Virus record (IMG/VR): IMGVR_UViG_3300030450_002076
Location: 1-54,476 of that record
Direction: 5' to 3' (one strand)
Length of the DNA: 54,476 nucleotides
Source of the DNA: a virus
Lineage: Duplodnaviria; Caudoviricetes
Below are positions 1-54,476 of this stretch, piece by piece. The first letter of the stretch is position 1. Every line of letters starts with the position of its first letter. The position numbers were made by a program, and so were the translations under genes. The notes under the pieces were generated by a model. That model was not told the DNA's origin, made no database searches, and worked only from the letters and a program-made list of their open reading frames with translations.

Positions 1-28
1 TCAGGAGCCCAATTTATTGTGTCAGTTG
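1..28. repeat. Terminal direct repeat, left copy (assembly circularity overlap)
   Basis: TCAGGAGCCCAATTTATTGTGTCAGTTG matches 54449-54476 at 27/28 positions. Confidence 0.9.
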
Positions 29-98
29 CAGTTGGACCAGTAAATCCTTGTTGCCACCAAGCATTAGGGTCAAACGGGTCATAAGGTGATTCCCACAT
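1..98 (-). CDS. 5' part of a gene spanning the circular junction (MWESPYDPFDPNAWWQQGF...), continues at 54448..53878
   Basis: ATG at 98 with upstream GAAGGAA; frame joins the 53878..54438 ORF when the 28-bp overlap is collapsed. Confidence 0.8.
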   Translation of the reverse strand, partial: MWESPYDPFDPNAWWQQGFTGPTATDTINWAP

Positions 99-110
99 AA
101 TTATTCCTTC

Positions 111-1091
111 CTATTTTGTTGCAAATCCTGGTGGGTTAGCACCAGCATATTTTGATATTTGATTCCATAAACTATTTTGAGGATTTTGAAAGCTCTTCAT
201 AAAATCTATATATAAAGGATTCATTCCCCATGTACCTTCTTTTACTAAATCTCCTGCTGCATTATAAAATGGTTGAGTATAAACAAATTTATTAATACCT
301 TGACCATAAGCCATTTTTTCCATTTGGTTAGATGCAAACATGTCTTTAAAATTATCTGCAAAATCTTGAAATGGAGTAAAATCTCCACCCCATGCATTTG
401 TAAAATCATCTGAATTTAATACTACACCTGGTGTAGCTGGTTGACCATCTAGCAGCATATTACCACTATTAGGGTCTACAGTCCATTCCCCGCCTTGTGT
501 TCCAGGTATATCATATTTACCATAATTTTGTGCAAGACCTGCAGTAGCTATTTTAGTTGCAAAGCTTTCAGCAAATGTAGGTAAAAAATCTTCATCTAAC
601 TGATAGCTGCTTAAGTCACTTAGATAGTCTTCTATGTCTGTTTGTTGTCTTAAAATTTGTTCAGCTGTTCTATTTGCATGTACCCACTTGCCTGTTTCAC
701 CTTCCCAGTTACCTTCTCCAGATATTTGATCTCTCACTTGCGAAGCATAAGTCTCAGGAGCATATGAAGCTACATCAATTCCTAATTGGTCAGAAACACC
801 ACCTTCAATAAGATCGTGCAAGCTATGACCTACAAAATCTCCTAATCCAGATAATGCTGCATAAGTTGCGGAACCTGCCACTACCCCCATACTTCCTAAA
901 GCTGGAAAGAACATAAAAGCAAGAGCAGGGAGTAATACAGAAGCTATCGACTCCCAGAAACTTTGGCTTTCTGCCTCTTCCATTGCCTTGTCATATGCAA
1001 CTTGCACATCTTCTTGTAAACTGGAAATAGCTTCCCATTCTTTATCTAGGTCAGATTTTCTAGCTGCTGTAGACCATCTTCCGTATGACAT
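111..1091 (-). CDS. Putative internal virion/ejection protein with N-terminal hydrophobic segment
   Basis: 326 aa; AAGGAG RBS; hydrophobic Gly/Ala-rich stretch (SIASVLLPALAFMFFPALGSMGVVAG); first gene of the block leading to the giant proteins. Confidence 0.5.
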   Translation of the reverse strand: MSYGRWSTAARKSDLDKEWEAISSLQEDVQVAYDKAMEEAESQSFWESIASVLLPALAFMFFPALGSMGVVAGSATYAALSGLGDFVGHSLHDLIEGGVSDQLGIDVASYAPETYASQVRDQISGEGNWEGETGKWVHANRTAEQILRQQTDIEDYLSDLSSYQLDEDFLPTFAESFATKIATAGLAQNYGKYDIPGTQGGEWTVDPNSGNMLLDGQPATPGVVLNSDDFTNAWGGDFTPFQDFADNFKDMFASNQMEKMAYGQGINKFVYTQPFYNAAGDLVKEGTWGMNPLYIDFMKSFQNPQNSLWNQISKYAGANPPGFATK

Positions 1092-1181
1092 ATTGTTCTC
1101 CTTCTTAAATTTAAGGATATTCTAACTTTATAAGATATTATATCCTCTCTTTATATTCAAATAAATTTGATTTTACTGTTA

Positions 1182-1427
1182 TTAATACATGCTATCAGGT
1201 TCATTTTTAACTTTCCAAGGCTTTGGTCTTGGGGGATCCTGATTAGGTAACCATATATTTTGATACCAATCAGAAAAATTTTCACCTGCCTGACCTTCCT
1301 CTAAGTAATTAGCTCCTTCTTCTTCGATAGGAGCCCATTGGAAAATCAAATCCCATAAACTTAAAGCTGGTTTATCTTTTTTATTTTTGTATTGCTTATT
1401 CATCACTCTCTCCTTATAAATATTCAC
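1182..1427 (-). CDS. Hypothetical protein (start may be the internal GTG at ~1406 after AAGGAG)
   Basis: 81-aa ORF co-oriented in the late operon. Confidence 0.55.
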   Translation of the reverse strand: MNIYKERVMNKQYKNKKDKPALSLWDLIFQWAPIEEEGANYLEEGQAGENFSDWYQNIWLPNQDPPRPKPWKVKNEPDSMY

Positions 1428-2130
1428 CTGCTATATATAGATTAAAATTTACATTACCTGTTGACAAATGTACTCCTCTTTTATATATAAGTCTTATACC
1501 GTCACCAGCGTTTAATTTTACTTCTGAAAAAGCAGAACCTTTTGCTACAGCTAATACTGGAAAATCAGTAAAGTAATGTGTACCTGAATTAAAACTATTA
1601 TCACTAACAACACATCCATTGATGGTGTGTAGTAAAGTCGTAGAGCCACCAGAACTTCCACTAGCTATGCCTCTCACTATCTGAGCTTTCCAATCGTGCT
1701 GTATACTGTTCCAATTAGATTGATCATGATTCCACGCTAACGAAGCATGAGTGACAACACAATCTCTAGGAGCTATAAAAGGTAATCTTGCAAATCTTTC
1801 AAATGCTAATCCAGTATCATTATTCTCTTGCATCATAGAATCATCATTTGCTCTCCACCACCATTTAGTTGCATTTGTTACTCTCATACCTCCTGCAATA
1901 TTAATCATAAAAGCTTTAACTAATTCTTGAGATTTCTTTCTTAATATCTTTGTAGCTTCTTCTTTTTCTGTTATTCTATCATCAGCTTCAAGCTGTGAAA
2001 ACTTAGTTTTAAATAACTTAGCATTATTTCTTGTATAAAGATATAGATCATTTCCCTCTTGTATAAAAGATAACTTGCCTTCTTTAACATCAGACAAATC
2101 TCTTCTTCTTTTATTAACTAAAAAGCTCAT
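1414..2130 (-). CDS. Putative tail-associated protein
   Basis: 238 aa; start overlaps the stop of the 827-aa gene; beta-rich C-terminus. Confidence 0.5.
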   Translation of the reverse strand: MSFLVNKRRRDLSDVKEGKLSFIQEGNDLYLYTRNNAKLFKTKFSQLEADDRITEKEEATKILRKKSQELVKAFMINIAGGMRVTNATKWWWRANDDSMMQENNDTGLAFERFARLPFIAPRDCVVTHASLAWNHDQSNWNSIQHDWKAQIVRGIASGSSGGSTTLLHTINGCVVSDNSFNSGTHYFTDFPVLAVAKGSAFSEVKLNAGDGIRLIYKRGVHLSTGNVNFNLYIAGEYL

Positions 2131-4613
2131 TATTTAATAGTCTTTCTTTTAAACGATATACTAATACTTCCAAGTTCAAAATCAGAAGGAATATCTTTAG
2201 CTGATGTACCGTCATTACCTTGTACCATTATCTGCAGTAAATAAACATTTGCAAGAGATAGAGTATAATAATTTGTAAATTCTTGTCTAGTGTAATCACT
2301 ATAATCAGCCATAGCATCCAATCTTTGCCAACCACTCCAAGTTGCACTTTCTTTAGATATACATCTAACCCATGGGTAAACTTTATCACTTCCTGCATTT
2401 TTATGTATAATACTAATTGATTTTATTTTCTTTCTTTGTCCTTTTTGTCCAAAGTCAAATGCTTTAGATTTCCAAAGTCCATTATTTTGTTCTTTACCAG
2501 TCGTAGCTAAAATAGTAAATAACTCATTATTAGAGCCAATCATAATGCGAGAGTCTTGAGTCCCTAAAGCTAATACCATATTTGTTTTTTCATAACTATT
2601 GCTTCTATCTAAATTGTGTGTACCATCTGTCCCTCTTGACCATGATTGCAATTTGACATTAAACATATAAATATCAGGAGCGGTTCCACCTGATTTATCT
2701 ACAACATACAATACTCTATTATGAGGAGAAAACTGACACATAGGCTTATTCATAGCAGATGCCCAACCTGCTGTACTATATCTGCTTTTACCTTCAAATT
2801 CTAATACATTTGAAATTTTTTGAGAATCGTAATAATAACATCCATTCTCATTAACCCAAAATATCCCGTAATCAGATGTACATACTGCTGCTTGACTCCA
2901 TACACCTAATCCTTTATAAGTGCTTTCTAAAAATTCTGAATCCTCAGATACATTAATTATATATACTGTATCGTTTTTAAATTGAATTAACCTATCATTA
3001 AATACAGCTAATGCTGTAATCTCTTCTCCGTCTTCTTTCACTACATCTAAATATCTATGTACAGGGTATTTGGATAATTGATTTACAGGGCTTTTTATCA
3101 TTCTATCTGCATAATGTCTACCTTCCATAAAAACATTGCCGATATAAGCTATTCTATTAGCTACAACCCTTGTTTTATAAGGCATACCTAATGAAGTAAA
3201 TGGTAACCCTGTTGAAGGGTTTTCAGATAAATGACCTGTCTCTGCTTCATATGTAGATACCAATGAAGGATCGTCTATATCTCCACCATCACACACTACA
3301 AATTTACTACTACTAGCACCTGAAATCTCACCCCATATAGCACCTTGAGTATCAGCATGAGTATCTCTTCCTCCAGTAGCTATATCAAAAGTTCCTAATA
3401 AATACCAATTTCTTGTACCGAAGCCAACACTTCCTTCCTTTTGAGCATAAACTTTTACAGACCTAATTCTTTTATTAAAAGCCACACTACTAGTGCCGCC
3501 TACTGTACCACATCCTATTCCAACTTGAACAGTAACTTTTTTATCATTTCCTATAACGACACCTGTATTTGGATTAGCATCTGAAGAAAGATAATATAAT
3601 AAAGACTCTTGATTATCTTCATATAAATAAGATACAGCAACATGCCATGTACCTTCCCATAAGCTATTTGTAATGTTACCTGCTTCTTCAAATAAAGAAA
3701 CTCTTATATCTCCATCACCCCAAGTTAATCCCGTTAAATTAGCTAAAGTTGTTTTATATAACCTTGTATTACCAGTACTTGAGCCATCATATTTTTCAGG
3801 GCTGTGAATTTCATCATCTTGAGTATACCATCCATTAGCACCATATCCTACATTTGTTCCCTGAAACCATATTTGCTCAACGTAACCTCTCCACTTACTC
3901 TTACTATTACCAGTTTGAGCATTAGTAAAATTACCATCTGCAATTTTAAAAGCACCATTGTCATAAGACATTACAGGCTTAGGTGCGCTTCCATTACCTA
4001 TATCTATAACATTAGCTGTATTTGTACCTGCGCTATCATTTGTATTATCTGTTATATCTACCTGAGAATTAGTCTTATCAAATCCAGCAATATAATGTTT
4101 ATTTGTAGTTACAGCACCTACAGAGATAGTTTGACCTGAGATAGTGCCAGAACCAGTGTCAGAGCCTGTATTAATTGTAAATCCAGTTACATTAACACCT
4201 GCTGTTCCAGCAGTTATAGCAGTTACATAATGTTCACCACTATAGAAATATACAGGATGCATAATTTTACAACCTATAAAAATACGAGCTGATGAAGCAC
4301 ATGTTATAGCTGTTGCTCCACCAGTAAATCCGACACTTGTAGCTTCTGCTGCAGTTTGTTCAAAATCGTCATGTTCTGTTCCAAAAACAAATAGACCTTC
4401 TCCTTGTGAAGTAGAACTTCCAAAATCAGGATGATTAGTGGGATTAGCAGTAGTATTAATTTCTCCGCTAGTTACAACTCTTCCAATATTACTTACATCC
4501 AAACCTCTTAATTCTGCACCTTCTCCTTCCATTAAATCTGAAGGATCTGTAGAATGATTTTCTCCTTTTTCAAAAGTATTTATTTCTAATAATTCTCTTG
4601 GCATATTATACAC
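2130..4613 (-). CDS. Tail nozzle/stabilisation protein (podovirus tail tubular B / P22 gp10-like)
   Basis: 827 aa; beta-propeller-like segments (DGEEITALAVFNDRLIQFK, YGIFWVNENGCYYYD); C-terminal WKSKAFDFGQ..RKKI motif typical of this class. Confidence 0.65.
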   Translation of the reverse strand: MYNMPRELLEINTFEKGENHSTDPSDLMEGEGAELRGLDVSNIGRVVTSGEINTTANPTNHPDFGSSTSQGEGLFVFGTEHDDFEQTAAEATSVGFTGGATAITCASSARIFIGCKIMHPVYFYSGEHYVTAITAGTAGVNVTGFTINTGSDTGSGTISGQTISVGAVTTNKHYIAGFDKTNSQVDITDNTNDSAGTNTANVIDIGNGSAPKPVMSYDNGAFKIADGNFTNAQTGNSKSKWRGYVEQIWFQGTNVGYGANGWYTQDDEIHSPEKYDGSSTGNTRLYKTTLANLTGLTWGDGDIRVSLFEEAGNITNSLWEGTWHVAVSYLYEDNQESLLYYLSSDANPNTGVVIGNDKKVTVQVGIGCGTVGGTSSVAFNKRIRSVKVYAQKEGSVGFGTRNWYLLGTFDIATGGRDTHADTQGAIWGEISGASSSKFVVCDGGDIDDPSLVSTYEAETGHLSENPSTGLPFTSLGMPYKTRVVANRIAYIGNVFMEGRHYADRMIKSPVNQLSKYPVHRYLDVVKEDGEEITALAVFNDRLIQFKNDTVYIINVSEDSEFLESTYKGLGVWSQAAVCTSDYGIFWVNENGCYYYDSQKISNVLEFEGKSRYSTAGWASAMNKPMCQFSPHNRVLYVVDKSGGTAPDIYMFNVKLQSWSRGTDGTHNLDRSNSYEKTNMVLALGTQDSRIMIGSNNELFTILATTGKEQNNGLWKSKAFDFGQKGQRKKIKSISIIHKNAGSDKVYPWVRCISKESATWSGWQRLDAMADYSDYTRQEFTNYYTLSLANVYLLQIMVQGNDGTSAKDIPSDFELGSISISFKRKTIK

Positions 4614-4621
4614 TTTCTTTT

Positions 4622-4701
4622 ATTATTGGGGAGAACATCCTTATAGCAAGGCGTGTCAGAGTAGAACGTAGTTATAGGAGTGGCTGTAACTCCCCAATAA
4701 T
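4622..4701 (-). other. Intergenic structured element closed by a perfect 12-bp stem
   Basis: ATTATTGGGGAG (4622-4633) / CTCCCCAATAAT (4690-4701) enclosing two small internal hairpins; lies just upstream of the 827-aa gene. Confidence 0.55.
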
Positions 4702-4734
4702 CTTTACTTAATATTATGTCACCATAATGTTTCA

Positions 4735-4881
4735 CTATTTTTTAATTTTATCAATAATAGGTTTTAATATCATATCAAAAATTAAATCATCCTTCTTAGA
4801 GGGACTTAATTTAATACCTTTCTCTAAAACATATAGAGCAAGTAAAAAATATTCCCAATTTGATGTAATTAGTTCTAACAT
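4735..4881 (-). CDS. Small membrane protein, holin-like (48 aa, not in ORF track)
   Basis: MLELITSNWEYFLLALYVLEKGIKLSPSKKDDLIFDMILKPIIDKIKK; AGGAG RBS; start overlaps the upstream stop. Confidence 0.65.
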   Translation of the reverse strand: MLELITSNWEYFLLALYVLEKGIKLSPSKKDDLIFDMILKPIIDKIKK

Positions 4882-5090
4882 TATTTTCTCCTTTTCTTAG
4901 TTACTTTTTCAACTCTCTTAGCTTTGCAACCGCATTTCATGCAAATAAAATCCGCACGTGGGTGTGCAATCTTTTCTAACGCTTTAATTCTTTTTTCATG
5001 ACCGCTAGCAATTTGTTTATCTGATGCTTTTTCTATAGCTTTCATAACTTGTTTAATAATAAAGCTAACTAACATTTTTTGACCTATCAT
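4881..5090 (-). CDS. Small hypothetical protein with CxxCxC and basic tail
   Basis: 69 aa; GGAGGAG RBS; ATGA overlap with upstream gene. Confidence 0.65.
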   Translation of the reverse strand: MIGQKMLVSFIIKQVMKAIEKASDKQIASGHEKRIKALEKIAHPRADFICMKCGCKAKRVEKVTKKRRK

Positions 5091-5452
5091 TTCTCCTCCT
5101 TACAATTTTCCCATTTTTTTAAATCTAACATTGGTAGAGGTTTTTCTATTAAATGATCTTTTAGTTTATCATTTTGTATAGCAACCTTATTACCTCCTTT
5201 AATAAAAGGTTTACCATCTGCACATCCAATATCATATACAAAGAGGATTGTTTTCCATAAGCCACATCGAACTACTCTAGCTGGTCTTCCATCAAAAATA
5301 ATAACATCATCAGTATTTAAATCATCTCCAGCAAAAACTTTAATAGCTTCAATTGCTGTTTCTATAGTATTCCTACCTATTAGAAAAATAAAAGCAGCAA
5401 TAGCCATCCAGCCATACTGACCTATAAAATGCTCTATTGCTTGCTGATCCAT
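5087..5452 (-). CDS. Membrane protein with MscS-like beta segment
   Basis: One TM helix followed by DDVIIFDGRPARVVRCGLWKT, resembling the MscS middle beta domain. Confidence 0.5.
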   Translation of the reverse strand: MDQQAIEHFIGQYGWMAIAAFIFLIGRNTIETAIEAIKVFAGDDLNTDDVIIFDGRPARVVRCGLWKTILFVYDIGCADGKPFIKGGNKVAIQNDKLKDHLIEKPLPMLDLKKWENCKEEK

Positions 5453-5461
5453 AATACCTCA

Positions 5462-6244
5462 TTATTTATTACCGTCTATCAGTTCTCCCCATAAAGAAGT
5501 TTTACCATTTATTATTTGTATGATATGAACTGTAAACAATCCATTTTTATAAAAATCTACAATCGCAAAAGCGTGCGACCAGTTAATGTTTCTATGATCT
5601 AACCAATCATTCGCTTTAGGACTCATATCTTTTAAGCATCCAATACTCCAGGCTGATTTAGGTCCATCCATATGTGTCATTGAATGTTGTTGTAAGTCAT
5701 GCCAATGTCCGTACATTATATTGCATCCCATTTTTCTGAGATGGTTTGCCGTATGGTATTGACCGCCAAATTGATGTCCGTGATAAAAATAAAGCTTACC
5801 AATCTTTAAATGCTTACCAAAAGGATAGTATGTATAACCTCTCCCTTTTAAGTCAACAGCATTCGCAAATCTATACTGAGGTATATAAGGATACTTATCA
5901 ACTGCATAATTAAGCCAGTTATCATGATTACCTTCCGTAATATACCTTTCCTTGCAGTTAGCTTTATCAAGGGATTCATCAACCATGTCCATGCCTTCAT
6001 TAACATCTTTGACATCTTTATCGAACCCTTCTATAAGATACTCAAGTGGTGGAGCTTTCTTTCTTTTAAACTTCCATGCTGAAAATGCTCCCCATTCACC
6101 TACATCTCCCAAATCAACATAAGCATCAGGCTTTACAATTTCTATTGTTCTTTTTAAAACGTTTATCGCCTTTTGATCATGTAAGGGAAAGTGTTTATCA
6201 GGTGTTACTACTACTCTTTTAACAACGCCTTTATCTACTTTCAA
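5462..6244 (-). CDS. Calcineurin-like metallophosphoesterase
   Basis: Motifs DKH, GD, GNHD, HGH, GHWH in canonical order; TTG start with AGGAG RBS. Confidence 0.88.
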   Translation of the reverse strand: MKVDKGVVKRVVVTPDKHFPLHDQKAINVLKRTIEIVKPDAYVDLGDVGEWGAFSAWKFKRKKAPPLEYLIEGFDKDVKDVNEGMDMVDESLDKANCKERYITEGNHDNWLNYAVDKYPYIPQYRFANAVDLKGRGYTYYPFGKHLKIGKLYFYHGHQFGGQYHTANHLRKMGCNIMYGHWHDLQQHSMTHMDGPKSAWSIGCLKDMSPKANDWLDHRNINWSHAFAIVDFYKNGLFTVHIIQIINGKTSLWGELIDGNK

Positions 6245-6254
6245 GATAGATCTC

Positions 6255-6401
6255 CTATTTTAGTTCCTTATAAATTTTAATAGCCATATATACAGCTGTT
6301 AAAATACCGCCAATCAAACCTACAGTTTGTGGTAACCAGGTCATCAATGGTAATGATGACCCAGTAATACCTACTGTAACTGTTTTTAAAGAATCTGCCA
6401 T
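6255..6401 (-). CDS. Small two-TM holin-like protein (48 aa, not in ORF track)
   Basis: MADSLKTVTVGITGSSLPLMTWLPQTVGLIGGILTAVYMAIKIYKELK; TAATG overlap with upstream gene. Confidence 0.65.
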   Translation of the reverse strand: MADSLKTVTVGITGSSLPLMTWLPQTVGLIGGILTAVYMAIKIYKELK

Positions 6402-6700
6402 TATGGTTTTTTCTTTAAAGGTAATTGAGGTTTTTTCTTTATTGGTAACTCAGGTTTTTTTCCTATTGAAGCAGCAGTACCTGGTTTAGCAGCAACGTTG
6501 TTTGATATTGACTGGTTACCCTTCTTTGTAGGACTATCACTTGATTTTGAAGCATATTTACCATAACTTTTGCTTTTTAGAGTATTTTTTCTCTGTCCAG
6601 CATGATGTGAATGACCTTTCTTTGAAGAAGACTTTCTTTTTCTTTTTACACCAAGTCCTCTAAGACCTACTATTTTACCGCCTGATTTTTCAATTGCCAT
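6401..6700 (-). CDS. Lys/Ser-rich basic low-complexity protein
   Basis: 99 aa; AAGGAG RBS; highly basic. Confidence 0.65.
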   Translation of the reverse strand: MAIEKSGGKIVGLRGLGVKRKRKSSSKKGHSHHAGQRKNTLKSKSYGKYASKSSDSPTKKGNQSISNNVAAKPGTAASIGKKPELPIKKKPQLPLKKKP

Positions 6701-6730
6701 TGCAATTTCTCCTTTTTTGATTAATTAAAT

Positions 6731-6934
6731 TTATTGTGCACCGCCACCTTGAGTTGTTCTAGTCGTTGGTCCTTGTGTCTTTGTGTGATGAACAGCTTTA
6801 GCATGCGTTTTTCTCTTTATATGTTTTCTGCTATGCTTAACATGTTTACTAGAAGCTACCTTCTTCTTTACTTTTTTACCTCCATTAAGCAAGCCATCTA
6901 AACCAATCGCTATATGTTCTGATTTCTCTAACAT
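6731..6934 (-). CDS. Lys/His-rich basic protein
   Basis: 67 aa; AAGGAGG RBS. Confidence 0.65.
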   Translation of the reverse strand: MLEKSEHIAIGLDGLLNGGKKVKKKVASSKHVKHSRKHIKRKTHAKAVHHTKTQGPTTRTTQGGGAQ

Positions 6935-7252
6935 TTAGCCCTCCTTTCCGTAATAACAAATTACTCTTAATGTTGTTGTTGACAAACTTGAGATAGTTAT
7001 ATTTTTAAAAGGTCCATATACCATTTCCCCAGTAAGTACATCATTAACTATTAAATCATCCCCAACCCACGTTGTAGCATTAACATTTAAATTTGCTGCG
7101 GAACTAGACCCTATAACTTTAAATGCAACAAAATGTCCATCTCCTGTTGATAATGTAGTATTTGTTAATAATTTAAATCCACTTTGACCTAAAGAAATGT
7201 TTGAAGCTTCTAAGCCTGTGAATTGTCCTAATCCTTTATGATCTATCGCCAT
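6935..7252 (-). CDS. Small virion protein, paralogue of 20359..20706
   Basis: 105 aa; shares GL..(F/Y)T..EA.N.S.GQ.G and (V/I)YG....(I/V)......CY patterns with the 115-aa protein. Confidence 0.6.
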   Translation of the reverse strand: MAIDHKGLGQFTGLEASNISLGQSGFKLLTNTTLSTGDGHFVAFKVIGSSSAANLNVNATTWVGDDLIVNDVLTGEMVYGPFKNITISSLSTTTLRVICYYGKEG

Positions 7253-7253
7253 T

Positions 7254-7934
7254 TTATCTCCTTGATATTATATTAAAACCTTGAACAAATTTAGCACCGC
7301 CATGTTTAGAAGCCATACTACGTTCTATTAATTTTTTAAATTCTCTCATGAAATACTCTTTTAATTCAAGATTACCAGTATCTTCTGACAATCTTGCTTT
7401 TACATAATAGACTATTGCTTGAGCTTGAGTTCTAGATATGTCTAAGTCAAATGATTCATCCAATAAAGCACTTATACTATAATACAATTTAGGAGAAGTA
7501 TTAAAGGCAGTCCAAGTACTACTACCATAATATTTAGTTTTTAATTGAATTACATCATTTGTTCCATTATCATCGCTTTTTGTATTTGTTTGATGCAAAC
7601 CTGCAAATTCATTAGCATCTCTTAATACTATATAACTTCCATCAGTAATGTTATCTCCGCTCATATTACCATAATTTGTATATGTTGAAGTTCTATCACT
7701 TATTTCTAACAAACCTCCATTAGATCTGTAGTGAGTTATATTTTGGTCTAATTTAGCTACATCATTAATTATATAATGAGGTGAATAAGCATATTCTATC
7801 TCTAATCCACTATCAACGCTTTCATTAGGGCTTTTATACTCTAAATAGTCATTACTGACCATATTACTAGTCTGCTGTTGAATTAAAGCTAATTTATTAC
7901 CTTTATTAAAGTATGCATATTTTTTAGACGCCAT
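7254..7934 (-). CDS. Putative tail/adaptor protein (likely start MASKKYAYF at 7934)
   Basis: GGAGGA RBS before the ATG at 7934; helical C-terminus (QAIVYYVKARL..D) resembling head-tail adaptors. Confidence 0.55.
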   Translation of the reverse strand: MASKKYAYFNKGNKLALIQQQTSNMVSNDYLEYKSPNESVDSGLEIEYAYSPHYIINDVAKLDQNITHYRSNGGLLEISDRTSTYTNYGNMSGDNITDGSYIVLRDANEFAGLHQTNTKSDDNGTNDVIQLKTKYYGSSTWTAFNTSPKLYYSISALLDESFDLDISRTQAQAIVYYVKARLSEDTGNLELKEYFMREFKKLIERSMASKHGGAKFVQGFNIISRR

Positions 7935-8205
7935 CAGTATCCTCCGTAGCTGGTTCATAAATAGATCTTGGTATACTTCTATATACACCATCCTCGTTAT
8001 CATGATCTTTACATCTAACATCTAAAACATTTAAAGCTTCTTTAGGTAAATCGTAAAATCTTTTACCATCAACTATATTAATTTTAGATGTAGCTACATG
8101 TGTTTCAGAAGTGATAGCTATCTCTTCTAATGCATCTTTTATGTAAGCAATAATCAGTCCAGTAGAGTCTGAGCCGCATCGCTCCATGATCTCTTTTACT
8201 TTCAT
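7924..8205 (-). CDS. Putative head-tail adaptor N-terminal-like protein
   Basis: 93 aa; AAGGAG RBS; ..G...Y.LP....V..V pattern seen in adaptor proteins. Confidence 0.5.
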   Translation of the reverse strand: MKVKEIMERCGSDSTGLIIAYIKDALEEIAITSETHVATSKINIVDGKRFYDLPKEALNVLDVRCKDHDNEDGVYRSIPRSIYEPATEDTDGV

Positions 8206-8214
8206 ATTATCTCC

Positions 8215-8679
8215 TTAAAGAAATACTATTTCTGCATATACATTGTTAGCTGTACTAGATCTTAATTTATAATCATCGGTATTATCAAGGTCAGTTCCCA
8301 TTCCATGTAGACATATAGACTCACCTGACTCTAATGATATTTTAGTTGCTGATGGTGTTCCACCTAAAGCGACTTCTAATATACCATCGGAAGTTGTAGC
8401 TTTTGTACTACTTGTATACCCAGTATTTTTAATGAATATAAATTTACTGATTGCATTTGATGCTAATGCAGTACCACCTGCAGTATTATCAAAATGGGTA
8501 GATAAAGCTACATTATACGTCACATTAGAATCAGCTTCTAATTCGAAATCTCCGCTACCACCTAATCCTGAAACGTTACCATCGTTTGTTCCTATATCAT
8601 GTTGTCCCATATCATTATCTTCAGCGATCCTATGATATACTTGCACCGAGTTTGAAACTCTCATTCTTGTTGATGCCAT
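8215..8679 (-). CDS. Structural protein (beta-rich)
   Basis: 154 aa; FIFIKNTGY motif; AAGGAG RBS; in tail block. Confidence 0.6.
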   Translation of the reverse strand: MASTRMRVSNSVQVYHRIAEDNDMGQHDIGTNDGNVSGLGGSGDFELEADSNVTYNVALSTHFDNTAGGTALASNAISKFIFIKNTGYTSSTKATTSDGILEVALGGTPSATKISLESGESICLHGMGTDLDNTDDYKLRSSTANNVYAEIVFL

Positions 8680-8691
8680 TTTTACTTCTCC

Positions 8692-11600
8692 TTATTGTTT
8701 TTGTTGTTGTTGTTGTACTTGTTTAGGAGCCATTGTTACAAAAGCTCCATTATATTCGCCCTTTAATTGGACTAATCTTCCAGCTATAAATTGATAGTCT
8801 GCTTGTGTTGCTTGCATTTTTAATCCAAACTCTTGTAAGTATTGATTAGAGTCTGTTTGATATTTAACTATCTCAGCTTGATATTTAGCTATCTTAGATT
8901 GATTTACCTGAGTTATATTAGATAAATCCCCTTGATACTTTTGCATATTAGAATTAAAAGCTTGAGTTTTTTCTTGCAACTCACTACTAAATCTTCCTAA
9001 TTCTTTTTGAACATTTGCTTGTAATTCTGCTATATCTGCACCTGTTTCTGATTTATAAGTTTCTAAAGCTTTCATTAAAGTGTCTTTATAATTATTTACT
9101 TTAATTTGTGTTTTTTCAGATTCTGCTTGAACTTTTGTTTGAAACTCTTGTATTCTTACATTATGAAGAGATACCCATTCTTGTATCTTAGCATTGTTTT
9201 GCTGTACTTCATTATTAATCTTAGCAGTATTATCTTGTATCTCGGCTTGAAATTTTTGTATTTCTAATGAATCGAGATTGATTTTATCACCTTCTCTTTT
9301 AGAATGTAACTCAGCATTCTTTAATATTTTTTGCATTTTAGCTGCATACACTGCATTATCTCTTTGATATTTAGATTGAGCATCTTGTATTTCAGCAGTA
9401 TATACTTGCAATTTATTATTGTTTTCTCTTGTCCATAATTCTAATTCTTTTGTTAAATTCTGCTGATATTCTTGAACTTTTTGATTTATATCATTTTGTC
9501 TATCTTGTATTTTTGATTGTATTCTTTGACTATTAACAGATTGTTTTTCTAAACCTAAATTTTGATTTTCAATAGAAACCTGCAATTGTGCTTGGTATGC
9601 TACATTTTCAGCATTAAACTTTTGTGTTTCTGCCTGCACCTTAGCACCATATCTTTGCATTTCTAAAGCTTCTCTATCAACCCATTCTTTAATTTTAGCA
9701 CTATTTTCATTAATATGAGAAGTTACAGCAGTTTGATATGCTTGAACCTCAGATTGAAATTTTTGTATTTCTTGTATCTCAACTTGATTATCTAATTGAG
9801 CTTGTTGCAAAGATATTTGCAATTGAGCTTGATACGCTGCATTCTCTTTATTAAACTCAGATACCTCGTTTTGAATATCAGATTGATATTGCTGTAATTG
9901 AGTATTTCTTTCAGCTCTCCATAACTCTAAATCTTTTGTATAGCTAAGTTGCCATTCTTGAACTTTTGAATTAACATCTGCTTGATATTTTTGTACTCTA
10001 TTTTGATATCTTTGTATTTCATGTACATTAGAATTATCTGACAATTGAGCTTCTTGAGTAGCTACTTGCAAATCAGCTTGGTATACCACATTGTTTTTAT
10101 TAAAGTCATTTAAATTATTTTGTATATCAGATTGATATTTTTGTAACTCAGTTTGTCTAGCAGTAGTCCATTTAGTTAGTTCTGTTTGAGTGTTTGCTTG
10201 CCAAACTTCTATTTCTTTATTTACATCAGCTTGATATTTAGCAACTTCTGCTTGAAACTTTTGAATTTTTTGAACATCATCTTGACTGGACAGTTGGGCA
10301 TTTTGTATAGCTATCTGTAATTTCGCTTGATACTCTGTATTTTCAGTGTTAAATCTATTTAGAAGGTCTGTACCCTCCACTTGATATTTGTTGAAATAAA
10401 GTGTATTTTCTTTATTCCAAGCATCTACTTTAGTAGAGTTCTTTTGTAAAGTAGCATTAATTTGAGCTTGATAAGCTTGTATCTGTGATTGATATGCAGT
10501 ACTTTCTGCATTAACTATTGTTTGTACTTCAGCTAACTGAGCTTGTCTAATTTGTAATTTTTGTTGATACTCTTCTTTATTTTTTTCTACATTCCCTGCA
10601 TTTAATTGCACTTGAGCTTGTACTACTGCAGTATATTTCTGCAGTCTTACATTCATTTCATTTCCCCAAGCACTTAATAACGCTTGATTTTTATTGACTG
10701 TAGCAGAAATTTTAGAAGTAAACCCTTGAACTACAGCTTGGAAATTTGCAATTTCAGCTTGATTAGTTTGTACTACTTTTTGAACCTGAGCATTTAAAGT
10801 TGCAACCTGAGCATTTACTATAGATTGTTTACCTTGACTTTCATCTCTGTATTTCGCAGATAAAGCTTGCATTGATGATGAAAATACTTGAACTCTTGAA
10901 TTTTGTTCTGCAGCCCAATTTTCAATTAAACCTCTATTTTTAGTTAACTGTGCTTCAATTTCGGCAGAGTATCCTTGAACTTGATCTCTATAAGTACTAG
11001 CTTGTACTTGTGCAGCATTAATTCTTGCAGCTGCCATTTCAGCATCTTCTTCAACTGTAATCCAATTCTCTAAATCTCCCCAGTCAATATTCTTCATTAA
11101 AGGTTGAGCAGGGAAGTTATAAGTCACAGTTGGTGGATCTGGAATCGAAATCATTGTAGGTAATACAACATCAGCTGGTAATTGTATAGCATCAATACTT
11201 TGTGTAATACCACTCCAATCTAAACGTGGAGGCATTGGATCAGCTGGAAAAGACCACTCTAAAGCAGGTGGCTCTGAAAAAGCTACATCTGGTAATACAG
11301 CATCTGCAGGCATTGCTATTTCATGTAAAGCCTGTGTTACTGGACTCATATCTAAAATTGGAGCCATGGGTATAGCAGGCATACTCCACTCTATATCACT
11401 TGGAAAAGCTGTATAAGTAAGAGTAGGACTTACGTATGTTGGAGCAGGTTCTGTAAAACTAACTGAACTATCCGAAACAGAAGGTACTGTAGGCGCTGTC
11501 GCACCTACAACTAAACTGCTTATATTAGGCATACTTGTCATCGAAAGATCAGGCTGAATATACAGAGGTGCCGCAGAAGTAAAATTAATTGCAGCGCTTG

Positions 11601-12783
11601 AAATTTGCATATTAGCTATACTACTTTCAGGTAAAATTAAAGAAGCGATACTAGGCACAGATGCTAAACTAATAGTTGGTTTAGTATATCCAGGCGCACT
11701 AGTTGAAAAACTAATAGCTGTAGTATTTAAAATAGGAGCTATTGGTATATTAAAATTCTTCCATACTATAGATGGGTATGCAACAGTATTCATTGCAGGT
11801 TCTATAAAACTTGGAGGAACATGCCCGTATACAATATCATCTACCGATATATTATCATTTACCGTTATTGATGCTGTTGATAAAGATAAACTACTTATAG
11901 TGGGTGGAGATGTTAAAGTAATGCTTGGCGAAGTATATATAGGTTCTGATGGAAGTAACCCATCTTCTATAAAAGTGTTCCCTGTTAGCCAGTCTTCTAA
12001 TGCTTCAAGTATAGGTGCATTTAAAGAAACTGCTGGACTCCAAGAAATAGCAGGAAAAGAATCTATAACTAAGTTTGGAGTAATGTAGTCTGGATATTGA
12101 GATAGTCCAGAAAAATCTATGTTTGTATATGCTAAATCCGAAGGTAAATTCAAAGGATTAGGACTTAAAAATACAGGTAAAGTCTCTGTTATAGCACTTA
12201 ATATAATTTCATCAGGTGGAGTAGATATATTAATAATATTATCAGGTTCAGCTTTCAATGAAGCTAACTGACTTTCAATAGCTCTACATGCCGCAAATAA
12301 AGGAACTAACCGTATGTATTCTCTTGGAAAATGTTGCATATCATCAGATCCTTGTGTAATAGTTTCGTCATAATGTACTTGTGAAACTTTTAAAGCATTA
12401 TTACTTCCTGCGGATGCAGGTATAGAATATATCTTTTTATCTAAAACATAATAAGCTGGATTAAATTTAGATCTATATCTTAAACTATCCACATCTGAAG
12501 CATCATACCTAGATTCAGCAGGTATTGGAGTACATTCTCTTAATATAGAAGCACTATCATGCTCTCTTACTACAGAATATATTTTACCTGTTAAAGTTAT
12601 CCCGTCATTACTATCATCACTAATAGTATTAACAAATTTAGATAATTCTCCAGGATTAAGATCTTTAATCTTGTTTATAACATCAATAACACCATCTCTC
12701 AACCATTGAGTAAGTGCATTATCCGATGGAAGAGGAACGACATTAGAGCCTATTAAGTTTGATATTTGTGTTTTAAAGTCCAT
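8692..12783 (-). CDS. Large structural protein: adaptor-like N-terminus, Pro-rich repeats, Gln-rich coiled-coil repeats
   Basis: 1363 aa; P.Y..P repeats in the N-half and Q..LQ...Q.AQL...IQ.(Y/F)Q..V..YQ repeats in the C-half. Confidence 0.7.
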   Translation of the reverse strand: MDFKTQISNLIGSNVVPLPSDNALTQWLRDGVIDVINKIKDLNPGELSKFVNTISDDSNDGITLTGKIYSVVREHDSASILRECTPIPAESRYDASDVDSLRYRSKFNPAYYVLDKKIYSIPASAGSNNALKVSQVHYDETITQGSDDMQHFPREYIRLVPLFAACRAIESQLASLKAEPDNIINISTPPDEIILSAITETLPVFLSPNPLNLPSDLAYTNIDFSGLSQYPDYITPNLVIDSFPAISWSPAVSLNAPILEALEDWLTGNTFIEDGLLPSEPIYTSPSITLTSPPTISSLSLSTASITVNDNISVDDIVYGHVPPSFIEPAMNTVAYPSIVWKNFNIPIAPILNTTAISFSTSAPGYTKPTISLASVPSIASLILPESSIANMQISSAAINFTSAAPLYIQPDLSMTSMPNISSLVVGATAPTVPSVSDSSVSFTEPAPTYVSPTLTYTAFPSDIEWSMPAIPMAPILDMSPVTQALHEIAMPADAVLPDVAFSEPPALEWSFPADPMPPRLDWSGITQSIDAIQLPADVVLPTMISIPDPPTVTYNFPAQPLMKNIDWGDLENWITVEEDAEMAAARINAAQVQASTYRDQVQGYSAEIEAQLTKNRGLIENWAAEQNSRVQVFSSSMQALSAKYRDESQGKQSIVNAQVATLNAQVQKVVQTNQAEIANFQAVVQGFTSKISATVNKNQALLSAWGNEMNVRLQKYTAVVQAQVQLNAGNVEKNKEEYQQKLQIRQAQLAEVQTIVNAESTAYQSQIQAYQAQINATLQKNSTKVDAWNKENTLYFNKYQVEGTDLLNRFNTENTEYQAKLQIAIQNAQLSSQDDVQKIQKFQAEVAKYQADVNKEIEVWQANTQTELTKWTTARQTELQKYQSDIQNNLNDFNKNNVVYQADLQVATQEAQLSDNSNVHEIQRYQNRVQKYQADVNSKVQEWQLSYTKDLELWRAERNTQLQQYQSDIQNEVSEFNKENAAYQAQLQISLQQAQLDNQVEIQEIQKFQSEVQAYQTAVTSHINENSAKIKEWVDREALEMQRYGAKVQAETQKFNAENVAYQAQLQVSIENQNLGLEKQSVNSQRIQSKIQDRQNDINQKVQEYQQNLTKELELWTRENNNKLQVYTAEIQDAQSKYQRDNAVYAAKMQKILKNAELHSKREGDKINLDSLEIQKFQAEIQDNTAKINNEVQQNNAKIQEWVSLHNVRIQEFQTKVQAESEKTQIKVNNYKDTLMKALETYKSETGADIAELQANVQKELGRFSSELQEKTQAFNSNMQKYQGDLSNITQVNQSKIAKYQAEIVKYQTDSNQYLQEFGLKMQATQADYQFIAGRLVQLKGEYNGAFVTMAPKQVQQQQQKQ

Positions 12784-12794
12784 AATTTTTAATC

Positions 12795-12827
12795 GTGGTA
12801 ACCCCCTGCAAGCACAGGGGGAACCAC
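12795..12827 (-). terminator. GC-rich hairpin after the capsid genes (terminator or RNA stabiliser)
   Basis: GTGGT..CCCCCTG / CAGGGGG.ACCAC inverted repeat; no clear U-tract. Confidence 0.45.
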
Positions 12828-12846
12828 ATTGTTAACTGTTTACTAC

Positions 12847-13299
12847 CTACGATGGTATCACGGGTGTAGAACACTGTATAAGCAACCTACAACTACCTGC
12901 AGTAGAACTTTCAGCGACAACTGTCATTGAAATTCTATCAGCAGCAGAGTAAAACTTGCCTAAAGTGTTAGCACCTGCAGGTAAAGCTATTATAGTACCA
13001 GCAGCATTACCTAGTCCTGAACTATCCGCAGCTCCATCTATATCATCAAAGTATAGATCAGCATCTCCAGAATCTCCAACATCTATTTCAGTAGTTCCAG
13101 GAGTACCGCCAGAGGCAGGGACTATTGTTTCTACTTGAACTTTATGTACGAAGGTTCCAGCTGGAATATTCACACCACCTATAACATCACCATCTGCTAC
13201 ATCAGCTGCAGCAATTGATACTGTTGGACCAACTAATAGATACATTCCGTTATCTACTTTTTCGTCCGCTTTATTTTGTCCGTATAATGGATTTGCCAT
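12847..13299 (-). CDS. Putative capsid decoration/auxiliary protein
   Basis: 150 aa directly after the major capsid gene; IPAGT.V..V and IDVGD motifs of beta-sandwich virion proteins. Confidence 0.6.
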   Translation of the reverse strand: MANPLYGQNKADEKVDNGMYLLVGPTVSIAAADVADGDVIGGVNIPAGTFVHKVQVETIVPASGGTPGTTEIDVGDSGDADLYFDDIDGAADSSGLGNAAGTIIALPAGANTLGKFYSAADRISMTVVAESSTAGSCRLLIQCSTPVIPS

Positions 13300-13312
13300 T
13301 TAACTATCCTCC

Positions 13313-14854
13313 TTATACCCAAAGGGCGTGTGTTTCAGGGCAGCACCATTCCATACCAGCTTCGGTAAGGATTTGGTCAACTCTACGATCGACACCAGAG
13401 TTCTCTAAAGTTTGAACTCCTACGTAGACACCTGTGTCTCTGTTAATACCATTACCAACTAATGGACGATAAGAACAATATTTCATATTAATACCTAATA
13501 TTTTAATATTTGTTCCATCTAAGTGAACGTTTCTTACAACATTCATATCACCATAGATAGTTGAAATAGTTGTTACATCAATTCCAAACACTTTTTTCTT
13601 TCCTGCTAATGCCATATCAGCTCTTGCAGCAGACATCTCATTATGTTTATAAGATGTTGTTGCAGGTGTACCACCTGTAAATGGTTGAACTGAACCAAGA
13701 TTATTAGCAAAGTATCCAGATAATTTATGCAACCAATTGTATACTGCTGTTGAACAGAAGAATACAGTTGCTTGTGCATTGTTGTATCTTGGATCTAATA
13801 ATGATGACATATCATCAAGGAATGAGTCCTGTGTTTTTTTAGCTAAATCAAGGCTAAATGAGTTACCATAAGTTGAAATAAAGTCAACCGCACCTTGTGT
13901 TGTGTTAACAGGACTTGTAGCCTGTGAACCAAACAATAGTGATTGTTCAATATCCCATTTATGCTCAATTAACTTTTCTTTCCAGATTCTTGCCCACTCA
14001 TTTCCTTCATACTTAAGAACTGTTGCTCTATCAGTATTATTCATCACTGCTGATGTTTTCCAGATTTGAGTTTGACCTGAACCTGTGCTGAAAGGTTGAT
14101 CAGCCCATGTTTCAGGATAACCAGTTCCAGCCGCAAACGCAGAACCAACAACATAACATTTGTATGGTTCTAAAGCTTCTGCTGAAAGTGTTTTAGTTGA
14201 AGCAGCTATTGCACCAGTACCTACTACCGCGTCCACATTAGGATCCATAAATTCAACAGCTGATCCAGCACTTTTTACGCAAGTTGCATTAACTACTGCA
14301 TAATTAGATACTGATAAATCAACTGAATTTACTTTCCATAACTCATAATCAGTTGGTGTACCACTTGTATCACCTACGTTTAATTTGATTATTTGTCCTG
14401 GAACGAAGAACTTAGGTTGTGTTCCTGTTGAACCAGCAGCATAATCTAAAGTCTGACCAACTATGTTTTGAAGATTACCTTCAAAGTTATAGTCAGTAAA
14501 GAATTTAAATGAATATACGCTTGATCCAGCTACTGCTGTATGATCTGTATCTGATTGAGTATTTGGAACTGCTGCTCCATTTGCATCAAACTTCAACATA
14601 TATGCATACCTTTTACTATAAGATGATCTTCTTTCTGTAAATTTGAAAGTAGGGTCATCTGTTGGCTTTTTTGAAACCATGCTCACGAATCTGAAAAACG
14701 GATCTTGTGCTAATGCTAGTTCTGAGACTCTGTCACCAAAGTTATACTTACGTCTCAATGCACCAGTATTAATACCAGTCACTGTTCCAGTTAGGGAGCT
14801 ATGGTCTTGCTCGGAATATAAATCATTTCCGATGATTTCATTGCTATCTGCCAT
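13313..14854 (-). CDS. Major capsid protein (HK97 fold)
   Basis: 513 aa after portal and scaffold; TQIWKT, EHKWDIEQSLLFG and C-terminal DQILTEAGME...PETHA motifs typical of podoviral capsid proteins. Confidence 0.85.
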   Translation of the reverse strand: MADSNEIIGNDLYSEQDHSSLTGTVTGINTGALRRKYNFGDRVSELALAQDPFFRFVSMVSKKPTDDPTFKFTERRSSYSKRYAYMLKFDANGAAVPNTQSDTDHTAVAGSSVYSFKFFTDYNFEGNLQNIVGQTLDYAAGSTGTQPKFFVPGQIIKLNVGDTSGTPTDYELWKVNSVDLSVSNYAVVNATCVKSAGSAVEFMDPNVDAVVGTGAIAASTKTLSAEALEPYKCYVVGSAFAAGTGYPETWADQPFSTGSGQTQIWKTSAVMNNTDRATVLKYEGNEWARIWKEKLIEHKWDIEQSLLFGSQATSPVNTTQGAVDFISTYGNSFSLDLAKKTQDSFLDDMSSLLDPRYNNAQATVFFCSTAVYNWLHKLSGYFANNLGSVQPFTGGTPATTSYKHNEMSAARADMALAGKKKVFGIDVTTISTIYGDMNVVRNVHLDGTNIKILGINMKYCSYRPLVGNGINRDTGVYVGVQTLENSGVDRRVDQILTEAGMEWCCPETHALWV

Positions 14855-14913
14855 TGCCTATCTCCTTACTTATTTTAAGTTAAGTTTAGATAGACCTTAA
14901 AAAAATGTTAAGC

Positions 14914-15834
14914 CTATCCAAACAGGTTATCAACGCCCTCGTCAAGACCTAAAATCCCATCAAATATATCACTATCTGGGTTTGGAGGTCCTGCTTGACT
15001 ATTTGCTCCAGACGCGGATGCAGGCATACTTCGTACATTTTTCATTTGATTCAACATATCTGTTTTTGTAGCATTAGCAACATTCTGGTTAGCTTTTTCT
15101 TTATTTAATAAATGATATACATCATCCATCGTAAGCTTTCTAGTTTTTGCTTGTTCTACAAAATCTTGCCATTGTTCATCAGTCATATTGTGTTTCTTTT
15201 TAAAAGCTGCTGCTTCTCTCATTTTAGCCATTTTAAATTGAGTTTTTTGAGCTTCTTGCTTTTCAGAAGAAATCATTTGACTAACTCTATTTTTGACAAG
15301 ACCATCAACATGTGAATTTAAAACTTTAGCACTATTAGAGTCTGGATCAGTCATTGCTTCATTCTGATCAAACTGAAAATCCTCAGGTAAATTTAATTTA
15401 TCCTGAATAGATTTAGCTGGAGCGCCTCCGTTCATTAAATAATCTCGTACGTGTTGCACTAATCCACTGTCCTTCTTCATTGCATCCAGTACAGGAATAA
15501 ACGGCTTGAGTTCATTCAACTGTCCTTTCAGCTTAACGGCTTCTTTGCTACTGCTTTGGTAGCGTGTCTTCCAGTCGGAGCCGTTTTCCGCTGGTGGTTG
15601 CACATTATTGGAGCCTCGGTCGTTTACTGGGCGGGTTACCTGATTGGAGCCGCTATTTTGACTTTGGGTTACCTGTGTGTCTTGTATTTGTCCATTTACA
15701 CTCTGATCTAACTTCTCGAAGAAATCTGAGGAGTCTGCCTGACGATTTGGAGCTGCGACTCTAGCACTTGCTGCTTCTAATGAGTCTCCTTGCATTCCAA
15801 TCTCAGGAGAGTTACCTGCTCTTTCTGCTGCCAT
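14914..15834 (-). CDS. Capsid scaffolding protein
   Basis: 306 aa; acidic disordered N-terminus then helices (DWKTRYQSSSKEA); between portal and capsid. Confidence 0.7.
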   Translation of the reverse strand: MAAERAGNSPEIGMQGDSLEAASARVAAPNRQADSSDFFEKLDQSVNGQIQDTQVTQSQNSGSNQVTRPVNDRGSNNVQPPAENGSDWKTRYQSSSKEAVKLKGQLNELKPFIPVLDAMKKDSGLVQHVRDYLMNGGAPAKSIQDKLNLPEDFQFDQNEAMTDPDSNSAKVLNSHVDGLVKNRVSQMISSEKQEAQKTQFKMAKMREAAAFKKKHNMTDEQWQDFVEQAKTRKLTMDDVYHLLNKEKANQNVANATKTDMLNQMKNVRSMPASASGANSQAGPPNPDSDIFDGILGLDEGVDNLFG

Positions 15835-15869
15835 GTTATCTCCTTTATTACGTTATCAATGTTTCAAAG

Positions 15870-18185
15870 TTATTCTTTTTCTTTGGTTTTATCCAAATTC
15901 TTTTGAAAATCCTGTAATATCTTTTCTCTTTTAAGCTGTTGTTCCTTTTGTTTAACAAGAGCATCATTCTGCATAACATTTTGAAGAAGTTTCTGTTTAG
16001 CTTCAGTTTCTAGATATTTTTTATCCATACTTTGTTTAACTTCTTCTTTCTTTTTATTAATCTCAATAGATGCTTGGTCTACTTTAGCTTTAATACCTGC
16101 TTGTACTAATTGTCTTTCTAAAGTCTCTATAGTACCATTAAGGTCTTTAATTTGCTCATCCATAGATCCAATCCTGCCTTGCATTTGAGAGTACATACTT
16201 TTTCTTTTAGCAATATTGTTTTTATTTTTAATATCAGTTTCAGCCAATACAGCTATATCATCAACAACTCCCATTTGCATCAAGGATTTTAATTCTTCTA
16301 AATAAGCCCACCTATTAACAGGTAGAGTAGATCCTGCTACAATTCTAATATCGTAATTTAATTCTTGAATATTCATACTCTTACCAATAGCTTCTCCCAT
16401 GTCATTGTAAATTGGAACATTCATTTCTTGCTCTTTACCTTCTTGTAATTCATTTGGTTGTACTATTCTAAACTTTTTATATGCTTGATATGTAGCTTGA
16501 CAAAACTGCATAATAAGAGTTCCAGTTTGTTTTAATCCTGGTTCAATAGAAGTATTCATCCATTGTTTAATTCTTCTAGTTCCATATTCATCTAAAGCTA
16601 ACATACCTTTATATGTTTCATGTCCTTCACCAGTATCTCCCATCATAGAGCTATATATACCTGCTAAATACTCCATGTCACTTTTGCCCATTTGGACAAT
16701 TTGAAAGAAAGCATTTGATAATGGTGCTGGTACTACTGGGGTAGGTCTTTCAACACCAGGTCTAATAGGCAGTAATGCTCCAGGACTTGATGAATACTTT
16801 TCCCACAAATCAGCATCTATACTTCCTTCTTCATACATCCATCTTAATGAAGAACCTAATGAAGCATTATGCACCATAATTTGATGTGCTTTGTTTATTT
16901 CTTGCTGTTTACCTATTAAAGGTGCTACAGCACTAATAGGATAAGGAGTACCAGTCCACTTGTAATGAAATGGTATTAATGGGTATTCTTTAATGTTTTC
17001 AGGTAATACTTTCTCATAGATAACTTTATCGCCCACCACACATGTTTGCTTTAATCTAGCGCCATAAAATGGTACAGCTTCTACAATATTTTTAGCAAAT
17101 GATTCATTAGCACTTAATATCTTAAATTCTTTAGCACTAATAATTTTATTCTCTATTTGAGAAGCTTCTGCTTGTAACATACTCATGCATTCTTGCTCGT
17201 ATGATTGTAATTGTTGCTGCATCATTTTTTGAGCTTTCTCCATTTCAAGTTGATACCTTTCTTGAATCATCTCACCCTTTTGAACAGCTTCCATCATTTG
17301 TTTTTCTTGCTCTAATAATTTAACACCCATTTCAGACTCGGCTTCTTGAACCATTACTTCACATTGCTTTTTAATATTTTTAAGTGTTTCTTGATCAGGT
17401 GGTACTCTATAAAACAAGTTTACATATTCTACTTTAATCTTTTCATATACTTCAAAAAACTCACATAATTGATCTTGTTCTCCTTGAGCAGTAATTCCCA
17501 TAGAACTTTGTTCACTGCTATCATTGTGCATAAATAGCTTTTGGTCTTTATCTCCAGAAGATCGTTCACTCCAAGATTTTAAGCTGTTTTCATCACTATT
17601 AGCATTATCAATTTTCCTTTTAGCATCTGGAAATAATTTCTTTAAATGATTTTTAGGTAAAACTTTTCTAATCATAATAAATGCTGCATCTTTATATAGC
17701 ATATCTCTTGATTTAGGATCTATATAAACATCAAATGGATCTGGTTGCTGTAAAACAACTTCACCCATTCCATTATCAGCATCAGGGTCTACGGACACTA
17801 AAAGATAACCAACACCTTTTGTAACGCAATCATTAATTGCATTTGCATATAAAGTTTGTCCATTAGAATTATGAAAAATATAATCAGATAAATCTGAAAT
17901 AACTGCTGCAACATCTGTATCACTTCCTTCAGCACCTATAGCTTGCCACCTAGGATTGTTAGCTGTAGCGTAAAAGTTTAACATCTCTACAACAGGTAAA
18001 ATTCTATTAATAGTAAAAGTAGGCATACCTTGATCTTCTAAGGCTTTTTTCTCCTCTTTTTGAAGTTGTTCATCGTGAGCAAATTCATAACCTTTTTGAT
18101 TAATAAACTCCCATTGCTTTCTAGTCCAACTGTTAGCTAAATTAAATAATTGCCTTACTTCATCTACTCTTTTTTTCTTAGCCAT
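15870..18185 (-). CDS. Portal protein (P22-like)
   Basis: 771 aa; PTFTINRILPVV, DPFDVYIDP, YDIRIVAGSTLP and C-terminal coiled coil. Confidence 0.88.
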   Translation of the reverse strand: MAKKKRVDEVRQLFNLANSWTRKQWEFINQKGYEFAHDEQLQKEEKKALEDQGMPTFTINRILPVVEMLNFYATANNPRWQAIGAEGSDTDVAAVISDLSDYIFHNSNGQTLYANAINDCVTKGVGYLLVSVDPDADNGMGEVVLQQPDPFDVYIDPKSRDMLYKDAAFIMIRKVLPKNHLKKLFPDAKRKIDNANSDENSLKSWSERSSGDKDQKLFMHNDSSEQSSMGITAQGEQDQLCEFFEVYEKIKVEYVNLFYRVPPDQETLKNIKKQCEVMVQEAESEMGVKLLEQEKQMMEAVQKGEMIQERYQLEMEKAQKMMQQQLQSYEQECMSMLQAEASQIENKIISAKEFKILSANESFAKNIVEAVPFYGARLKQTCVVGDKVIYEKVLPENIKEYPLIPFHYKWTGTPYPISAVAPLIGKQQEINKAHQIMVHNASLGSSLRWMYEEGSIDADLWEKYSSSPGALLPIRPGVERPTPVVPAPLSNAFFQIVQMGKSDMEYLAGIYSSMMGDTGEGHETYKGMLALDEYGTRRIKQWMNTSIEPGLKQTGTLIMQFCQATYQAYKKFRIVQPNELQEGKEQEMNVPIYNDMGEAIGKSMNIQELNYDIRIVAGSTLPVNRWAYLEELKSLMQMGVVDDIAVLAETDIKNKNNIAKRKSMYSQMQGRIGSMDEQIKDLNGTIETLERQLVQAGIKAKVDQASIEINKKKEEVKQSMDKKYLETEAKQKLLQNVMQNDALVKQKEQQLKREKILQDFQKNLDKTKEKE

Positions 18186-18587
18186 TTATTGTTCCTTTTG
18201 TTTTATCCATTGATTATATTCATTCATTGATTGATTAATTTGTTTATTTTTACCCAACCATTGAGACATTCTGTGAGATAATACAACACCTTGCTCTAAA
18301 GAACTAACAGGCATGTAATCACCTTTTTCTAATGCATAAGATACTGCTTCATCTACATCCATTTTTTCTAATTGATCTGTTACTGTCTCTCTCACTGTGG
18401 GAACTATTATCCAACCTATATCTGGTACTTTCTCAACTGTTGTTAATAAGGATTCATCATTTGCTGTATGTAGGAAAGGCTTTTCATATGCTCTATTTAA
18501 CCATGAATATTGCATTCTAAGTGCATTTAATTCCTTATCGTCAATATCATGCATAGCCATATCTTCTTCTGTTATTAATCTATCCAT
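18186..18587 (-). CDS. Hypothetical protein
   Basis: 133 aa, tightly packed in operon. Confidence 0.65.
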   Translation of the reverse strand: MDRLITEEDMAMHDIDDKELNALRMQYSWLNRAYEKPFLHTANDESLLTTVEKVPDIGWIIVPTVRETVTDQLEKMDVDEAVSYALEKGDYMPVSSLEQGVVLSHRMSQWLGKNKQINQSMNEYNQWIKQKEQ

Positions 18588-18983
18588 TTACTTCTCCCTT
18601 ATTTCAAAATGCGGAAAGTCGTCAAACTTATTATCATCTACTTCAAAATTCATATTCCAGTCTCCTCCCCAGCGAAGAGTAATACCCATCCTACGAGCCA
18701 CCCCAAGGACGAACCCAGCAAAAAGGTGGAAACGTTCTCTATCATTCCAGTCCACAGGGTAAGGCACGACATCAACAGCGAGAGAAGGGCTAGCATTATG
18801 CCTACCTTTTGGGTAACGTACTTTAGTCTTTCCCTCTTTGTATAATTTGTTTTGCCTTTTTTCACTTCTATGCCCTTCAATGACTGAACAATCTACATAT
18901 TTAATTACTTCATTAAATACGTCTTGCAACCTTTGGTCGCATGTCGCTAGTCTTTCTTTTGATCTTTTTCCAAATCTAAACAT
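18588..18983 (-). CDS. Endolysin, peptidase M15 family (L-Ala-D-Glu peptidase-like); start MFRFGKRS at 18983
   Basis: EGHRS..RQ, RHN....AVD, LRWGGDW, DFPHFE zinc-peptidase motifs; TAATG overlap with upstream stop. Confidence 0.9.
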   Translation of the reverse strand: MFRFGKRSKERLATCDQRLQDVFNEVIKYVDCSVIEGHRSEKRQNKLYKEGKTKVRYPKGRHNASPSLAVDVVPYPVDWNDRERFHLFAGFVLGVARRMGITLRWGGDWNMNFEVDDNKFDDFPHFEIREK

Positions 18984-20359
18984 TATGTCTGTGGGTTCAA
19001 TCCAGTTATTTTTGCTCCACCAGTCCAATAAAATTCTTGCAACCAACACTCACCTGGTCTTTTATAAGGAGTTTTTGGTCCTTCATTTGTATGCCCAGTA
19101 CCTAAATAACTATAATAAGTATTTAAATCACCTATTTCTTTAAAGTCAGAAGATTTTACACTATCACCTCTTTGAACAGCTCCATGTAAAGTACCTTGAT
19201 GTTCATTGGCACCAGAACCATTTTCATTATATCTAATTGCTGATTTAGCGTGATTATATAACTTACCATTCTCTCTATCATCTCCATCGCCAAATCTCCA
19301 CCATCCTGTTAAATTGTCTTTCATCGGACCTTTGTTATGGTTTCTAGGTTTTCCTTGATTGTATAATATTGGAGCTTCATAATCAAATAACATCCTACCA
19401 TCTCCATTACCGTCAACAAAATGAAATTCAGCTATCTCAGCAAATAACATAGGGATACTTCTGGTATAAGCCATAGTACTATAAGTATTCCCGCTAGTAC
19501 TAGGAGATAAGCTAGAACTAGTGCTATTAAAATTCACTGCATGAAAACCCATTCTCCAAAATCCCTCGGCGCTTGAGTCACCAAGAACAGTAGTTACGGT
19601 AGTATCTACAAATTTTAGACCATTTATCCACATTTTCATTCCTATATCACCTGCTGCTGAACCACCATTAGCGTCTGTAGATATAATAAGCTGATACCAA
19701 CTTTGATCTTCTTCATTATAGTAATCATTACCGCCAGAATCAATCGAGTTTAAAACTTTTTCTACCCAATCAGCACCGTTACCAGCACTACCTATAGATA
19801 ACCAATCACTTTTAAATTCAAATTTCTCTTCACTAGTCGTGTTAGTAGTCCATACAACTCGCATTCTATGTAATTTAGCTTTATTAGAACTTGCACTATT
19901 GCTAAATTCTAAAGTTAATTGCTGTCCAGTAGCATTACCAGCAGAATTTTCTAAATGGAATAAACAAAAAGAAGTTGATGTATTTATATTGGTACTACGT
20001 CCAGTATAACCTTTACCTTGACCGCCATCATTACGAGTTCCTTGAGGTGTTGATACACCCCAACTAAATCTTGGTTTAAACTTATAAACCCAAGTTATTC
20101 CTTTGTTGCCATTTCCATCCGTATTAAACACAGGATGAAATCCTTGTATAGCTTGTGTGTTTCTTCCAGCAATAACTCCACCACCTACATAATTACCTGT
20201 TTCAAAAGTTTTCATTCTATAATGTGTTTGCAGAGTTCCTGCACCAACATAAGCATCATGTTGATTCCCGTCAAAATCAAAAGCCCAATAGTCTCTAGGC
20301 TCTACTATAGCAATATCATTAGTATTGCCTATTTTATGAGTTAATCCTAAACTTGGCAT
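18983..20359 (-). CDS. Virion protein with LamG/concanavalin-like domain
   Basis: 458 aa; FDFDG, WYQLIIS, KMWING, LTGWWRFGDG motifs. Confidence 0.6.
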   Translation of the reverse strand: MPSLGLTHKIGNTNDIAIVEPRDYWAFDFDGNQHDAYVGAGTLQTHYRMKTFETGNYVGGGVIAGRNTQAIQGFHPVFNTDGNGNKGITWVYKFKPRFSWGVSTPQGTRNDGGQGKGYTGRSTNINTSTSFCLFHLENSAGNATGQQLTLEFSNSASSNKAKLHRMRVVWTTNTTSEEKFEFKSDWLSIGSAGNGADWVEKVLNSIDSGGNDYYNEEDQSWYQLIISTDANGGSAAGDIGMKMWINGLKFVDTTVTTVLGDSSAEGFWRMGFHAVNFNSTSSSLSPSTSGNTYSTMAYTRSIPMLFAEIAEFHFVDGNGDGRMLFDYEAPILYNQGKPRNHNKGPMKDNLTGWWRFGDGDDRENGKLYNHAKSAIRYNENGSGANEHQGTLHGAVQRGDSVKSSDFKEIGDLNTYYSYLGTGHTNEGPKTPYKRPGECWLQEFYWTGGAKITGLNPQT

Positions 20360-20706
20360 TAGCTACCTATATAACACATAATTTTTCCTGCAGAAACATT
20401 TACATTAGTCCATCTTCCGTAAATAGTTATTCCTTGAGGAAGTTCATCAGTAGCTGCAAACGTATCTCCAGAATTTTCATAACCTTTATCTGATACACTA
20501 ATGTACATTTGACTACTACCTAGAGTTTTTTCTGCTGTTAAAACACTAAACTTACATGCTTCAATAACAGTAATAGCGCAAACAACTGCCCCATTAACTA
20601 AATCTTTTACTTCTGTTCCATCACAGTAAGTATTTCCACCTTGCCCTATAGATAAATTCTGAGCTTCTCTCTCAGTATATTCATATAGTCCTTTTAATTT
20701 ACTCAT
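20359..20706 (-). CDS. Small virion protein, paralogue of 6935..7252
   Basis: 115 aa; LPQGITIYGRWT motif; AAGGAG RBS. Confidence 0.6.
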   Translation of the reverse strand: MSKLKGLYEYTEREAQNLSIGQGGNTYCDGTEVKDLVNGAVVCAITVIEACKFSVLTAEKTLGSSQMYISVSDKGYENSGDTFAATDELPQGITIYGRWTNVNVSAGKIMCYIGS

Positions 20707-20722
20707 TTATGTCTCCTTAACT

Positions 20723-21679
20723 TTAACCTTGATCTGCTAACCATTCTTCTATATCTATATCAGAGTCTCCTACATGTAGTACATTTTCACCATACTCATT
20801 AGGCATCTGCGCTAGTATAGCAGCTAATGCTTCTTCCTGTAATTGCTGTTGATGCTCTTCGCTACCTGGTATTGTAAACTGACTCCAGTAGATAGATTGA
20901 GGGTCAGGCATCATTTGAACTCCATATCTTTTCCTGCTCCACTCAAGTTGCTCTCTCATTTTCCCAACGTTCCAATCTGGATTTAAATCTCTAACTTGGT
21001 TCCAATATTCTCTTTCAGATAAATTTTGCTGTTCTGATAAAAATGCTGAGTCTACGGTTTCTCCATCTGGTGTCATCCATCGATCAACATCATCTATGTC
21101 TCGCTCTAAACCTAAATTAGTCATCCAATCTTCAAAATGTTGCTTTTCGCCTTGAGTAAAAATGCTCTTTCCTTTATTAGGAAATTCATAAGCTCCTCTA
21201 CCTTTACCCCATCTATGTTCTATTTTGTAATTTTCACTAGCATCTACCCATTTTTTTAAATCATAATATGGTGCTGCTGTTTCTGCAAATAAATCCATAT
21301 TAGCTTTTTTTCTATCATCATATGTTCCTAATGCAGTTTTATCTCCATGTTTGTAATACATAGATACTGCATCTGAAATTCCTCTTCGTCTATGGTCATC
21401 TTCACGCGGATCATTCCAATGTTTATTCCATGGATTTTGACTCCATCTATTCATTTGACGACCTATAGAATGTTTATCTTGGAATATTTTAGGAGCTCTG
21501 TCAGGAGATGATAATCTATGAGCTGGATCTAATGTCCCTTTAACTGGGTCTGGAGATTTAGAAGAATCCTCAAATCTTGCAGGAGAACCTTTTAATTTAG
21601 TGAATGTATCAAGGTTTATTAAATAATCCATAATGTTCGAACTGTACTCTCTTATTTGTTTATCACTTGTTTTTATCAT
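20723..21679 (-). CDS. Hypothetical protein
   Basis: 318 aa; GGGAG RBS; no recognised motif. Confidence 0.65.
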   Translation of the reverse strand: MIKTSDKQIREYSSNIMDYLINLDTFTKLKGSPARFEDSSKSPDPVKGTLDPAHRLSSPDRAPKIFQDKHSIGRQMNRWSQNPWNKHWNDPREDDHRRRGISDAVSMYYKHGDKTALGTYDDRKKANMDLFAETAAPYYDLKKWVDASENYKIEHRWGKGRGAYEFPNKGKSIFTQGEKQHFEDWMTNLGLERDIDDVDRWMTPDGETVDSAFLSEQQNLSEREYWNQVRDLNPDWNVGKMREQLEWSRKRYGVQMMPDPQSIYWSQFTIPGSEEHQQQLQEEALAAILAQMPNEYGENVLHVGDSDIDIEEWLADQG

Positions 21680-21688
21680 TTTATCTCC

Positions 21689-23242
21689 CTAAGCCGTTAC
21701 CCAACTTTTTGCTCTCCTTTTATTTTTATACCAGCCACTTTTACTTTCTTGTAATCCATGTGGCGGATTTGCATATTTGCATGCATATGCCAAAGCATCT
21801 ATCGTATCATCATGAGCCATACGTGGTCCAAATGTAATAATTTCACGTTGTAAATCATAGTGAGTTTTTTTTAAATGTATTTGCCCAACAGCAAATCGTT
21901 GTGCTAAAATTTCTTGTATCCTATCTCTTTTACTCATTCTATTCCCAGGCTTTTCTTCTTTAAAAGGAATAATAAATTCATTTCTTCTTTTCATCTCAGC
22001 TCTTATAGCTTGAAAGACTGGTTTAGACATTGTTGTATCTTCTATAGTAAAAAGCATAGGTTTATAAAACTTTGCTTGTTCAAATATATGGTCTACAATA
22101 CCTTTCTGATCTGTACCAGGCATACCAAGAACAGGCAGAGTTCTATTCCTAACATAGTCCAAAACGTATATGTTATTATCGGGTGTAACAGCAATAACCA
22201 ATAAAACAGAGAAATCCGAATTGCGCCTAGCTGAATCAGTTGCTGGATCAACCCCGACATAAACACTACATGGTTGTGGATCTTGCCCATCGGGAATGAC
22301 GAAAGTAATTCCTGATTCTTCATCTCTAGTAAAACTTCCTTCCCAATATTTAATATGATCTCTTGTAAAAAGCGAATCCTCTTCTGATTGAACTTCCATC
22401 ATATATTCTTGATAAAACTTATGAGGAGTTCCACTATCTTGATAGAACTTCTTTTTTCTTTCCATCTCTTTATGACCGAACCAAGAAGCCCATAGAGGAG
22501 TTCCGTCAGTTTGTAAAGCTTTGTGGGTTATAACCTTCCAACTATAATCTTCTTTAGTTTTTTTAGAATGCTCATAACCTACTAAAATTTTCTGTATAAA
22601 TGAATCAAAATGAACTGGTGTTCCATTGATTCTTAATCTACCTGTCTTCGGTTCCAAGGCAGGAAAGACGACCGCTGTAACAAGGTTTGATATCTTTGCT
22701 CTTGATTCTGGTGTGACGGTATTATTTTCATCTTCAAAATCGTCAAGAACAATAAGATCGTAACGCTTATGAAGCTTAGCACCACCACGAATACCAGAAA
22801 GATTAGACTTACTAATAAGCTTAGTACCATTTTTAAGCTCGATATCATCTTCGGTCCATTTCTTCCCTTTTAAATCACCAAAGTAATACTTAATTCTATC
22901 ATTGTATTCTATGTGATATTTAATATAATCTAAGTTAGGAACTGATATTTTAGATGATGCAGCTACCCATCCGTAAAACAAAGGGTCTTTAGTAAAAAGA
23001 AAGTCATGCATAATATTGCATTTAGTGAGTACTGTCTTTCCGTGACCTCTAGGTAAAATAACTGCTAACTGTCTTATGCTTAAATCACTACAAGCATCAG
23101 CTACTTCGTAATGAAAGAAAGGTGTTTCAGATCTCATAAAGTCATCAGGTAGAAATAATTTTCCAAACGCTATTAAGTCTTGATGAGCTAATTGTAGTTC
23201 TTCTTCAGCCTTACTTACATTATTTAGATTTATATTTGACAT
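21689..23242 (-). CDS. terL: Terminase large subunit
   Basis: Walker A PRGHGKT, Walker B LIVLDDFE, NGTP coupling motif, RNase H-like VGVDPA and HDDTIDALAYA. Confidence 0.93.
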   Translation of the reverse strand: MSNINLNNVSKAEEELQLAHQDLIAFGKLFLPDDFMRSETPFFHYEVADACSDLSIRQLAVILPRGHGKTVLTKCNIMHDFLFTKDPLFYGWVAASSKISVPNLDYIKYHIEYNDRIKYYFGDLKGKKWTEDDIELKNGTKLISKSNLSGIRGGAKLHKRYDLIVLDDFEDENNTVTPESRAKISNLVTAVVFPALEPKTGRLRINGTPVHFDSFIQKILVGYEHSKKTKEDYSWKVITHKALQTDGTPLWASWFGHKEMERKKKFYQDSGTPHKFYQEYMMEVQSEEDSLFTRDHIKYWEGSFTRDEESGITFVIPDGQDPQPCSVYVGVDPATDSARRNSDFSVLLVIAVTPDNNIYVLDYVRNRTLPVLGMPGTDQKGIVDHIFEQAKFYKPMLFTIEDTTMSKPVFQAIRAEMKRRNEFIIPFKEEKPGNRMSKRDRIQEILAQRFAVGQIHLKKTHYDLQREIITFGPRMAHDDTIDALAYACKYANPPHGLQESKSGWYKNKRRAKSWVTA

Positions 23243-23323
23243 ATAATTACAAAAATCCTTATGATAGCTTACTATTTTGTAACTTAAATACCAAAAACTT
23301 CGTATTTAAGTGTGAAATAAAAT

Positions 23324-23671
23324 CTAATAACGCTTCTTTACAAAAGGCGAAAGCCCTTTTTTAGGCGTAAATTGATTTCTTTGTCCAACTCCTTGTGGAG
23401 TAGGTCTAGGTACTGGCATTGGTCTAGCCATTCTAGATCTTCTCATGCTCCCAGGCATAGGTTGACTCATAGAACCTCCCATAGGACGTTGTCCCATAGG
23501 GCGTCTTCTTCTTTGACCAAAAGCACCAGGCATACCTGCTTGTGGTGGTCTTGGAGAAGGAGCTTGTCTATAGCCAGGTTGCATAGGAGAACCTACTTTT
23601 CTAGCATTTCTCTTTGCAGCCCTTCTACCAGCTGGAGTATAAGGATATTGTTTTCCATTTATGTTAGGCAT
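23324..23671 (-). CDS. Arg/Pro/Met-rich basic disordered protein
   Basis: 115 aa; AGGAGG RBS; N-terminal GKQYPYTPAGRRAAK. Confidence 0.65.
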   Translation of the reverse strand: MPNINGKQYPYTPAGRRAAKRNARKVGSPMQPGYRQAPSPRPPQAGMPGAFGQRRRRPMGQRPMGGSMSQPMPGSMRRSRMARPMPVPRPTPQGVGQRNQFTPKKGLSPFVKKRY

Positions 23672-23681
23672 AATAACCTCC

Positions 23682-24368
23682 TTAAAATTTCATTTCAGAA
23701 TTTAATACTTCATCTACCATTGATTGTGAAGATGGTTGCAGTCTGAAAATTCCTGCAATTCTTTCATTAAACCAATATTTTGGATAGTGTTTAATGTCTA
23801 TATCATATCTTGATCCTGGATCGTGTACTGCAATAACAGCATCTTCTGTAGTACCTACAGCTAACATAGAGTGTTTACTCCCGTCTTCATTATTAACTAT
23901 AACCCAATCCCCAGTTGTAATATTAGATGTATCCCAACGCTTTACATTATCATCGCCTGTATGTGTAACTCTCTGCCAATCATCACTTTTAGTCATGTAA
24001 TCTATTGAAAAATTATTATTACTACTTACAACGCCATTAGCCTGAGGTAAAAACTTAGTTAAACCTGCATGTTTAAATACTTTACATACAGTATCCACAC
24101 ACGTATCTGACTTTCTACCTTCAGGTTCGTCTGGTGTTGGATTCATAACAGTATCACTACCTACAAGACCTAGAGCTATATTCTTGAGAACATCCGCATA
24201 GGGACCTTGCTGTGTATTGTCCTCTAAGACTTGTAGGTGGTAATTTGCTAATACATCTGCTTTATCCCAAATTGATTGATTTTTTATAGCTGTTGCTGTA
24301 TCTACGTGAAGATTATCTTCATCATTCCACCATTTTACTATTGAATTGATCATGTTGTTCCCTGGCAT
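23682..24368 (-). CDS. Putative NlpC/P60-CHAP-like cysteine amidase/peptidase
   Basis: TCVDTVCKVFKHAG (Cys), GDWVIV, KHSML (His), VHD in papain-like order. Confidence 0.55.
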   Translation of the reverse strand: MPGNNMINSIVKWWNDEDNLHVDTATAIKNQSIWDKADVLANYHLQVLEDNTQQGPYADVLKNIALGLVGSDTVMNPTPDEPEGRKSDTCVDTVCKVFKHAGLTKFLPQANGVVSSNNNFSIDYMTKSDDWQRVTHTGDDNVKRWDTSNITTGDWVIVNNEDGSKHSMLAVGTTEDAVIAVHDPGSRYDIDIKHYPKYWFNERIAGIFRLQPSSQSMVDEVLNSEMKF

Positions 24369-24685
24369 TATAACATATCCTCCATCTCATCTATAGCATC
24401 TCTCATAAGATTCATTACTAGACCTTCATCGTTCACATTTGTAATATATCTTTTTAATGCTCCATCTAATTCAGTGCTATAATTACCATCAATAGGACCG
24501 TCCCAATAATTTATTTCAGATAATAGTTCTTGAGCTCTTGAAGCGTTTTCAGTTGTTCTATCTAAATCACTATACATCTTAACTAGAAAATCATAATTAG
24601 CATCCGCTAATTCGAATACTTCTGTTCCTGCCTTTCCCTTAGGTGTATCATCACTGAAATACAAACCTCCTGATTTTTTTCCCAT
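24368..24685 (-). CDS. Hypothetical protein with peptidoglycan-binding-like motif
   Basis: AQELL..INYWDGPIDGNY......ALKRY resembles PG_binding_1. Confidence 0.5.
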   Translation of the reverse strand: MGKKSGGLYFSDDTPKGKAGTEVFELADANYDFLVKMYSDLDRTTENASRAQELLSEINYWDGPIDGNYSTELDGALKRYITNVNDEGLVMNLMRDAIDEMEDML

Positions 24686-24966
24686 TAGTAACTCCTTTTC
24701 TTAGGCTTCATGAAAGAATCCCACAAACTAGAGCCACCTTGTTTCATTCCAAAATTAGGAGAAGGTACGCCTTGTCCTGGAGGAGAGGGTTCTGGTGTAG
24801 ATTGTCCAAACTTATGCTCCCAACCAGCTAAGTAATCATTATAGGCTTCTTGCCAATAATCACCACCTTGAGGCGTGTTTGGAAAAATACTTCCTGCTCC
24901 TGATCCTTGAGATCTTAACCATGAATTGAAATCTAGTGGAGTATTATTGCTAATTGCATCTGGCAT
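24685..24966 (-). CDS. Hypothetical protein
   Basis: 93 aa; GGAGG RBS. Confidence 0.6.
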   Translation of the reverse strand: MPDAISNNTPLDFNSWLRSQGSGAGSIFPNTPQGGDYWQEAYNDYLAGWEHKFGQSTPEPSPPGQGVPSPNFGMKQGGSSLWDSFMKPKKRSY

Positions 24967-24967
24967 A

Positions 24968-25705
24968 TTATTTACCTCCTTTTATTTCTTTTGGTCTTTC
25001 TGCAGCTTCCAACTTATCTTTTGAGAACCCCTGAAATACTGCTCCAGATATTTGTGTTACTTGTGTTTTGTTTTTATCTTCCATATCCATTATATCGGAT
25101 AATTTAAATAATGCTTTCAATCTTGTATCTGCCTTATCGGCTAAATCAGCTTCTCTTTTTATACCGCTGATAATATAAGTCTCATCAACTCCTAATTCTT
25201 CCATTACAGGTTTTAATTCTTCTTTCATTGCTGTCCTCACTCTTGTTGTTTTAACTAATTTACCAGCCCTCATATTTGCATAATGAGGATCATTGGTAGG
25301 AAAAGCTTTTAAATAGGCTTGCTGCACATTCATTCCAGATACAACATACCCAACAAAAAGACTTTCCTTGCTAGATAGCTGATCCCTATCATCTAACCTT
25401 TGATCTCTATCTATATTGCCTCCAATAGAGTATATGTTAACTCTTCTTGAAGCGTCCATTTTATTGTTTTCTGAGATAACAAACGTACCTGTGCAAGTGC
25501 CTACATAGTAAACTATGCGCTTCTTTCCCTTCGGTTTTTGCATCTTCCCAGAACGAATAATTTGAAGCACACAACCGTCATCTGTCTTTACCCAATCGTT
25601 AAGACGACCATCCCTCCAATCCTTCAAATAGTGTATATCTGTAGGAACTTCCTCAACAGAATCAAATACTGTGTGCTCTATATTGTTTACTTTATATATT
25701 CTCAT
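24968..25705 (-). CDS. Putative terminase small subunit
   Basis: 245 aa; C-half with F..Y...GM...QAY..A helix-turn-helix and RLKAL..L oligomerisation pattern; upstream of terL. Confidence 0.55.
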   Translation of the reverse strand: MRIYKVNNIEHTVFDSVEEVPTDIHYLKDWRDGRLNDWVKTDDGCVLQIIRSGKMQKPKGKKRIVYYVGTCTGTFVISENNKMDASRRVNIYSIGGNIDRDQRLDDRDQLSSKESLFVGYVVSGMNVQQAYLKAFPTNDPHYANMRAGKLVKTTRVRTAMKEELKPVMEELGVDETYIISGIKREADLADKADTRLKALFKLSDIMDMEDKNKTQVTQISGAVFQGFSKDKLEAAERPKEIKGGK

Positions 25706-25734
25706 AGTTCAATACCTGCCAAGGTATTGGGAAC

Positions 25735-25920
25735 TTAAGATAGTCCCAGTATCCCATCATGGCAGTATTTAATTATCATTTTAATCATTGAATTTGGAGC
25801 TTTTAAGTCTTCATCATCAATCATTAGTTTTAAACTTGACTCTTCTTCTATGTATTCCTGTATAGATTCTATTTCTTCAGTTTCTGGGTTATACTTAATT
25901 TTAAGATAGTATTCTTTCAT
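25735..25920 (-). CDS. Hypothetical protein (first gene of late arm)
   Basis: 61 aa; GGAGGAG RBS. Confidence 0.65.
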   Translation of the reverse strand: MKEYYLKIKYNPETEEIESIQEYIEEESSLKLMIDDEDLKAPNSMIKMIIKYCHDGILGLS

Positions 25921-26166
25921 AGCTCCTCCGCATATAGGTATCCCCTGAGAGTCCGTGAACTCTTTTTTTAAAGACTTTAACCTTAAACTTCGTTAGAGCC
26001 AGTCATTTTCTCCCATACTCTAATTTATATTAAGGCAATTTTTATCAACTATTGGGGACAATCCTGAACTCTATTTGAGGGGCAACCCAACTTCTGATCC
26101 AATAAGCAGAACCATTACAGGGGTACTTACTGGATGATAGTTAAAACTTCTAACTGCTGATACCGA

Positions 26167-26195
26167 AATATAATATAGTGAAAAAGTAAATACAA
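26167..26195 (-). promoter_or_regulatory. Sigma70-like promoter for the structural arm
   Basis: TTGTAT-17 nt-TATATT on the minus strand. Confidence 0.5.
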
Positions 26196-26339
26196 GAAGT
26201 TTCAAAAATTGTGTAATTTTAGTGCTCCCTCTTTTATATATTGGTACCTCCCTATCGGGAGATTTTCGCAAAGCGAATTACGTTATAAATGATTTCATTT
26301 ATTTTGATTATAGATTAATTTTTAATTAAGGAGAAACTA

Positions 26340-26612
26340 ATGAGTAAATTAATGGCAATAGTAAAGAAACTTCAAGCTACGTATGTTACAAGAATGTTAA
26401 AGGCTCCTACTAAAGGTAGTGACGCTTGGAACTTTGGAATTAAGTCAGCTACTAAGAGTGAGCTACGTAAAGCATATATGACTGACTTACGTAACATAGT
26501 TGAAGTAGCAGTACAGAATAATGATCAAGATGTTATAGATTTCTGTAAAGGTTGTGTAGAAGATGATGAGAGTGTTGAGGACTTACAAGCACAAATTAAA
26601 GGAGCTAAGTAG
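26340..26612 (+). CDS. Hypothetical protein (first early gene)
   Basis: 90 aa; AAGGAG RBS. Confidence 0.75.
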   Translation: MSKLMAIVKKLQATYVTRMLKAPTKGSDAWNFGIKSATKSELRKAYMTDLRNIVEVAVQNNDQDVIDFCKGCVEDDESVEDLQAQIKGAK

Positions 26613-26743
26613 AAATACTTAGTTCTTTTAGTTAATAACAGTTAGTTGTTGATATGTACAAGTGACTATGAATGTAGACCACAGTACACACACATCATGC
26701 ACGAGTATATATATACCAACTTATACCACACTTAGAAGGAGTG

Positions 26744-26920
26744 ATGATGATTAAGAAAACTATATATAAACACAGTATCAGAGAGTTGATAGGTAGTAAT
26801 AACCCTATGTATATGATAGGTGGTTATTTAGTAATAGTATTACATGCAGGGTTAATGGCAAGTACATTTGTTACAGTAAGATATTGTTTAGAGGTATGCT
26901 TCTCAGTCTTCAAGCCTTAG
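26744..26920 (+). CDS. Small membrane protein (58 aa, not in ORF track)
   Basis: AAGGAG RBS; MMIKKTIYKHSIRELIGSNNPMYMIGGYLVIVLHAGLMASTFVTVRYCLEVCFSVFKP. Confidence 0.55.
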   Translation: MMIKKTIYKHSIRELIGSNNPMYMIGGYLVIVLHAGLMASTFVTVRYCLEVCFSVFKP

Positions 26921-27118
26921 TAACAGATTTACTGCTTCTACCCTGAAGTGACCTCGGGACTAGGTTGTAGAGTTATGAACTACCGAGGGTGTCAGTGTGC
27001 TGGCATAATCTAGTCCTACCATTTAAAGACTATGTAAGTGAATAAATTATCAAGATATTGGCAGTCATTATGACGTAAGAATTAACCAAGCCACTTATAT
27101 AGCAAATAAAGTATCAAT

Positions 27119-27193
27119 AGCGGAGACAAGCCTGGGTAGGCTAGCCTGGCTCATAACCAGGAAGCATTGTTAGTTCGAGTCTAACCTCCGCAA
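27119..27193 (+). tRNA. tRNA with CAT anticodon (Met, initiator-like; atypical)
   Basis: Acceptor GCGGAG/CTCCGC with A1:A72 mismatch; D stem AGCC/GGCT; anticodon arm CCTGG-CTCATAA-CCAGG; T arm GTTAG-TTCGAGT-CTAAC; CCA not encoded. Confidence 0.85.
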
Positions 27194-27216
27194 CTAAAAT
27201 AAGAAGGAGAAGTATA

Positions 27217-27360
27217 ATGTGGGATATAAATGTAGGTATAGAGCTAATGTTAATGATGTTAGCAATTCCAGTAGGTATACTAGTACTATCATACTTAATA
27301 GTTAGTTTGTTAGTAGTTGTAGAAGATTATAGAATAAAGAGACAAGAACGTAAATTTTAA
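27217..27360 (+). CDS. Small single-TM membrane protein (47 aa, not in ORF track)
   Basis: AAGGAG RBS; MWDINVGIELMLMMLAIPVGILVLSYLIVSLLVVVEDYRIKRQERKF. Confidence 0.65.
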   Translation: MWDINVGIELMLMMLAIPVGILVLSYLIVSLLVVVEDYRIKRQERKF

Positions 27361-27380
27361 CTAATTAAGGAGGACACACA

Positions 27381-27521
27381 ATGTCAAATGTATTATTAGA
27401 TATTGATTGGGGTAAAGCAAAGAAGTATTTAACGAAATATGACCTTGAAGACATTCGGAGTCATAATCGTTGTAGTATTAAAACTCTTGAAGTATTAGAT
27501 AGAGTTTATAGGAAATTGTAG
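27381..27521 (+). CDS. Small hypothetical protein (46 aa, not in ORF track)
   Basis: AAGGAGG RBS; MSNVLLDIDWGKAKKYLTKYDLEDIRSHNRCSIKTLEVLDRVYRKL. Confidence 0.6.
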   Translation: MSNVLLDIDWGKAKKYLTKYDLEDIRSHNRCSIKTLEVLDRVYRKL

Positions 27522-28246
27522 CAATACAATCGGCAGTATCATGTCGTTAGGATAAGCATAGCAATATGCCCAAAGCTATATGTTATACGAGTAACATTGG
27601 CGCCAGCAATGGTCCACAGATACAAGCCTCTATGCGTACGATCTCGAAGGCAAAGAGATTGTGGTGTCACTAAGATGGTAATTAGTGTGAGTATGGTAAC
27701 ATACAATAAGATAAGGGGTAGGAATTTAGTCTGAGTGTGAGAGCGAGGGCGTGTTCCAGTATTATGGTTAATCCTTTAGTGATAAAGGGCGACACCAGAA
27801 ATACCATAGTTTATAATATCTCAGTTATAAATTGTAGTTGTAAGCGTAGTATTTACTATCTTAATAGGATAGCAAGCTACTCCGTGAGCGACTTATGACA
27901 TGTGCCGTTATCGATTAACAAAAAAGATAACTAGGGGTTAGTAGCCTCATGAAAAACAGCCACGGCGATTAGGAGCAAAGGGTTCTAGTGCTTAATTCTC
28001 TTGAAATACCAGAGAGCATACATAATCTCAAGTTATGTGTGTGTTGTGACAAAAGTACTGTAAGGGTGGGCACATTCTTATAGATATAAGTAGTCGCTGA
28101 GATAACCTAATCGATAAGAGTGATAGTCTATAACTATTGAACCTGCTAGGATACTATTCGCAAGGGTAGTGGATAAGGACAAAACCAACCTGAGGGGAGG
28201 AACATAGTCCGAAAGTCTTAGCTAATAGAGTATAATCTCAACTCTA
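27515..28246 (+). ncRNA. Large structured ncRNA, GOLLD-like (~730 nt)
   Basis: No ORF of 60 aa or more; GC higher than flanks; at least six GNRA-capped hairpins on + (27515, 27556, 27603, 27691, 27773, 28152); three hairpins with TCTCA loops; near a tRNA. Confidence 0.72.
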
Positions 28247-28275
28247 CTAATTTTCACACAAATTTTGGAGGTATT

Positions 28276-28734
28276 ATGAGTAAAGTAATATTATGTGATG
28301 TAGATGGTACAATAGCCCTTATGATGGGTAAAAGAACACCATTTGAATATATTAAGGCTGATCAAGATGAGCCTAATATGCCAGTTATTAATGCAGTTAA
28401 ACAACTAGCTGAAATTAATAAATATGATATAGTATTTTTATCAGCCAGAGAGAATGTAACATTTGCTACTGGTAGAAGTAAATACGATAATGCATATGAT
28501 CTAACAAAAGATTGGATTATAAGGCATGTATATGATAGACAAGCAGAACCTCTTGATATCAACCTTATATTAAGACAAAAAGGTGATTGGAGAACTGATT
28601 GGGTAGTAAAGTATGAGATTTATAGAAAGAATGCCTGGGATGTTGCATATGTATTTGATGACAGAGATCAGGTAGTTAAAATGTGGAGAGATATAGGTTT
28701 AACCTGTTTTCAGGTAGCCAATGGTAATTTCTAG
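28276..28734 (+). CDS. HAD-family phosphatase, T4 PNK (PseT) 3'-phosphatase-domain-like, stand-alone
   Basis: ILCDVDGTIA (DxDxT), FLSAR, R..D..VK, VFDDRDQVVKMWR, FQVA; no kinase P-loop. Confidence 0.88.
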   Translation: MSKVILCDVDGTIALMMGKRTPFEYIKADQDEPNMPVINAVKQLAEINKYDIVFLSARENVTFATGRSKYDNAYDLTKDWIIRHVYDRQAEPLDINLILRQKGDWRTDWVVKYEIYRKNAWDVAYVFDDRDQVVKMWRDIGLTCFQVANGNF

Positions 28735-28760
28735 ACTTAAGCTCAACGTGCATGGGCAAT

Positions 28761-28989
28761 GTGGAGAGTATAATAGGATGATTACCTTGCGCCTCAATAA
28801 TAACAGTAGTTATACTCACTATCCACGGGGGACGACATAGCTGACCACTTAACAGGCTCGAAAGTAACAGATGGTTCGCCCCAAAGAATTATATGTGATT
28901 AGCGTCACATTGATAGTTAACCTTATGGACCGATTTAACGGGAATTGATGACGTCTATACATTCCGTCTGCATTCTATGTGATAAGGTT
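28761..28989 (+). ncRNA. Putative cluster of structured RNA elements
   Basis: Four consecutive stems: 28761-28826, 28827-28882, 28893-28910, 28919-28989; no ORF. Confidence 0.45.
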
Positions 28990-29226
28990 TAACAGGGTAG
29001 ATAAAAAATAAAAGAAATAAAGCTTAGGGCTGTTACGTATAATCCGAAGCCAAAGAGTATTTTAAATAATATTTGTAGTAATACAAGCTGTAATCGCAGA
29101 CACTCACAGAGAATTTATAATGATTTCTGCTGCGGTTAAGGTGAATTACAGTTATGTAATATATATATTGTGTGGATATACCCTTCATTACTACACCACA
29201 CACTAGTTTATATAAGGAGGAGCGCA

Positions 29227-29382
29227 ATGATAGCGATAGGAAATGATGAACCATGTCCTTTCTGTAAAGGTAAAGATAAATTTGTAAATGATCCAGATGT
29301 TAATTTTATAGATCATTTGATGAAGGAACACCCAGCAGAGATGACTGAGTATCTATTTAAAGGAAAGAACATCGGTTTATAA
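29227..29382 (+). CDS. Small C2H2 zinc-finger-like protein (start MIAIGNDE)
   Basis: AAGGAGGAG RBS; CPFC...HLMKEH. Confidence 0.65.
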   Translation: MIAIGNDEPCPFCKGKDKFVNDPDVNFIDHLMKEHPAEMTEYLFKGKNIGL

Positions 29383-29491
29383 GACTTGTCTGGCATATGC
29401 AAGGTCGGGTCTACAAAGCGCATTGCGGGATCTGAGGTGGTAGAACCTCTATTTGAAAAGACAATATATGCCAACAATTCAAGGAGATAGT

Positions 29492-29665
29492 ATGAAATAT
29501 AATAGTATAGAAGATGATTTAGATAAATTAGTAGATATGTATTGGCAGCAAGAAAAAGATCATTGGGAAGAAGCTAATAATCCCGATGACCATATATTTC
29601 ACGCTTTTAACAATGTTAAGAACTATTTAATAGGGAGGAAAAATGGAAATAGAGATTCCCTGTGA
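29492..29665 (+). CDS. Hypothetical protein (start MKYNSIEDD)
   Basis: AAGGAG RBS before ATG at 29492. Confidence 0.65.
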   Translation: MKYNSIEDDLDKLVDMYWQQEKDHWEEANNPDDHIFHAFNNVKNYLIGRKNGNRDSL

Positions 29666-29834
29666 TGCAATAGAAGATTATTTAAAATGTATGGAGGAAA
29701 TAAATATGTGGATAAGTGAATGTTGTGATGCACATCCTTTATATGATTTACATATAGAAGATGAATTAACACCAATAGGTATATGTTCTCATTGTAGAGA
29801 TAATACTGGATTTGAGGAGTATGAAGATGAGTAA
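29643..29834 (+). CDS. Small zinc-ribbon protein
   Basis: SECCDA...GICSHCRD; GGAGG RBS. Confidence 0.65.
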   Translation: MEIEIPCDAIEDYLKCMEEINMWISECCDAHPLYDLHIEDELTPIGICSHCRDNTGFEEYEDE

Positions 29835-30105
29835 AATGAAACAACATGTGCAAAATTGGTTAGATGATATAGGGTATTCTTTAGGTTATCATGATAGTAT
29901 GATGCCTGATATAGCTCATTTAGACATTGTAAAAGAAAATGCAATACAAGTCTGGGAGTATTTTGGGTATAAAACTGAAAGAGGATTCTATTCACACACT
30001 GGTAAAGTCAAACCTTATAGATCTATTAAAGAAGTAATAGAACAATATGGTATGGACAAGAAGAAATATTGGGAAAAGGATGAACTTGGAGGTATAATTC
30101 TATGA
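29827..30105 (+). CDS. Hypothetical protein (start MSKMKQHV)
   Basis: GAGGAG RBS; overlaps upstream stop. Confidence 0.6.
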   Translation: MSKMKQHVQNWLDDIGYSLGYHDSMMPDIAHLDIVKENAIQVWEYFGYKTERGFYSHTGKVKPYRSIKEVIEQYGMDKKKYWEKDELGGIIL

Positions 30106-30263
30106 AATGTAGGTCATGTGAGGAAGAAGCAAAAGTTTTAGAAGATAAAGCCCCATATTGTGTTAAATGTTATAGAGTTGAAATATTAAAGGAGAAAAAT
30201 GGAAACAAAGATTACAGAGAATCAAAGAAAGTATATGGCAAGACGAGTAAACGAAGAGTTTGA
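30102..30263 (+). CDS. Small CxxC..CxxC zinc-finger protein (53 aa, not in ORF track)
   Basis: GGAGG RBS; MKCRSCEEEAKVLEDKAPYCVKCYRVE...; ATGA overlap. Confidence 0.55.
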   Translation: MKCRSCEEEAKVLEDKAPYCVKCYRVEILKEKNGNKDYRESKKVYGKTSKRRV

Positions 30264-30738
30264 TCAAGCAGTATCATTTATTAAGCAGCAGGAAGCTGTT
30301 AAGATTAGTAAAATATCTAAGAAAGCTGAAACTCAGTATAAGAAAACATTAGGTATTTCTAAACAAGTTATTGCATTTCATAAAGCTGAAAAAGCTCTTG
30401 AAAAAGCCAGGAAAGAATGTCAAGAAATTGTAAGTGCTATGGAATCACATAATCCTAGTGATGATAAAGTAAAGAAACAACATTTAAGTCATTATTATGG
30501 TCCAGATATTAATATTCATAATGCAAAAGATATGGATCAATATGTGTCTATGAGATGTATTCACTTAGCATTAACTAATTTTGGTAAAACTCCAGAAGGT
30601 GAAGAGATGGCTAAACTTGAGAAGAAAAGAAAAGAAGCTGTTGATTATATTTATGGTATTACCAAATCTAATGGTATTGCGGTTGGATTATCGAAAGTAT
30701 TAAAAGGAACTAACATTAAACTTAAGTTAGGAGAGTAA
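30199..30738 (+). CDS. Hypothetical coiled-coil protein
   Basis: 179 aa; AAGGAG RBS. Confidence 0.75.
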   Translation: METKITENQRKYMARRVNEEFDQAVSFIKQQEAVKISKISKKAETQYKKTLGISKQVIAFHKAEKALEKARKECQEIVSAMESHNPSDDKVKKQHLSHYYGPDINIHNAKDMDQYVSMRCIHLALTNFGKTPEGEEMAKLEKKRKEAVDYIYGITKSNGIAVGLSKVLKGTNIKLKLGE

Positions 30739-30739
30739 T

Positions 30740-31348
30740 ATGGAACTAAGAACTGATTTTATAGATACTAGTAAAATAGATACTAGTAAAAACTGGAATG
30801 AATGGAGCGAGGCATATGCTCATAATGGTAAGATCAAAAGAATAAATACAGGTATTATGTTAGAAGCTTTTGGTAAATTCTTATTAGATAGAGGGTTTAC
30901 ACATATACTTGTATCTTATGAAGGGGCTGGTGATTCTGGTGAATGTTATTATGCTGAAGGCTTTAAGGATGATGAATATACTGAAGCATTAAGAAATACC
31001 AGATATGGTACTATTGGTGAACATTTAGGTCAATATCATACTGAATCTAAAATAGATGAAGGCAAACATAGACAAAAAGAAGTAAGAGAATTATTTGATA
31101 CTTATAAAAGTCTAAATCCTGAATGGAAACCTGCTAGAGATATGGATGGTATTGATTATGTATTAACAGAACTTATATCATATGATTGGTATAATAATGA
31201 AGGTGGTCAAGGTGATGTTATTTGGGACTTACATAGAAATAAAGTAACAGTTGAAGGATATCAAAACTATAGAGGAGAATATGAATGTAAAGAAGAATAT
31301 TTCCTTGATGGTAGAGATCCAAAGCAAAAGTACAAAGACATAAGATGA
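30740..31348 (+). CDS. DUF6878-like protein
   Basis: V.YEGAGDSG and WYNNEGGQG motifs, recalled from this family. Confidence 0.6.
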   Translation: MELRTDFIDTSKIDTSKNWNEWSEAYAHNGKIKRINTGIMLEAFGKFLLDRGFTHILVSYEGAGDSGECYYAEGFKDDEYTEALRNTRYGTIGEHLGQYHTESKIDEGKHRQKEVRELFDTYKSLNPEWKPARDMDGIDYVLTELISYDWYNNEGGQGDVIWDLHRNKVTVEGYQNYRGEYECKEEYFLDGRDPKQKYKDIR

Positions 31349-31695
31349 AGGCTTTTAATCATTGCAAATCAAGCGTGAAGTATTTTGGTGGATCTGAGGA
31401 GGACTATCATGATATTCATGCTTGGTTTGATGAGTCTAAATCTCATTGGGCTGATCATCGTCATAGAGCATTGAGACATCACACTATTGGTGTAGTTTTA
31501 TGTGAAAAAGAATTTGGTATATATATTATAAACTCTAATAACAAAAAAGTTCCTGTAAAAAGTATAGCAGAGCAACATATAAGAGAGGATTTAGGATTTA
31601 TACCAAGTTTGCAGGATTGGTTTAAAGAAATAACACCAAGAAGCTGGATGGCAAGTAATAGAAGAGTAGTAAAACGTAAAATGAATCTTTATTAG
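31345..31695 (+). CDS. DUF6915-like His-rich protein
   Basis: H..SS...FGG..EDY..IH.WFD.SK...D.RHRALRHH..G...E..FG...AEQHI.ED motif. Confidence 0.75.
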   Translation: MKAFNHCKSSVKYFGGSEEDYHDIHAWFDESKSHWADHRHRALRHHTIGVVLCEKEFGIYIINSNNKKVPVKSIAEQHIREDLGFIPSLQDWFKEITPRSWMASNRRVVKRKMNLY

Positions 31696-31703
31696 GAGAA
31701 AAT

Positions 31704-31982
31704 ATGAGTGAAATAACTAAAGAAGATGTAATAGACTATATATTAACATGTGATCACAATGAATTAAATGATATTAAAGATTGTGTTAGAGATAGAAGTA
31801 AAACTTTATCTAGTAAATTAAAATATAGTTTACAAGTAGGACAACACGTAAAAATCACAGGGACAGGTAAATTCGAAGAAGGAATTGTTGAAAAAGTTAA
31901 TAAAACACGTGCTGTAGTAAAAGTTGATATTAATGGGACTAATTATTCTTATAATGTGCCTTTTTCTATGATAAAACCTTGA
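31704..31982 (+). CDS. Small protein with KOW/SH3-like C-terminus
   Basis: LQVGQHVKITG...GIVEKVNKTRAVV...YNVPFSMI. Confidence 0.65.
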   Translation: MSEITKEDVIDYILTCDHNELNDIKDCVRDRSKTLSSKLKYSLQVGQHVKITGTGKFEEGIVEKVNKTRAVVKVDINGTNYSYNVPFSMIKP

Positions 31983-32007
31983 TTATATAATATGTAAGTG
32001 TTATATT
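31979..32007 (+). promoter_or_regulatory. Sigma70-like promoter upstream of the replication module
   Basis: TTGATT-17 nt-TATATT; same -10 hexamer as the 26167-26195 promoter. Confidence 0.55.
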
Positions 32008-32059
32008 TTAGTATGGATTTCCTCAAAAATCCTACTAATTCACAAATAACAAGGTCAAA

Positions 32060-32221
32060 ATGGTAGAAGAATCTAAGATAGAAGATACGGTTATCAAAGT
32101 TTACATGGAAATGTATTTAACTGGCATAACTGATGAGAGGTCTGATCGCTATTTAAATAACATTATGAATAGAATGCAAACTCTTATAGAACGTAAAAAA
32201 CTTCGCAAACAAATAAAATAA
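32060..32221 (+). CDS. Small hypothetical protein (53 aa, not in ORF track)
   Basis: MVEESKIEDTVIKVYMEMYLTG...RKQIK; weak AAGG RBS; fills the gap. Confidence 0.5.
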   Translation: MVEESKIEDTVIKVYMEMYLTGITDERSDRYLNNIMNRMQTLIERKKLRKQIK

Positions 32222-32231
32222 AGGAGAGTCA

Positions 32232-33056
32232 ATGAATATATTATTATTCGACCTGGAGAATGGTTCCAAAACTCTAGGCGGGAGGGATCTTATTCAAAAA
32301 AAATTCAATTTCCCTGTATTATCGCCTGCTTCATTTGATGAGTTTCAGAACACTATTGTTCAATTATATCAAGTGAAAAAAGAAGAGGTTACTGTAGATG
32401 TAGGTGGTATTAAAATTAAAGAAAATAGACTTACTACTACAACAAGAGATGATTTAGAGATTGATGCTGTAGTTATAGATACTTTCTCAGAATTATCTAA
32501 GAAGTTTCAAAGAAGTTTATTAAACAAAGAAGGTGTAATGCAATTACAATCTTGGGGAAAACTTAAGAATAAGTTAGATGGATTATTAGAATATTTAGTA
32601 AGAATACCTGGTATTGTAATTTGTAATTGTCATGGGAAAATACAAACTATGGATAATGGTGAAAATAAAATTCTACCATATATTGATGGTTCAACCAAAG
32701 AAGATATTTCTAAATGGTTTGATTTCGTGATATATACAAAAACAGTTAATTATCCTGATGGCACTAATAAATATGTTTGGCAAACAAATCATACATCTAC
32801 ATATGATCACGCTAAAGATAGAACACAACTATTAGATGCAGAAATACCCCAAGATTATACTACAATTATTAAAGCTGCAAAAGAAAGAGGATTTGATGGA
32901 GCTAAAATATTAGTAGTTGGATCACCAGGAACAGGTAAGACTTATTCTCTTAATACTTTGGTAGATAAACCTAAGGAAGAGAAAAAAGAAGAAAAAGTAA
33001 GTAAAACTCTAAATAACGGTGTACAAGCAAATGGCGCCGCAACGATTAATCAATAA
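32232..33056 (+). CDS. Sak4/AAA_24-like P-loop ATPase (recombinase), circularly permuted
   Basis: N-terminal LLFDLENG, Walker B VVIDTFSEL, WG.L, H, WFD, AKDR; Walker A GSPGTGKT near the C-terminus. Confidence 0.8.
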   Translation: MNILLFDLENGSKTLGGRDLIQKKFNFPVLSPASFDEFQNTIVQLYQVKKEEVTVDVGGIKIKENRLTTTTRDDLEIDAVVIDTFSELSKKFQRSLLNKEGVMQLQSWGKLKNKLDGLLEYLVRIPGIVICNCHGKIQTMDNGENKILPYIDGSTKEDISKWFDFVIYTKTVNYPDGTNKYVWQTNHTSTYDHAKDRTQLLDAEIPQDYTTIIKAAKERGFDGAKILVVGSPGTGKTYSLNTLVDKPKEEKKEEKVSKTLNNGVQANGAATINQ

Positions 33057-33065
33057 GGAGTCAAT

Positions 33066-33638
33066 ATGGCAATAAAAACAATGTCAATGTCAACTGGAAA
33101 TGGACAATACAATGAAGGTTGGCACACAGTAACAGTAAGTAAAGCAGAATATGGAGTATGGAAATCACCTGATGGTAATTCTAAACGATATATAGATGTT
33201 TGGTTTACTGATTACCCTGAAAATTTTAATTTAAGGGTATATGAAACATTCACAAAAGAGACTAAAGAAGAATTTAAAATCGCTAATCTCTTTAAGAATG
33301 CTAATGCAGGTATAATGTCTGTATTAAAAGATCCAACAGGTAAAAGACCAGTTATTCAATATGATGATGAAGCTACTGGTTTAGTAGGTAAAACTATTAA
33401 TGTTTACTTCTATAAAGAAGAAGGCAAAGATGGAAATCAGTATTCAAAAGCTTTTGATGATACTGCGCCTATTGAACAAGAAGGTGAGCATTTATCTTGG
33501 ACAACAGAACAAGTAGCAGGTATCAAATCTGGAGTAGAGAAAAGGGTAGCTAAGAAATTATCTAACACTTCGAACTCAGCAGGATTTGCAACTACAACTA
33601 CAACTTCTGATGATCCATTCGCTGGAATGCCTTCATAG
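33066..33638 (+). CDS. Single-stranded DNA-binding protein (phage type)
   Basis: Follows the Sak4-like gene; EGWH.V.V..AEY, LVGK.I.V; flexible acidic tail DDPF. Confidence 0.65.
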   Translation: MAIKTMSMSTGNGQYNEGWHTVTVSKAEYGVWKSPDGNSKRYIDVWFTDYPENFNLRVYETFTKETKEEFKIANLFKNANAGIMSVLKDPTGKRPVIQYDDEATGLVGKTINVYFYKEEGKDGNQYSKAFDDTAPIEQEGEHLSWTTEQVAGIKSGVEKRVAKKLSNTSNSAGFATTTTTSDDPFAGMPS

Positions 33639-33733
33639 TAATTGTGTGGAGATAATCTGTTGGGAATCGGTAGCGAAATGCGGGTAGTACAACACGGGTG
33701 GTCGTGTCAGATTAAAATTAAATAGGAGGTAAA

Positions 33734-34024
33734 ATGTTTTATAATACAACAAATGAGACAGGGTCAGAGTTAATGAGTAGATGGATCAAAACAGCAAAAC
33801 AGGAAGAAATTATAATGACAGCTTTTGATGCATTTCCAAATGATCAATTTACACCATTTGAGATTCAAACAATGGTAAAAGAAAACTTCAAAAAAGATTT
33901 TCCTATTACAAGTATAAGAAGAGCTATAACTGATCTAACTGAGCAAGGCAAGATAGTTAAGACTAAAGAAACTAAAAAAGGTAAATATGGAAAATTAAAC
34001 TATACATGGAGAAAAAATGATTAA
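33734..34024 (+). CDS. Winged helix-turn-helix DNA-binding protein
   Basis: FTPFEI...PITSIRRAITDLTEQGKIVKT...GKYGK...W. Confidence 0.7.
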   Translation: MFYNTTNETGSELMSRWIKTAKQEEIIMTAFDAFPNDQFTPFEIQTMVKENFKKDFPITSIRRAITDLTEQGKIVKTKETKKGKYGKLNYTWRKND

Positions 34025-35753
34025 AGAGTTTGCTTTTGGATTAAATAACAGACATCATTTCGGTGATGTTAATGAGGTAGAAAAATGGGTTGGTATGGCA
34101 CAAGATACATTTATGTCTTTATGGGATTACGATGGTTATGTATCAGATTATGTTAAGAAAAAGGGTACTTTATCTAGTTATGATGGTATATTATATATGC
34201 CAGATAGATTTATATTAGATGTTGATGGTACTAATCCCACACACGCTCAAGAAATGTGTATAGGTTTAACAATATTATTAGATGACTATTGTATACCTTA
34301 TCAAGTATTCTTTTCTGGAACAGGATTTCATGTAGAAATACCAAGCACAGCATTTAGATGGAAACCATGCCCTGATTTACATTTAAAAGTAAAAGAAAGA
34401 CTTAAAGAAGCTGAAATATATAAGTTTGCTGATTCTAGTGTATCAGATAAAACAAGGCTTATAAGAGTGACTAATACTTTAAATGGAAAATCTAAATTAT
34501 GGAAAGTGCCTATAACTAATAATGAACTAAATAGCACTATAGAATCAATACAAAAAATAGCATCTAGTCCTAGAAAAGATTTTGAATTTCCAGAATTAGA
34601 ATGTGAACCAGTATTTGATGTACAAGAAAGATTAGTACCAACAGAAGGTGACAAAACTTTTGAAAAAGTAACTCTTGGCAGGAATCCTGATCCTATATGG
34701 TATCCATGTGTTCAAACGATGATGGAAGGCTGCTCAGCAGGTTCTAGACATCAAACAGCACTCAGGATTGCTGCACATTTAAGATGGAGATATCCTGAAC
34801 AAATGGTAAGAATTGCTTTAGAGGATTGGAGACAAAGAGTAGATACTACAAATAGTCCTTTTAATAAATCAGAGATGGATAAAATAGTTACAGATTGCTA
34901 TGAAGGACATAATGGTAATGGTTATAGTTATGGTTGCTCTGATACTATAATGGACACACATTGTAAGTCTACCTGTATATTGTATAAGTCTAAGAAGGGT
35001 CAACAAACTATGGATGCTGAATCTATGGAAAAAGAATTAGTTGATTTTCTGAGTACTAATCATAATCCTGTAAATATAGGTGAATTATATGGTGGAGATT
35101 TCCCTGTATATCCAGGAGAAGTAGTAGTATTGCAAGCTCCTCCTAAATCTATGAAAACTATGTTATTGCAAAATTGGATTACACAGTTAAAGAGACCTAC
35201 ATACTTTATTGAAATGGAAATGTCTCCAAGACAAATGTGGTCTAGGTTTGTAATGATAGAAGAGGGATGGAATGAAGAAGAACTCAAACAGTATTATAGC
35301 AAGTATGCTAATGGTATTAGTGAAAAGTTTGACTGGCTTACTGTAGACTATAATGCATGTTATTCTCATGAATTAAGAAAGAGAATAATGTTATTACCAC
35401 GTAAACCTGAAATAGTTGTTGTAGATCATATGGGATTATTTAAATCTCAAAGAACTGACAACAATATGAAAGTAGAAGAAGTATCACAAGCTTTAATGGA
35501 ATTGGCTATACAACAAAATGTAATCGTATTGACGGTTAGTGAAATCACAAAACAAGCATTCCACGAAGGTATGGATATAACATCTGCTAAAGGTTCATTT
35601 AGAATAGGATATAATGCTAACAAAGTAATATCTGTAACTCCTTTTAAAGACGAGCATAATTTAATACAAGCTTTACATGTTAAATGCACTGCTAATCGAG
35701 AAAGAGAAAATATAGATGTTAGATTAAACGTAGAAGGAGCAAGGATAAGATGA
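34017..35753 (+). CDS. Primase-helicase fusion: AEP primase-polymerase + PriL-like Cys domain + SF4 (DnaB-like) helicase
   Basis: ILDVD, FSGTGFH, RLIRV (AEP I-III); YPC..G.RH..YGC..C...C; APPKSMKT, EMEMS, VVVDHM, KGSF.I. Confidence 0.85.
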   Translation: MIKEFAFGLNNRHHFGDVNEVEKWVGMAQDTFMSLWDYDGYVSDYVKKKGTLSSYDGILYMPDRFILDVDGTNPTHAQEMCIGLTILLDDYCIPYQVFFSGTGFHVEIPSTAFRWKPCPDLHLKVKERLKEAEIYKFADSSVSDKTRLIRVTNTLNGKSKLWKVPITNNELNSTIESIQKIASSPRKDFEFPELECEPVFDVQERLVPTEGDKTFEKVTLGRNPDPIWYPCVQTMMEGCSAGSRHQTALRIAAHLRWRYPEQMVRIALEDWRQRVDTTNSPFNKSEMDKIVTDCYEGHNGNGYSYGCSDTIMDTHCKSTCILYKSKKGQQTMDAESMEKELVDFLSTNHNPVNIGELYGGDFPVYPGEVVVLQAPPKSMKTMLLQNWITQLKRPTYFIEMEMSPRQMWSRFVMIEEGWNEEELKQYYSKYANGISEKFDWLTVDYNACYSHELRKRIMLLPRKPEIVVVDHMGLFKSQRTDNNMKVEEVSQALMELAIQQNVIVLTVSEITKQAFHEGMDITSAKGSFRIGYNANKVISVTPFKDEHNLIQALHVKCTANRERENIDVRLNVEGARIR

Positions 35754-35935
35754 TACAAATTACAAAATGGTTAAACCCAGTAGAATACACATATCATAAA
35801 GGTGAATTTATCACTCAAAGAGAATGGTTAGAAGAATTAAGAGATGATTTGAAAACTAAAGTTGATGTTGATGTATTTATAGAAACAAACACTGCAGATC
35901 AAAGTCAAGCAGTATTTAGAGAAAAGCTAAAATAA
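35750..35935 (+). CDS. Hypothetical protein
   Basis: 61 aa; ATGA overlap. Confidence 0.65.
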   Translation: MIQITKWLNPVEYTYHKGEFITQREWLEELRDDLKTKVDVDVFIETNTADQSQAVFREKLK

Positions 35936-35945
35936 GGAGTAGAAC

Positions 35946-36737
35946 ATGAATCCATATCAGGAAATTAGAAAAGTTCCATTAGATTTTAATGGAGTTAAGT
36001 CATCTGCTTATGCAGTTCAAAGATTAGATGAAGAAAAAGGATGGAAAGAAGCAGGTGTAGTTAGAGAGAACTATTTATTAGTTCCTAATGAAGAAGTTAC
36101 AGAAGCAGCAGAGAAAATTGCACAAGAAACAGATATTAAATTTGAATTTGATAGAGAGTTCTTTAATGGACATAGCTTTATCTATTCTATGAAATCTTCT
36201 GATTCTATAGGTGAAATTAAAGTTGGAGATGATGTAGCGCTAGGATTACAATTCTGGAATAGTTATGATGGTTCTAGATCATTCGGATTTTCTATGATGT
36301 TGTATAGATTATTATGTACAAATGGTATGATGAGTAAAAAAGTATTTGATACATATAGATTTAAACATACACCAGGACAAGACGAAGGTTGGCAGGAATC
36401 ATTAGATAAAGTTGTAACCAAGATCAATACTATAAGTAGTGGTGATGAGAAGATAGATAACTTTATACTAAATTTACAAAAACTTGAAGATTATAGAATT
36501 ACTTCAAAGAATTTAGGACAAGTTAGACACAATCATTTAAAAGATATACCGACTAGTTTATGGGGACAAATTCTAGATAGATTTCTAGATCCTGCAGGTC
36601 AGTATCATTCAGAAACAAATGGTTGGGGACTATTAAATTCAGCTACAGATATATTATGGCACAAAGATAAACCTAATCTTGCAGGGTACAATCAAAATGC
36701 TAAAATAGTAGATGGATTGATTGAGGCAGTAGCGTGA
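35946..36737 (+). CDS. DUF932/DUF945-family protein
   Basis: Y.LVPN, NSYDGS.SF, RLLCTNGM, F.H, WGLLN..T motifs. Confidence 0.85.
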   Translation: MNPYQEIRKVPLDFNGVKSSAYAVQRLDEEKGWKEAGVVRENYLLVPNEEVTEAAEKIAQETDIKFEFDREFFNGHSFIYSMKSSDSIGEIKVGDDVALGLQFWNSYDGSRSFGFSMMLYRLLCTNGMMSKKVFDTYRFKHTPGQDEGWQESLDKVVTKINTISSGDEKIDNFILNLQKLEDYRITSKNLGQVRHNHLKDIPTSLWGQILDRFLDPAGQYHSETNGWGLLNSATDILWHKDKPNLAGYNQNAKIVDGLIEAVA

Positions 36738-37111
36738 AACACAGCGAAATGTTAAACTTGATGAAGAGTATCCACGAGAAGATTGTGGGTACTCATACTC
36801 AAGGACAAAAAGAGTATGCAAGAGACGAAGATAATGTATTCGCTAATTTTGAAAGAATAGCTAATGATATGAATATGAAAAAAGAACTTGTTCTTTGGAT
36901 ATATTTATATAAACATATAGATGGTATAAAAGCACATATAAACGGACATACTTCTCAAAGAGAAAATGTAAAAGGAAGAATAACTGATGCTATAGTATAC
37001 TTGAATATATTGTGGGCTATGATTGAAGAAAGAGAAAGTGAATTAATGGAAAAACATTATCCAGGTAAATCAAAATATTATTATAGGAGAAACAATGGCG
37101 AATCTAAATGA
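36734..37111 (+). CDS. Putative nucleotide-modification-associated all-alpha protein (DUF1599/MazG-like)
   Basis: G.KEYA...NVFANFERIA...KH.DGI...E...GRITDAIVYL. Confidence 0.55.
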   Translation: MKHSEMLNLMKSIHEKIVGTHTQGQKEYARDEDNVFANFERIANDMNMKKELVLWIYLYKHIDGIKAHINGHTSQRENVKGRITDAIVYLNILWAMIEERESELMEKHYPGKSKYYYRRNNGESK

Positions 37112-37415
37112 TCCAAAAGAACGTACTAAATATTGGACAGAACATGCAGCTAAAATATTAGTTGGTAAAACAATAACAAAAGTAGAATATCTAAACAATA
37201 AAGATTGTAAAGATGCTTTTGGTTGGTATAAAAGACCAATAACTTTCACATTAAATACTGGTGAAGTTGTTATTGCTCAGATGGATGATGAAGGAAATGA
37301 TGGTGGAGTTTTATTAGTTGAGTATCCAGGACAAACCACTACTAGTAAACATTTTCCAGGAAAAGTGTTTCAGAAAACTGATACATTACCTGTATTAACT
37401 GTGGAGGATGAATGA
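37095..37415 (+). CDS. Hypothetical protein
   Basis: 106 aa; LVGKTITKVEY, DDEGNDGG motif; AGGAG RBS. Confidence 0.7.
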   Translation: MANLNDPKERTKYWTEHAAKILVGKTITKVEYLNNKDCKDAFGWYKRPITFTLNTGEVVIAQMDDEGNDGGVLLVEYPGQTTTSKHFPGKVFQKTDTLPVLTVEDE

Positions 37416-37579
37416 GAACTGAAGCTCTAATTAAACATACTATTAAAGAACTTGAGCTTAATGCTGAGGAAATGGAATTATGGGATGGAGAACCAGACCT
37501 TTATATAAATAATGGTTGGATTGAAGCATTAAATTGGGTTTTAGGTAACAGGAAAAAAAGAGATAAATGGGGGTCTTAA
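37412..37579 (+). CDS. Small hypothetical protein (55 aa, not in ORF track)
   Basis: GGAGGA RBS; ATGA overlap; ends ...GWIEALNWVLG... Confidence 0.55.
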   Translation: MRTEALIKHTIKELELNAEEMELWDGEPDLYINNGWIEALNWVLGNRKKRDKWGS

Positions 37580-37842
37580 TGAAAAAGCAAACAGGTCGTA
37601 GGAAGAAACCTACAATGATGGAAGTTAAAGATGCTATAAATGGTTTAATATTAAGAGTAAATGAATTACAACAATATCAAACTAATATGGATCGTATACT
37701 AACATCTTACATAAACTTCAATAAGCATGAAGATGGTTTTAAAGAATATTTAATTAAAATAAGGGAGGAAATAGAAAATGTCAAAAACAACCCAGAAGAG
37801 CAAGACGTTGAAAGATTTAAGCAGCGAATTGCAGAGCGTTAA
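37567..37842 (+). CDS. Hypothetical protein
   Basis: 91 aa ORF in operon. Confidence 0.6.
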   Translation: MGVLMKKQTGRRKKPTMMEVKDAINGLILRVNELQQYQTNMDRILTSYINFNKHEDGFKEYLIKIREEIENVKNNPEEQDVERFKQRIAER

Positions 37843-37957
37843 AGCTGAAATAGACAATATTGATAGTGTAATGAATAATTTCGTTGAAGAATTTGACGAA
37901 CTTAAACAATATATCAAAATCGTTTGTTCAAAACTAGGCGTAGAAAATGAGCTATAA
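37778..37957 (+). CDS. Small coiled-coil protein (59 aa, not in ORF track)
   Basis: GGAGG RBS; MSKTTQKSKTLKDLSSELQSVKAEID... Confidence 0.55.
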   Translation: MSKTTQKSKTLKDLSSELQSVKAEIDNIDSVMNNFVEEFDELKQYIKIVCSKLGVENEL

Positions 37958-38165
37958 AGAAGTTATTGTATTATTAGAACAGGCTATCGAAATTTTAAAA
38001 AAAGAAGATGGTCCAGAAGGTGCAATGAGAAGATATACAGCTAAATTAAAAGAGGAGTTACACTATGCCAAGCAAGAACAAAGCGAGGGGGAACAGACTA
38101 GAGAGACTAGTAGTGAACGAAGCGAAATCCTTAGGGATCAAAGCAATTCGAGCATATGCAAGTAA
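37947..38165 (+). CDS. Hypothetical protein
   Basis: 72 aa; 3' part overlaps the resolvase gene. Confidence 0.45.
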   Translation: MSYKEVIVLLEQAIEILKKEDGPEGAMRRYTAKLKEELHYAKQEQSEGEQTRETSSERSEILRDQSNSSICK

Positions 38166-38376
38166 TGGTCTTTCCTTAGGAGAAGCCGAAGATGTTGATG
38201 TTAAAATAGGAACTTTTAAAGGTCAATGTAAAATGCGTAAAAAGATTGCGTCATTTATGAAACCACCTGAAAGTTGTGATATAGCATTAATAAAAGAAGA
38301 TAGAGAAGAAACTTTAGTAGTAATAAGATACCAAGATTTTCTTAATATGATTTTAAAAGAAATGGGGAGGTTATAA
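38065..38376 (+). CDS. Holliday junction resolvase (Hjc-like PD-(D/E)xK)
   Basis: K.RG...ER, A.R...S, DV.I...QCK motifs. Confidence 0.8.
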   Translation: MPSKNKARGNRLERLVVNEAKSLGIKAIRAYASNGLSLGEAEDVDVKIGTFKGQCKMRKKIASFMKPPESCDIALIKEDREETLVVIRYQDFLNMILKEMGRL

Positions 38377-38378
38377 CT

Positions 38379-38600
38379 ATGAATATAAAGTTTCAAAAAG
38401 CTAAAATACACTTTGAACTAGAGAAAATGATGTTAGCAGCACTAAAGATTTTAGATAGCTCTAATGTTAAAGAAGAAACACTTGAGGGAATGTTGCTGCA
38501 AATGGCTTTAATTAGTCAAATAAAAACAATATTTCAACAATCAGAAAATAAGATTAAAGCTCTGATAGAACAAAGTATGATAGCAGAAGAAAAAAATTAG
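38379..38600 (+). CDS. Hypothetical protein (last gene of early arm)
   Basis: 73 aa; GGAGG RBS. Confidence 0.6.
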   Translation: MNIKFQKAKIHFELEKMMLAALKILDSSNVKEETLEGMLLQMALISQIKTIFQQSENKIKALIEQSMIAEEKN

Positions 38601-38973
38601 GGATAAACGTTAATTGAAAAGTAACAAAATAAGTTGTTTAGAGATTAGTGGTAGTCGGATACCAGAAAACAAGTAATGTCATTTGCTAGTTTATCCCTAG
38701 TAATTAGGTAGAAATAAATCTGATGTAGTCCAAGCTGAGACATGTCTAAATGCGGATATAAGCAAACTGCAAAGGTGGTTCCGTCAACATCAGATAAATT
38801 TAATGTAGTCATGTTAGTCACGGAAATAAACAGGTGAGCCTCAAGGACGAACGATCTAGGCGATTTATCGACTAAAGTGTAAGCCCCTGGACAATATTCC
38901 TGATTTCTAAGAGAACCTGTATGGCGCTACTTCGAGCTTTAGACCTAGGCTAGTAGTTGCATTGACTGCATTA
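38598..38973 (+). ncRNA. Three back-to-back closed structured RNA domains at the strand convergence
   Basis: Closing stems 38598-608/38689-699 (11 bp), 38718-726/38787-795 (9 bp), 38801-811/38963-973 (11 bp, with a wobble valid only on +). Confidence 0.6.
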
Positions 38974-41697
38974 TCTACCTTGTTTTTGAAGGTAATCTAA
39001 AGAGTCATAAATACTTTTGGATAGTTTCATCTTTTTAAGTTCTTTTTGTTTTTCCTGCCAACGTGAACTAGGATTCATTCCAAGTTCTGATTGAGCAACC
39101 CAACCAAGGTTACCTTCAGCAAGTTGAGGTAAATGTCTAAATCCAAGTCTTCCAAAAAAAGCATTGCCTAATCTTACCATATTATACAAGCTAGGGTCAC
39201 CTGAAATATCATAATGATCCTGAAGACCTCCCAAATAAGATAGCATACTATCATCATCAACATTAATGACATTAAACATATGACCTAAATTAATCCATGT
39301 AGATAAATGAGGAATACCTATATTACCTCTAATAGGACCTGAACCATGAAAAACTTTCTTTTTATCTTCTTCATCACCAACAATAGCAGTTGCAGTATCT
39401 TGTAATCTTGCTAAAGGATCAAGTTCAATTAATCCAGTAAAATCAAGACCAGTCATAGCAGAAGCAAAAGTAGGAGCTAATCCATATATTAAACCTAATT
39501 TATATAATCTCCATTGATTTTCAGTGGTCATTTTCTTGTCAGCTAATAAATCATTTTTTGCCTTATCCCAGTATTCTTTAGTTCTTTCAAAGATTTTAAA
39601 GGAGTATTGTTGGAATTGAAATACTAATTGACCTCCACCTTCTCTCATAACTTTAGATTTAGAAAATTTACTATAATCAAAATGTAAAGCTACAGTCATA
39701 TTAACAGCATAATTCTTAGCATAATTTGCTCTTTTTTGCTCTATTAAATTTGCCCATCCTTTTTTAGGTTCTTCTTTATGAGAAGCTAAATATCTATCTT
39801 TCACCATTTTATCAAAGTTAGGATTCTCTAAGCTTTTATACATTTGAGAATAAGCAATTTTATATGTCCACTTTCTATTTACATTCTCAGCCTTAGCCAT
39901 CCATTTACCAGATTTAGATGCAACACCAGACACAGCATTTAAAATCTTCTCTGATGCAGATATAGGAACATGCTCTAATTTTTTAGTTGTTTTATTATAT
40001 TGTACAGTAGTAAATCCATTAGGATTATTACCTATAGATTCTTCTAATTCCCTTGCTTCAGAAAACAAAATACCCAAACTTTCCATTTGAAGAGTAACTT
40101 CAGCATCCTTAACGGGATCTCTATAAAAATCAGCAGCTTGTCTTCTAGCTGTATTGTCCCAATGAACATAATTTAATAAAGCCTGAGACATATTTCTAAC
40201 AGCACTTCTAGGATTAAATCCAATCTTACTAATAAACTCTAATCCAAGTATAGTTCTCATCATATTATTAACTACTGGATTTTTTATTTCATTATAACCA
40301 GTAGCAGATCTGTGTAAATCATGTATAAATTCTAACACTGATTCACCATAGCCTCTAGAATCTTTCCCTGTTTTGTACATTTTTTCTAAATGAGATATAA
40401 CATCTTTTGTGTTTTTGTTTATAGTATTAATATAGTTAAACCTGTCTACATTTTGTGAATATTGAGCAATAACTGCAGGAAAATCTAATGAATATTTCAT
40501 TGATTCTGGACCTTGTTTAGCTCTTGACTTTGTATGTCCTGAAACATAACCTTCCATATTTTTAACAGCTTGATCTAAAGTCATTGAAGTATTGAAATAT
40601 TTGTTAGAAGCTAAAACCATATCCTCCATTCTTCCCATTAATCCATCCATAAAATCAACATTTAAATCAGTAGAAAAATGAGGAAAGTATCCTTTTTCAA
40701 AATTAGGCATTAACTTTTCTTCTAATAATGTACCAAGTCTATCCAAATTTTCTTTACTTTGATTTGATTGACCAAGCTTTACATTATCTATATAGGCTTG
40801 CATACCAGATGAAAGCGTATTATATAAATCATTAGTAAGAACCGTATATTCATATAAAGCATTTCTCATAGCAGGACTAATTAAATTGCCTTCTGCATCA
40901 ACTAACTCATTTAACTCATCTTTACTAAGGAAGGGATCTTTTCTTTTAACATCCCATTTTAACCACTTCTTAGGCTCATTAGGGAATTTCTTTTTAGAAT
41001 TTTCTAACTTTTTATTTATTAATTGTGGTAAACCATTTTCTATAAAACCAATAAACTCTCCATATACTTGTAGTTCAGAGTCAACAATTAAAGCTTCTTC
41101 TCTTTGCTCTATCAATCTGTATTGCTTTTGAGCTTCAATATCTCCAGTGTTTTCTGCCTTTAAATGTAATTTAATTTTATCTTCTCTATATTTTCTCGCT
41201 TGAGTAAGAGCATCACTTTTCGTAATCTTTTTTCCTATCTTAGATAAAGAATCTCTTCTAAATCCTCGAGCAATCATCTCTTCATCTAAAGCAGCATTAA
41301 TTTTATACTGCATTTCTTTATGTTTTGTCTCATTACCCTTATAGTAATGTGATGTATGAATATAACCATCTAATAACTTGCCTATCATAGGATCTTTTCT
41401 AGCAAATGCCTCAGGAGTATAGAATAAAGATGCCATTTTACCAGACAAGATGCCTGATTCAGCAGCTTCTTTAATATTTTGTAATCTATCTTTAAATCCT
41501 TTTATATCTCCTTTAGATAATTTCTGATTAAACTTTAATACCTCTAATGGCATTTTAAACTCTGATTGAATAAGGTTATAAAAAGCTTCATCAGGATCCA
41601 TTATGTTTTTAGTAACGTTTTTATCTTTCGTAAATTCATTATATGCTTTATATAAATCACTGAAGTGCGGGTTAAAATCACAATTTATTCTACTCAT
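38971..41697 (-). CDS. Large putative internal virion/ejection protein
   Basis: 908 aa, helical; K.G.NPRSAVRN..Q, HFDYS.F.K, QFQ.Y patterns like large phage cargo proteins; directly after the RNAP gene. Confidence 0.6.
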   Translation of the reverse strand: MSRINCDFNPHFSDLYKAYNEFTKDKNVTKNIMDPDEAFYNLIQSEFKMPLEVLKFNQKLSKGDIKGFKDRLQNIKEAAESGILSGKMASLFYTPEAFARKDPMIGKLLDGYIHTSHYYKGNETKHKEMQYKINAALDEEMIARGFRRDSLSKIGKKITKSDALTQARKYREDKIKLHLKAENTGDIEAQKQYRLIEQREEALIVDSELQVYGEFIGFIENGLPQLINKKLENSKKKFPNEPKKWLKWDVKRKDPFLSKDELNELVDAEGNLISPAMRNALYEYTVLTNDLYNTLSSGMQAYIDNVKLGQSNQSKENLDRLGTLLEEKLMPNFEKGYFPHFSTDLNVDFMDGLMGRMEDMVLASNKYFNTSMTLDQAVKNMEGYVSGHTKSRAKQGPESMKYSLDFPAVIAQYSQNVDRFNYINTINKNTKDVISHLEKMYKTGKDSRGYGESVLEFIHDLHRSATGYNEIKNPVVNNMMRTILGLEFISKIGFNPRSAVRNMSQALLNYVHWDNTARRQAADFYRDPVKDAEVTLQMESLGILFSEARELEESIGNNPNGFTTVQYNKTTKKLEHVPISASEKILNAVSGVASKSGKWMAKAENVNRKWTYKIAYSQMYKSLENPNFDKMVKDRYLASHKEEPKKGWANLIEQKRANYAKNYAVNMTVALHFDYSKFSKSKVMREGGGQLVFQFQQYSFKIFERTKEYWDKAKNDLLADKKMTTENQWRLYKLGLIYGLAPTFASAMTGLDFTGLIELDPLARLQDTATAIVGDEEDKKKVFHGSGPIRGNIGIPHLSTWINLGHMFNVINVDDDSMLSYLGGLQDHYDISGDPSLYNMVRLGNAFFGRLGFRHLPQLAEGNLGWVAQSELGMNPSSRWQEKQKELKKMKLSKSIYDSLDYLQKQGR

Positions 41698-41705
41698 TTA
41701 TTCTC

Positions 41706-44700
41706 CTATTTCTTTACTAATCCACAGTTAAACATTTCATCAAAAACTCTTTTTGTCTTACCTTGAGATACACTGCCTTCTACAATTGATCTAGATTGTT
41801 TTGTATATTCTTTTAAACTACTTAAGTCAAATGAATCAAGCATAGATGGTAGCTTTAATGTTAAACCTTTAAAATGCTTATCACCTCCATAAAGAGCGTA
41901 CAAACTATTACCTCTTAATGCTTTTCTAGCATCACCCATAGATGAAATATCCCAATATTTCCCATCACTATCTCTTGTTCCTTGTAGAGACTTGTTAGCA
42001 AACTTAGTTATATTAGCCTCCATATTAGATATATGTGCCAAATAACTCATTGGATTATATAAACCAGTAGATTCTATTGATCTTCTAACATGACTCATTT
42101 GGTCTATAAATTTACCAAATTCTTCATCTTGTCCAAATATCTTAAAAAACCTATGATAGAAGTCTAAAGATTCTTCATACTGTAATTTAAAATTATCAAC
42201 AGGTTTGGTTTGCATTGACCATCTATAGCTTTTATATGATTCGAAGGCGTTTTGTAAATTGGCTCCAAATTTAGGGAATGATAATTGTTCCATAGTTATA
42301 TCTGTATCACCTATTTTACCTGAAACAGGGTCAGTAGAGATTAATCTATGGTCTTTATTATAGTAATGCCCATAAACACCTCTTATATCAGCAAGAGCTT
42401 TTAATGCTCTACCCATATCAGGATCATCTGCTGATGCTTTAGCCATAAATCTTAAAATTCTTTCAAATCGTTTACTAGGTTTATAGGGCATAGCTACAGC
42501 AGTACCAGCAAATATACCCACTCTATTATTAGCAGCGCTTTGATTTGCATAGTTGTATAGAAAATGCAATCCATGGTCTTTAACACCTTTCATTAAAGAC
42601 ATTTCAATAATATCATTAGCAGTAGCCATATCAGGCAAGTTGCCTAACCATTTTCTCATTCTATTGTTTAATAAAGTCTTTGCATCATATCTTAGAGTAG
42701 TACCTAATGTGTTTAAGTCACCAAAAATTCTTCTTTCAAACTGATGCAATGTTTCTATATCCCTTTTCATTTTAGGAGTTGTTCCACTATGTCGTAATAT
42801 TTCATTTAATGTAGCCATCTCAGACTGAGTTTTAATATATTCAGGCTTTCCATCAATAGGAACAACTTCTATGAAACTATCTTTTAAATTTTCAATACTA
42901 GGTTGTTTTGCATATGCAGGATTAGCTTTTAATAACTCAGAATTTTTTAATTCAATTTCTTTTATCTGATCATTAATCTTATCCTTAAGTTCGTTTTTTC
43001 TCCTAACTGATATCGGTTGTTTATCTATGTATCCCCACTTCTTTTTTAGAAACTTAATAGTGTTTAGTCCATCATTTGTTGATTTAATAAAGCTCATTAC
43101 TTGAGAACTAAATTCAGAGAAATAATCAGGATCACTAACAAATCTACTCATAGATTGTTCCATCATTTTTACAGCATCACCAGTCAAACCTTCGTAATGT
43201 CTTTGTCTAGTAGGGTCAGCATCTCTGATTTGCCACATCAATCTATCAAACATTTGACCATGAGAACCAAACTCTGCTTCCTGTTTCATATTTGCTATTA
43301 AACCATCTTCAAAAGGATTTTGAGTAGGATTTGCATATACATCGCTTTCTTCTATATCAGCTTGTTTTTTCCATTGAGATTTTTTCTTAACTTTTTGCTC
43401 TGGTCTAAAGTAGCTTTCAAATACTCTACTATTACCATATCTCCTCTTTAATGCTGCGAAAGTATTCCATTGAGGGTTATCTAAATGAGTAAAGAAATCG
43501 TCAGTAAAATCTAAAATATCGTCATATGAAGGCTTTTTTCCTCTACCCTGTGCATCATATACATCAGTCCCTAAATTGAGCAATCTATTGTATTTTTGGA
43601 GCTGAAGATCAATTAAAGCTATGTCTTCAGGCATTAAATTCTCTTCTTTTTTAGTTTTTAGATTAAATCTTCTAAATAATCTTGGTCTTTCTGTAGATTT
43701 TCCTTGAGCCATTTTTCTTAAGAATCCAATGCTATAATTTTCACTTGTAGTTGATGGGTTGTTAGGGTCATTCATTCTTGTAAAGAGTAAGTTATGTCTA
43801 GCTTCTTTTTTCATACCAAACAAACTACCGTCAACTTCTTTTGCTGCATCTATAATATACTGACCTTCAACAACTGATCTGTGACGCCAATCATTAGTAT
43901 CATAATCCATAGTAACTACCCATTCACCACTATTTTTACCATCAACATCCTTACTTTCCATTATAACTCGCTGACCTTCATGTACTTTTGTAGTTTTATC
44001 AGCTAACCATCCTAATGCACGTGGTATTTTTTGAACTACACCTATATTTCCTCTAAATGTAGTTGAATTAGCCATAGAAGCAAGAAAGTTTTGATTTAAA
44101 TTTCTGTCCGTAAAACCTTTTCCACCAGTCAAATACAAACCTTGAGTCTTAGCTTTAAATTTACTGACATCAATACCTTGCATAAAGCTCCATGTATTCA
44201 CCCTATCTATATGGTCAAACATAGTTTTGCTATGAGCCCAGTAATAATCATTTTTATCTACATCATAATCACCTTCAAATATATTTAAAACATCTAATTT
44301 ACTTGCTATCATAGAGTTTCCATAATCCTTATGAAGGAAATCTTTTAAACCTACAATCATTTTATCATTAGGTCTAGTGCTAGGATAACGAGTAGTAATA
44401 ATAGCTACTTGGTAACTTCCGTTCCATTGGTCTTTTATTATATCATGAAGCTCACCTAAATTTTTTGATAACATTAAATCATAAGATTTTTCATCCTTAT
44501 AAATGTCCTTTAATTCTAGTAATTTATTATCATCTTTGTTTACAATTCTAACCTGAAAATCGTCTCTAGCTCCAGTAAAATTACTAACTTTTGAATTTCT
44601 TTCATGATCTGGGAGAAAAACTTCTCCATATTGTTTAATCTCACCTTGATCGTAGATAGTTCCTCTAGCTTGTAAGTTTGGGTCTAAAGATTGTATAAGA

Positions 44701-47700
44701 ACAGCCTTACCTCCAAATCGTCTACCTCCTATTCTAGCAGATTGATTAATAATTGGATCAATTAACTTTTTATAAAACTGAGATAAAACCGCTTTCTCAC
44801 TTATATGAGATGGGTCTCCAAATTGTGAATAAGTTTTTAAAGCACCTAAAGCTTGTGTTGCTCCACTATTAGACTGCACCATAGATTCTAACGATTGATT
44901 GTCTAAAGTCTCATCATTAAAGAAAGCTTGTCTTTTTAAAGGATCCCCGTACAAATCTCGAAAATCATTTAATGCATTTGTTAATCTGTTTCCATAAAGC
45001 TCACCAAACATTAATTGAGCTTCTGCGCTAGTTAAATAATTATAAGAACTGATAGATAGCTTAGCTACATCTTTATGATGTATTCTATCTTGCTTTATAA
45101 CAATGGCATCATTAGGAATTTCTCTATAGCCAGAGCTTTTTAAAGGGTCAGCACTAAGAACATCATTCCAACCACTATCAAAACCTTTCATAGCGGAAGT
45201 AGTAGTAAGCATATCAGATTCACTTTTGCTAAAGTAATCATTTAAAAATTTATCATAAACGAAAACTGTTTTTCCATATACGACTACATCTCCATCTGAT
45301 TGAATAATAGGTTTAAAGAGTTCAGTTTCACCACTTGCTGCTCTACCATATTTTAATTGTAAATATCTCATATATTCTTTAGAGATATAAGTGATACTAT
45401 CATAACCACTTTCATCAGCTCTATCATGCAGCTCTCTTTTCCACCACGCTTCAAATTCAGCATCTGAATTAAAAGATTCTCTTACTGCCTGCTTAACTGA
45501 AGAACCATTATTACCATCTTTTTCATCCCAAGCACTAATACGAGTAGTCCCTCTATTTTCAAACTTATTAATAATTTCTACATCATCTGCATTCCTAGCA
45601 GATTGTTTAGTTATTTCAGAAATACCTCTTTTAAAATTTGGAGTATGAAGCAAGTTTAATCTTTTTGTTAAGTTGTCTACATCTTTTTGCTGAGATAAAT
45701 AAGGTAAAAAATCATCAGTCTTTCTTCCTGAGCCTGCAACAAATCTTTCATAAACTATTGTTCTTAATGCCATTTCATGCGCAGATGTTTTAGTAGTAGG
45801 ATTATCAATCATTCTATTATATCTTGATAGCATATCTTGGTAATGAACCCCGTTATCAATCTTACTTAAATTATCTTTATAATGATCTATCATAGATTTA
45901 TAAGTCTTGGCTATATTAATTAATTCAGTATTTTTAACAACTAAAGGTTGCATAGACTCAGATATTCTAAATATTCTACCACCATTTGTTATGCCATCTC
46001 CCATAGTTTCAGAGCCAAAATCAAGGTCTGTACCAAATTCTCTTACTGGTATATTCCCTGCTACATCTAAAGAAGTATCAAACTCATCTAGTTGAGCTTT
46101 TAATATAGATTTCTCATCTCCACTTAAATAATTAGTTTCAGCTTCAAATAAACTAAATTGTCTTTTGTGATACTTACCTCTATTGTCGTAAGTAAATAAA
46201 TCTGTATTACCTTGAGCTAATATGACTGATAATTCCATCTCATCAAATAAATCAAACATTTTAGTTTTTTGCATTCTTACTCTTCTAGCAACAGGTTTAC
46301 CTAAATTATATTGAACTAATAATCTTTCTTGAGAATTAGCTTTACCTATCAATAAACTAGTCAAGTGATCTTTTGCTTCATTAAAAGATAAAGCATGTTC
46401 AGGATTATTTAAATCAAAATTTACTATTCTTTTATTGTTAGCATCAGGCAATCTCATATCTCTTTTAATTAAGTCATCAAGATAAGTATCTCCTCCAGTT
46501 TTAATTCCATCGTTTATAGAATTTAAAGCTATTGCTTGAGTTTCTGCATCCGCATACTCCACAACACCTGATGTACTAAAATATCTTTTGAAAAATTCAT
46601 CTTGAGATAAACTATTTTTATCGGTAGGTGCTTCATATACAGCTTGTATCATATCATTTACTTCATCTTGTGCAGCTTTCTTTTGAGCATCAATAGTATT
46701 AAAGTCCATACCTAATTGTTGAAATTCATATTTAATTAAAGCTGCCTTCGTAACAGTTTTACCATTTAAAGTGACTTCTTCAGATAAGCCATCTTCATTA
46801 AATTTATACTTTATATAACCTTCTGCACGATCTTTTTGAATAATCTCATTACTTTCCAACATGCTAATTAAATGCTTAGCGTATGTAGGATTTGCTGTTA
46901 ATATATTATCAAGTGTGTTTTTAAAACCTTGATGGTCTTTAGTAGAAACAGACATAAAATCTGTAATTACTCTTCGAGCGCTTATTTGCGCATCTACAGT
47001 AGCATAATCAAGTATGTTGTCTATTAAATTCATAGTACTTTTATCTACTAAAACTTTTTCATCTCCAAGAGAAAACAGTCTACCTGAAGGAGTATCGCTT
47101 CTACCTTCTAAATCTTTAGCCCAAGTATTATAACGAGAAACTTTTAAATTAAAATCAGTATCTGTTGCATCGATAGGTGCATCTATTAATTTTAATTGCC
47201 ATCCACGATTCATTCCTGAACTTTTTGCAACTAAATCAGCATCTTTTACTGATCTCATAGAAGTCACTGCTGTAACATCCTCTATAGAAACATTGCTTTG
47301 CCTTATAATATCTTGTAAAATATAATTCTGTGTAAATGCAGCCCATTTGCCCATTGCAGGACCTCTAGTCATCATTCCTTGCTTTCCTAAATATGATTGC
47401 AGTTCTCTTATTTGCTGAACATCTACTTCAATAGGCTTTGTATATTCATACCCACTATAATCATTTTTAGCTCCTAATAAATCAATAAAGTTATTAAGGA
47501 ATAATCTTTCACCAGAAACATCATCTGCTCCCTGAATAATAAATTGTTTTTCTTTAGCGTGAGGAATAAGTCTATCTAATCCATTATCATCTACTTGGAA
47601 TATACCAGCTCTCCTTGCAAATTGTATCATTTCCTGATGGCTTTGATGAATAGGAGATAATAAATCACTAACACGTTTAGCAGAATCTTTTGCTCTATTT

Positions 47701-50036
47701 GTTTGCATGATATAAACCATATCATCTAAATGTTTATTAACATCAAAAGAGAAATCACTTCTTGCTTCTAATCCTGAATTAATGTTTTCTTCAAATCTAT
47801 CTATTACTAGTTTAAGCTTGTCATAACCTTCTAAAGTGCTTATTGTGTATGTTTTAGATTTATCATTAGGATCTAATTTAATTGGGTCTAAAGCATCCAT
47901 ATCCGTAAAAGCTTTAATAATCTTATTGGCTTTATTAATAGTGCCTTGAAGTTCTTTGTTAGCAGCATTACCACTTAAACCCTCTATTAACTGACCATCC
48001 ATAGCTAATTTTTTTAATGATGGAGTACCATCATCTAAGTCTAATGTAGACGCTAGAATCATTTCTGGAAACTCACCCATATGAAGTTCATCTATATTTA
48101 AATCAGTTCTAATACCTAATTCTGGTATAGCTTTTAGCTCACTTAAAGTAACTTTCATATTTCTATCAAATATTGTAGATGCACTTTCATTTATATTATC
48201 AAACACTCTAAAGGCATCTTGTCCATCTTTAATTTTACCGCCATCTATACCTTCCCATGTAGCATCTGTTAATATTTTTTGTATTTCTCCTGCATCCTTT
48301 TCACTAATTCTGCTTAATTCTTTTGTGTGTTTTCTTTGACCACCAAGAAGTCTGTAAAAAGATCTAAATACTTCATAGTCTCCAGTCATTTGGTCAGCAA
48401 TTAAAACACTTCTTTGACCTTCATCTATATCTGATTTACTTACATCATAATCATCTGTAATAATATTCTTTTCAATAGCCAAATCTCTTGCTTTCTTTAA
48501 AGTTTCATTATGACTAATTGGATTTTGATGCAAACTATTATAAGGATTGAATGTAGGTATATCTATTAGGTTTTTAGTTTGAACACCTAAAACACGTAAG
48601 TTCTTACGAATATCATTTACTCTATCATTTAAATCCCAATCTTTAGGAGTTCCTCTTCTTTGTAGGAAGGCACCTATTAAAAATGTAGGTAACATGTCAT
48701 TGACAGTTATTTCCTGATCATTGACTGCAATATCAAATAAACTACGAGCATTAAATATAGTACCACCCATAGTCATTCTAAACCAATTTTTCTTTAAAGA
48801 TTCTGCTTCTTCTTTAACAGCCCATTTAACTAATGAACGACCATGTTTCCTGGTTTGTTCATCTAAACCTTTTCTAACAACCTCTTCACCTACCTTGTCA
48901 CCGTATTCAGCAATAGCTTTAGTTGGATTAATTAAATCTAAATCATATTGTTTACCATTAAGATTAACTGGTATTATAGTGTCTTCGCCTTCAACTTTAC
49001 TTCTTTTTAACTGATCACCTAGATTCCTAGCTCTAGACATAACTTGATTGAGAGTTTTTCCTTTAGTTACGCTTGTTCTAAAAGAACCCTTAATACCATC
49101 TATTAAATCATTTTTAAAGGATGCAGATTTACCAATAGGTTTCAACCAACCTAATGCACCAAATCCCATACCAATAGCACCACCCCATATAGGCTCAGTC
49201 CAATTATATGAATAGTCCATATTATGAACTTTTTTATTAATTGTAGTATGCATTGCTTCTCTAAAGGTATCAATAGTTAAAAACGTTACTATTTCATCTG
49301 CCATATATCCTATGTATTTAGCTTTACTAGGGTCACCTTTTGCTAAATAAAGCTCTTTAAAACTATTAATAGGTCTCTTTGTAAGGTCTGTTTTTAAGAC
49401 ATTCTTGACAATATCAAATTCTTTTTTACCAATCAATCCTTTTGCTGCATAATCTCCTACAACTTCATCTATCACTTTTCCAGATTTTCTACCAAAAGCT
49501 CCCGCTAGATCTGCTCCCATTTGACCTCTTCTAGCAAGATTAATATAACTTTGACCTACGTCTTCAGCTATCTCTCTTTTTAATCCAGCATCTACGGCAT
49601 TTTTAACACTTTTTCTAGCAACGCTTTCTGCACTACCTAATACAAATTTTTCACCACCTGCTTTGATTAATTGTTCTGCTACTCCACTTTTCTTGACAGC
49701 CATACTAATAGCTTTACGACCTAACTTTAAAGGTGCGCCAGCTGCATAACCTGCAATACCACCGATACCTGCAGACATTTGTCCTAAGAAAGTTTCAGGA
49801 GCCATGTCTTGTTGAAATTCTTGACCTCCAATCATTCCAGGAACACCAAATAATCCTTCATCCATAAATGCCCATAAACCAGAACCTACTAATTCATAGA
49901 GCATACTATTATTTCTTTCGACTTCTATATCATCAGGGGTAGTCCAATCTGCATATATAGGACCTTCTTGTGTGGGTATGTAGTTCTGATTACTACCTGC
50001 GCCTTGCAAGTATTGTAAATATGGGTTTTCTGGCAT
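41706..50036 (-). CDS. Putative virion-packaged two-barrel (DPBB) DNA-dependent RNA polymerase
   Basis: 2776 aa; RYP (44382-44390) then EGDYDVDK (DxDxD at 44256-44270); upstream DSITYIS..FKP..GKT..SAMK (45186-45401); located in the structural arm. Confidence 0.75.
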   Translation of the reverse strand: MPENPYLQYLQGAGSNQNYIPTQEGPIYADWTTPDDIEVERNNSMLYELVGSGLWAFMDEGLFGVPGMIGGQEFQQDMAPETFLGQMSAGIGGIAGYAAGAPLKLGRKAISMAVKKSGVAEQLIKAGGEKFVLGSAESVARKSVKNAVDAGLKREIAEDVGQSYINLARRGQMGADLAGAFGRKSGKVIDEVVGDYAAKGLIGKKEFDIVKNVLKTDLTKRPINSFKELYLAKGDPSKAKYIGYMADEIVTFLTIDTFREAMHTTINKKVHNMDYSYNWTEPIWGGAIGMGFGALGWLKPIGKSASFKNDLIDGIKGSFRTSVTKGKTLNQVMSRARNLGDQLKRSKVEGEDTIIPVNLNGKQYDLDLINPTKAIAEYGDKVGEEVVRKGLDEQTRKHGRSLVKWAVKEEAESLKKNWFRMTMGGTIFNARSLFDIAVNDQEITVNDMLPTFLIGAFLQRRGTPKDWDLNDRVNDIRKNLRVLGVQTKNLIDIPTFNPYNSLHQNPISHNETLKKARDLAIEKNIITDDYDVSKSDIDEGQRSVLIADQMTGDYEVFRSFYRLLGGQRKHTKELSRISEKDAGEIQKILTDATWEGIDGGKIKDGQDAFRVFDNINESASTIFDRNMKVTLSELKAIPELGIRTDLNIDELHMGEFPEMILASTLDLDDGTPSLKKLAMDGQLIEGLSGNAANKELQGTINKANKIIKAFTDMDALDPIKLDPNDKSKTYTISTLEGYDKLKLVIDRFEENINSGLEARSDFSFDVNKHLDDMVYIMQTNRAKDSAKRVSDLLSPIHQSHQEMIQFARRAGIFQVDDNGLDRLIPHAKEKQFIIQGADDVSGERLFLNNFIDLLGAKNDYSGYEYTKPIEVDVQQIRELQSYLGKQGMMTRGPAMGKWAAFTQNYILQDIIRQSNVSIEDVTAVTSMRSVKDADLVAKSSGMNRGWQLKLIDAPIDATDTDFNLKVSRYNTWAKDLEGRSDTPSGRLFSLGDEKVLVDKSTMNLIDNILDYATVDAQISARRVITDFMSVSTKDHQGFKNTLDNILTANPTYAKHLISMLESNEIIQKDRAEGYIKYKFNEDGLSEEVTLNGKTVTKAALIKYEFQQLGMDFNTIDAQKKAAQDEVNDMIQAVYEAPTDKNSLSQDEFFKRYFSTSGVVEYADAETQAIALNSINDGIKTGGDTYLDDLIKRDMRLPDANNKRIVNFDLNNPEHALSFNEAKDHLTSLLIGKANSQERLLVQYNLGKPVARRVRMQKTKMFDLFDEMELSVILAQGNTDLFTYDNRGKYHKRQFSLFEAETNYLSGDEKSILKAQLDEFDTSLDVAGNIPVREFGTDLDFGSETMGDGITNGGRIFRISESMQPLVVKNTELINIAKTYKSMIDHYKDNLSKIDNGVHYQDMLSRYNRMIDNPTTKTSAHEMALRTIVYERFVAGSGRKTDDFLPYLSQQKDVDNLTKRLNLLHTPNFKRGISEITKQSARNADDVEIINKFENRGTTRISAWDEKDGNNGSSVKQAVRESFNSDAEFEAWWKRELHDRADESGYDSITYISKEYMRYLQLKYGRAASGETELFKPIIQSDGDVVVYGKTVFVYDKFLNDYFSKSESDMLTTTSAMKGFDSGWNDVLSADPLKSSGYREIPNDAIVIKQDRIHHKDVAKLSISSYNYLTSAEAQLMFGELYGNRLTNALNDFRDLYGDPLKRQAFFNDETLDNQSLESMVQSNSGATQALGALKTYSQFGDPSHISEKAVLSQFYKKLIDPIINQSARIGGRRFGGKAVLIQSLDPNLQARGTIYDQGEIKQYGEVFLPDHERNSKVSNFTGARDDFQVRIVNKDDNKLLELKDIYKDEKSYDLMLSKNLGELHDIIKDQWNGSYQVAIITTRYPSTRPNDKMIVGLKDFLHKDYGNSMIASKLDVLNIFEGDYDVDKNDYYWAHSKTMFDHIDRVNTWSFMQGIDVSKFKAKTQGLYLTGGKGFTDRNLNQNFLASMANSTTFRGNIGVVQKIPRALGWLADKTTKVHEGQRVIMESKDVDGKNSGEWVVTMDYDTNDWRHRSVVEGQYIIDAAKEVDGSLFGMKKEARHNLLFTRMNDPNNPSTTSENYSIGFLRKMAQGKSTERPRLFRRFNLKTKKEENLMPEDIALIDLQLQKYNRLLNLGTDVYDAQGRGKKPSYDDILDFTDDFFTHLDNPQWNTFAALKRRYGNSRVFESYFRPEQKVKKKSQWKKQADIEESDVYANPTQNPFEDGLIANMKQEAEFGSHGQMFDRLMWQIRDADPTRQRHYEGLTGDAVKMMEQSMSRFVSDPDYFSEFSSQVMSFIKSTNDGLNTIKFLKKKWGYIDKQPISVRRKNELKDKINDQIKEIELKNSELLKANPAYAKQPSIENLKDSFIEVVPIDGKPEYIKTQSEMATLNEILRHSGTTPKMKRDIETLHQFERRIFGDLNTLGTTLRYDAKTLLNNRMRKWLGNLPDMATANDIIEMSLMKGVKDHGLHFLYNYANQSAANNRVGIFAGTAVAMPYKPSKRFERILRFMAKASADDPDMGRALKALADIRGVYGHYYNKDHRLISTDPVSGKIGDTDITMEQLSFPKFGANLQNAFESYKSYRWSMQTKPVDNFKLQYEESLDFYHRFFKIFGQDEEFGKFIDQMSHVRRSIESTGLYNPMSYLAHISNMEANITKFANKSLQGTRDSDGKYWDISSMGDARKALRGNSLYALYGGDKHFKGLTLKLPSMLDSFDLSSLKEYTKQSRSIVEGSVSQGKTKRVFDEMFNCGLVKK

Positions 50037-50043
50037 AATACTC

Positions 50044-51684
50044 CTATTTTGCTAATGCATCGTAATATCGCATTAATTCATCTATTTTTCGTTGATATAA
50101 AACATTCTCAGAGATATAATTTTGATAAGTATACAAATCTCCTTTAGGTGTACTAGAAATATTTTGAGTTGAAAGAAGATTATTTAAACCATTTAAAATT
50201 GCATTACTTGTTGCATCTCCACTTAACATATGCCCAGGATCTACTTGGCTTACAAAATTAGCTCCTGCGCCAGGTCTCACGTCTGGGCTTTCGTAAGCAG
50301 ATAATGTTGGTTCTCTACCTTGTTCAGTGTAAATATTGTTTAAGTCTAATAATAAAGCATTATCTTCATTATATTGGTCTTGAACTCTATCAAATTGATC
50401 TAAAGCATTTGTGTAGAAACTTACAATATGTTTATTATTTCCATACTTTTTAGACACTCTTGCTATTTTTTCTTCCCTAGTACCATCCATAAATATATCA
50501 TCTTGAGCACCACTCATCCAACGTTCATCTCCTGATTCTGATAATATACTTTCATAATCTATCAAAGCTGATTTAAAATCAGCATCATTCATCATATATC
50601 TTTTTCTCATATTATCTTTAGGTTCACTCCAAAAATGCCAAGAGTTAACTTTAGGAAATTTATTATTCTTAATGCTTGATTCTTGAGCTAAATAGAAAGG
50701 ATCTGAAGGGTCAACTTGCTCTCTACCTGTTCCAGTGACATTGTCTACTGTCATTATATTGTTTTTATTAGGATTAAGAGGATCATCTACTTGTAAGTTA
50801 GATGGTAAAGCTCCATACATTCTATAATAAGCATCTAAGTATTGATCTAACCCTGCTACATTACTTTTTAAATCATTCATTGAATTTAAATTAGATTGTA
50901 TTTTATCATTTAATACAGAAATGTCATGTGACAATCCTGCTTGATAACTATTAAAAACTAACTTACCATCTTGAATTTGAAACTTATCTCCACTCTTATT
51001 CTTGTAAACTTTGTTTGATGTTGTATCAATAGGAGCTTTAACATTGCTTTGATGGCTTGTATCTACAGCAGGAACTTCAGATATATAACTTACATTATCT
51101 CCAATCGTAGCTTTGACATTTTTATTCTTATTAACAGCATTTTTATCTTGCACACTATGAAGCATATCTGTATATAGCGCAGGAAAATGGTCTGGTTTTA
51201 AATTTTTATCTATTGATTTTTTCATTAAAGAAGACACTATAAAACTATCAAGTTCTGCATCTGACTTATTTCTCCATTCATCAGTTCTTTTTACTAAGTC
51301 TCTTTTTTCAATAATTTTCATTATAGTTGTTGAGTCTTTAGCAGTATAATTAGATATTATAGGATTCATAGTAGAGGTAGGCGGTATAGTATCTTTTACA
51401 GCCACCTTAGCACTGTCAGCTTTAATCTGCATGTCTTTTAGTTTTTCTAATTCTTGCAAATAAGTACCAGGAACAATATTTAAACTGTCTCCTGATTCTT
51501 CAATTTGTTCATTTAAAGAGGCAATAGACGATAGTATAGTTTCACCTGTTTCAGTAATATACATCTCATCTCCATATTCAAAAAAATCAGCTTGGCTTCT
51601 TTGAGCCATTCCCATGATTTCATCAAATGTAACTCCTGGAAAAAATCTTCCTTCTACTGCACCTCCTAATCTTTCATCTGCCAT
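50044..51684 (-). CDS. Putative internal virion protein
   Basis: 546 aa; AGGAG RBS; in the cargo block. Confidence 0.55.
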   Translation of the reverse strand: MADERLGGAVEGRFFPGVTFDEIMGMAQRSQADFFEYGDEMYITETGETILSSIASLNEQIEESGDSLNIVPGTYLQELEKLKDMQIKADSAKVAVKDTIPPTSTMNPIISNYTAKDSTTIMKIIEKRDLVKRTDEWRNKSDAELDSFIVSSLMKKSIDKNLKPDHFPALYTDMLHSVQDKNAVNKNKNVKATIGDNVSYISEVPAVDTSHQSNVKAPIDTTSNKVYKNKSGDKFQIQDGKLVFNSYQAGLSHDISVLNDKIQSNLNSMNDLKSNVAGLDQYLDAYYRMYGALPSNLQVDDPLNPNKNNIMTVDNVTGTGREQVDPSDPFYLAQESSIKNNKFPKVNSWHFWSEPKDNMRKRYMMNDADFKSALIDYESILSESGDERWMSGAQDDIFMDGTREEKIARVSKKYGNNKHIVSFYTNALDQFDRVQDQYNEDNALLLDLNNIYTEQGREPTLSAYESPDVRPGAGANFVSQVDPGHMLSGDATSNAILNGLNNLLSTQNISSTPKGDLYTYQNYISENVLYQRKIDELMRYYDALAK

Positions 51685-51692
51685 ATATTCTC

Positions 51693-53234
51693 CTATAAAT
51701 CATCTATTAAACTATTTAATGCATCTACTTCATTTGAACCTGCTTTAACTTGTGGTGTATATGAACCCATCATAACATGTACCTTTGAAGGTAATATAGT
51801 ATTTAAATATTCATTTAAAAATTCATCACCTCCAGGTATTACTTGTAATATAGCTTTAACATTAGGATTGCCCATCAATGTTGGTAAACCTATTGCAGAT
51901 GATGTTGCTAATGTACTTAATATTGCTTCTACGTCTGACTTCGGTACACTCATACCTTTTTTCTTTAAAGCTTTTACAATATCATTAGGACTTACTCTGT
52001 ACTCTGGATCATCTTCATCAGAAGTATCAATTAATATAGAATTTAATTGTGTAGGAGCGTTTTTATAAGCCTCTAATATATCTTGATTCTTTAAACTTAA
52101 TCCACTTAATTCAGCTGATTCTGCCTGCTGTATTGCAGCTTGATCTCTAAACCTGTAATTTTTATTATCAGTTAATCCTAATTTAACATTATGTTGGAAA
52201 TTTCTTTCAAATTGGATATACTTAGGTGTTAATTTACTGCCGTCTTCTCCTGCATAATAATCTTCCGCTGCTGTTAAATCAGCTTGAGATAATCCTAAAG
52301 CTTTTGCATTAATCTTAGCTAGTTCGAGAGCATCACGTTTACTTACTTCTAATAAATTTTCTACATCACTATAGTCAAATTGATTAGGTGCTTGGTCTGT
52401 ATATGTCATTAAAGGTTCTCTTACTATATTATGCAAACTAGAAGCATCTAAATATTGATACTTTTCTTTTATTGTTTTACCCATTAAATAACTTGGACTT
52501 AAATAATGCGCATCGTCTCCCATATTTACTTTTACGCCTTTTGACAAAGGGACTATATTAGTTACTGATCTTCTTTCAGCTTTACTTTGCAATCTTGTCA
52601 TTGTGTTTTCGTTAGCTATTGACCTACCGAAAGTAAGAGCATCTTTTTGCCATTGCTCTAAACCTTGATTCCCTGGTAAGTAAGGGGAGTTTGCATCATA
52701 TTTATTTTTTAAGTTAGCTAATTCTTCATCTTGTAAACCAGGCATTAAATTTGTTTCGTAATCTTTAGATTCCAACATACCTCTTTTAATTAAAGCTATT
52801 TCTTGGGTTACGTTTTGTATTCCAGTATTTATACTTCCTATCTCATCTTTAATACTTGTAGTTCTTTTTTCAATATCTTCTGATGTCATTGACAAGATGT
52901 CGCCTGCTCCAGAAGTTTTATTTTTAGCATCAACAGGTTTAGAAGAAGTATAACCTAGGTTTTTTGCTTCACCAATTAAGTTTTCATATTCTTTTATTTT
53001 ATTTCTTTTCTCTGATTGTAAAGCTGATAATTGATTTACTTTATTGTTATATTCACGATCTTCTATTTGCCAACTTCTAGTTTCTTGCCTATTGTAATTT
53101 TGTTGATTCATTTGCTGCATTTGCATCATTAAATAAGGAAGGTCTGCTATTAACTTCCTTAATTCAGCTTTACCATCATCTTGAGGTCTGTTGAATGTAG
53201 GTACTTGAAAATTTCGAAATTCGTATGATGACAT
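51693..53234 (-). CDS. Putative internal virion protein with N-terminal coiled coil
   Basis: 513 aa; Q-rich coiled-coil N-terminus. Confidence 0.55.
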   Translation of the reverse strand: MSSYEFRNFQVPTFNRPQDDGKAELRKLIADLPYLMMQMQQMNQQNYNRQETRSWQIEDREYNNKVNQLSALQSEKRNKIKEYENLIGEAKNLGYTSSKPVDAKNKTSGAGDILSMTSEDIEKRTTSIKDEIGSINTGIQNVTQEIALIKRGMLESKDYETNLMPGLQDEELANLKNKYDANSPYLPGNQGLEQWQKDALTFGRSIANENTMTRLQSKAERRSVTNIVPLSKGVKVNMGDDAHYLSPSYLMGKTIKEKYQYLDASSLHNIVREPLMTYTDQAPNQFDYSDVENLLEVSKRDALELAKINAKALGLSQADLTAAEDYYAGEDGSKLTPKYIQFERNFQHNVKLGLTDNKNYRFRDQAAIQQAESAELSGLSLKNQDILEAYKNAPTQLNSILIDTSDEDDPEYRVSPNDIVKALKKKGMSVPKSDVEAILSTLATSSAIGLPTLMGNPNVKAILQVIPGGDEFLNEYLNTILPSKVHVMMGSYTPQVKAGSNEVDALNSLIDDL

Positions 53235-53878
53235 TAATATCTTCCTTTCCTTGATTTAATTTTAATAGGTTTTTGTGTATAAACATGGAAACTATCATCT
53301 TCTAAGCTTTTAATTAGCTTTGCATAAGGTAATTCTCCCCATATCTTGGACATATTATTACCTACACTAGCAACCTTACCACGACCTCCATTAACCATCT
53401 TTAAACCCCTGCTTCTGTCTTTAAACAGCCTGTCATTAACATACCATTTATCTCCTGGTAAAAAGGCTGTTACAGGTACAGTTTCTTTAGTTTTTAACCA
53501 ATGATTCATATAGCTGTCAAATGAATTTATTTTTTGATCATGAAACCCTAAGTCTGCTAAAAAATTTCTGTCTCTAATACTTTTATCAAAAGCAGCATAA
53601 GATAAGCTTTCCATTTCTTCTGGGTCCAAAGGAACCCCTTCACCTTTAGTTAGAATAAAGTCTATATCCTTAGTTCTTCTATCAGGAAAAGCTCCATGCA
53701 TCCATACTTCCCAATCATCTAAAGCTTTATTTTCGATAAAGTCTTTACGAAACCCTCTAAACTTTTCAAGAGTAGGGTAGTCAATTTTAACATTCTCTCC
53801 TACCCAATCGCCTATTTGCATTTTAACTTCTGTATTCCTAGGCAATAAACCTTTACCTGAAGATTTGAAAGGGTTCAT
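53234..53878 (-). CDS. Putative Pol-beta-superfamily nucleotidyltransferase (start MNPFKSS at 53878)
   Basis: VWMHGAF.....TKDIDFIL (hG[GS]..DxD-like) and a later LADL acidic strand; TAATG overlaps at both ends. Confidence 0.55.
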   Translation of the reverse strand: MNPFKSSGKGLLPRNTEVKMQIGDWVGENVKIDYPTLEKFRGFRKDFIENKALDDWEVWMHGAFPDRRTKDIDFILTKGEGVPLDPEEMESLSYAAFDKSIRDRNFLADLGFHDQKINSFDSYMNHWLKTKETVPVTAFLPGDKWYVNDRLFKDRSRGLKMVNGGRGKVASVGNNMSKIWGELPYAKLIKSLEDDSFHVYTQKPIKIKSRKGRY

Positions 53879-54448
53879 TAGGAGTAGCCGTCCATTCCAC
53901 CGAAGTCCCAATCATCTTGATCGTATATTGTATCATCTATAATATCATCATCATCTTCACCGTCTGGGTCATTATAGTCTTCATCATCACCTCCTACCCA
54001 ACCGCCTGATACCTCTCCTGATACTGGAGGGTCAAATGTAAATGCATTTTCTTGAGATAGTAGTATTTCCCACCAGCTATCCATAAATTCATCATGAGCA
54101 TCGTCAATATCAGCTTCCATTTGATTTTGAGCTGTAAATTGACCAGTGAGCCAAGTGTTTTCAAAAGTTCTTTTAGCAGCGTCTCTATTATATTGGTCTC
54201 CACTACCTGCAAAACCTCTAGATGCTGCTAAATTTTGTTGATCAGAAAACTGCTTATATAATTGGTCTGACATTTGATTTGTCATTGTTCCTACATTTTG
54301 ATGGTAAGTTGATATAGCATTTAACTCATCTGTTGGATCATAAGGATTTAAAGCTAAATAACCAGCTAAAACTTCTGATGGTCCTTCATCGCTTACCTGC
54401 CATGCATTTTCAAGCCAACTAGCCATGTCTCCTAACATATCTGCTGAT
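53878..54448 (-). CDS. 3' part of junction-spanning acidic protein (putative ejection/pilot protein)
   Basis: A.RGFAGSG motif like phage DNA-pilot proteins; very acidic C-terminus; in frame with 98..1. Confidence 0.65.
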
Positions 54449-54476
54449 TCAGGAGCCCAATTTATTGTTTCAGTTG
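54449..54476. repeat. Terminal direct repeat, right copy
   Basis: 27/28 identical to 1-28. Confidence 0.9.

What the first reader, a model, noticed from the sequence alone, without database searches (positions are those of the whole stretch)
26930..29450. Early 'RNA island': tRNA, giant ncRNA, several small structured RNAs and an RNA end-healing phosphatase
Seen: over ~2.5 kb at the start of the early arm most DNA is non-coding and structured, all on +. The only sizeable protein is a stand-alone PNK-type HAD phosphatase starting 30 nt after the giant RNA. Established: the T4 PNK phosphatase domain removes 2',3'-cyclic and 3' phosphates from RNA cut by anticodon nucleases or ribozymes. Inference: a candidate undescribed system in which an injected RNAP immediately makes a set of structured RNAs (decoys for anti-phage RNases/toxins, or self-processing units) and the phosphatase matures their 3' ends. 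No kinase or RNA ligase partner is evident.
Basis: inference. Interest (0 to 1): 0.8.

Follow-up and report, generated by a model that had tools for sequence, protein, structure and literature searches.

The report
GOLLD RNA with phosphatase companion gene
The early region of an uncultured marine phage carries a known giant cage-forming RNA (GOLLD) between a tRNA gene and an RNA-end phosphatase gene that stays beside it in related phages, which gives a first candidate protein partner for an RNA whose function is unknown.

Summary
About 64% of 26930-29450 is non-coding and everything lies on the + strand.

**What the parts are**
- The "giant ncRNA" is not new. It is a GOLLD RNA (Rfam RF02032, 137 bits, E 2.8e-37), about 725 nt at 27522-28250.
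- tRNA-Met lies upstream.
- A stand-alone T4-Pnkp-type HAD 3'-phosphatase starts 31 nt downstream.
- Two further stretches (28735-28890 and 28885-29215) are conserved RNA motifs with compensatory base changes and no Rfam match.

**Is the phosphatase linked to the RNA?**
- Within this uncultured phage group, 10 of 15 phosphatase lineages have a GOLLD 28-526 nt upstream on the same strand. The phosphatases form one clade, and other genes around the pair have been shuffled.
- The link is not obligate. Three related phages have GOLLD only and five have the phosphatase only.
- The link is absent elsewhere. No GOLLD-bearing record outside the group has an adjacent phosphatase.

**What was not supported**
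- The small RNAs move independently of GOLLD, so the island is not shown to be one machine.
- No kinase, RNA ligase, known ribozyme or RNA polymerase was found.

**Verdict:** a known RNA family in a new, lineage-conserved pairing with an end-healing phosphatase. Interest is moderate.

The parts
26706..26727 (+). Conserved promoter-like 20-mer (TATATATACCAACTTATACC) at the head of the first early transcription unit
   Evidence: The pattern has 3 distinct sites in the window against 0.01 expected. The same motif lies 1.0-1.5 kb after the 245-aa gene in 14 of 21 relatives examined. Its role as a promoter is inferred.
27007..27106 (+). 100-nt conserved non-coding block of unknown role
   Evidence: nhmmer E 3e-17 in L174 and L167. 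It is nearly identical there while the flanks are unrelated, and in those relatives it follows a tRNA-like sequence. There is no folding signal (z -0.01).
27119..27194 (+). tRNA-Met (anticodon CAU), elongator-like with G1-C72 paired
   Evidence: ARAGORN. Rfam tRNA 31.4 bits with the alignment shown. No CCA is encoded.
27217..27360 (+). 47-aa ORF with ribosome-binding site, hydrophobic; coding status unproven
   Evidence: No homologue in relatives by tblastn.
27381..27521 (+). 46-aa small protein of a family conserved in relatives
   Evidence: A profile of three members finds it in 8 loci, including the window.
27522..28250 (+). GOLLD RNA: 5' domain 27522-27836 and conserved 3' domain 27837-28244
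   Evidence: RF02032 137 bits, E 2.8e-37, model 1-416. The full length aligns to relatives' GOLLDs at E 1e-112 to 1e-131, and those score 172-176 bits, over the cut-off. In RNA library X3 a 754-nt contig covers 27548-28298 without a difference.
28276..28734 (+). Stand-alone HAD 3'-phosphatase of the T4 polynucleotide kinase-phosphatase type (152 aa)
   Evidence: PF25109 E 8e-38. phrog_505 matches profile positions 162-295 only. It aligns to T4 Pnkp residues 160-301 (1LTQ, 5UJ0) with DVDGT conserved. It is 42% identical to the C-terminal part of T4-like PseT.
28735..28890 (+). Structured RNA motif 'nc2a' (two helices seen), not in Rfam
   Evidence: A pattern scan found 25 IMG/VR stretches. In the 21-sequence alignment 99% of cells are paired. 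27 cells show double changes against 8.3 +/- 2.4 in shuffles, reached by 0 of 500 shuffles.
28885..29215 (+). Structured RNA 'nc2b', ending in a conserved 7-bp hairpin (29172-29206), not in Rfam
   Evidence: Conserved in L162, L174 and L168 and in 5 IMG/VR stretches. 40 pairs are predicted and 14 have compensatory changes in 5 sequences. RNA-library contigs cover 28895-29206 (X3) and 28937-29206 (X4).
29227..29382 (+). 51-aa zinc-ribbon-like small protein conserved in relatives
   Evidence: 74% identity in L089, 68% in L171 and 45% in L222. Only weak Pfam zinc-ribbon hits, all under their cut-offs.
29383..29491 (+). Candidate structured RNA 'nc3'
   Evidence: One homologue, in L162. 26 predicted pairs, 3 compensatory, none broken. 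MFE z -1.94.

Best explanation
**What it is (shown).** The giant RNA is a GOLLD RNA of about 725 nt. GOLLD is a known phage RNA family that self-assembles into cage-like homo-oligomers and whose function is unknown. Here it forms the middle of a module, tRNA-Met, then GOLLD, then a stand-alone T4-Pnkp-type 3'-phosphatase. The module sits at the head of the + strand (replication-gene) arm of an uncultured phage of about 54 kb. Within this phage group the phosphatase is a persistent though dispensable companion of GOLLD.

**How it probably works (inferred).**
- The module is transcribed as one early transcript from a conserved promoter-like 20-mer at 26706-26727.
- Host RNases cut that transcript into tRNA, GOLLD and mRNA.
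- GOLLD then assembles into a cage as its solved relatives do.
- The phosphatase removes 3'-phosphate or 2',3'-cyclic phosphate from RNA ends. These ends could arise on this RNA set or on tRNAs cut by host nucleases.
- The resulting 3'-OH ends can be used by host enzymes such as the CCA-adding enzyme or exonucleases. This fits a phage that encodes no kinase and no ligase.

**The other non-coding stretches** (28735-28890, 28885-29215, 29383-29491) are separate structured RNA modules that shuffle independently. They are not parts of one machine.
For: **Identity**
- GOLLD.
- tRNA.
- Phosphatase.

**Linkage**
- A scan with a profile of 8 group phosphatases kept 80 of 419 loci. GOLLD was found in 11 of the 80.
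- At 90% protein identity there are 15 phosphatase clusters in the group, counting the window and loci from earlier calls. Ten have GOLLD 28-526 nt upstream on the same strand.
- The 15 form one clade (support 97/94). GOLLD-linked members lie on both sides of the basal split, and at least 3 changes of state are needed.
- The pair persists although small ORFs have been inserted between the two genes in L260, L262, L264 and L266, and although the flanking genes differ.
- It is also present in L331, whose 245-aa marker protein is only 31% identical to the window's.
- GOLLD is rare among relatives found without regard to it: 7 of 65 records searched, with 15 not held.

**tRNA.** tRNA-Met abuts the GOLLD 5' end in L260, L261, L262 and L272. 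The solved env-38 GOLLD is also described as downstream of Met-tRNA (passages read).

**Expression.** Contigs from four RNA libraries, from two samples of one study, cover GOLLD.

**No repair partners.** No RNA-ligase, AAA_33 kinase or RtcB match in the genome.
Against: **The pair is separable.**
- L164 is at least 97% identical to L161 upstream and in GOLLD, yet has other ORFs where L161 has the phosphatase.
- L231 and L257 have GOLLD with no phosphatase in 3.6 and 5 kb downstream.
- Five phosphatase lineages lack GOLLD.

**Outside the group there is no link.**
- 0 of 31 viral records with phosphatase relatives hold GOLLD.
- Of 117 GOLLD-bearing viral records searched, 6 hold HAD_PNKP over the cut-off. 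Three are relatives. In the other three it lies 12, 41 and 122 kb away.
- In the sample that is unbiased for both genes (relatives found through the 245-aa protein) the counts are small: both 2, GOLLD only 3, phosphatase only 4, neither 39 clusters.

**Other limits.**
- A single ancestral juxtaposition followed by inheritance could explain the pattern without any shared function.
- Without a kinase and a ligase the classical tRNA-repair route is incomplete.
- The substrate (RNA, DNA or mononucleotide) was not tested.
- Co-transcription, processing and cage formation are inferred, not shown.
Confidence: 0.55

Rival explanations
1. Historical linkage only. GOLLD and the phosphatase were joined once in an ancestor of this phage group, inside a hot spot for accessory early genes, and are inherited together by physical proximity. 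The phosphatase serves another purpose, such as DNA 3'-phosphate repair, nucleotide salvage or a defence-related task, and has nothing to do with the RNAs.
For: - The phosphatases are monophyletic, so one acquisition is enough.
- Both genes occur alone in close relatives.
- There is no adjacency in non-relatives: the three other GOLLD-bearing records with the phosphatase hold it 12-122 kb away.
- 0 of 31 other phosphatase-bearing records hold GOLLD.
- The early arm is strongly mosaic.
Against: The pairing survives deep divergence: phosphatase identity falls to 39% and the marker protein to 31%. It also survives insertions between the two genes and replacement of the flanking genes. GOLLD is present in about 11% of relatives overall but in 10 of 15 phosphatase lineages.
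Confidence: 0.33
2. An injected RNA polymerase immediately makes the whole set of structured RNAs as decoys or self-processing units, and the phosphatase matures their 3' ends.
For: - The position is right: the region follows a conserved promoter-like motif at the start of the early arm.
- At least three non-coding stretches are structured.
- The phosphatase is linked to GOLLD.
Against: - The small RNA modules occur without GOLLD or the phosphatase, and in a different order, in L162, L174, L168 and L166.
- No known ribozyme family matches.
- No polymerase signature was found. The 2776-aa ORF has no match in PHROGs, Pfam, PDB sequences or the Atlas.
- PF00940 found nothing, but its control genomes were also silent, so that search says little.
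Confidence: 0.08
3. The small conserved structured elements (28735-28890, 28885-29215, 29383-29491) are processing or stabilising signals between genes of the early polycistronic transcript. They would work like the RNase III sites of the T7 early operon (a comparison recalled, not tested here), rather than as free-standing functional RNAs.
For: - They lie between early genes on the coding strand.
- They change position and order among relatives.
- The genes that follow them differ, and in many loci a ribosome-binding site comes within about 10-20 nt.
- Two RNA-library contigs from one sample stop at 29206, at the foot of the conserved terminal hairpin.
Against: - At 150 and 330 nt, with conserved loop sequences, they are larger and more elaborate than simple cleavage hairpins.
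- In the window one follows the other with no gene between them.
- Contigs cannot show RNA ends, as the output itself states.
Confidence: 0.4
4. GOLLD acts in cis as a giant 5' leader that controls translation of the phosphatase gene.
For: Only 28-31 nt separate the GOLLD 3' end from the start codon in the window and in L092, on the same strand. One RNA-library contig runs from GOLLD 22 nt into the ORF.
Against: Whole ORFs lie between the two genes in L260, L262, L264 and L266. More than 100 GOLLD loci have other downstream genes. Solved GOLLDs form cages as free RNAs (passages read).
Confidence: 0.04

Closest known systems
GOLLD RNA (Rfam RF02032), including the solved env-38 14-mer and the Streptococcus agalactiae 12-mer cages
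   Same: End-to-end match to the covariance model. Two-domain build with a variable 5' part and a conserved 3' part. Phage context. tRNA-Met upstream, as described for env-38 (passages read). Found in RNA libraries.
   Different: - It scores 13 bits under Rfam's gathering score, and one hairpin of the model (about positions 232-247) is missing.
- It is about 725 nt against 833 nt for env-38 (length from the passage read).
- It lies in the first early operon of an uncultured marine phage, not in a tRNA array. There is only one tRNA.
- It has a conserved protein-coding companion.
T4 polynucleotide kinase-phosphatase (PseT/Pnkp), phosphatase domain (PDB 1LTQ, 5UJ0)
   Same: HAD fold family PF25109. 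It aligns to residues 160-301 of T4 Pnkp, with DVDGT and the aligned Arg, Ser, Asp and Lys positions conserved. About 42% identity.
   Different: There is no kinase domain: the protein is only 152 aa. No RNA ligase was found in the genome. The T4-style heal-and-seal pathway therefore cannot run on phage genes alone.
ROOL RNA and phage tRNA islands
   Same: A large ornate phage RNA near tRNA genes, with suspected co-transcription (passage read).
   Different: No ROOL match here. There is a single tRNA rather than an array.
RNase III processing hairpins of the T7 early operon (recalled, not tested)
   Same: Structured elements between genes on the coding strand of an early polycistronic unit.
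   Different: The elements here are 150-330 nt with several helices and conserved loops. Cleavage is not shown.

Membership tests
GOLLD RNA (RF02032) | Significant end-to-end match to the family covariance model (sequence plus secondary structure of the conserved 3' domain) | tested here: met
   137 bits, E 2.8e-37, model positions 1-416 of 416. The score is 13 bits under the curators' gathering score of 150, so the default scan is silent.
GOLLD RNA (RF02032) | Homology to RNAs that pass the curated threshold | tested here: met
   The window's 27522-28249 aligns over its full length to L164, L089 and L161 at E 2e-131, 8e-119 and 2e-112. L092 (the same contig as L161) and L089 score 176.1 and 172.4 bits.
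GOLLD RNA (RF02032) | Two-domain build: a less conserved 5' domain before the conserved 3' domain, total about 700-830 nt | tested here: met
   The 315-nt 5' part is conserved among relatives only. The total is about 725 nt. The Rfam model does not cover the 5' domain, so its fold was not tested.
GOLLD RNA (RF02032) | Phage or prophage context close to tRNA genes | tested here: met
   The record is a virus record. tRNA-Met lies 327 nt upstream and directly abuts GOLLD in L260, L261, L262 and L272.
GOLLD RNA (RF02032) | Self-assembly into a closed homo-oligomeric cage | not testable with these tools
   Known for env-38 and S. agalactiae GOLLD (passages read). This needs in-vitro transcription and cryo-EM or native gels.
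T4 Pnkp-type HAD phosphatase (PF25109) | Match to the family profile over the curated cut-off | tested here: met
   130.2 bits against a cut-off of 27.6, E 8e-38, profile positions 2-143 of 143.
T4 Pnkp-type HAD phosphatase (PF25109) | DxDxT nucleophile motif and the other active-site residues of T4 Pnkp (their roles are recalled from the literature) | tested here: met
   D8-V-D10-G-T12 aligns with T4 165-169. R20, S56, R58, D108, K112, D128 and D129 align with identical T4 residues. Most are invariant in the 8 group members aligned.
Bifunctional polynucleotide kinase-phosphatase (T4 PseT) | N-terminal P-loop 5'-kinase domain | tested here: not met
   The ORF is 152 aa and covers only T4 residues 160-301. 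No AAA_33 match anywhere in the genome, and the control genomes all rang.
T4-type RNA heal-and-seal repair system | An RNA ligase partner (Rnl1, Rnl2 or RtcB) | tested here: not met
   No PF09414 or PF01139 match, with positive controls. PF09511 also found nothing, but its controls were silent, so that search is uninformative.
T4 Pnkp-type HAD phosphatase (PF25109) | Hydrolysis of 3'-phosphate and 2',3'-cyclic phosphate ends of polynucleotides | not testable with these tools
   Needs an enzyme assay.
Self-cleaving ribozymes (Rfam families) | Match to any known ribozyme model in the island | tested here: not met
   Only GOLLD and tRNA at E<=1 in 25700-30200. At E<=10 there are only chance-level hits to unrelated families.
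Bacterial initiator tRNA-fMet | Unpaired 1:72 position and three consecutive G-C pairs in the anticodon stem (features recalled) | tested here: not met
   The alignment shows G1 paired with C72 and an anticodon stem CCUGG/CCAGG. It is an elongator-type Met tRNA, or possibly Ile2. The two cannot be told apart here.

The most novel reading that the evidence does not exclude
The Pnkp-type phosphatase is a dedicated partner of GOLLD. In this reading GOLLD, or the tRNA made with it, carries or produces 2',3'-cyclic-phosphate ends. These could come from self-cleavage out of the early transcript, or from host ribotoxins that the cage attracts as a decoy. The phosphatase would reset those ends to 3'-OH. 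That would be the first protein partner and the first biochemical handle for GOLLD. In two relatives (L222, L202) unrelated ORF-free stretches of 780-890 nt fill the same slot, between tRNA-Met and the phosphatase. They could be further, undescribed giant RNAs served by the same enzyme.
Probability: 0.2. Interest if true: 0.85.

Novelty: new variant of a known kind. Interest (0 to 1): 0.55.

Why it matters
GOLLD is among the largest non-ribosomal bacterial and phage RNAs, and cage structures of it have been solved. A March 2026 review still gives only speculation about its function, and the passages I read named no protein partner.

- **A testable lead.** A gene that stays next to GOLLD through deep divergence in one phage group is something the bench can address. 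Does the chemistry of RNA 3' ends matter for GOLLD, for its tRNA, or for the phage's struggle with RNA-cutting host defences?
- **Under-counting.** Divergent GOLLDs fall just under Rfam's threshold, so marine phages may be under-counted as GOLLD carriers.
- **New motifs.** The region adds at least two conserved structured RNA motifs that Rfam 15 does not hold.

Tried and rejected
**Searches that found nothing**
- blastn of 26600-29700 against 50,697 phage records: no match. The nearest cultured terminase is 25% identical, so no annotated relative could be used.
- Rfam at the gathering threshold: no match at all.
- No match for the small elements at E<=10.
- sigma-70 promoters and intrinsic terminators: 18 promoter-like sites against 21.5 +/- 5.3 expected, and 0 terminators against 1.8 expected. 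This is no signal.
- The 23-nt hairpin-end motif has a single copy in the window.
- 2776-aa ORF: no PHROG, Pfam, PDB-sequence or Atlas match. PF00940 found nothing, with silent controls. The 'injected polymerase' idea could be neither supported nor excluded.

**Folding energies**
- The small pieces do not differ from shuffles.
- The ORF-free stretches in L222 and L202 gave z -4.6 and -4.8, and the window's GOLLD gave -5.3.
- My coding controls also reached -4.4 and -4.8 in 2 of 4 cases.
- I therefore reject z-scores as evidence for structure in this genome.

**Neighbours of GOLLD and of the phosphatase**
- Pfam tally of 105 ORFs downstream of GOLLD in IMG/VR: HAD_PNKP 3 (all relatives), Metallophos 4, ClpP 4, SmpB 2. 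There is no general RNA-repair neighbour.
- A small 'LVSKI' ORF family lies next to some phosphatases. It also occurs without the phosphatase and is absent from the window, so it is not a partner.

**RNA libraries**
- No contig covers 28342-28675, inside the phosphatase ORF. Contigs cannot show absence, so nothing is concluded.
- Contig depths were not used to rank genes.

**Tools**
- Complex prediction, structure prediction and the large protein searches were not used, because the protein's family and fold are already clear.
Full report
**1. What the window is**

The window is a whole IMG/VR virus record of 54,476 bp, estimated 98% complete.
- Structural and packaging genes (terminase, portal) run on the - strand up to about 25.9 kb.
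- A + strand arm follows from about 26.3 kb with small genes, a Sak4-like annealing protein and a primase-helicase. GC skew turns at about 26 kb.
- The phage is uncultured. blastn of the region against 50,697 phage records found nothing, and the nearest cultured terminase is 25% identical.
- The DNA and RNA runs that hold the stretch are labelled marine metagenome.

**2.

- **tRNA.** tRNA-Met(CAU) lies at 27119-27194.
- **Giant RNA.** In E-value mode Rfam matches 27837-28244 to the complete GOLLD model (RF02032, positions 1-416, 137 bits, E 2.8e-37).
  - The score is 13 bits below the gathering score, so the default scan listed nothing.
  - The model covers only the conserved 3' domain.
  - The 315 nt before it (27522-27836) are conserved in the GOLLD RNAs of related phages (E 1e-47 to 1e-54).
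  - The whole 27522-28249 aligns to those RNAs at E 1e-112 to 1e-131. Two of them pass Rfam's threshold at 176 and 172 bits.
  - The RNA is therefore a GOLLD of about 725 nt.
- **Phosphatase.** The ORF 28276-28734 begins 31 nt after the Rfam match.
  - It matches Pfam HAD_PNKP (E 8e-38).
  - It matches the C-terminal half of the PHROG polynucleotide-kinase profile.
  - It aligns to residues 160-301 of T4 Pnkp (1LTQ, 5UJ0), with DVDGT and the other aligned active-site positions conserved.
- **Coding share.** Four ORFs with ribosome-binding sites cover 900 of the 2521 nt of the finding, so about 64% is non-coding.
  - One of them (27381-27521) belongs to a small-protein family present in relatives.
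  - Another (29227-29382) is 45-74% identical in three relatives.

**3. The small RNAs**

- **Single-sequence folding** of the remaining non-coding pieces is no better than shuffles (z +0.16 to -1.94), and Rfam has no match. Comparison with other sequences gives more.
- **28735-28890 (nc2a).**
  - A pattern scan found 25 IMG/VR stretches.
  - With the window that makes 26 sequences, of which 23 are distinct. Two truncated ones were dropped and 21 were aligned.
  - Two helices are predicted. 99% of cells pair. 27 cells show changes on both sides against 8.3 +/- 2.4 in shuffles, a value reached by 0 of 500 shuffles. Partners slid by 1-3 columns pair in only 32-55% of cells.
  - My search pattern partly fixed the second helix. 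The first helix, where all five pairs covary, is independent of the pattern.
- **28885-29215 (nc2b).** It has four distinct relatives. 40 pairs are predicted and 14 have compensatory changes.
- **29383-29491 (nc3).** It has one relative. Of 26 predicted pairs, 3 are compensatory and none is broken.
- **27007-27106.** This block is nearly identical in two relatives amid unrelated flanks and shows no structure.
- **These modules are not tied to GOLLD or the phosphatase.**
  - They occur in another order and in relatives that lack both (L162, L174, L168, L166).
  - Different genes follow them.
  - They may be free small RNAs or processing and stability signals of the early transcript. I cannot tell which.

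**4. Transcription**

- **Promoter-like motif.** A 20-nt motif sits at 26706-26727, with a variant at 29160-29182. That is 3 distinct sites in the window against 0.01 expected. It recurs 1.0-1.5 kb after the 245-aa gene in 14 of 21 relatives examined, always ahead of the tRNA or GOLLD.
- **No standard signals.** sigma-70-like sites and terminators are not enriched.
- **RNA libraries.** Four RNA libraries from two samples of one study hold contigs that cover GOLLD. The longest is 754 nt, covers 27548-28298 and has no differences. Two of the libraries (X3, X4) hold contigs over 28895/28937-29206. Contigs show presence only. They do not show ends, strand or level.
- **Status.** Co-transcription from the motif and processing by host RNases are inferences.
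- **Polymerase.** Nothing identifies an RNA polymerase in the genome. The 2776-aa ORF has no match in four searches.

**5. Is the phosphatase linked to the RNAs?**

*First results argued against a link.*
- 0 of 31 viral records holding relatives of the phosphatase hold GOLLD.
- Among 119 GOLLD loci from a pattern scan, 104 have at least 600 nt downstream. Only three have the phosphatase, and all three are relatives of this phage.
- Of 117 GOLLD-bearing records searched whole (two were not held), six hold HAD_PNKP over the cut-off. Three are those relatives. In the other three it lies 12, 41 and 122 kb from GOLLD.
- Among 105 ORFs just downstream of GOLLD, no RNA-repair family stands out.

*Inside the phage group the picture differs.*
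- Relatives found through the 245-aa protein, without regard to either gene, rarely hold GOLLD: 7 of 65 records searched, with 15 not held.
- A scan with a profile of eight group phosphatases kept 80 of 419 loci, and 11 of the 80 hold GOLLD.
- I clustered the group's phosphatases at 90% identity, adding the window and loci from earlier calls. That gives 15 clusters.
  - Ten have a GOLLD 28-526 nt upstream on the same strand: the window, L260/L261, L272, L262, L264/L265, L266, L089, L154/L192/L124, L331 and L092.
  - Five do not: L171, L270, L202, L168 and L222/L223.
- The 15 form one supported clade (97/94). GOLLD-linked members lie on both sides of the basal split, and at least three changes of state are needed.
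- The pair has outlasted several kinds of change:
  - insertion of one or two small ORFs between the two genes (L260, L262, L264, L266);
  - replacement of the flanking genes;
  - divergence of the marker protein down to 31% identity in L331.
- In the window's nearest phosphatase relatives, tRNA-Met abuts the 5' end of GOLLD. The solved env-38 GOLLD is described the same way.

*Against an obligate link.*
- L164 is at least 97% identical to L161 up to the end of GOLLD, yet carries other ORFs in place of the phosphatase.
- L231 and L257 hold GOLLD without the phosphatase.
- Five lineages keep the phosphatase without GOLLD.
- In the unbiased sample the counts are small: both 2, GOLLD only 3, phosphatase only 4, neither 39 clusters.

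**6. Mechanism**

*Shown:* the identities of GOLLD, the tRNA and the phosphatase, their order and strand, the conserved pairing within one phage group, and the presence of GOLLD in RNA libraries.

*From the literature* (passages read):
- GOLLD RNAs form closed 12- to 14-mer cages.
- They lie near tRNAs.
- They rise in level during phage lysis.
- Their function is unknown.

*Inferred:*
- One early transcript is processed into tRNA, GOLLD and mRNA.
- The phosphatase works on RNA 3'-phosphate or 2',3'-cyclic-phosphate ends.
- No kinase, RNA ligase or RtcB is encoded (one search is uninformative). The likeliest use is therefore one that needs only a 3'-OH, such as letting the host CCA-adding enzyme or exonucleases act on cut RNAs.

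I put a shared function of GOLLD and the phosphatase at about 45%. I put pure historical linkage at about a third.

**7. Novelty**

- The giant RNA is a new, somewhat divergent member of a known family.
- The pairing with a Pnkp-type phosphatase appears to be unreported.
  - Full-text searches for GOLLD with 'polynucleotide kinase' returned only unrelated papers.
  - Searches for GOLLD with 'phosphatase' and 'phage' returned two listings of one phage-satellite study, which I did not open.
  - The cryo-EM preprint's main text contains neither 'phosphatase' nor 'kinase'.
- nc2a and nc2b are absent from Rfam 15.

**8. A loose end**

- In L222 and L202 an ORF-free stretch of 776 and about 890 nt fills the slot between a tRNA-Met(-like) gene and the phosphatase. 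Neither has an Rfam match at E<=10.
- Their folding z-scores (-4.6 and -4.8) look like GOLLD's (-5.3).
- Two of my four coding controls scored the same, so this does not show structure.

Noticed in passing
L222:1267-2042 (- strand) and L202:4972-5860 (- strand): In two relatives without GOLLD, an ORF-free stretch of 776 and about 890 nt (GC 0.36-0.38) fills the slot between a tRNA-Met(-like) gene and the phosphatase. There is no Rfam match at E<=10. The folding z-scores look strong, but coding controls matched them. These could be other large RNAs.
   Followed up: partly
window 25921-26339: The divergent intergenic region between the - and + arms is conserved at the nucleotide level in most of the relatives fetched (nhmmer E down to 1e-63). 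It may hold the origin or divergent promoters.
   Followed up: no
L186 (tRNA at locus 648-737, - strand) and L257:1050-1144: ARAGORN calls a 90-95-nt tRNA with anticodon UUA ('tRNA-Stop') directly upstream of GOLLD in two relatives. This could be a suppressor-like tRNA or a tRNA-like element belonging to the GOLLD 5' flank.
   Followed up: no
L089:1343-1423: A tRNA-like element lies between GOLLD and the phosphatase in one relative. It matches only the ends of the tmRNA model (41.9 bits, under the cut-off of 47).
   Followed up: no
L264:4474-4550: ARAGORN reports a tRNA with a four-base anticodon (tata) right after the phosphatase gene. In L089 a normal tRNA-Met sits at the same place.
   Followed up: no
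window 41706-50036 (- strand): A 2776-aa ORF has no match in PHROGs, Pfam, PDB sequences or the ESM Atlas.
   Followed up: partly
IMG/VR GOLLD loci L034-L152: Among 105 ORFs just downstream of GOLLD, 4 are calcineurin-like metallophosphoesterases and 2 are SmpB. Metallophosphoesterases are another phosphoesterase class next to GOLLD in unrelated phages.
   Followed up: no
window 27007-27106: A 100-nt block is nearly identical in L174 and L167 although the flanks are unrelated. In those relatives it follows a tRNA-like sequence, whereas in the window it precedes the tRNA. This suggests recent exchange of a small module.
   Followed up: partly
L171, L202, L168, L154, L266 and L270, beside the phosphatase gene: A small ORF family (44-68 aa, motif 'LVSKI') lies next to the phosphatase in several relatives. 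It also occurs without the phosphatase and is absent from the window.
   Followed up: partly

What the first reader, a model, noticed from the sequence alone, without database searches (positions are those of the whole stretch)
27515..28246. ~730-nt GOLLD-like giant ncRNA with repeated UCUCA loops
Seen: an ORF-free stretch dense in GNRA hairpins on the + strand (ATTGTA-GCAA-TACAAT, GCATA-GCAA-TATGC, CCA-GCAA-TGG, GTATG-GTAA-CATAC, CCTTTA-GTGA-TAAAGG, TACTATTC-GCAA-GGGTAGTG). Three separate hairpins display TCTCA in the loop (27819, 28026, 28236), and complementary TGAG(A) words occur at 27732, 27738, 28098 and 28191. Established: GOLLD and ROOL are large phage-associated ncRNAs, often near tRNAs, and form multimeric RNA assemblies through loop-loop contacts. 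Inference: a GOLLD-family or new giant RNA whose repeated loops mediate pseudoknots or oligomerisation.
Basis: partly seen in the sequence, partly recalled or inferred. Interest (0 to 1): 0.85.

Follow-up and report, generated by a model that had tools for sequence, protein, structure and literature searches.

The report
GOLLD RNA of a marine phage
This stretch encodes a roughly 730-base GOLLD RNA, a known kind of giant phage RNA that builds RNA-only cages, here in a divergent marine-phage form that the standard database threshold just misses.

Summary
Window 27515-28245 (+) is a GOLLD RNA. Its 3' half (27837-28244) matches the whole Rfam GOLLD model (137 bits, E 1.3e-37), just under Rfam's gathering score of 150, so the default scan missed it.

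Twenty-five distinct homologues from uncultured marine viral and metagenome contigs cover the full length. A 182-pair structure is 98.2% paired, with compensatory changes in 90 pairs; no shuffle of 500 reached this.

Of the three UCUCA loops:
- 27819-27823 pairs with UGAGA at 27738-27742, a kissing loop supported by three covarying pair types.
- 28236 is the family's invariant L27 hub loop.
- The proposed partners at 28098 and 28191 are not supported.

The RNA has one P21 hairpin, as do GOLLDs of two other Streptococcus species; the solved S. agalactiae GOLLD, a dodecamer, is described as lacking P21b. Marine metatranscriptome contigs cover 27548-28298 exactly.

By analogy to solved GOLLD structures it most likely self-assembles into a dihedral RNA cage. 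Its biological role remains unknown. Verdict: new member of a known kind, of moderate interest.

The parts
27515..27530 (+). 5'-terminal tetraloop hairpin (AUUGUA-GCAA-UACAAU) abutting the conserved core; overlaps the stop codon of the unconserved small ORF 27381-27521
   Evidence: Single-sequence folds of the 25 nt before the conserved UCGGCAG put a tetraloop hairpin at this spot in 22 of 25 homologues. L141 folds otherwise by MFE, and L136 and L151 fold into two weak short hairpins. Stems differ (AUUGUA/UACAAU, UGUC/GACA, AUUC/GAAU, AUUGC/GCAAU, UUUC/GAAA) and loops are GCAA, GUAA, UUCG or UUAG.
27531..27625 (+). 5' multi-helix junction. Closing helix GUAUC 27536-27540 x GAUAC 27619-27623; GAUAAG plus hairpin 27556-27569 (G[C/U]AA loop); variable hairpin about 27575-27598; hairpin 27602-27613; then AAGC
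   Evidence: Helices 1-3. The same order of motifs is seen in outgroup GOLLDs L092, L041, L031 and L043 and in three streptococcal GOLLDs. Their closing helices are differently spelled but complementary: GUGUC/GACAC, GCUUC/GAAGC, GCCUGG/CCAGGC, GCUUAA/UUAAGC, GCUUAG/CUAAGC (read by eye).
27626..27719 (+). Second arm of the 5' domain. Helix 27626-27631 x 27714-27719 encloses hairpins with invariant loops GAAGGCAAA (27646-27654), GAUGGUAA (27674-27681) and GUAA (27696-27699)
   Evidence: Helices 4-7 (97.8-100% paired, 8 pairs with compensatory change). Loop conservation is 23, 25 and 25 of 25.
27721..27757 (+). Hairpin arm (GGAAU 27721-27725 x GUUCC 27753-27757; GUCU 27729-27732 x GGGC 27747-27750) whose loop carries UGAGA 27738-27742, the 5' side of the kissing loop
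   Evidence: Helices 8-10; kissing loop tested alone.
27759..27804 (+). Three-step arm capped by a GNRA loop (GUGA 27779-27782)
   Evidence: Helices 11-13. The loop is GUGA in 20 and GUAA in 5 of 25.
27806..27835 (+). Last hairpin of the 5' domain; its loop carries UCUCA 27819-27823, the 3' side of the kissing loop
   Evidence: Helix 14. Kissing loop 27738-27742 x 27819-27823: 95.2% of cells paired, 3 of 5 pairs and 7 cells with change on both sides, 0 of 500 shuffles as high, slid controls at most 1. Variants are GAGA/UCUC (20 rows), GAC[A/U]/UGUC (L140, L155, L128, L132) and GGUG/CACC (L123).
27837..27899 (+). First element of the conserved 3' domain: a long bulged hairpin with the 3'-side junction UCCGUGAGCGA (27881-27891; tentatively J13/15)
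   Evidence: Rfam alignment, model positions 1-62; helices 15-16.
27882..27965 (+). Pseudoknot: CCG 27882-27884 (in the junction) pairs with CGG 27963-27965 (just 5' of the long-range stem)
   Evidence: Found by my all-against-all column scan. Helix 17: 3 of 3 pairs covary, 21 cells changed on both sides, 100% paired (CCG/CGG, CUG/CAG, CUA/UAG, UCG/CGA, UCA/UGA).
27900..27962 (+). A-rich linker, variable in length and sequence among homologues
   Evidence: Poorly alignable, with indels. It corresponds to the unstructured stretch of the Rfam model. In env-38 the equivalent linker (nt 497-538) is disordered inside the cage (PMC12286853, section 7).
27966..28113 (+). Long-range stem CGAUUAGG 27966-27973 x CCUAAUCG 28106-28113. 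It encloses a variable hairpin (27998-28014), the hairpin 28019-28039 (loop UCUCAAG, tentatively L20) and a single long hairpin 28046-28097 (loop GGCA 28069-28072, tentatively P21/L21)
   Evidence: Helices 18 and 20-23. The GGCA loop is invariant in 25 of 25 while its closing pair takes 4 forms. One of the two hairpins of the Rfam model's three-way junction (about 16 model positions, roughly 233-248) is absent. The same gap is seen in streptococcal GOLLDs.
27980..28144 (+). Second pseudoknot: GGGUUC 27980-27985 pairs with GAACCU 28139-28144
   Evidence: Helix 19: 100% paired, 3 pairs with compensatory change. The Rfam consensus has complementary words at the same places (GgugaC / GucacU).
28122..28222 (+). 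Hairpin 28122-28138. Stem 28145-28152 x 28215-28222 encloses hairpin 28153-28170 (invariant GCAA loop 28160-28163), the invariant GGAUAAG 28171-28177 and a length-variable hairpin 28177-28210
   Evidence: Helices 24-28. GCAA is present in 25 of 25 with 3 closing-pair forms; GGAUAA in 23 of 25.
28227..28245 (+). 3'-terminal hairpin with loop AUAAUCUCA (28232-28240), the hallmark L27 loop of GOLLD
   Evidence: Helix 29: 5 of 5 pairs covary while UCUCA is invariant in 25 of 25. It matches Rfam consensus GUAaUCUCA.
27119..27194 (+). tRNA-Met (CAT), 320 nt upstream (context)
   Evidence: ARAGORN; Rfam tRNA 31.4 bits. A tRNA-Met lies within about 1 kb of the RNA in 7 of the 20 related loci scanned, and no other tRNA type was found there.
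28276..28734 (+). Downstream gene: stand-alone Pnkp-type HAD phosphatase (context)
   Evidence: PF25109 at 8e-38; PHROG 505 'polynucleotide kinase', C-terminal part only. It lies next to the RNA in 17 related loci.

Best explanation
Window 27515-28245 (+ strand) encodes a GOLLD RNA of about 730 nt, carried by an uncultured marine tailed phage. It lies between the packaging genes (- strand) and the replication genes (+ strand), 320 nt downstream of a phage tRNA-Met.

Shown here:
- It has the complete conserved GOLLD 3' domain (27837-28245).
- Its 5' domain of about 320 nt has a first junction with the same layout as in other GOLLDs, including streptococcal ones.
- The whole fold is maintained by compensatory evolution.
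- It contains two covarying pseudoknots and one covarying kissing loop (UGAGA 27738 x UCUCA 27819).
- It is present in marine RNA libraries.

Inferred from solved GOLLD structures (env-38 14-mer; S. agalactiae 12-mer): the RNA folds into separate 5' and 3' domains, and many copies assemble without protein into a closed dihedral cage. The 3' domains would form the rings, through L20 CUCA pairing with the junction UGAG of a neighbour and the self-complementary GC of the invariant GGCA loop joining the two halves. The 5' domains would form the caps, possibly through the covarying kissing loop. The variable A-rich linker would face the interior. Because it has a single P21 hairpin and a short 5' domain, like the 700-nt streptococcal RNA, I expect a smaller cage (about 12 copies) rather than the 14-mer.

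What the cage does for the phage is not known.
For: - Rfam GOLLD match over model positions 1-416, 137 bits, E 1.3e-37 and 8.2e-40. Three of the five subfamily members scored pass Rfam's own cut-off: L123 166.9, L155 166.1, L142 161.6 bits.
- Strand-specific stability: z -4.74 on + against -1.01 on -.
- Twenty-five distinct full-length homologues. A 182-pair structure is 98.2% paired against 89.1% in shuffles. Ninety pairs have change on both sides against 47.7, with 0 of 500 shuffles as high. Slid controls give 33-42% paired and 14-22 such pairs.
- Kissing loop tested alone: 0 of 500 shuffles as high. Pseudoknots are 100% paired with 3 covarying pairs each.
- The 5' domain HMM also hits more distant GOLLD loci: L092 4e-11, L041 1e-7, L031 1e-4. 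The first junction shares its motif order with streptococcal GOLLDs.
- Streptococcus minor and S. porci GOLLDs show the same one-hairpin P21 against the Rfam model.
- Published structures and contacts: PMC12286853 (section 7 and passages read) and PMC12990946 (passages read).
- RNA libraries: in a marine metatranscriptome a 754-nt contig covers 27548-28298 with 0 differences at word depth 71. Partial contigs occur in three further runs from 2 samples of 1 study.
- Context typical of GOLLD: a phage genome with a tRNA nearby.
Against: - The window's own score (137) is below Rfam's gathering score (150). One relative scores only 108.6 and the default Rfam scan reports nothing.
- No promoter-like site above shuffle expectation and no terminator-like site, so the transcript ends are undefined.
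- The RNA-library evidence comes from assembled contigs of a single study. These cannot show strand, ends or level, and DNA carry-over is not excluded.
- Multimer formation is inferred from two other GOLLD RNAs, not tested.
- My helix names (L20, P21, L27 and others) are assigned by order against the Rfam consensus and the papers' text, not against their figures.
- Whether the kissing loop is within one molecule or between molecules cannot be told from covariation.
- A covariance model of the kissing-loop module (27719-27837) found only one weak match (L092, E 0.42) in 100 other GOLLD loci. That half of the 5' domain may therefore be lineage-specific.
- L20 x junction complementarity shows no covariation here.
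Confidence: 0.85

Rival explanations
1. It is a GOLLD RNA, but its working form in the cell is not an empty RNA-only cage. It acts with partners encoded beside it. For example, it could hold or shield the phage tRNA-Met or damaged host tRNAs for the neighbouring Pnkp-type phosphatase, as part of a tRNA repair or counter-defence module.
For: A stand-alone Pnkp phosphatase gene starts 31 nt after the RNA. It lies beside the RNA in 17 related loci. tRNA-Met is within about 1 kb in the window and in 7 of 20 related loci. Kretsch et al. speculate that the cages might enclose tRNAs (PMC12286853, discussion passage read).
Against: The phosphatase link is confined to this phage lineage. None of the other 116 viral and 120 genome GOLLD loci has a tblastn match at E 1e-5 within the DNA fetched, so it may be plain synteny. 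No kinase or RNA ligase was found among the 20 window ORFs scanned against Pfam. There is no direct evidence of any interaction. Searches for GOLLD with 'polynucleotide kinase' found no relevant paper (3 hits, all unrelated plant papers).
Confidence: 0.1
2. It is a long structured 5' leader (cis-regulatory element) of the downstream phosphatase operon rather than a free-standing RNA.
For: The RNA ends 31 nt before the phosphatase start codon, on the same strand, and no terminator-like site lies between them. The longest metatranscriptome contig runs 23 nt into the ORF, to 28298.
Against: The same RNA sits next to different downstream genes in relatives. The phosphatase is 400 nt further down in L132, and no phosphatase match was found in several other relatives, though some loci end close to the RNA. 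Across the family it neighbours tRNAs, not a fixed gene. GOLLD RNAs are described as stand-alone RNAs (PMC12286853).
Confidence: 0.04
3. It is a new giant RNA family that only resembles GOLLD, and is not a member.
For: The score is below Rfam's gathering threshold. One model hairpin is missing. The second half of the 5' domain was not found in other GOLLD loci.
Against: E is 1.3e-37 over the full model, with all other elements in order. Close relatives pass the threshold. Graded intermediates L041 and L092 link it to typical GOLLDs. The missing hairpin is also missing in accepted streptococcal GOLLDs that score 263 and 275 bits.
Confidence: 0.01
4. The stretch is protein-coding or a chance structure, not an RNA gene.
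For: Small ORFs of 31-55 aa exist in it. Some relatives have ORFs of up to 106 aa on the + strand.
Against: The longest + strand ORF ranges from 24 to 106 aa among 25 homologues, so no reading frame is conserved. Substitutions are overwhelmingly compensatory in helices. There is a strong match to an RNA family.
Confidence: 0.005

Closest known systems
GOLLD RNA, Rfam RF02032 (Weinberg et al. 2009, recalled; described in PMC12286853)
   Same: The full 3'-domain architecture and hallmark words are present: UAAUCUCA terminal loop, GUGGAUAAG, AAGAGUG, and the GAAAG-type junction (GCAAAG here). There is a variable A-rich linker, a variable 5' domain, a phage location and a tRNA neighbour.
   Different: It scores 137 bits, against 180-322 for 12 other IMG/VR GOLLDs outside this lineage and its two nearest outgroups. 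One hairpin of the P21 three-way junction is missing and another hairpin (model about 168-187) is shortened. The L24 loop is an invariant GCAA tetraloop where the consensus has a five-base loop.
Streptococcus agalactiae GOLLD, 700 nt, dodecamer (PDB 9L0R; Wang et al. 2025 as summarised in PMC12990946)
   Same: Similar length (about 730 against 700 nt). It has a single P21 hairpin, the state seen in GOLLDs of two other Streptococcus species and described for S. agalactiae (lacks P21b). The first junction of the 5' domain shares the motifs GAUAA-GNRA hairpin-AAA, GCCAGNAAUGGUC and closing helix plus AAGC with streptococcal GOLLDs. A loop-loop kiss involving the last 5'-domain hairpin is reported there (L10 x L12').
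   Different: The second half of the 5' domain looks different in the streptococcal sequences. I compared with S. minor, S. porci and S. suis sequences, not with the solved S. agalactiae RNA itself. The equivalence of my kissing loop to L10 x L12' is a guess from helix order.
env-38 GOLLD, 833 nt, 14-mer with D7 symmetry (PDB 9MEE; PMC12286853)
   Same: Marine metagenomic origin and a position downstream of a tRNA-Met. The 5' and 3' domains are separate. L27 serves as an intramolecular hub and L20 x J13/15 as a ring-forming kissing loop (section 7 read).
   Different: The window's RNA is about 100 nt shorter. It has one hairpin where env-38 has P21a and P21b with two self-kissing loops.
ROOL and OLE RNAs
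   Same: They are large ornate RNAs. ROOL is also phage-associated, lies near tRNAs and forms cages (PMC12286853).
   Different: No match to either Rfam model at E up to 10. Their sequences and folds are described as unrelated.

Membership tests
GOLLD RNA (RF02032) | Covariance-model score at or above Rfam's gathering score (150 bits) | tested here: not met
   The window scores 137 bits, E 1.3e-37, over model positions 1-416. Of five members of its subfamily, three pass (166.9, 166.1, 161.6) and two do not (137, 108.6). The cut-off is a curation threshold, not a structural feature. The E-value and full-length alignment leave no doubt of homology.
GOLLD RNA (RF02032) | Conserved 3'-domain helices kept by base pairing, in the order of the family consensus | tested here: met
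   All consensus elements align except one hairpin of the P21 junction. Helices 15-29 are 90.5-100% paired, with compensatory change in every helix.
GOLLD RNA (RF02032) | Hallmark invariant words: terminal loop UAAUCUCA, GUGGAUAAG, and the long-range stem flanked by GAAAG-type junctions | tested here: met
   UCUCA is present in 25 of 25 and GGAUAA in 23 of 25. All 15 such non-subfamily loci checked against Rfam gave a GOLLD match, 13 of them at or above the 150-bit cut-off (L092 142.7; L061, cut at its 5' end, 100.1).
GOLLD RNA (RF02032) | A less conserved 5' domain of some 300-400 nt joined by a variable linker | tested here: met
   The 5' domain is 27515-27835 and the linker 27900-27962. Its first junction is shared with outgroup and streptococcal GOLLDs. 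Its second half was not found elsewhere.
GOLLD RNA (RF02032) | Encoded by phages or prophages, often beside tRNA genes | tested here: met
   The window is a 98%-complete virus record with terminase and primase-helicase genes. tRNA-Met lies 320 nt upstream.
GOLLD RNA (RF02032) | Self-assembly into a closed dihedral homo-oligomer (10-14 copies) | not testable with these tools
   Known for env-38 and S. agalactiae GOLLD (PMC12286853, PMC12990946). Here only the loops that make those contacts can be checked. The GGCA loop is invariant, L20 and the junction are complementary in 89% of cells, and the GCAA L24 loop is invariant.
GOLLD RNA (RF02032) | Expressed as RNA | tested here: inconclusive
   Exact-match contigs occur in four RNA-library runs from 2 samples of 1 study, the longest covering 27548-28298. 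Contigs give no strand, ends or level, and DNA carry-over is not excluded.
ROOL / OLE | Match to the family covariance model | tested here: not met
   No match at E up to 10 in 26800-28900.

The most novel reading that the evidence does not exclude
The covarying kissing loop of the 5' cap (GAGA/UCUC, GACA/UGUC, GGUG/CACC) is an intermolecular contact. In that case it would work as an assembly code: related marine phages carry mutually incompatible versions, so their GOLLD cages cannot mix in co-infected cells. Two versions (UCUCA and UGUCA) occur in the same metatranscriptome sample. Separately, in this lineage the cage may be functionally tied to the adjacent tRNA-Met and Pnkp-type phosphatase, which would point to a role in tRNA protection or repair.
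Probability: 0.1. Interest if true: 0.75.

Novelty: new member of a known kind. Interest (0 to 1): 0.35.

Why it matters
GOLLD is one of very few natural RNAs known to build protein-free cages, and its function is still unknown.

- This locus shows that a whole marine-phage lineage of GOLLD RNAs sits at or below the Rfam threshold, so routine annotation misses some of its members.
- It provides a compact (about 730 nt) natural variant with one P21 hairpin. That makes it a useful test of how helix content sets cage size.
- It offers a clean covarying loop-loop contact that can be tested by compensatory mutation.
- It gives a fixed gene neighbourhood (tRNA-Met and a Pnkp-type phosphatase) that might hint at function.

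None of this changes what GOLLD is understood to be.

Tried and rejected
- Default Rfam scan of the whole window: nothing at gathering thresholds. The hit appears only with E-value reporting.
- blastn of 27100-28280 against 50,697 phage records: no match.
- TerL tblastn against the same records: best identity 25%. There is no cultured relative and no host call.
- Subfamily-specific pattern in 185,579 prokaryote genomes: 0 matches.
- nhmmer of the 5'-domain profile against 120 genome GOLLD loci: 0 hits. No host could be inferred.
- Pairing of L27 AUCUCA with UGAGAU 28098-28103: 94% paired but no change on both sides, 215 of 500 shuffles as high, and 4 of 25 sequences break one pair uncompensated. 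Rejected.
- Pairing of L20 CUCA 28027-28030 with UGAG 27885-27888: 89% paired, one double change, 153 of 500 shuffles as high. This is conserved complementarity only. Part of the shortfall is an alignment shift in 4 rows. Across other GOLLDs I could find 3-4-nt complements by eye, but words that short are expected by chance.
- TGAG at 28191 lies in a hairpin loop whose length and sequence vary among homologues, so it is not a conserved partner.
- RNAalifold proposed long-range pairs 27532-27534 with the linker end, and with a different partner in the smaller alignment. These are inconsistent and were dropped.
- Covariance model R1 of 27719-27837 searched over 100 other GOLLD loci: one weak match (L092, 20.5 bits, E 0.42). 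The model is narrow (effective sequence number 1.11), so this says little. The remaining 139 loci were not searched.
- Possible kissing-loop complements in outgroups L041 (CCUA/UAGG) and L031 (UGGA/UCCA) were seen by eye in a MAFFT --add alignment. That alignment is too uncertain to count.
- Promoter and terminator scan: 11 promoter-like sites against 7.6 expected, 0 terminators. Uninformative.
- Parts of 26600-29300 without metatranscriptome contigs (for example 28329-28874) and the depth contrast (71 against 6-20 in flanks) come from contigs. By the tool's own caveat they cannot rank expression.
Supplementary files of the two structure papers, which hold sequences, alignments and covariation tables, were not seen. 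They may already contain this subfamily or this kissing loop.
Full report
**What is there**

The window is a complete IMG/VR virus record (54,476 bp, CheckV completeness 98%). It is a tailed phage. Packaging and structural genes lie on the - strand: TerL 21689-23242 and TerS 24968-25705. Replication genes lie on the + strand: primase-helicase 34017-35753. The finding lies early in the + strand block. The order there is:
- tRNA-Met(CAT), 27119-27194
- two small unconserved ORFs
- the RNA
- a stand-alone Pnkp-type HAD phosphatase, 28276-28734 (PF25109, 8e-38)

**Check of the observation**

- TCTCA occurs three times, against 0.56 expected from dinucleotide-preserving shuffles (a share of 0.013 reached 3). 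TGAG is not enriched: 6 against 3.3.
- No ORF of 60 aa or more lies in the stretch; ORFs of 31-55 aa do.
- The + strand folds with z -4.74, with 0 of 20 shuffles as stable. The - strand gives z -1.01.

**Identity**

Rfam at gathering thresholds reports nothing in the window. With E-value reporting, the GOLLD model RF02032 matches 27837-28244 over all 416 positions (137 bits, gathering score 150, E 1.3e-37). No ROOL, OLE or other large-RNA hit appears (one search gives the same place at 8.2e-40). Because Kretsch et al. give the env-38 3' region as residues 421-833, I infer that the 416-position model represents the conserved 3' domain.

Scores of other GOLLDs set the context:
- Twelve IMG/VR GOLLDs outside this lineage and its two nearest outgroups score 180-322 bits. 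A 13th, L061, is cut off at its 5' end and scores 100.1.
- Relatives of the window score 108.6-166.9, and three of five pass the threshold.
- The nearest outgroups, L041 and L092, score 168 and 143.

So this lineage sits at the divergent edge of the family.

**Relatives**
- A pattern of GOLLD 3'-end words retrieved at least 119 viral stretches and at least 120 stretches in prokaryote genomes or MAGs of many phyla.
- Only a few of the viral stretches match the window along its full length.
- Patterns from the 5' domain added more viral contigs and 27 metagenome contigs, some with TARA names. They found none in 185,579 prokaryote genomes.
- After removing duplicates and truncated copies, 25 distinct full-length sequences remain, at roughly 70-90% identity.
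- Conservation starts sharply at the 5' hairpin and stops after the 3' hairpin.
- No cultured phage is close: blastn finds nothing and TerL is at most 25% identical.

**Structure**

I combined RNAalifold helices with an all-against-all scan for covarying antiparallel stacks into 182 pairs in 29 helices. Counted on the 25 sequences:
- 98.2% of cells are standard pairs, against 89.1% in shuffles.
- 90 pairs show change on both sides, against 47.7 in shuffles.
- 0 of 500 shuffles reach any of the five measures.
- Sliding the partners by 1-3 columns drops pairing to 33-42% and covarying pairs to 14-22.

The structure was partly derived from these sequences, which favours it over the slid controls. 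The amount of compensatory change is still far beyond that bias.

Three non-nested contacts stand out:
1. CCG 27882-27884 with CGG 27963-27965. Five spellings occur, and it is 100% paired.
2. GGGUUC 27980-27985 with GAACCU 28139-28144. It is 100% paired with three covarying pairs, and the Rfam consensus has complementary words at the same places.
3. UGAGA 27738-27742 with UCUCA 27819-27823.

**The UCUCA loops**

- *27819-27823.* This loop pairs with the loop at 27738-27742. Tested alone, 95.2% of cells pair. Three of five pairs and seven cells changed on both sides, no shuffle of 500 was as high, and slid controls gave at most one. The variants are GAGA/UCUC in 20 rows, GAC[A/U]/UGUC in four (L140, L155, L128, L132) and GGUG/CACC in one (L123). 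Cells count sequences, not events, but these are at least two independent switches.
- *28236-28240.* This is the invariant L27 loop of the whole family. In env-38 it pairs with P23 and J24/26 and touches four more elements (PMC12286853, section 7).
- *28026-28030.* This is the loop I take to be L20. It is complementary to UGAG 27885-27888 in the junction I take to be J13/15. That matches the ring-forming kissing loop of env-38 (B7) and of the S. agalactiae RNA (L15 x L20'). In this set the complementarity is only conserved: 89% paired and no covariation.

Only the window and L128 spell this middle loop UCUCA. The threefold repeat of one word is therefore partly coincidence: three different contacts that happen to use similar words.

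**Comparison with solved GOLLDs**

- The review PMC12990946 (passages read) states that the 700-nt S. agalactiae GOLLD forms a dodecamer and lacks P9, P11a-c and P21b. The 833-nt env-38 RNA has P21a and P21b, each with a self-kissing loop, and forms a 14-mer. The review says such differences in helices change the stoichiometry.
- The window RNA lacks one of the two hairpins of that junction. GOLLDs of Streptococcus minor and S. porci show the same gap against the model.
- The remaining hairpin has an invariant GGCA loop (25 of 25) over four different closing pairs. L24 is an invariant GCAA over three closing pairs. Conserved loops on covarying stems are what tertiary or quaternary contacts predict. 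The reported contacts are L21 x L21'' and L24 with P21''.
- The first junction of the 5' domain has the same motif order in outgroup GOLLDs and in three streptococcal GOLLDs, with differently spelled complementary closing helices (read by eye). The 5'-domain profile hits L092, L041 and L031.
- The second half of the 5' domain, which holds the kissing loop, looks different in streptococci. My narrow model did not find it elsewhere.
- The S. agalactiae cap uses a kiss between L10 and L12'. By helix order my kissing loop could be its counterpart, but that is a guess.

**Expression**

One search found marine RNA libraries holding the stretch. Laying four runs from one study and two samples gave:
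- a 754-nt contig matching 27548-28298 without a difference (word depth 71)
- contigs covering 27550-28071, 27645-28079 and 27663-27963 in the other three runs
- short flank contigs at lower depth

These are assembled contigs. They show that the sequence is present in RNA libraries. They do not show strand, ends or level, and DNA carry-over cannot be excluded. A second contig in the same run carries the UGUCA loop variant.

**Context**

- Synteny is conserved in relatives: TerL, TerS, variable small ORFs, the RNA, then the phosphatase.
- The phosphatase accompanies the RNA in 17 loci of this lineage, including outgroup L092. It accompanies none of the 236 other GOLLD loci within the DNA fetched.
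- tRNA-Met is within about 1 kb in the window and in 7 of 20 related loci, upstream or downstream.
- env-38 was also found downstream of a tRNA-Met (PMC12286853).
- I found no paper linking GOLLD with polynucleotide kinase and none on marine metatranscriptomic GOLLD (listings only).

**Mechanism and verdict**

Shown here: homology to GOLLD, a fold kept by compensatory evolution on the + strand, two pseudoknots, one kissing loop and presence in RNA libraries.

Inferred: protein-free assembly into a dihedral cage using the contacts above, probably nearer the 12-mer than the 14-mer.

Unknown: the biological role.

This is a new, divergent member of a known family.

Noticed in passing
window 28276-28734 (+): A stand-alone Pnkp-type HAD phosphatase (PF25109 8e-38; only the C-terminal part of the 'polynucleotide kinase' PHROG) starts 31 nt after the RNA. 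It lies beside the RNA in 17 related loci and in none of 236 other GOLLD loci. No kinase or RNA ligase was found among the 20 window ORFs scanned against Pfam.
   Followed up: partly
window 27119-27194 (+); L132 6996-7068; L057 1948-2020; L126 6775-6844; L138 3163-3235: tRNA-Met(CAT) is the only tRNA near the RNA in this phage group. It lies sometimes upstream and sometimes downstream. I did not determine whether it is an initiator, elongator or tRNA-Ile2-type.
   Followed up: partly
L126 about 5670-5730, L128 about 4070-4130, L156 about 7300-7320 (equivalent to between window 27725 and 27727): Three relatives carry an insertion at the same point of the 5' domain: about 60 nt with two extra hairpins in L126 and L128, and 19 nt in L156. 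This looks like a tolerated expansion site.
   Followed up: no
L041 1050-1144; L142 1181-1272; L092 9350-9431; L041 845-925; L032 1218-1637; L018 787-1201; L056 358-765: ARAGORN calls a 95-nt 'tRNA-Stop (tta)' just 5' of the outgroup GOLLD in L041. Short (80-90 nt) matches to the tmRNA model lie next to GOLLD in three loci, and full-length tmRNA matches lie in three others.
   Followed up: no
L160, L180, L190, L217, L221, L237 (genome contigs): The GOLLD 3'-end word pattern occurs on contigs binned as archaeal MAGs (Methanophagales, Nanoarchaeota, Methanosarcinales, Methanobacteriota, Nitrosocosmicus). These were not checked with the Rfam model and may be mis-binned viral contigs.
   Followed up: no
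window 27750-27862 (run X1, record 4): The same metatranscriptome run holds a second, 93%-identical contig with C>G at 27820. This is the UGUCA version of the kissing loop, so two loop variants co-occur in one sample. The partner loop lies outside that contig.
   Followed up: no
window 41706-50036 (-): A single 2776-aa ORF lies in a 54-kb phage genome. It was not examined.
   Followed up: no
window 27217-27360 and 27381-27521 (+): Two small ORFs (47 and 46 aa) lie between the tRNA and the RNA. They have no Pfam or PHROG match and no tblastn match in any related locus. The second ends inside the RNA's first hairpin.
   Followed up: partly
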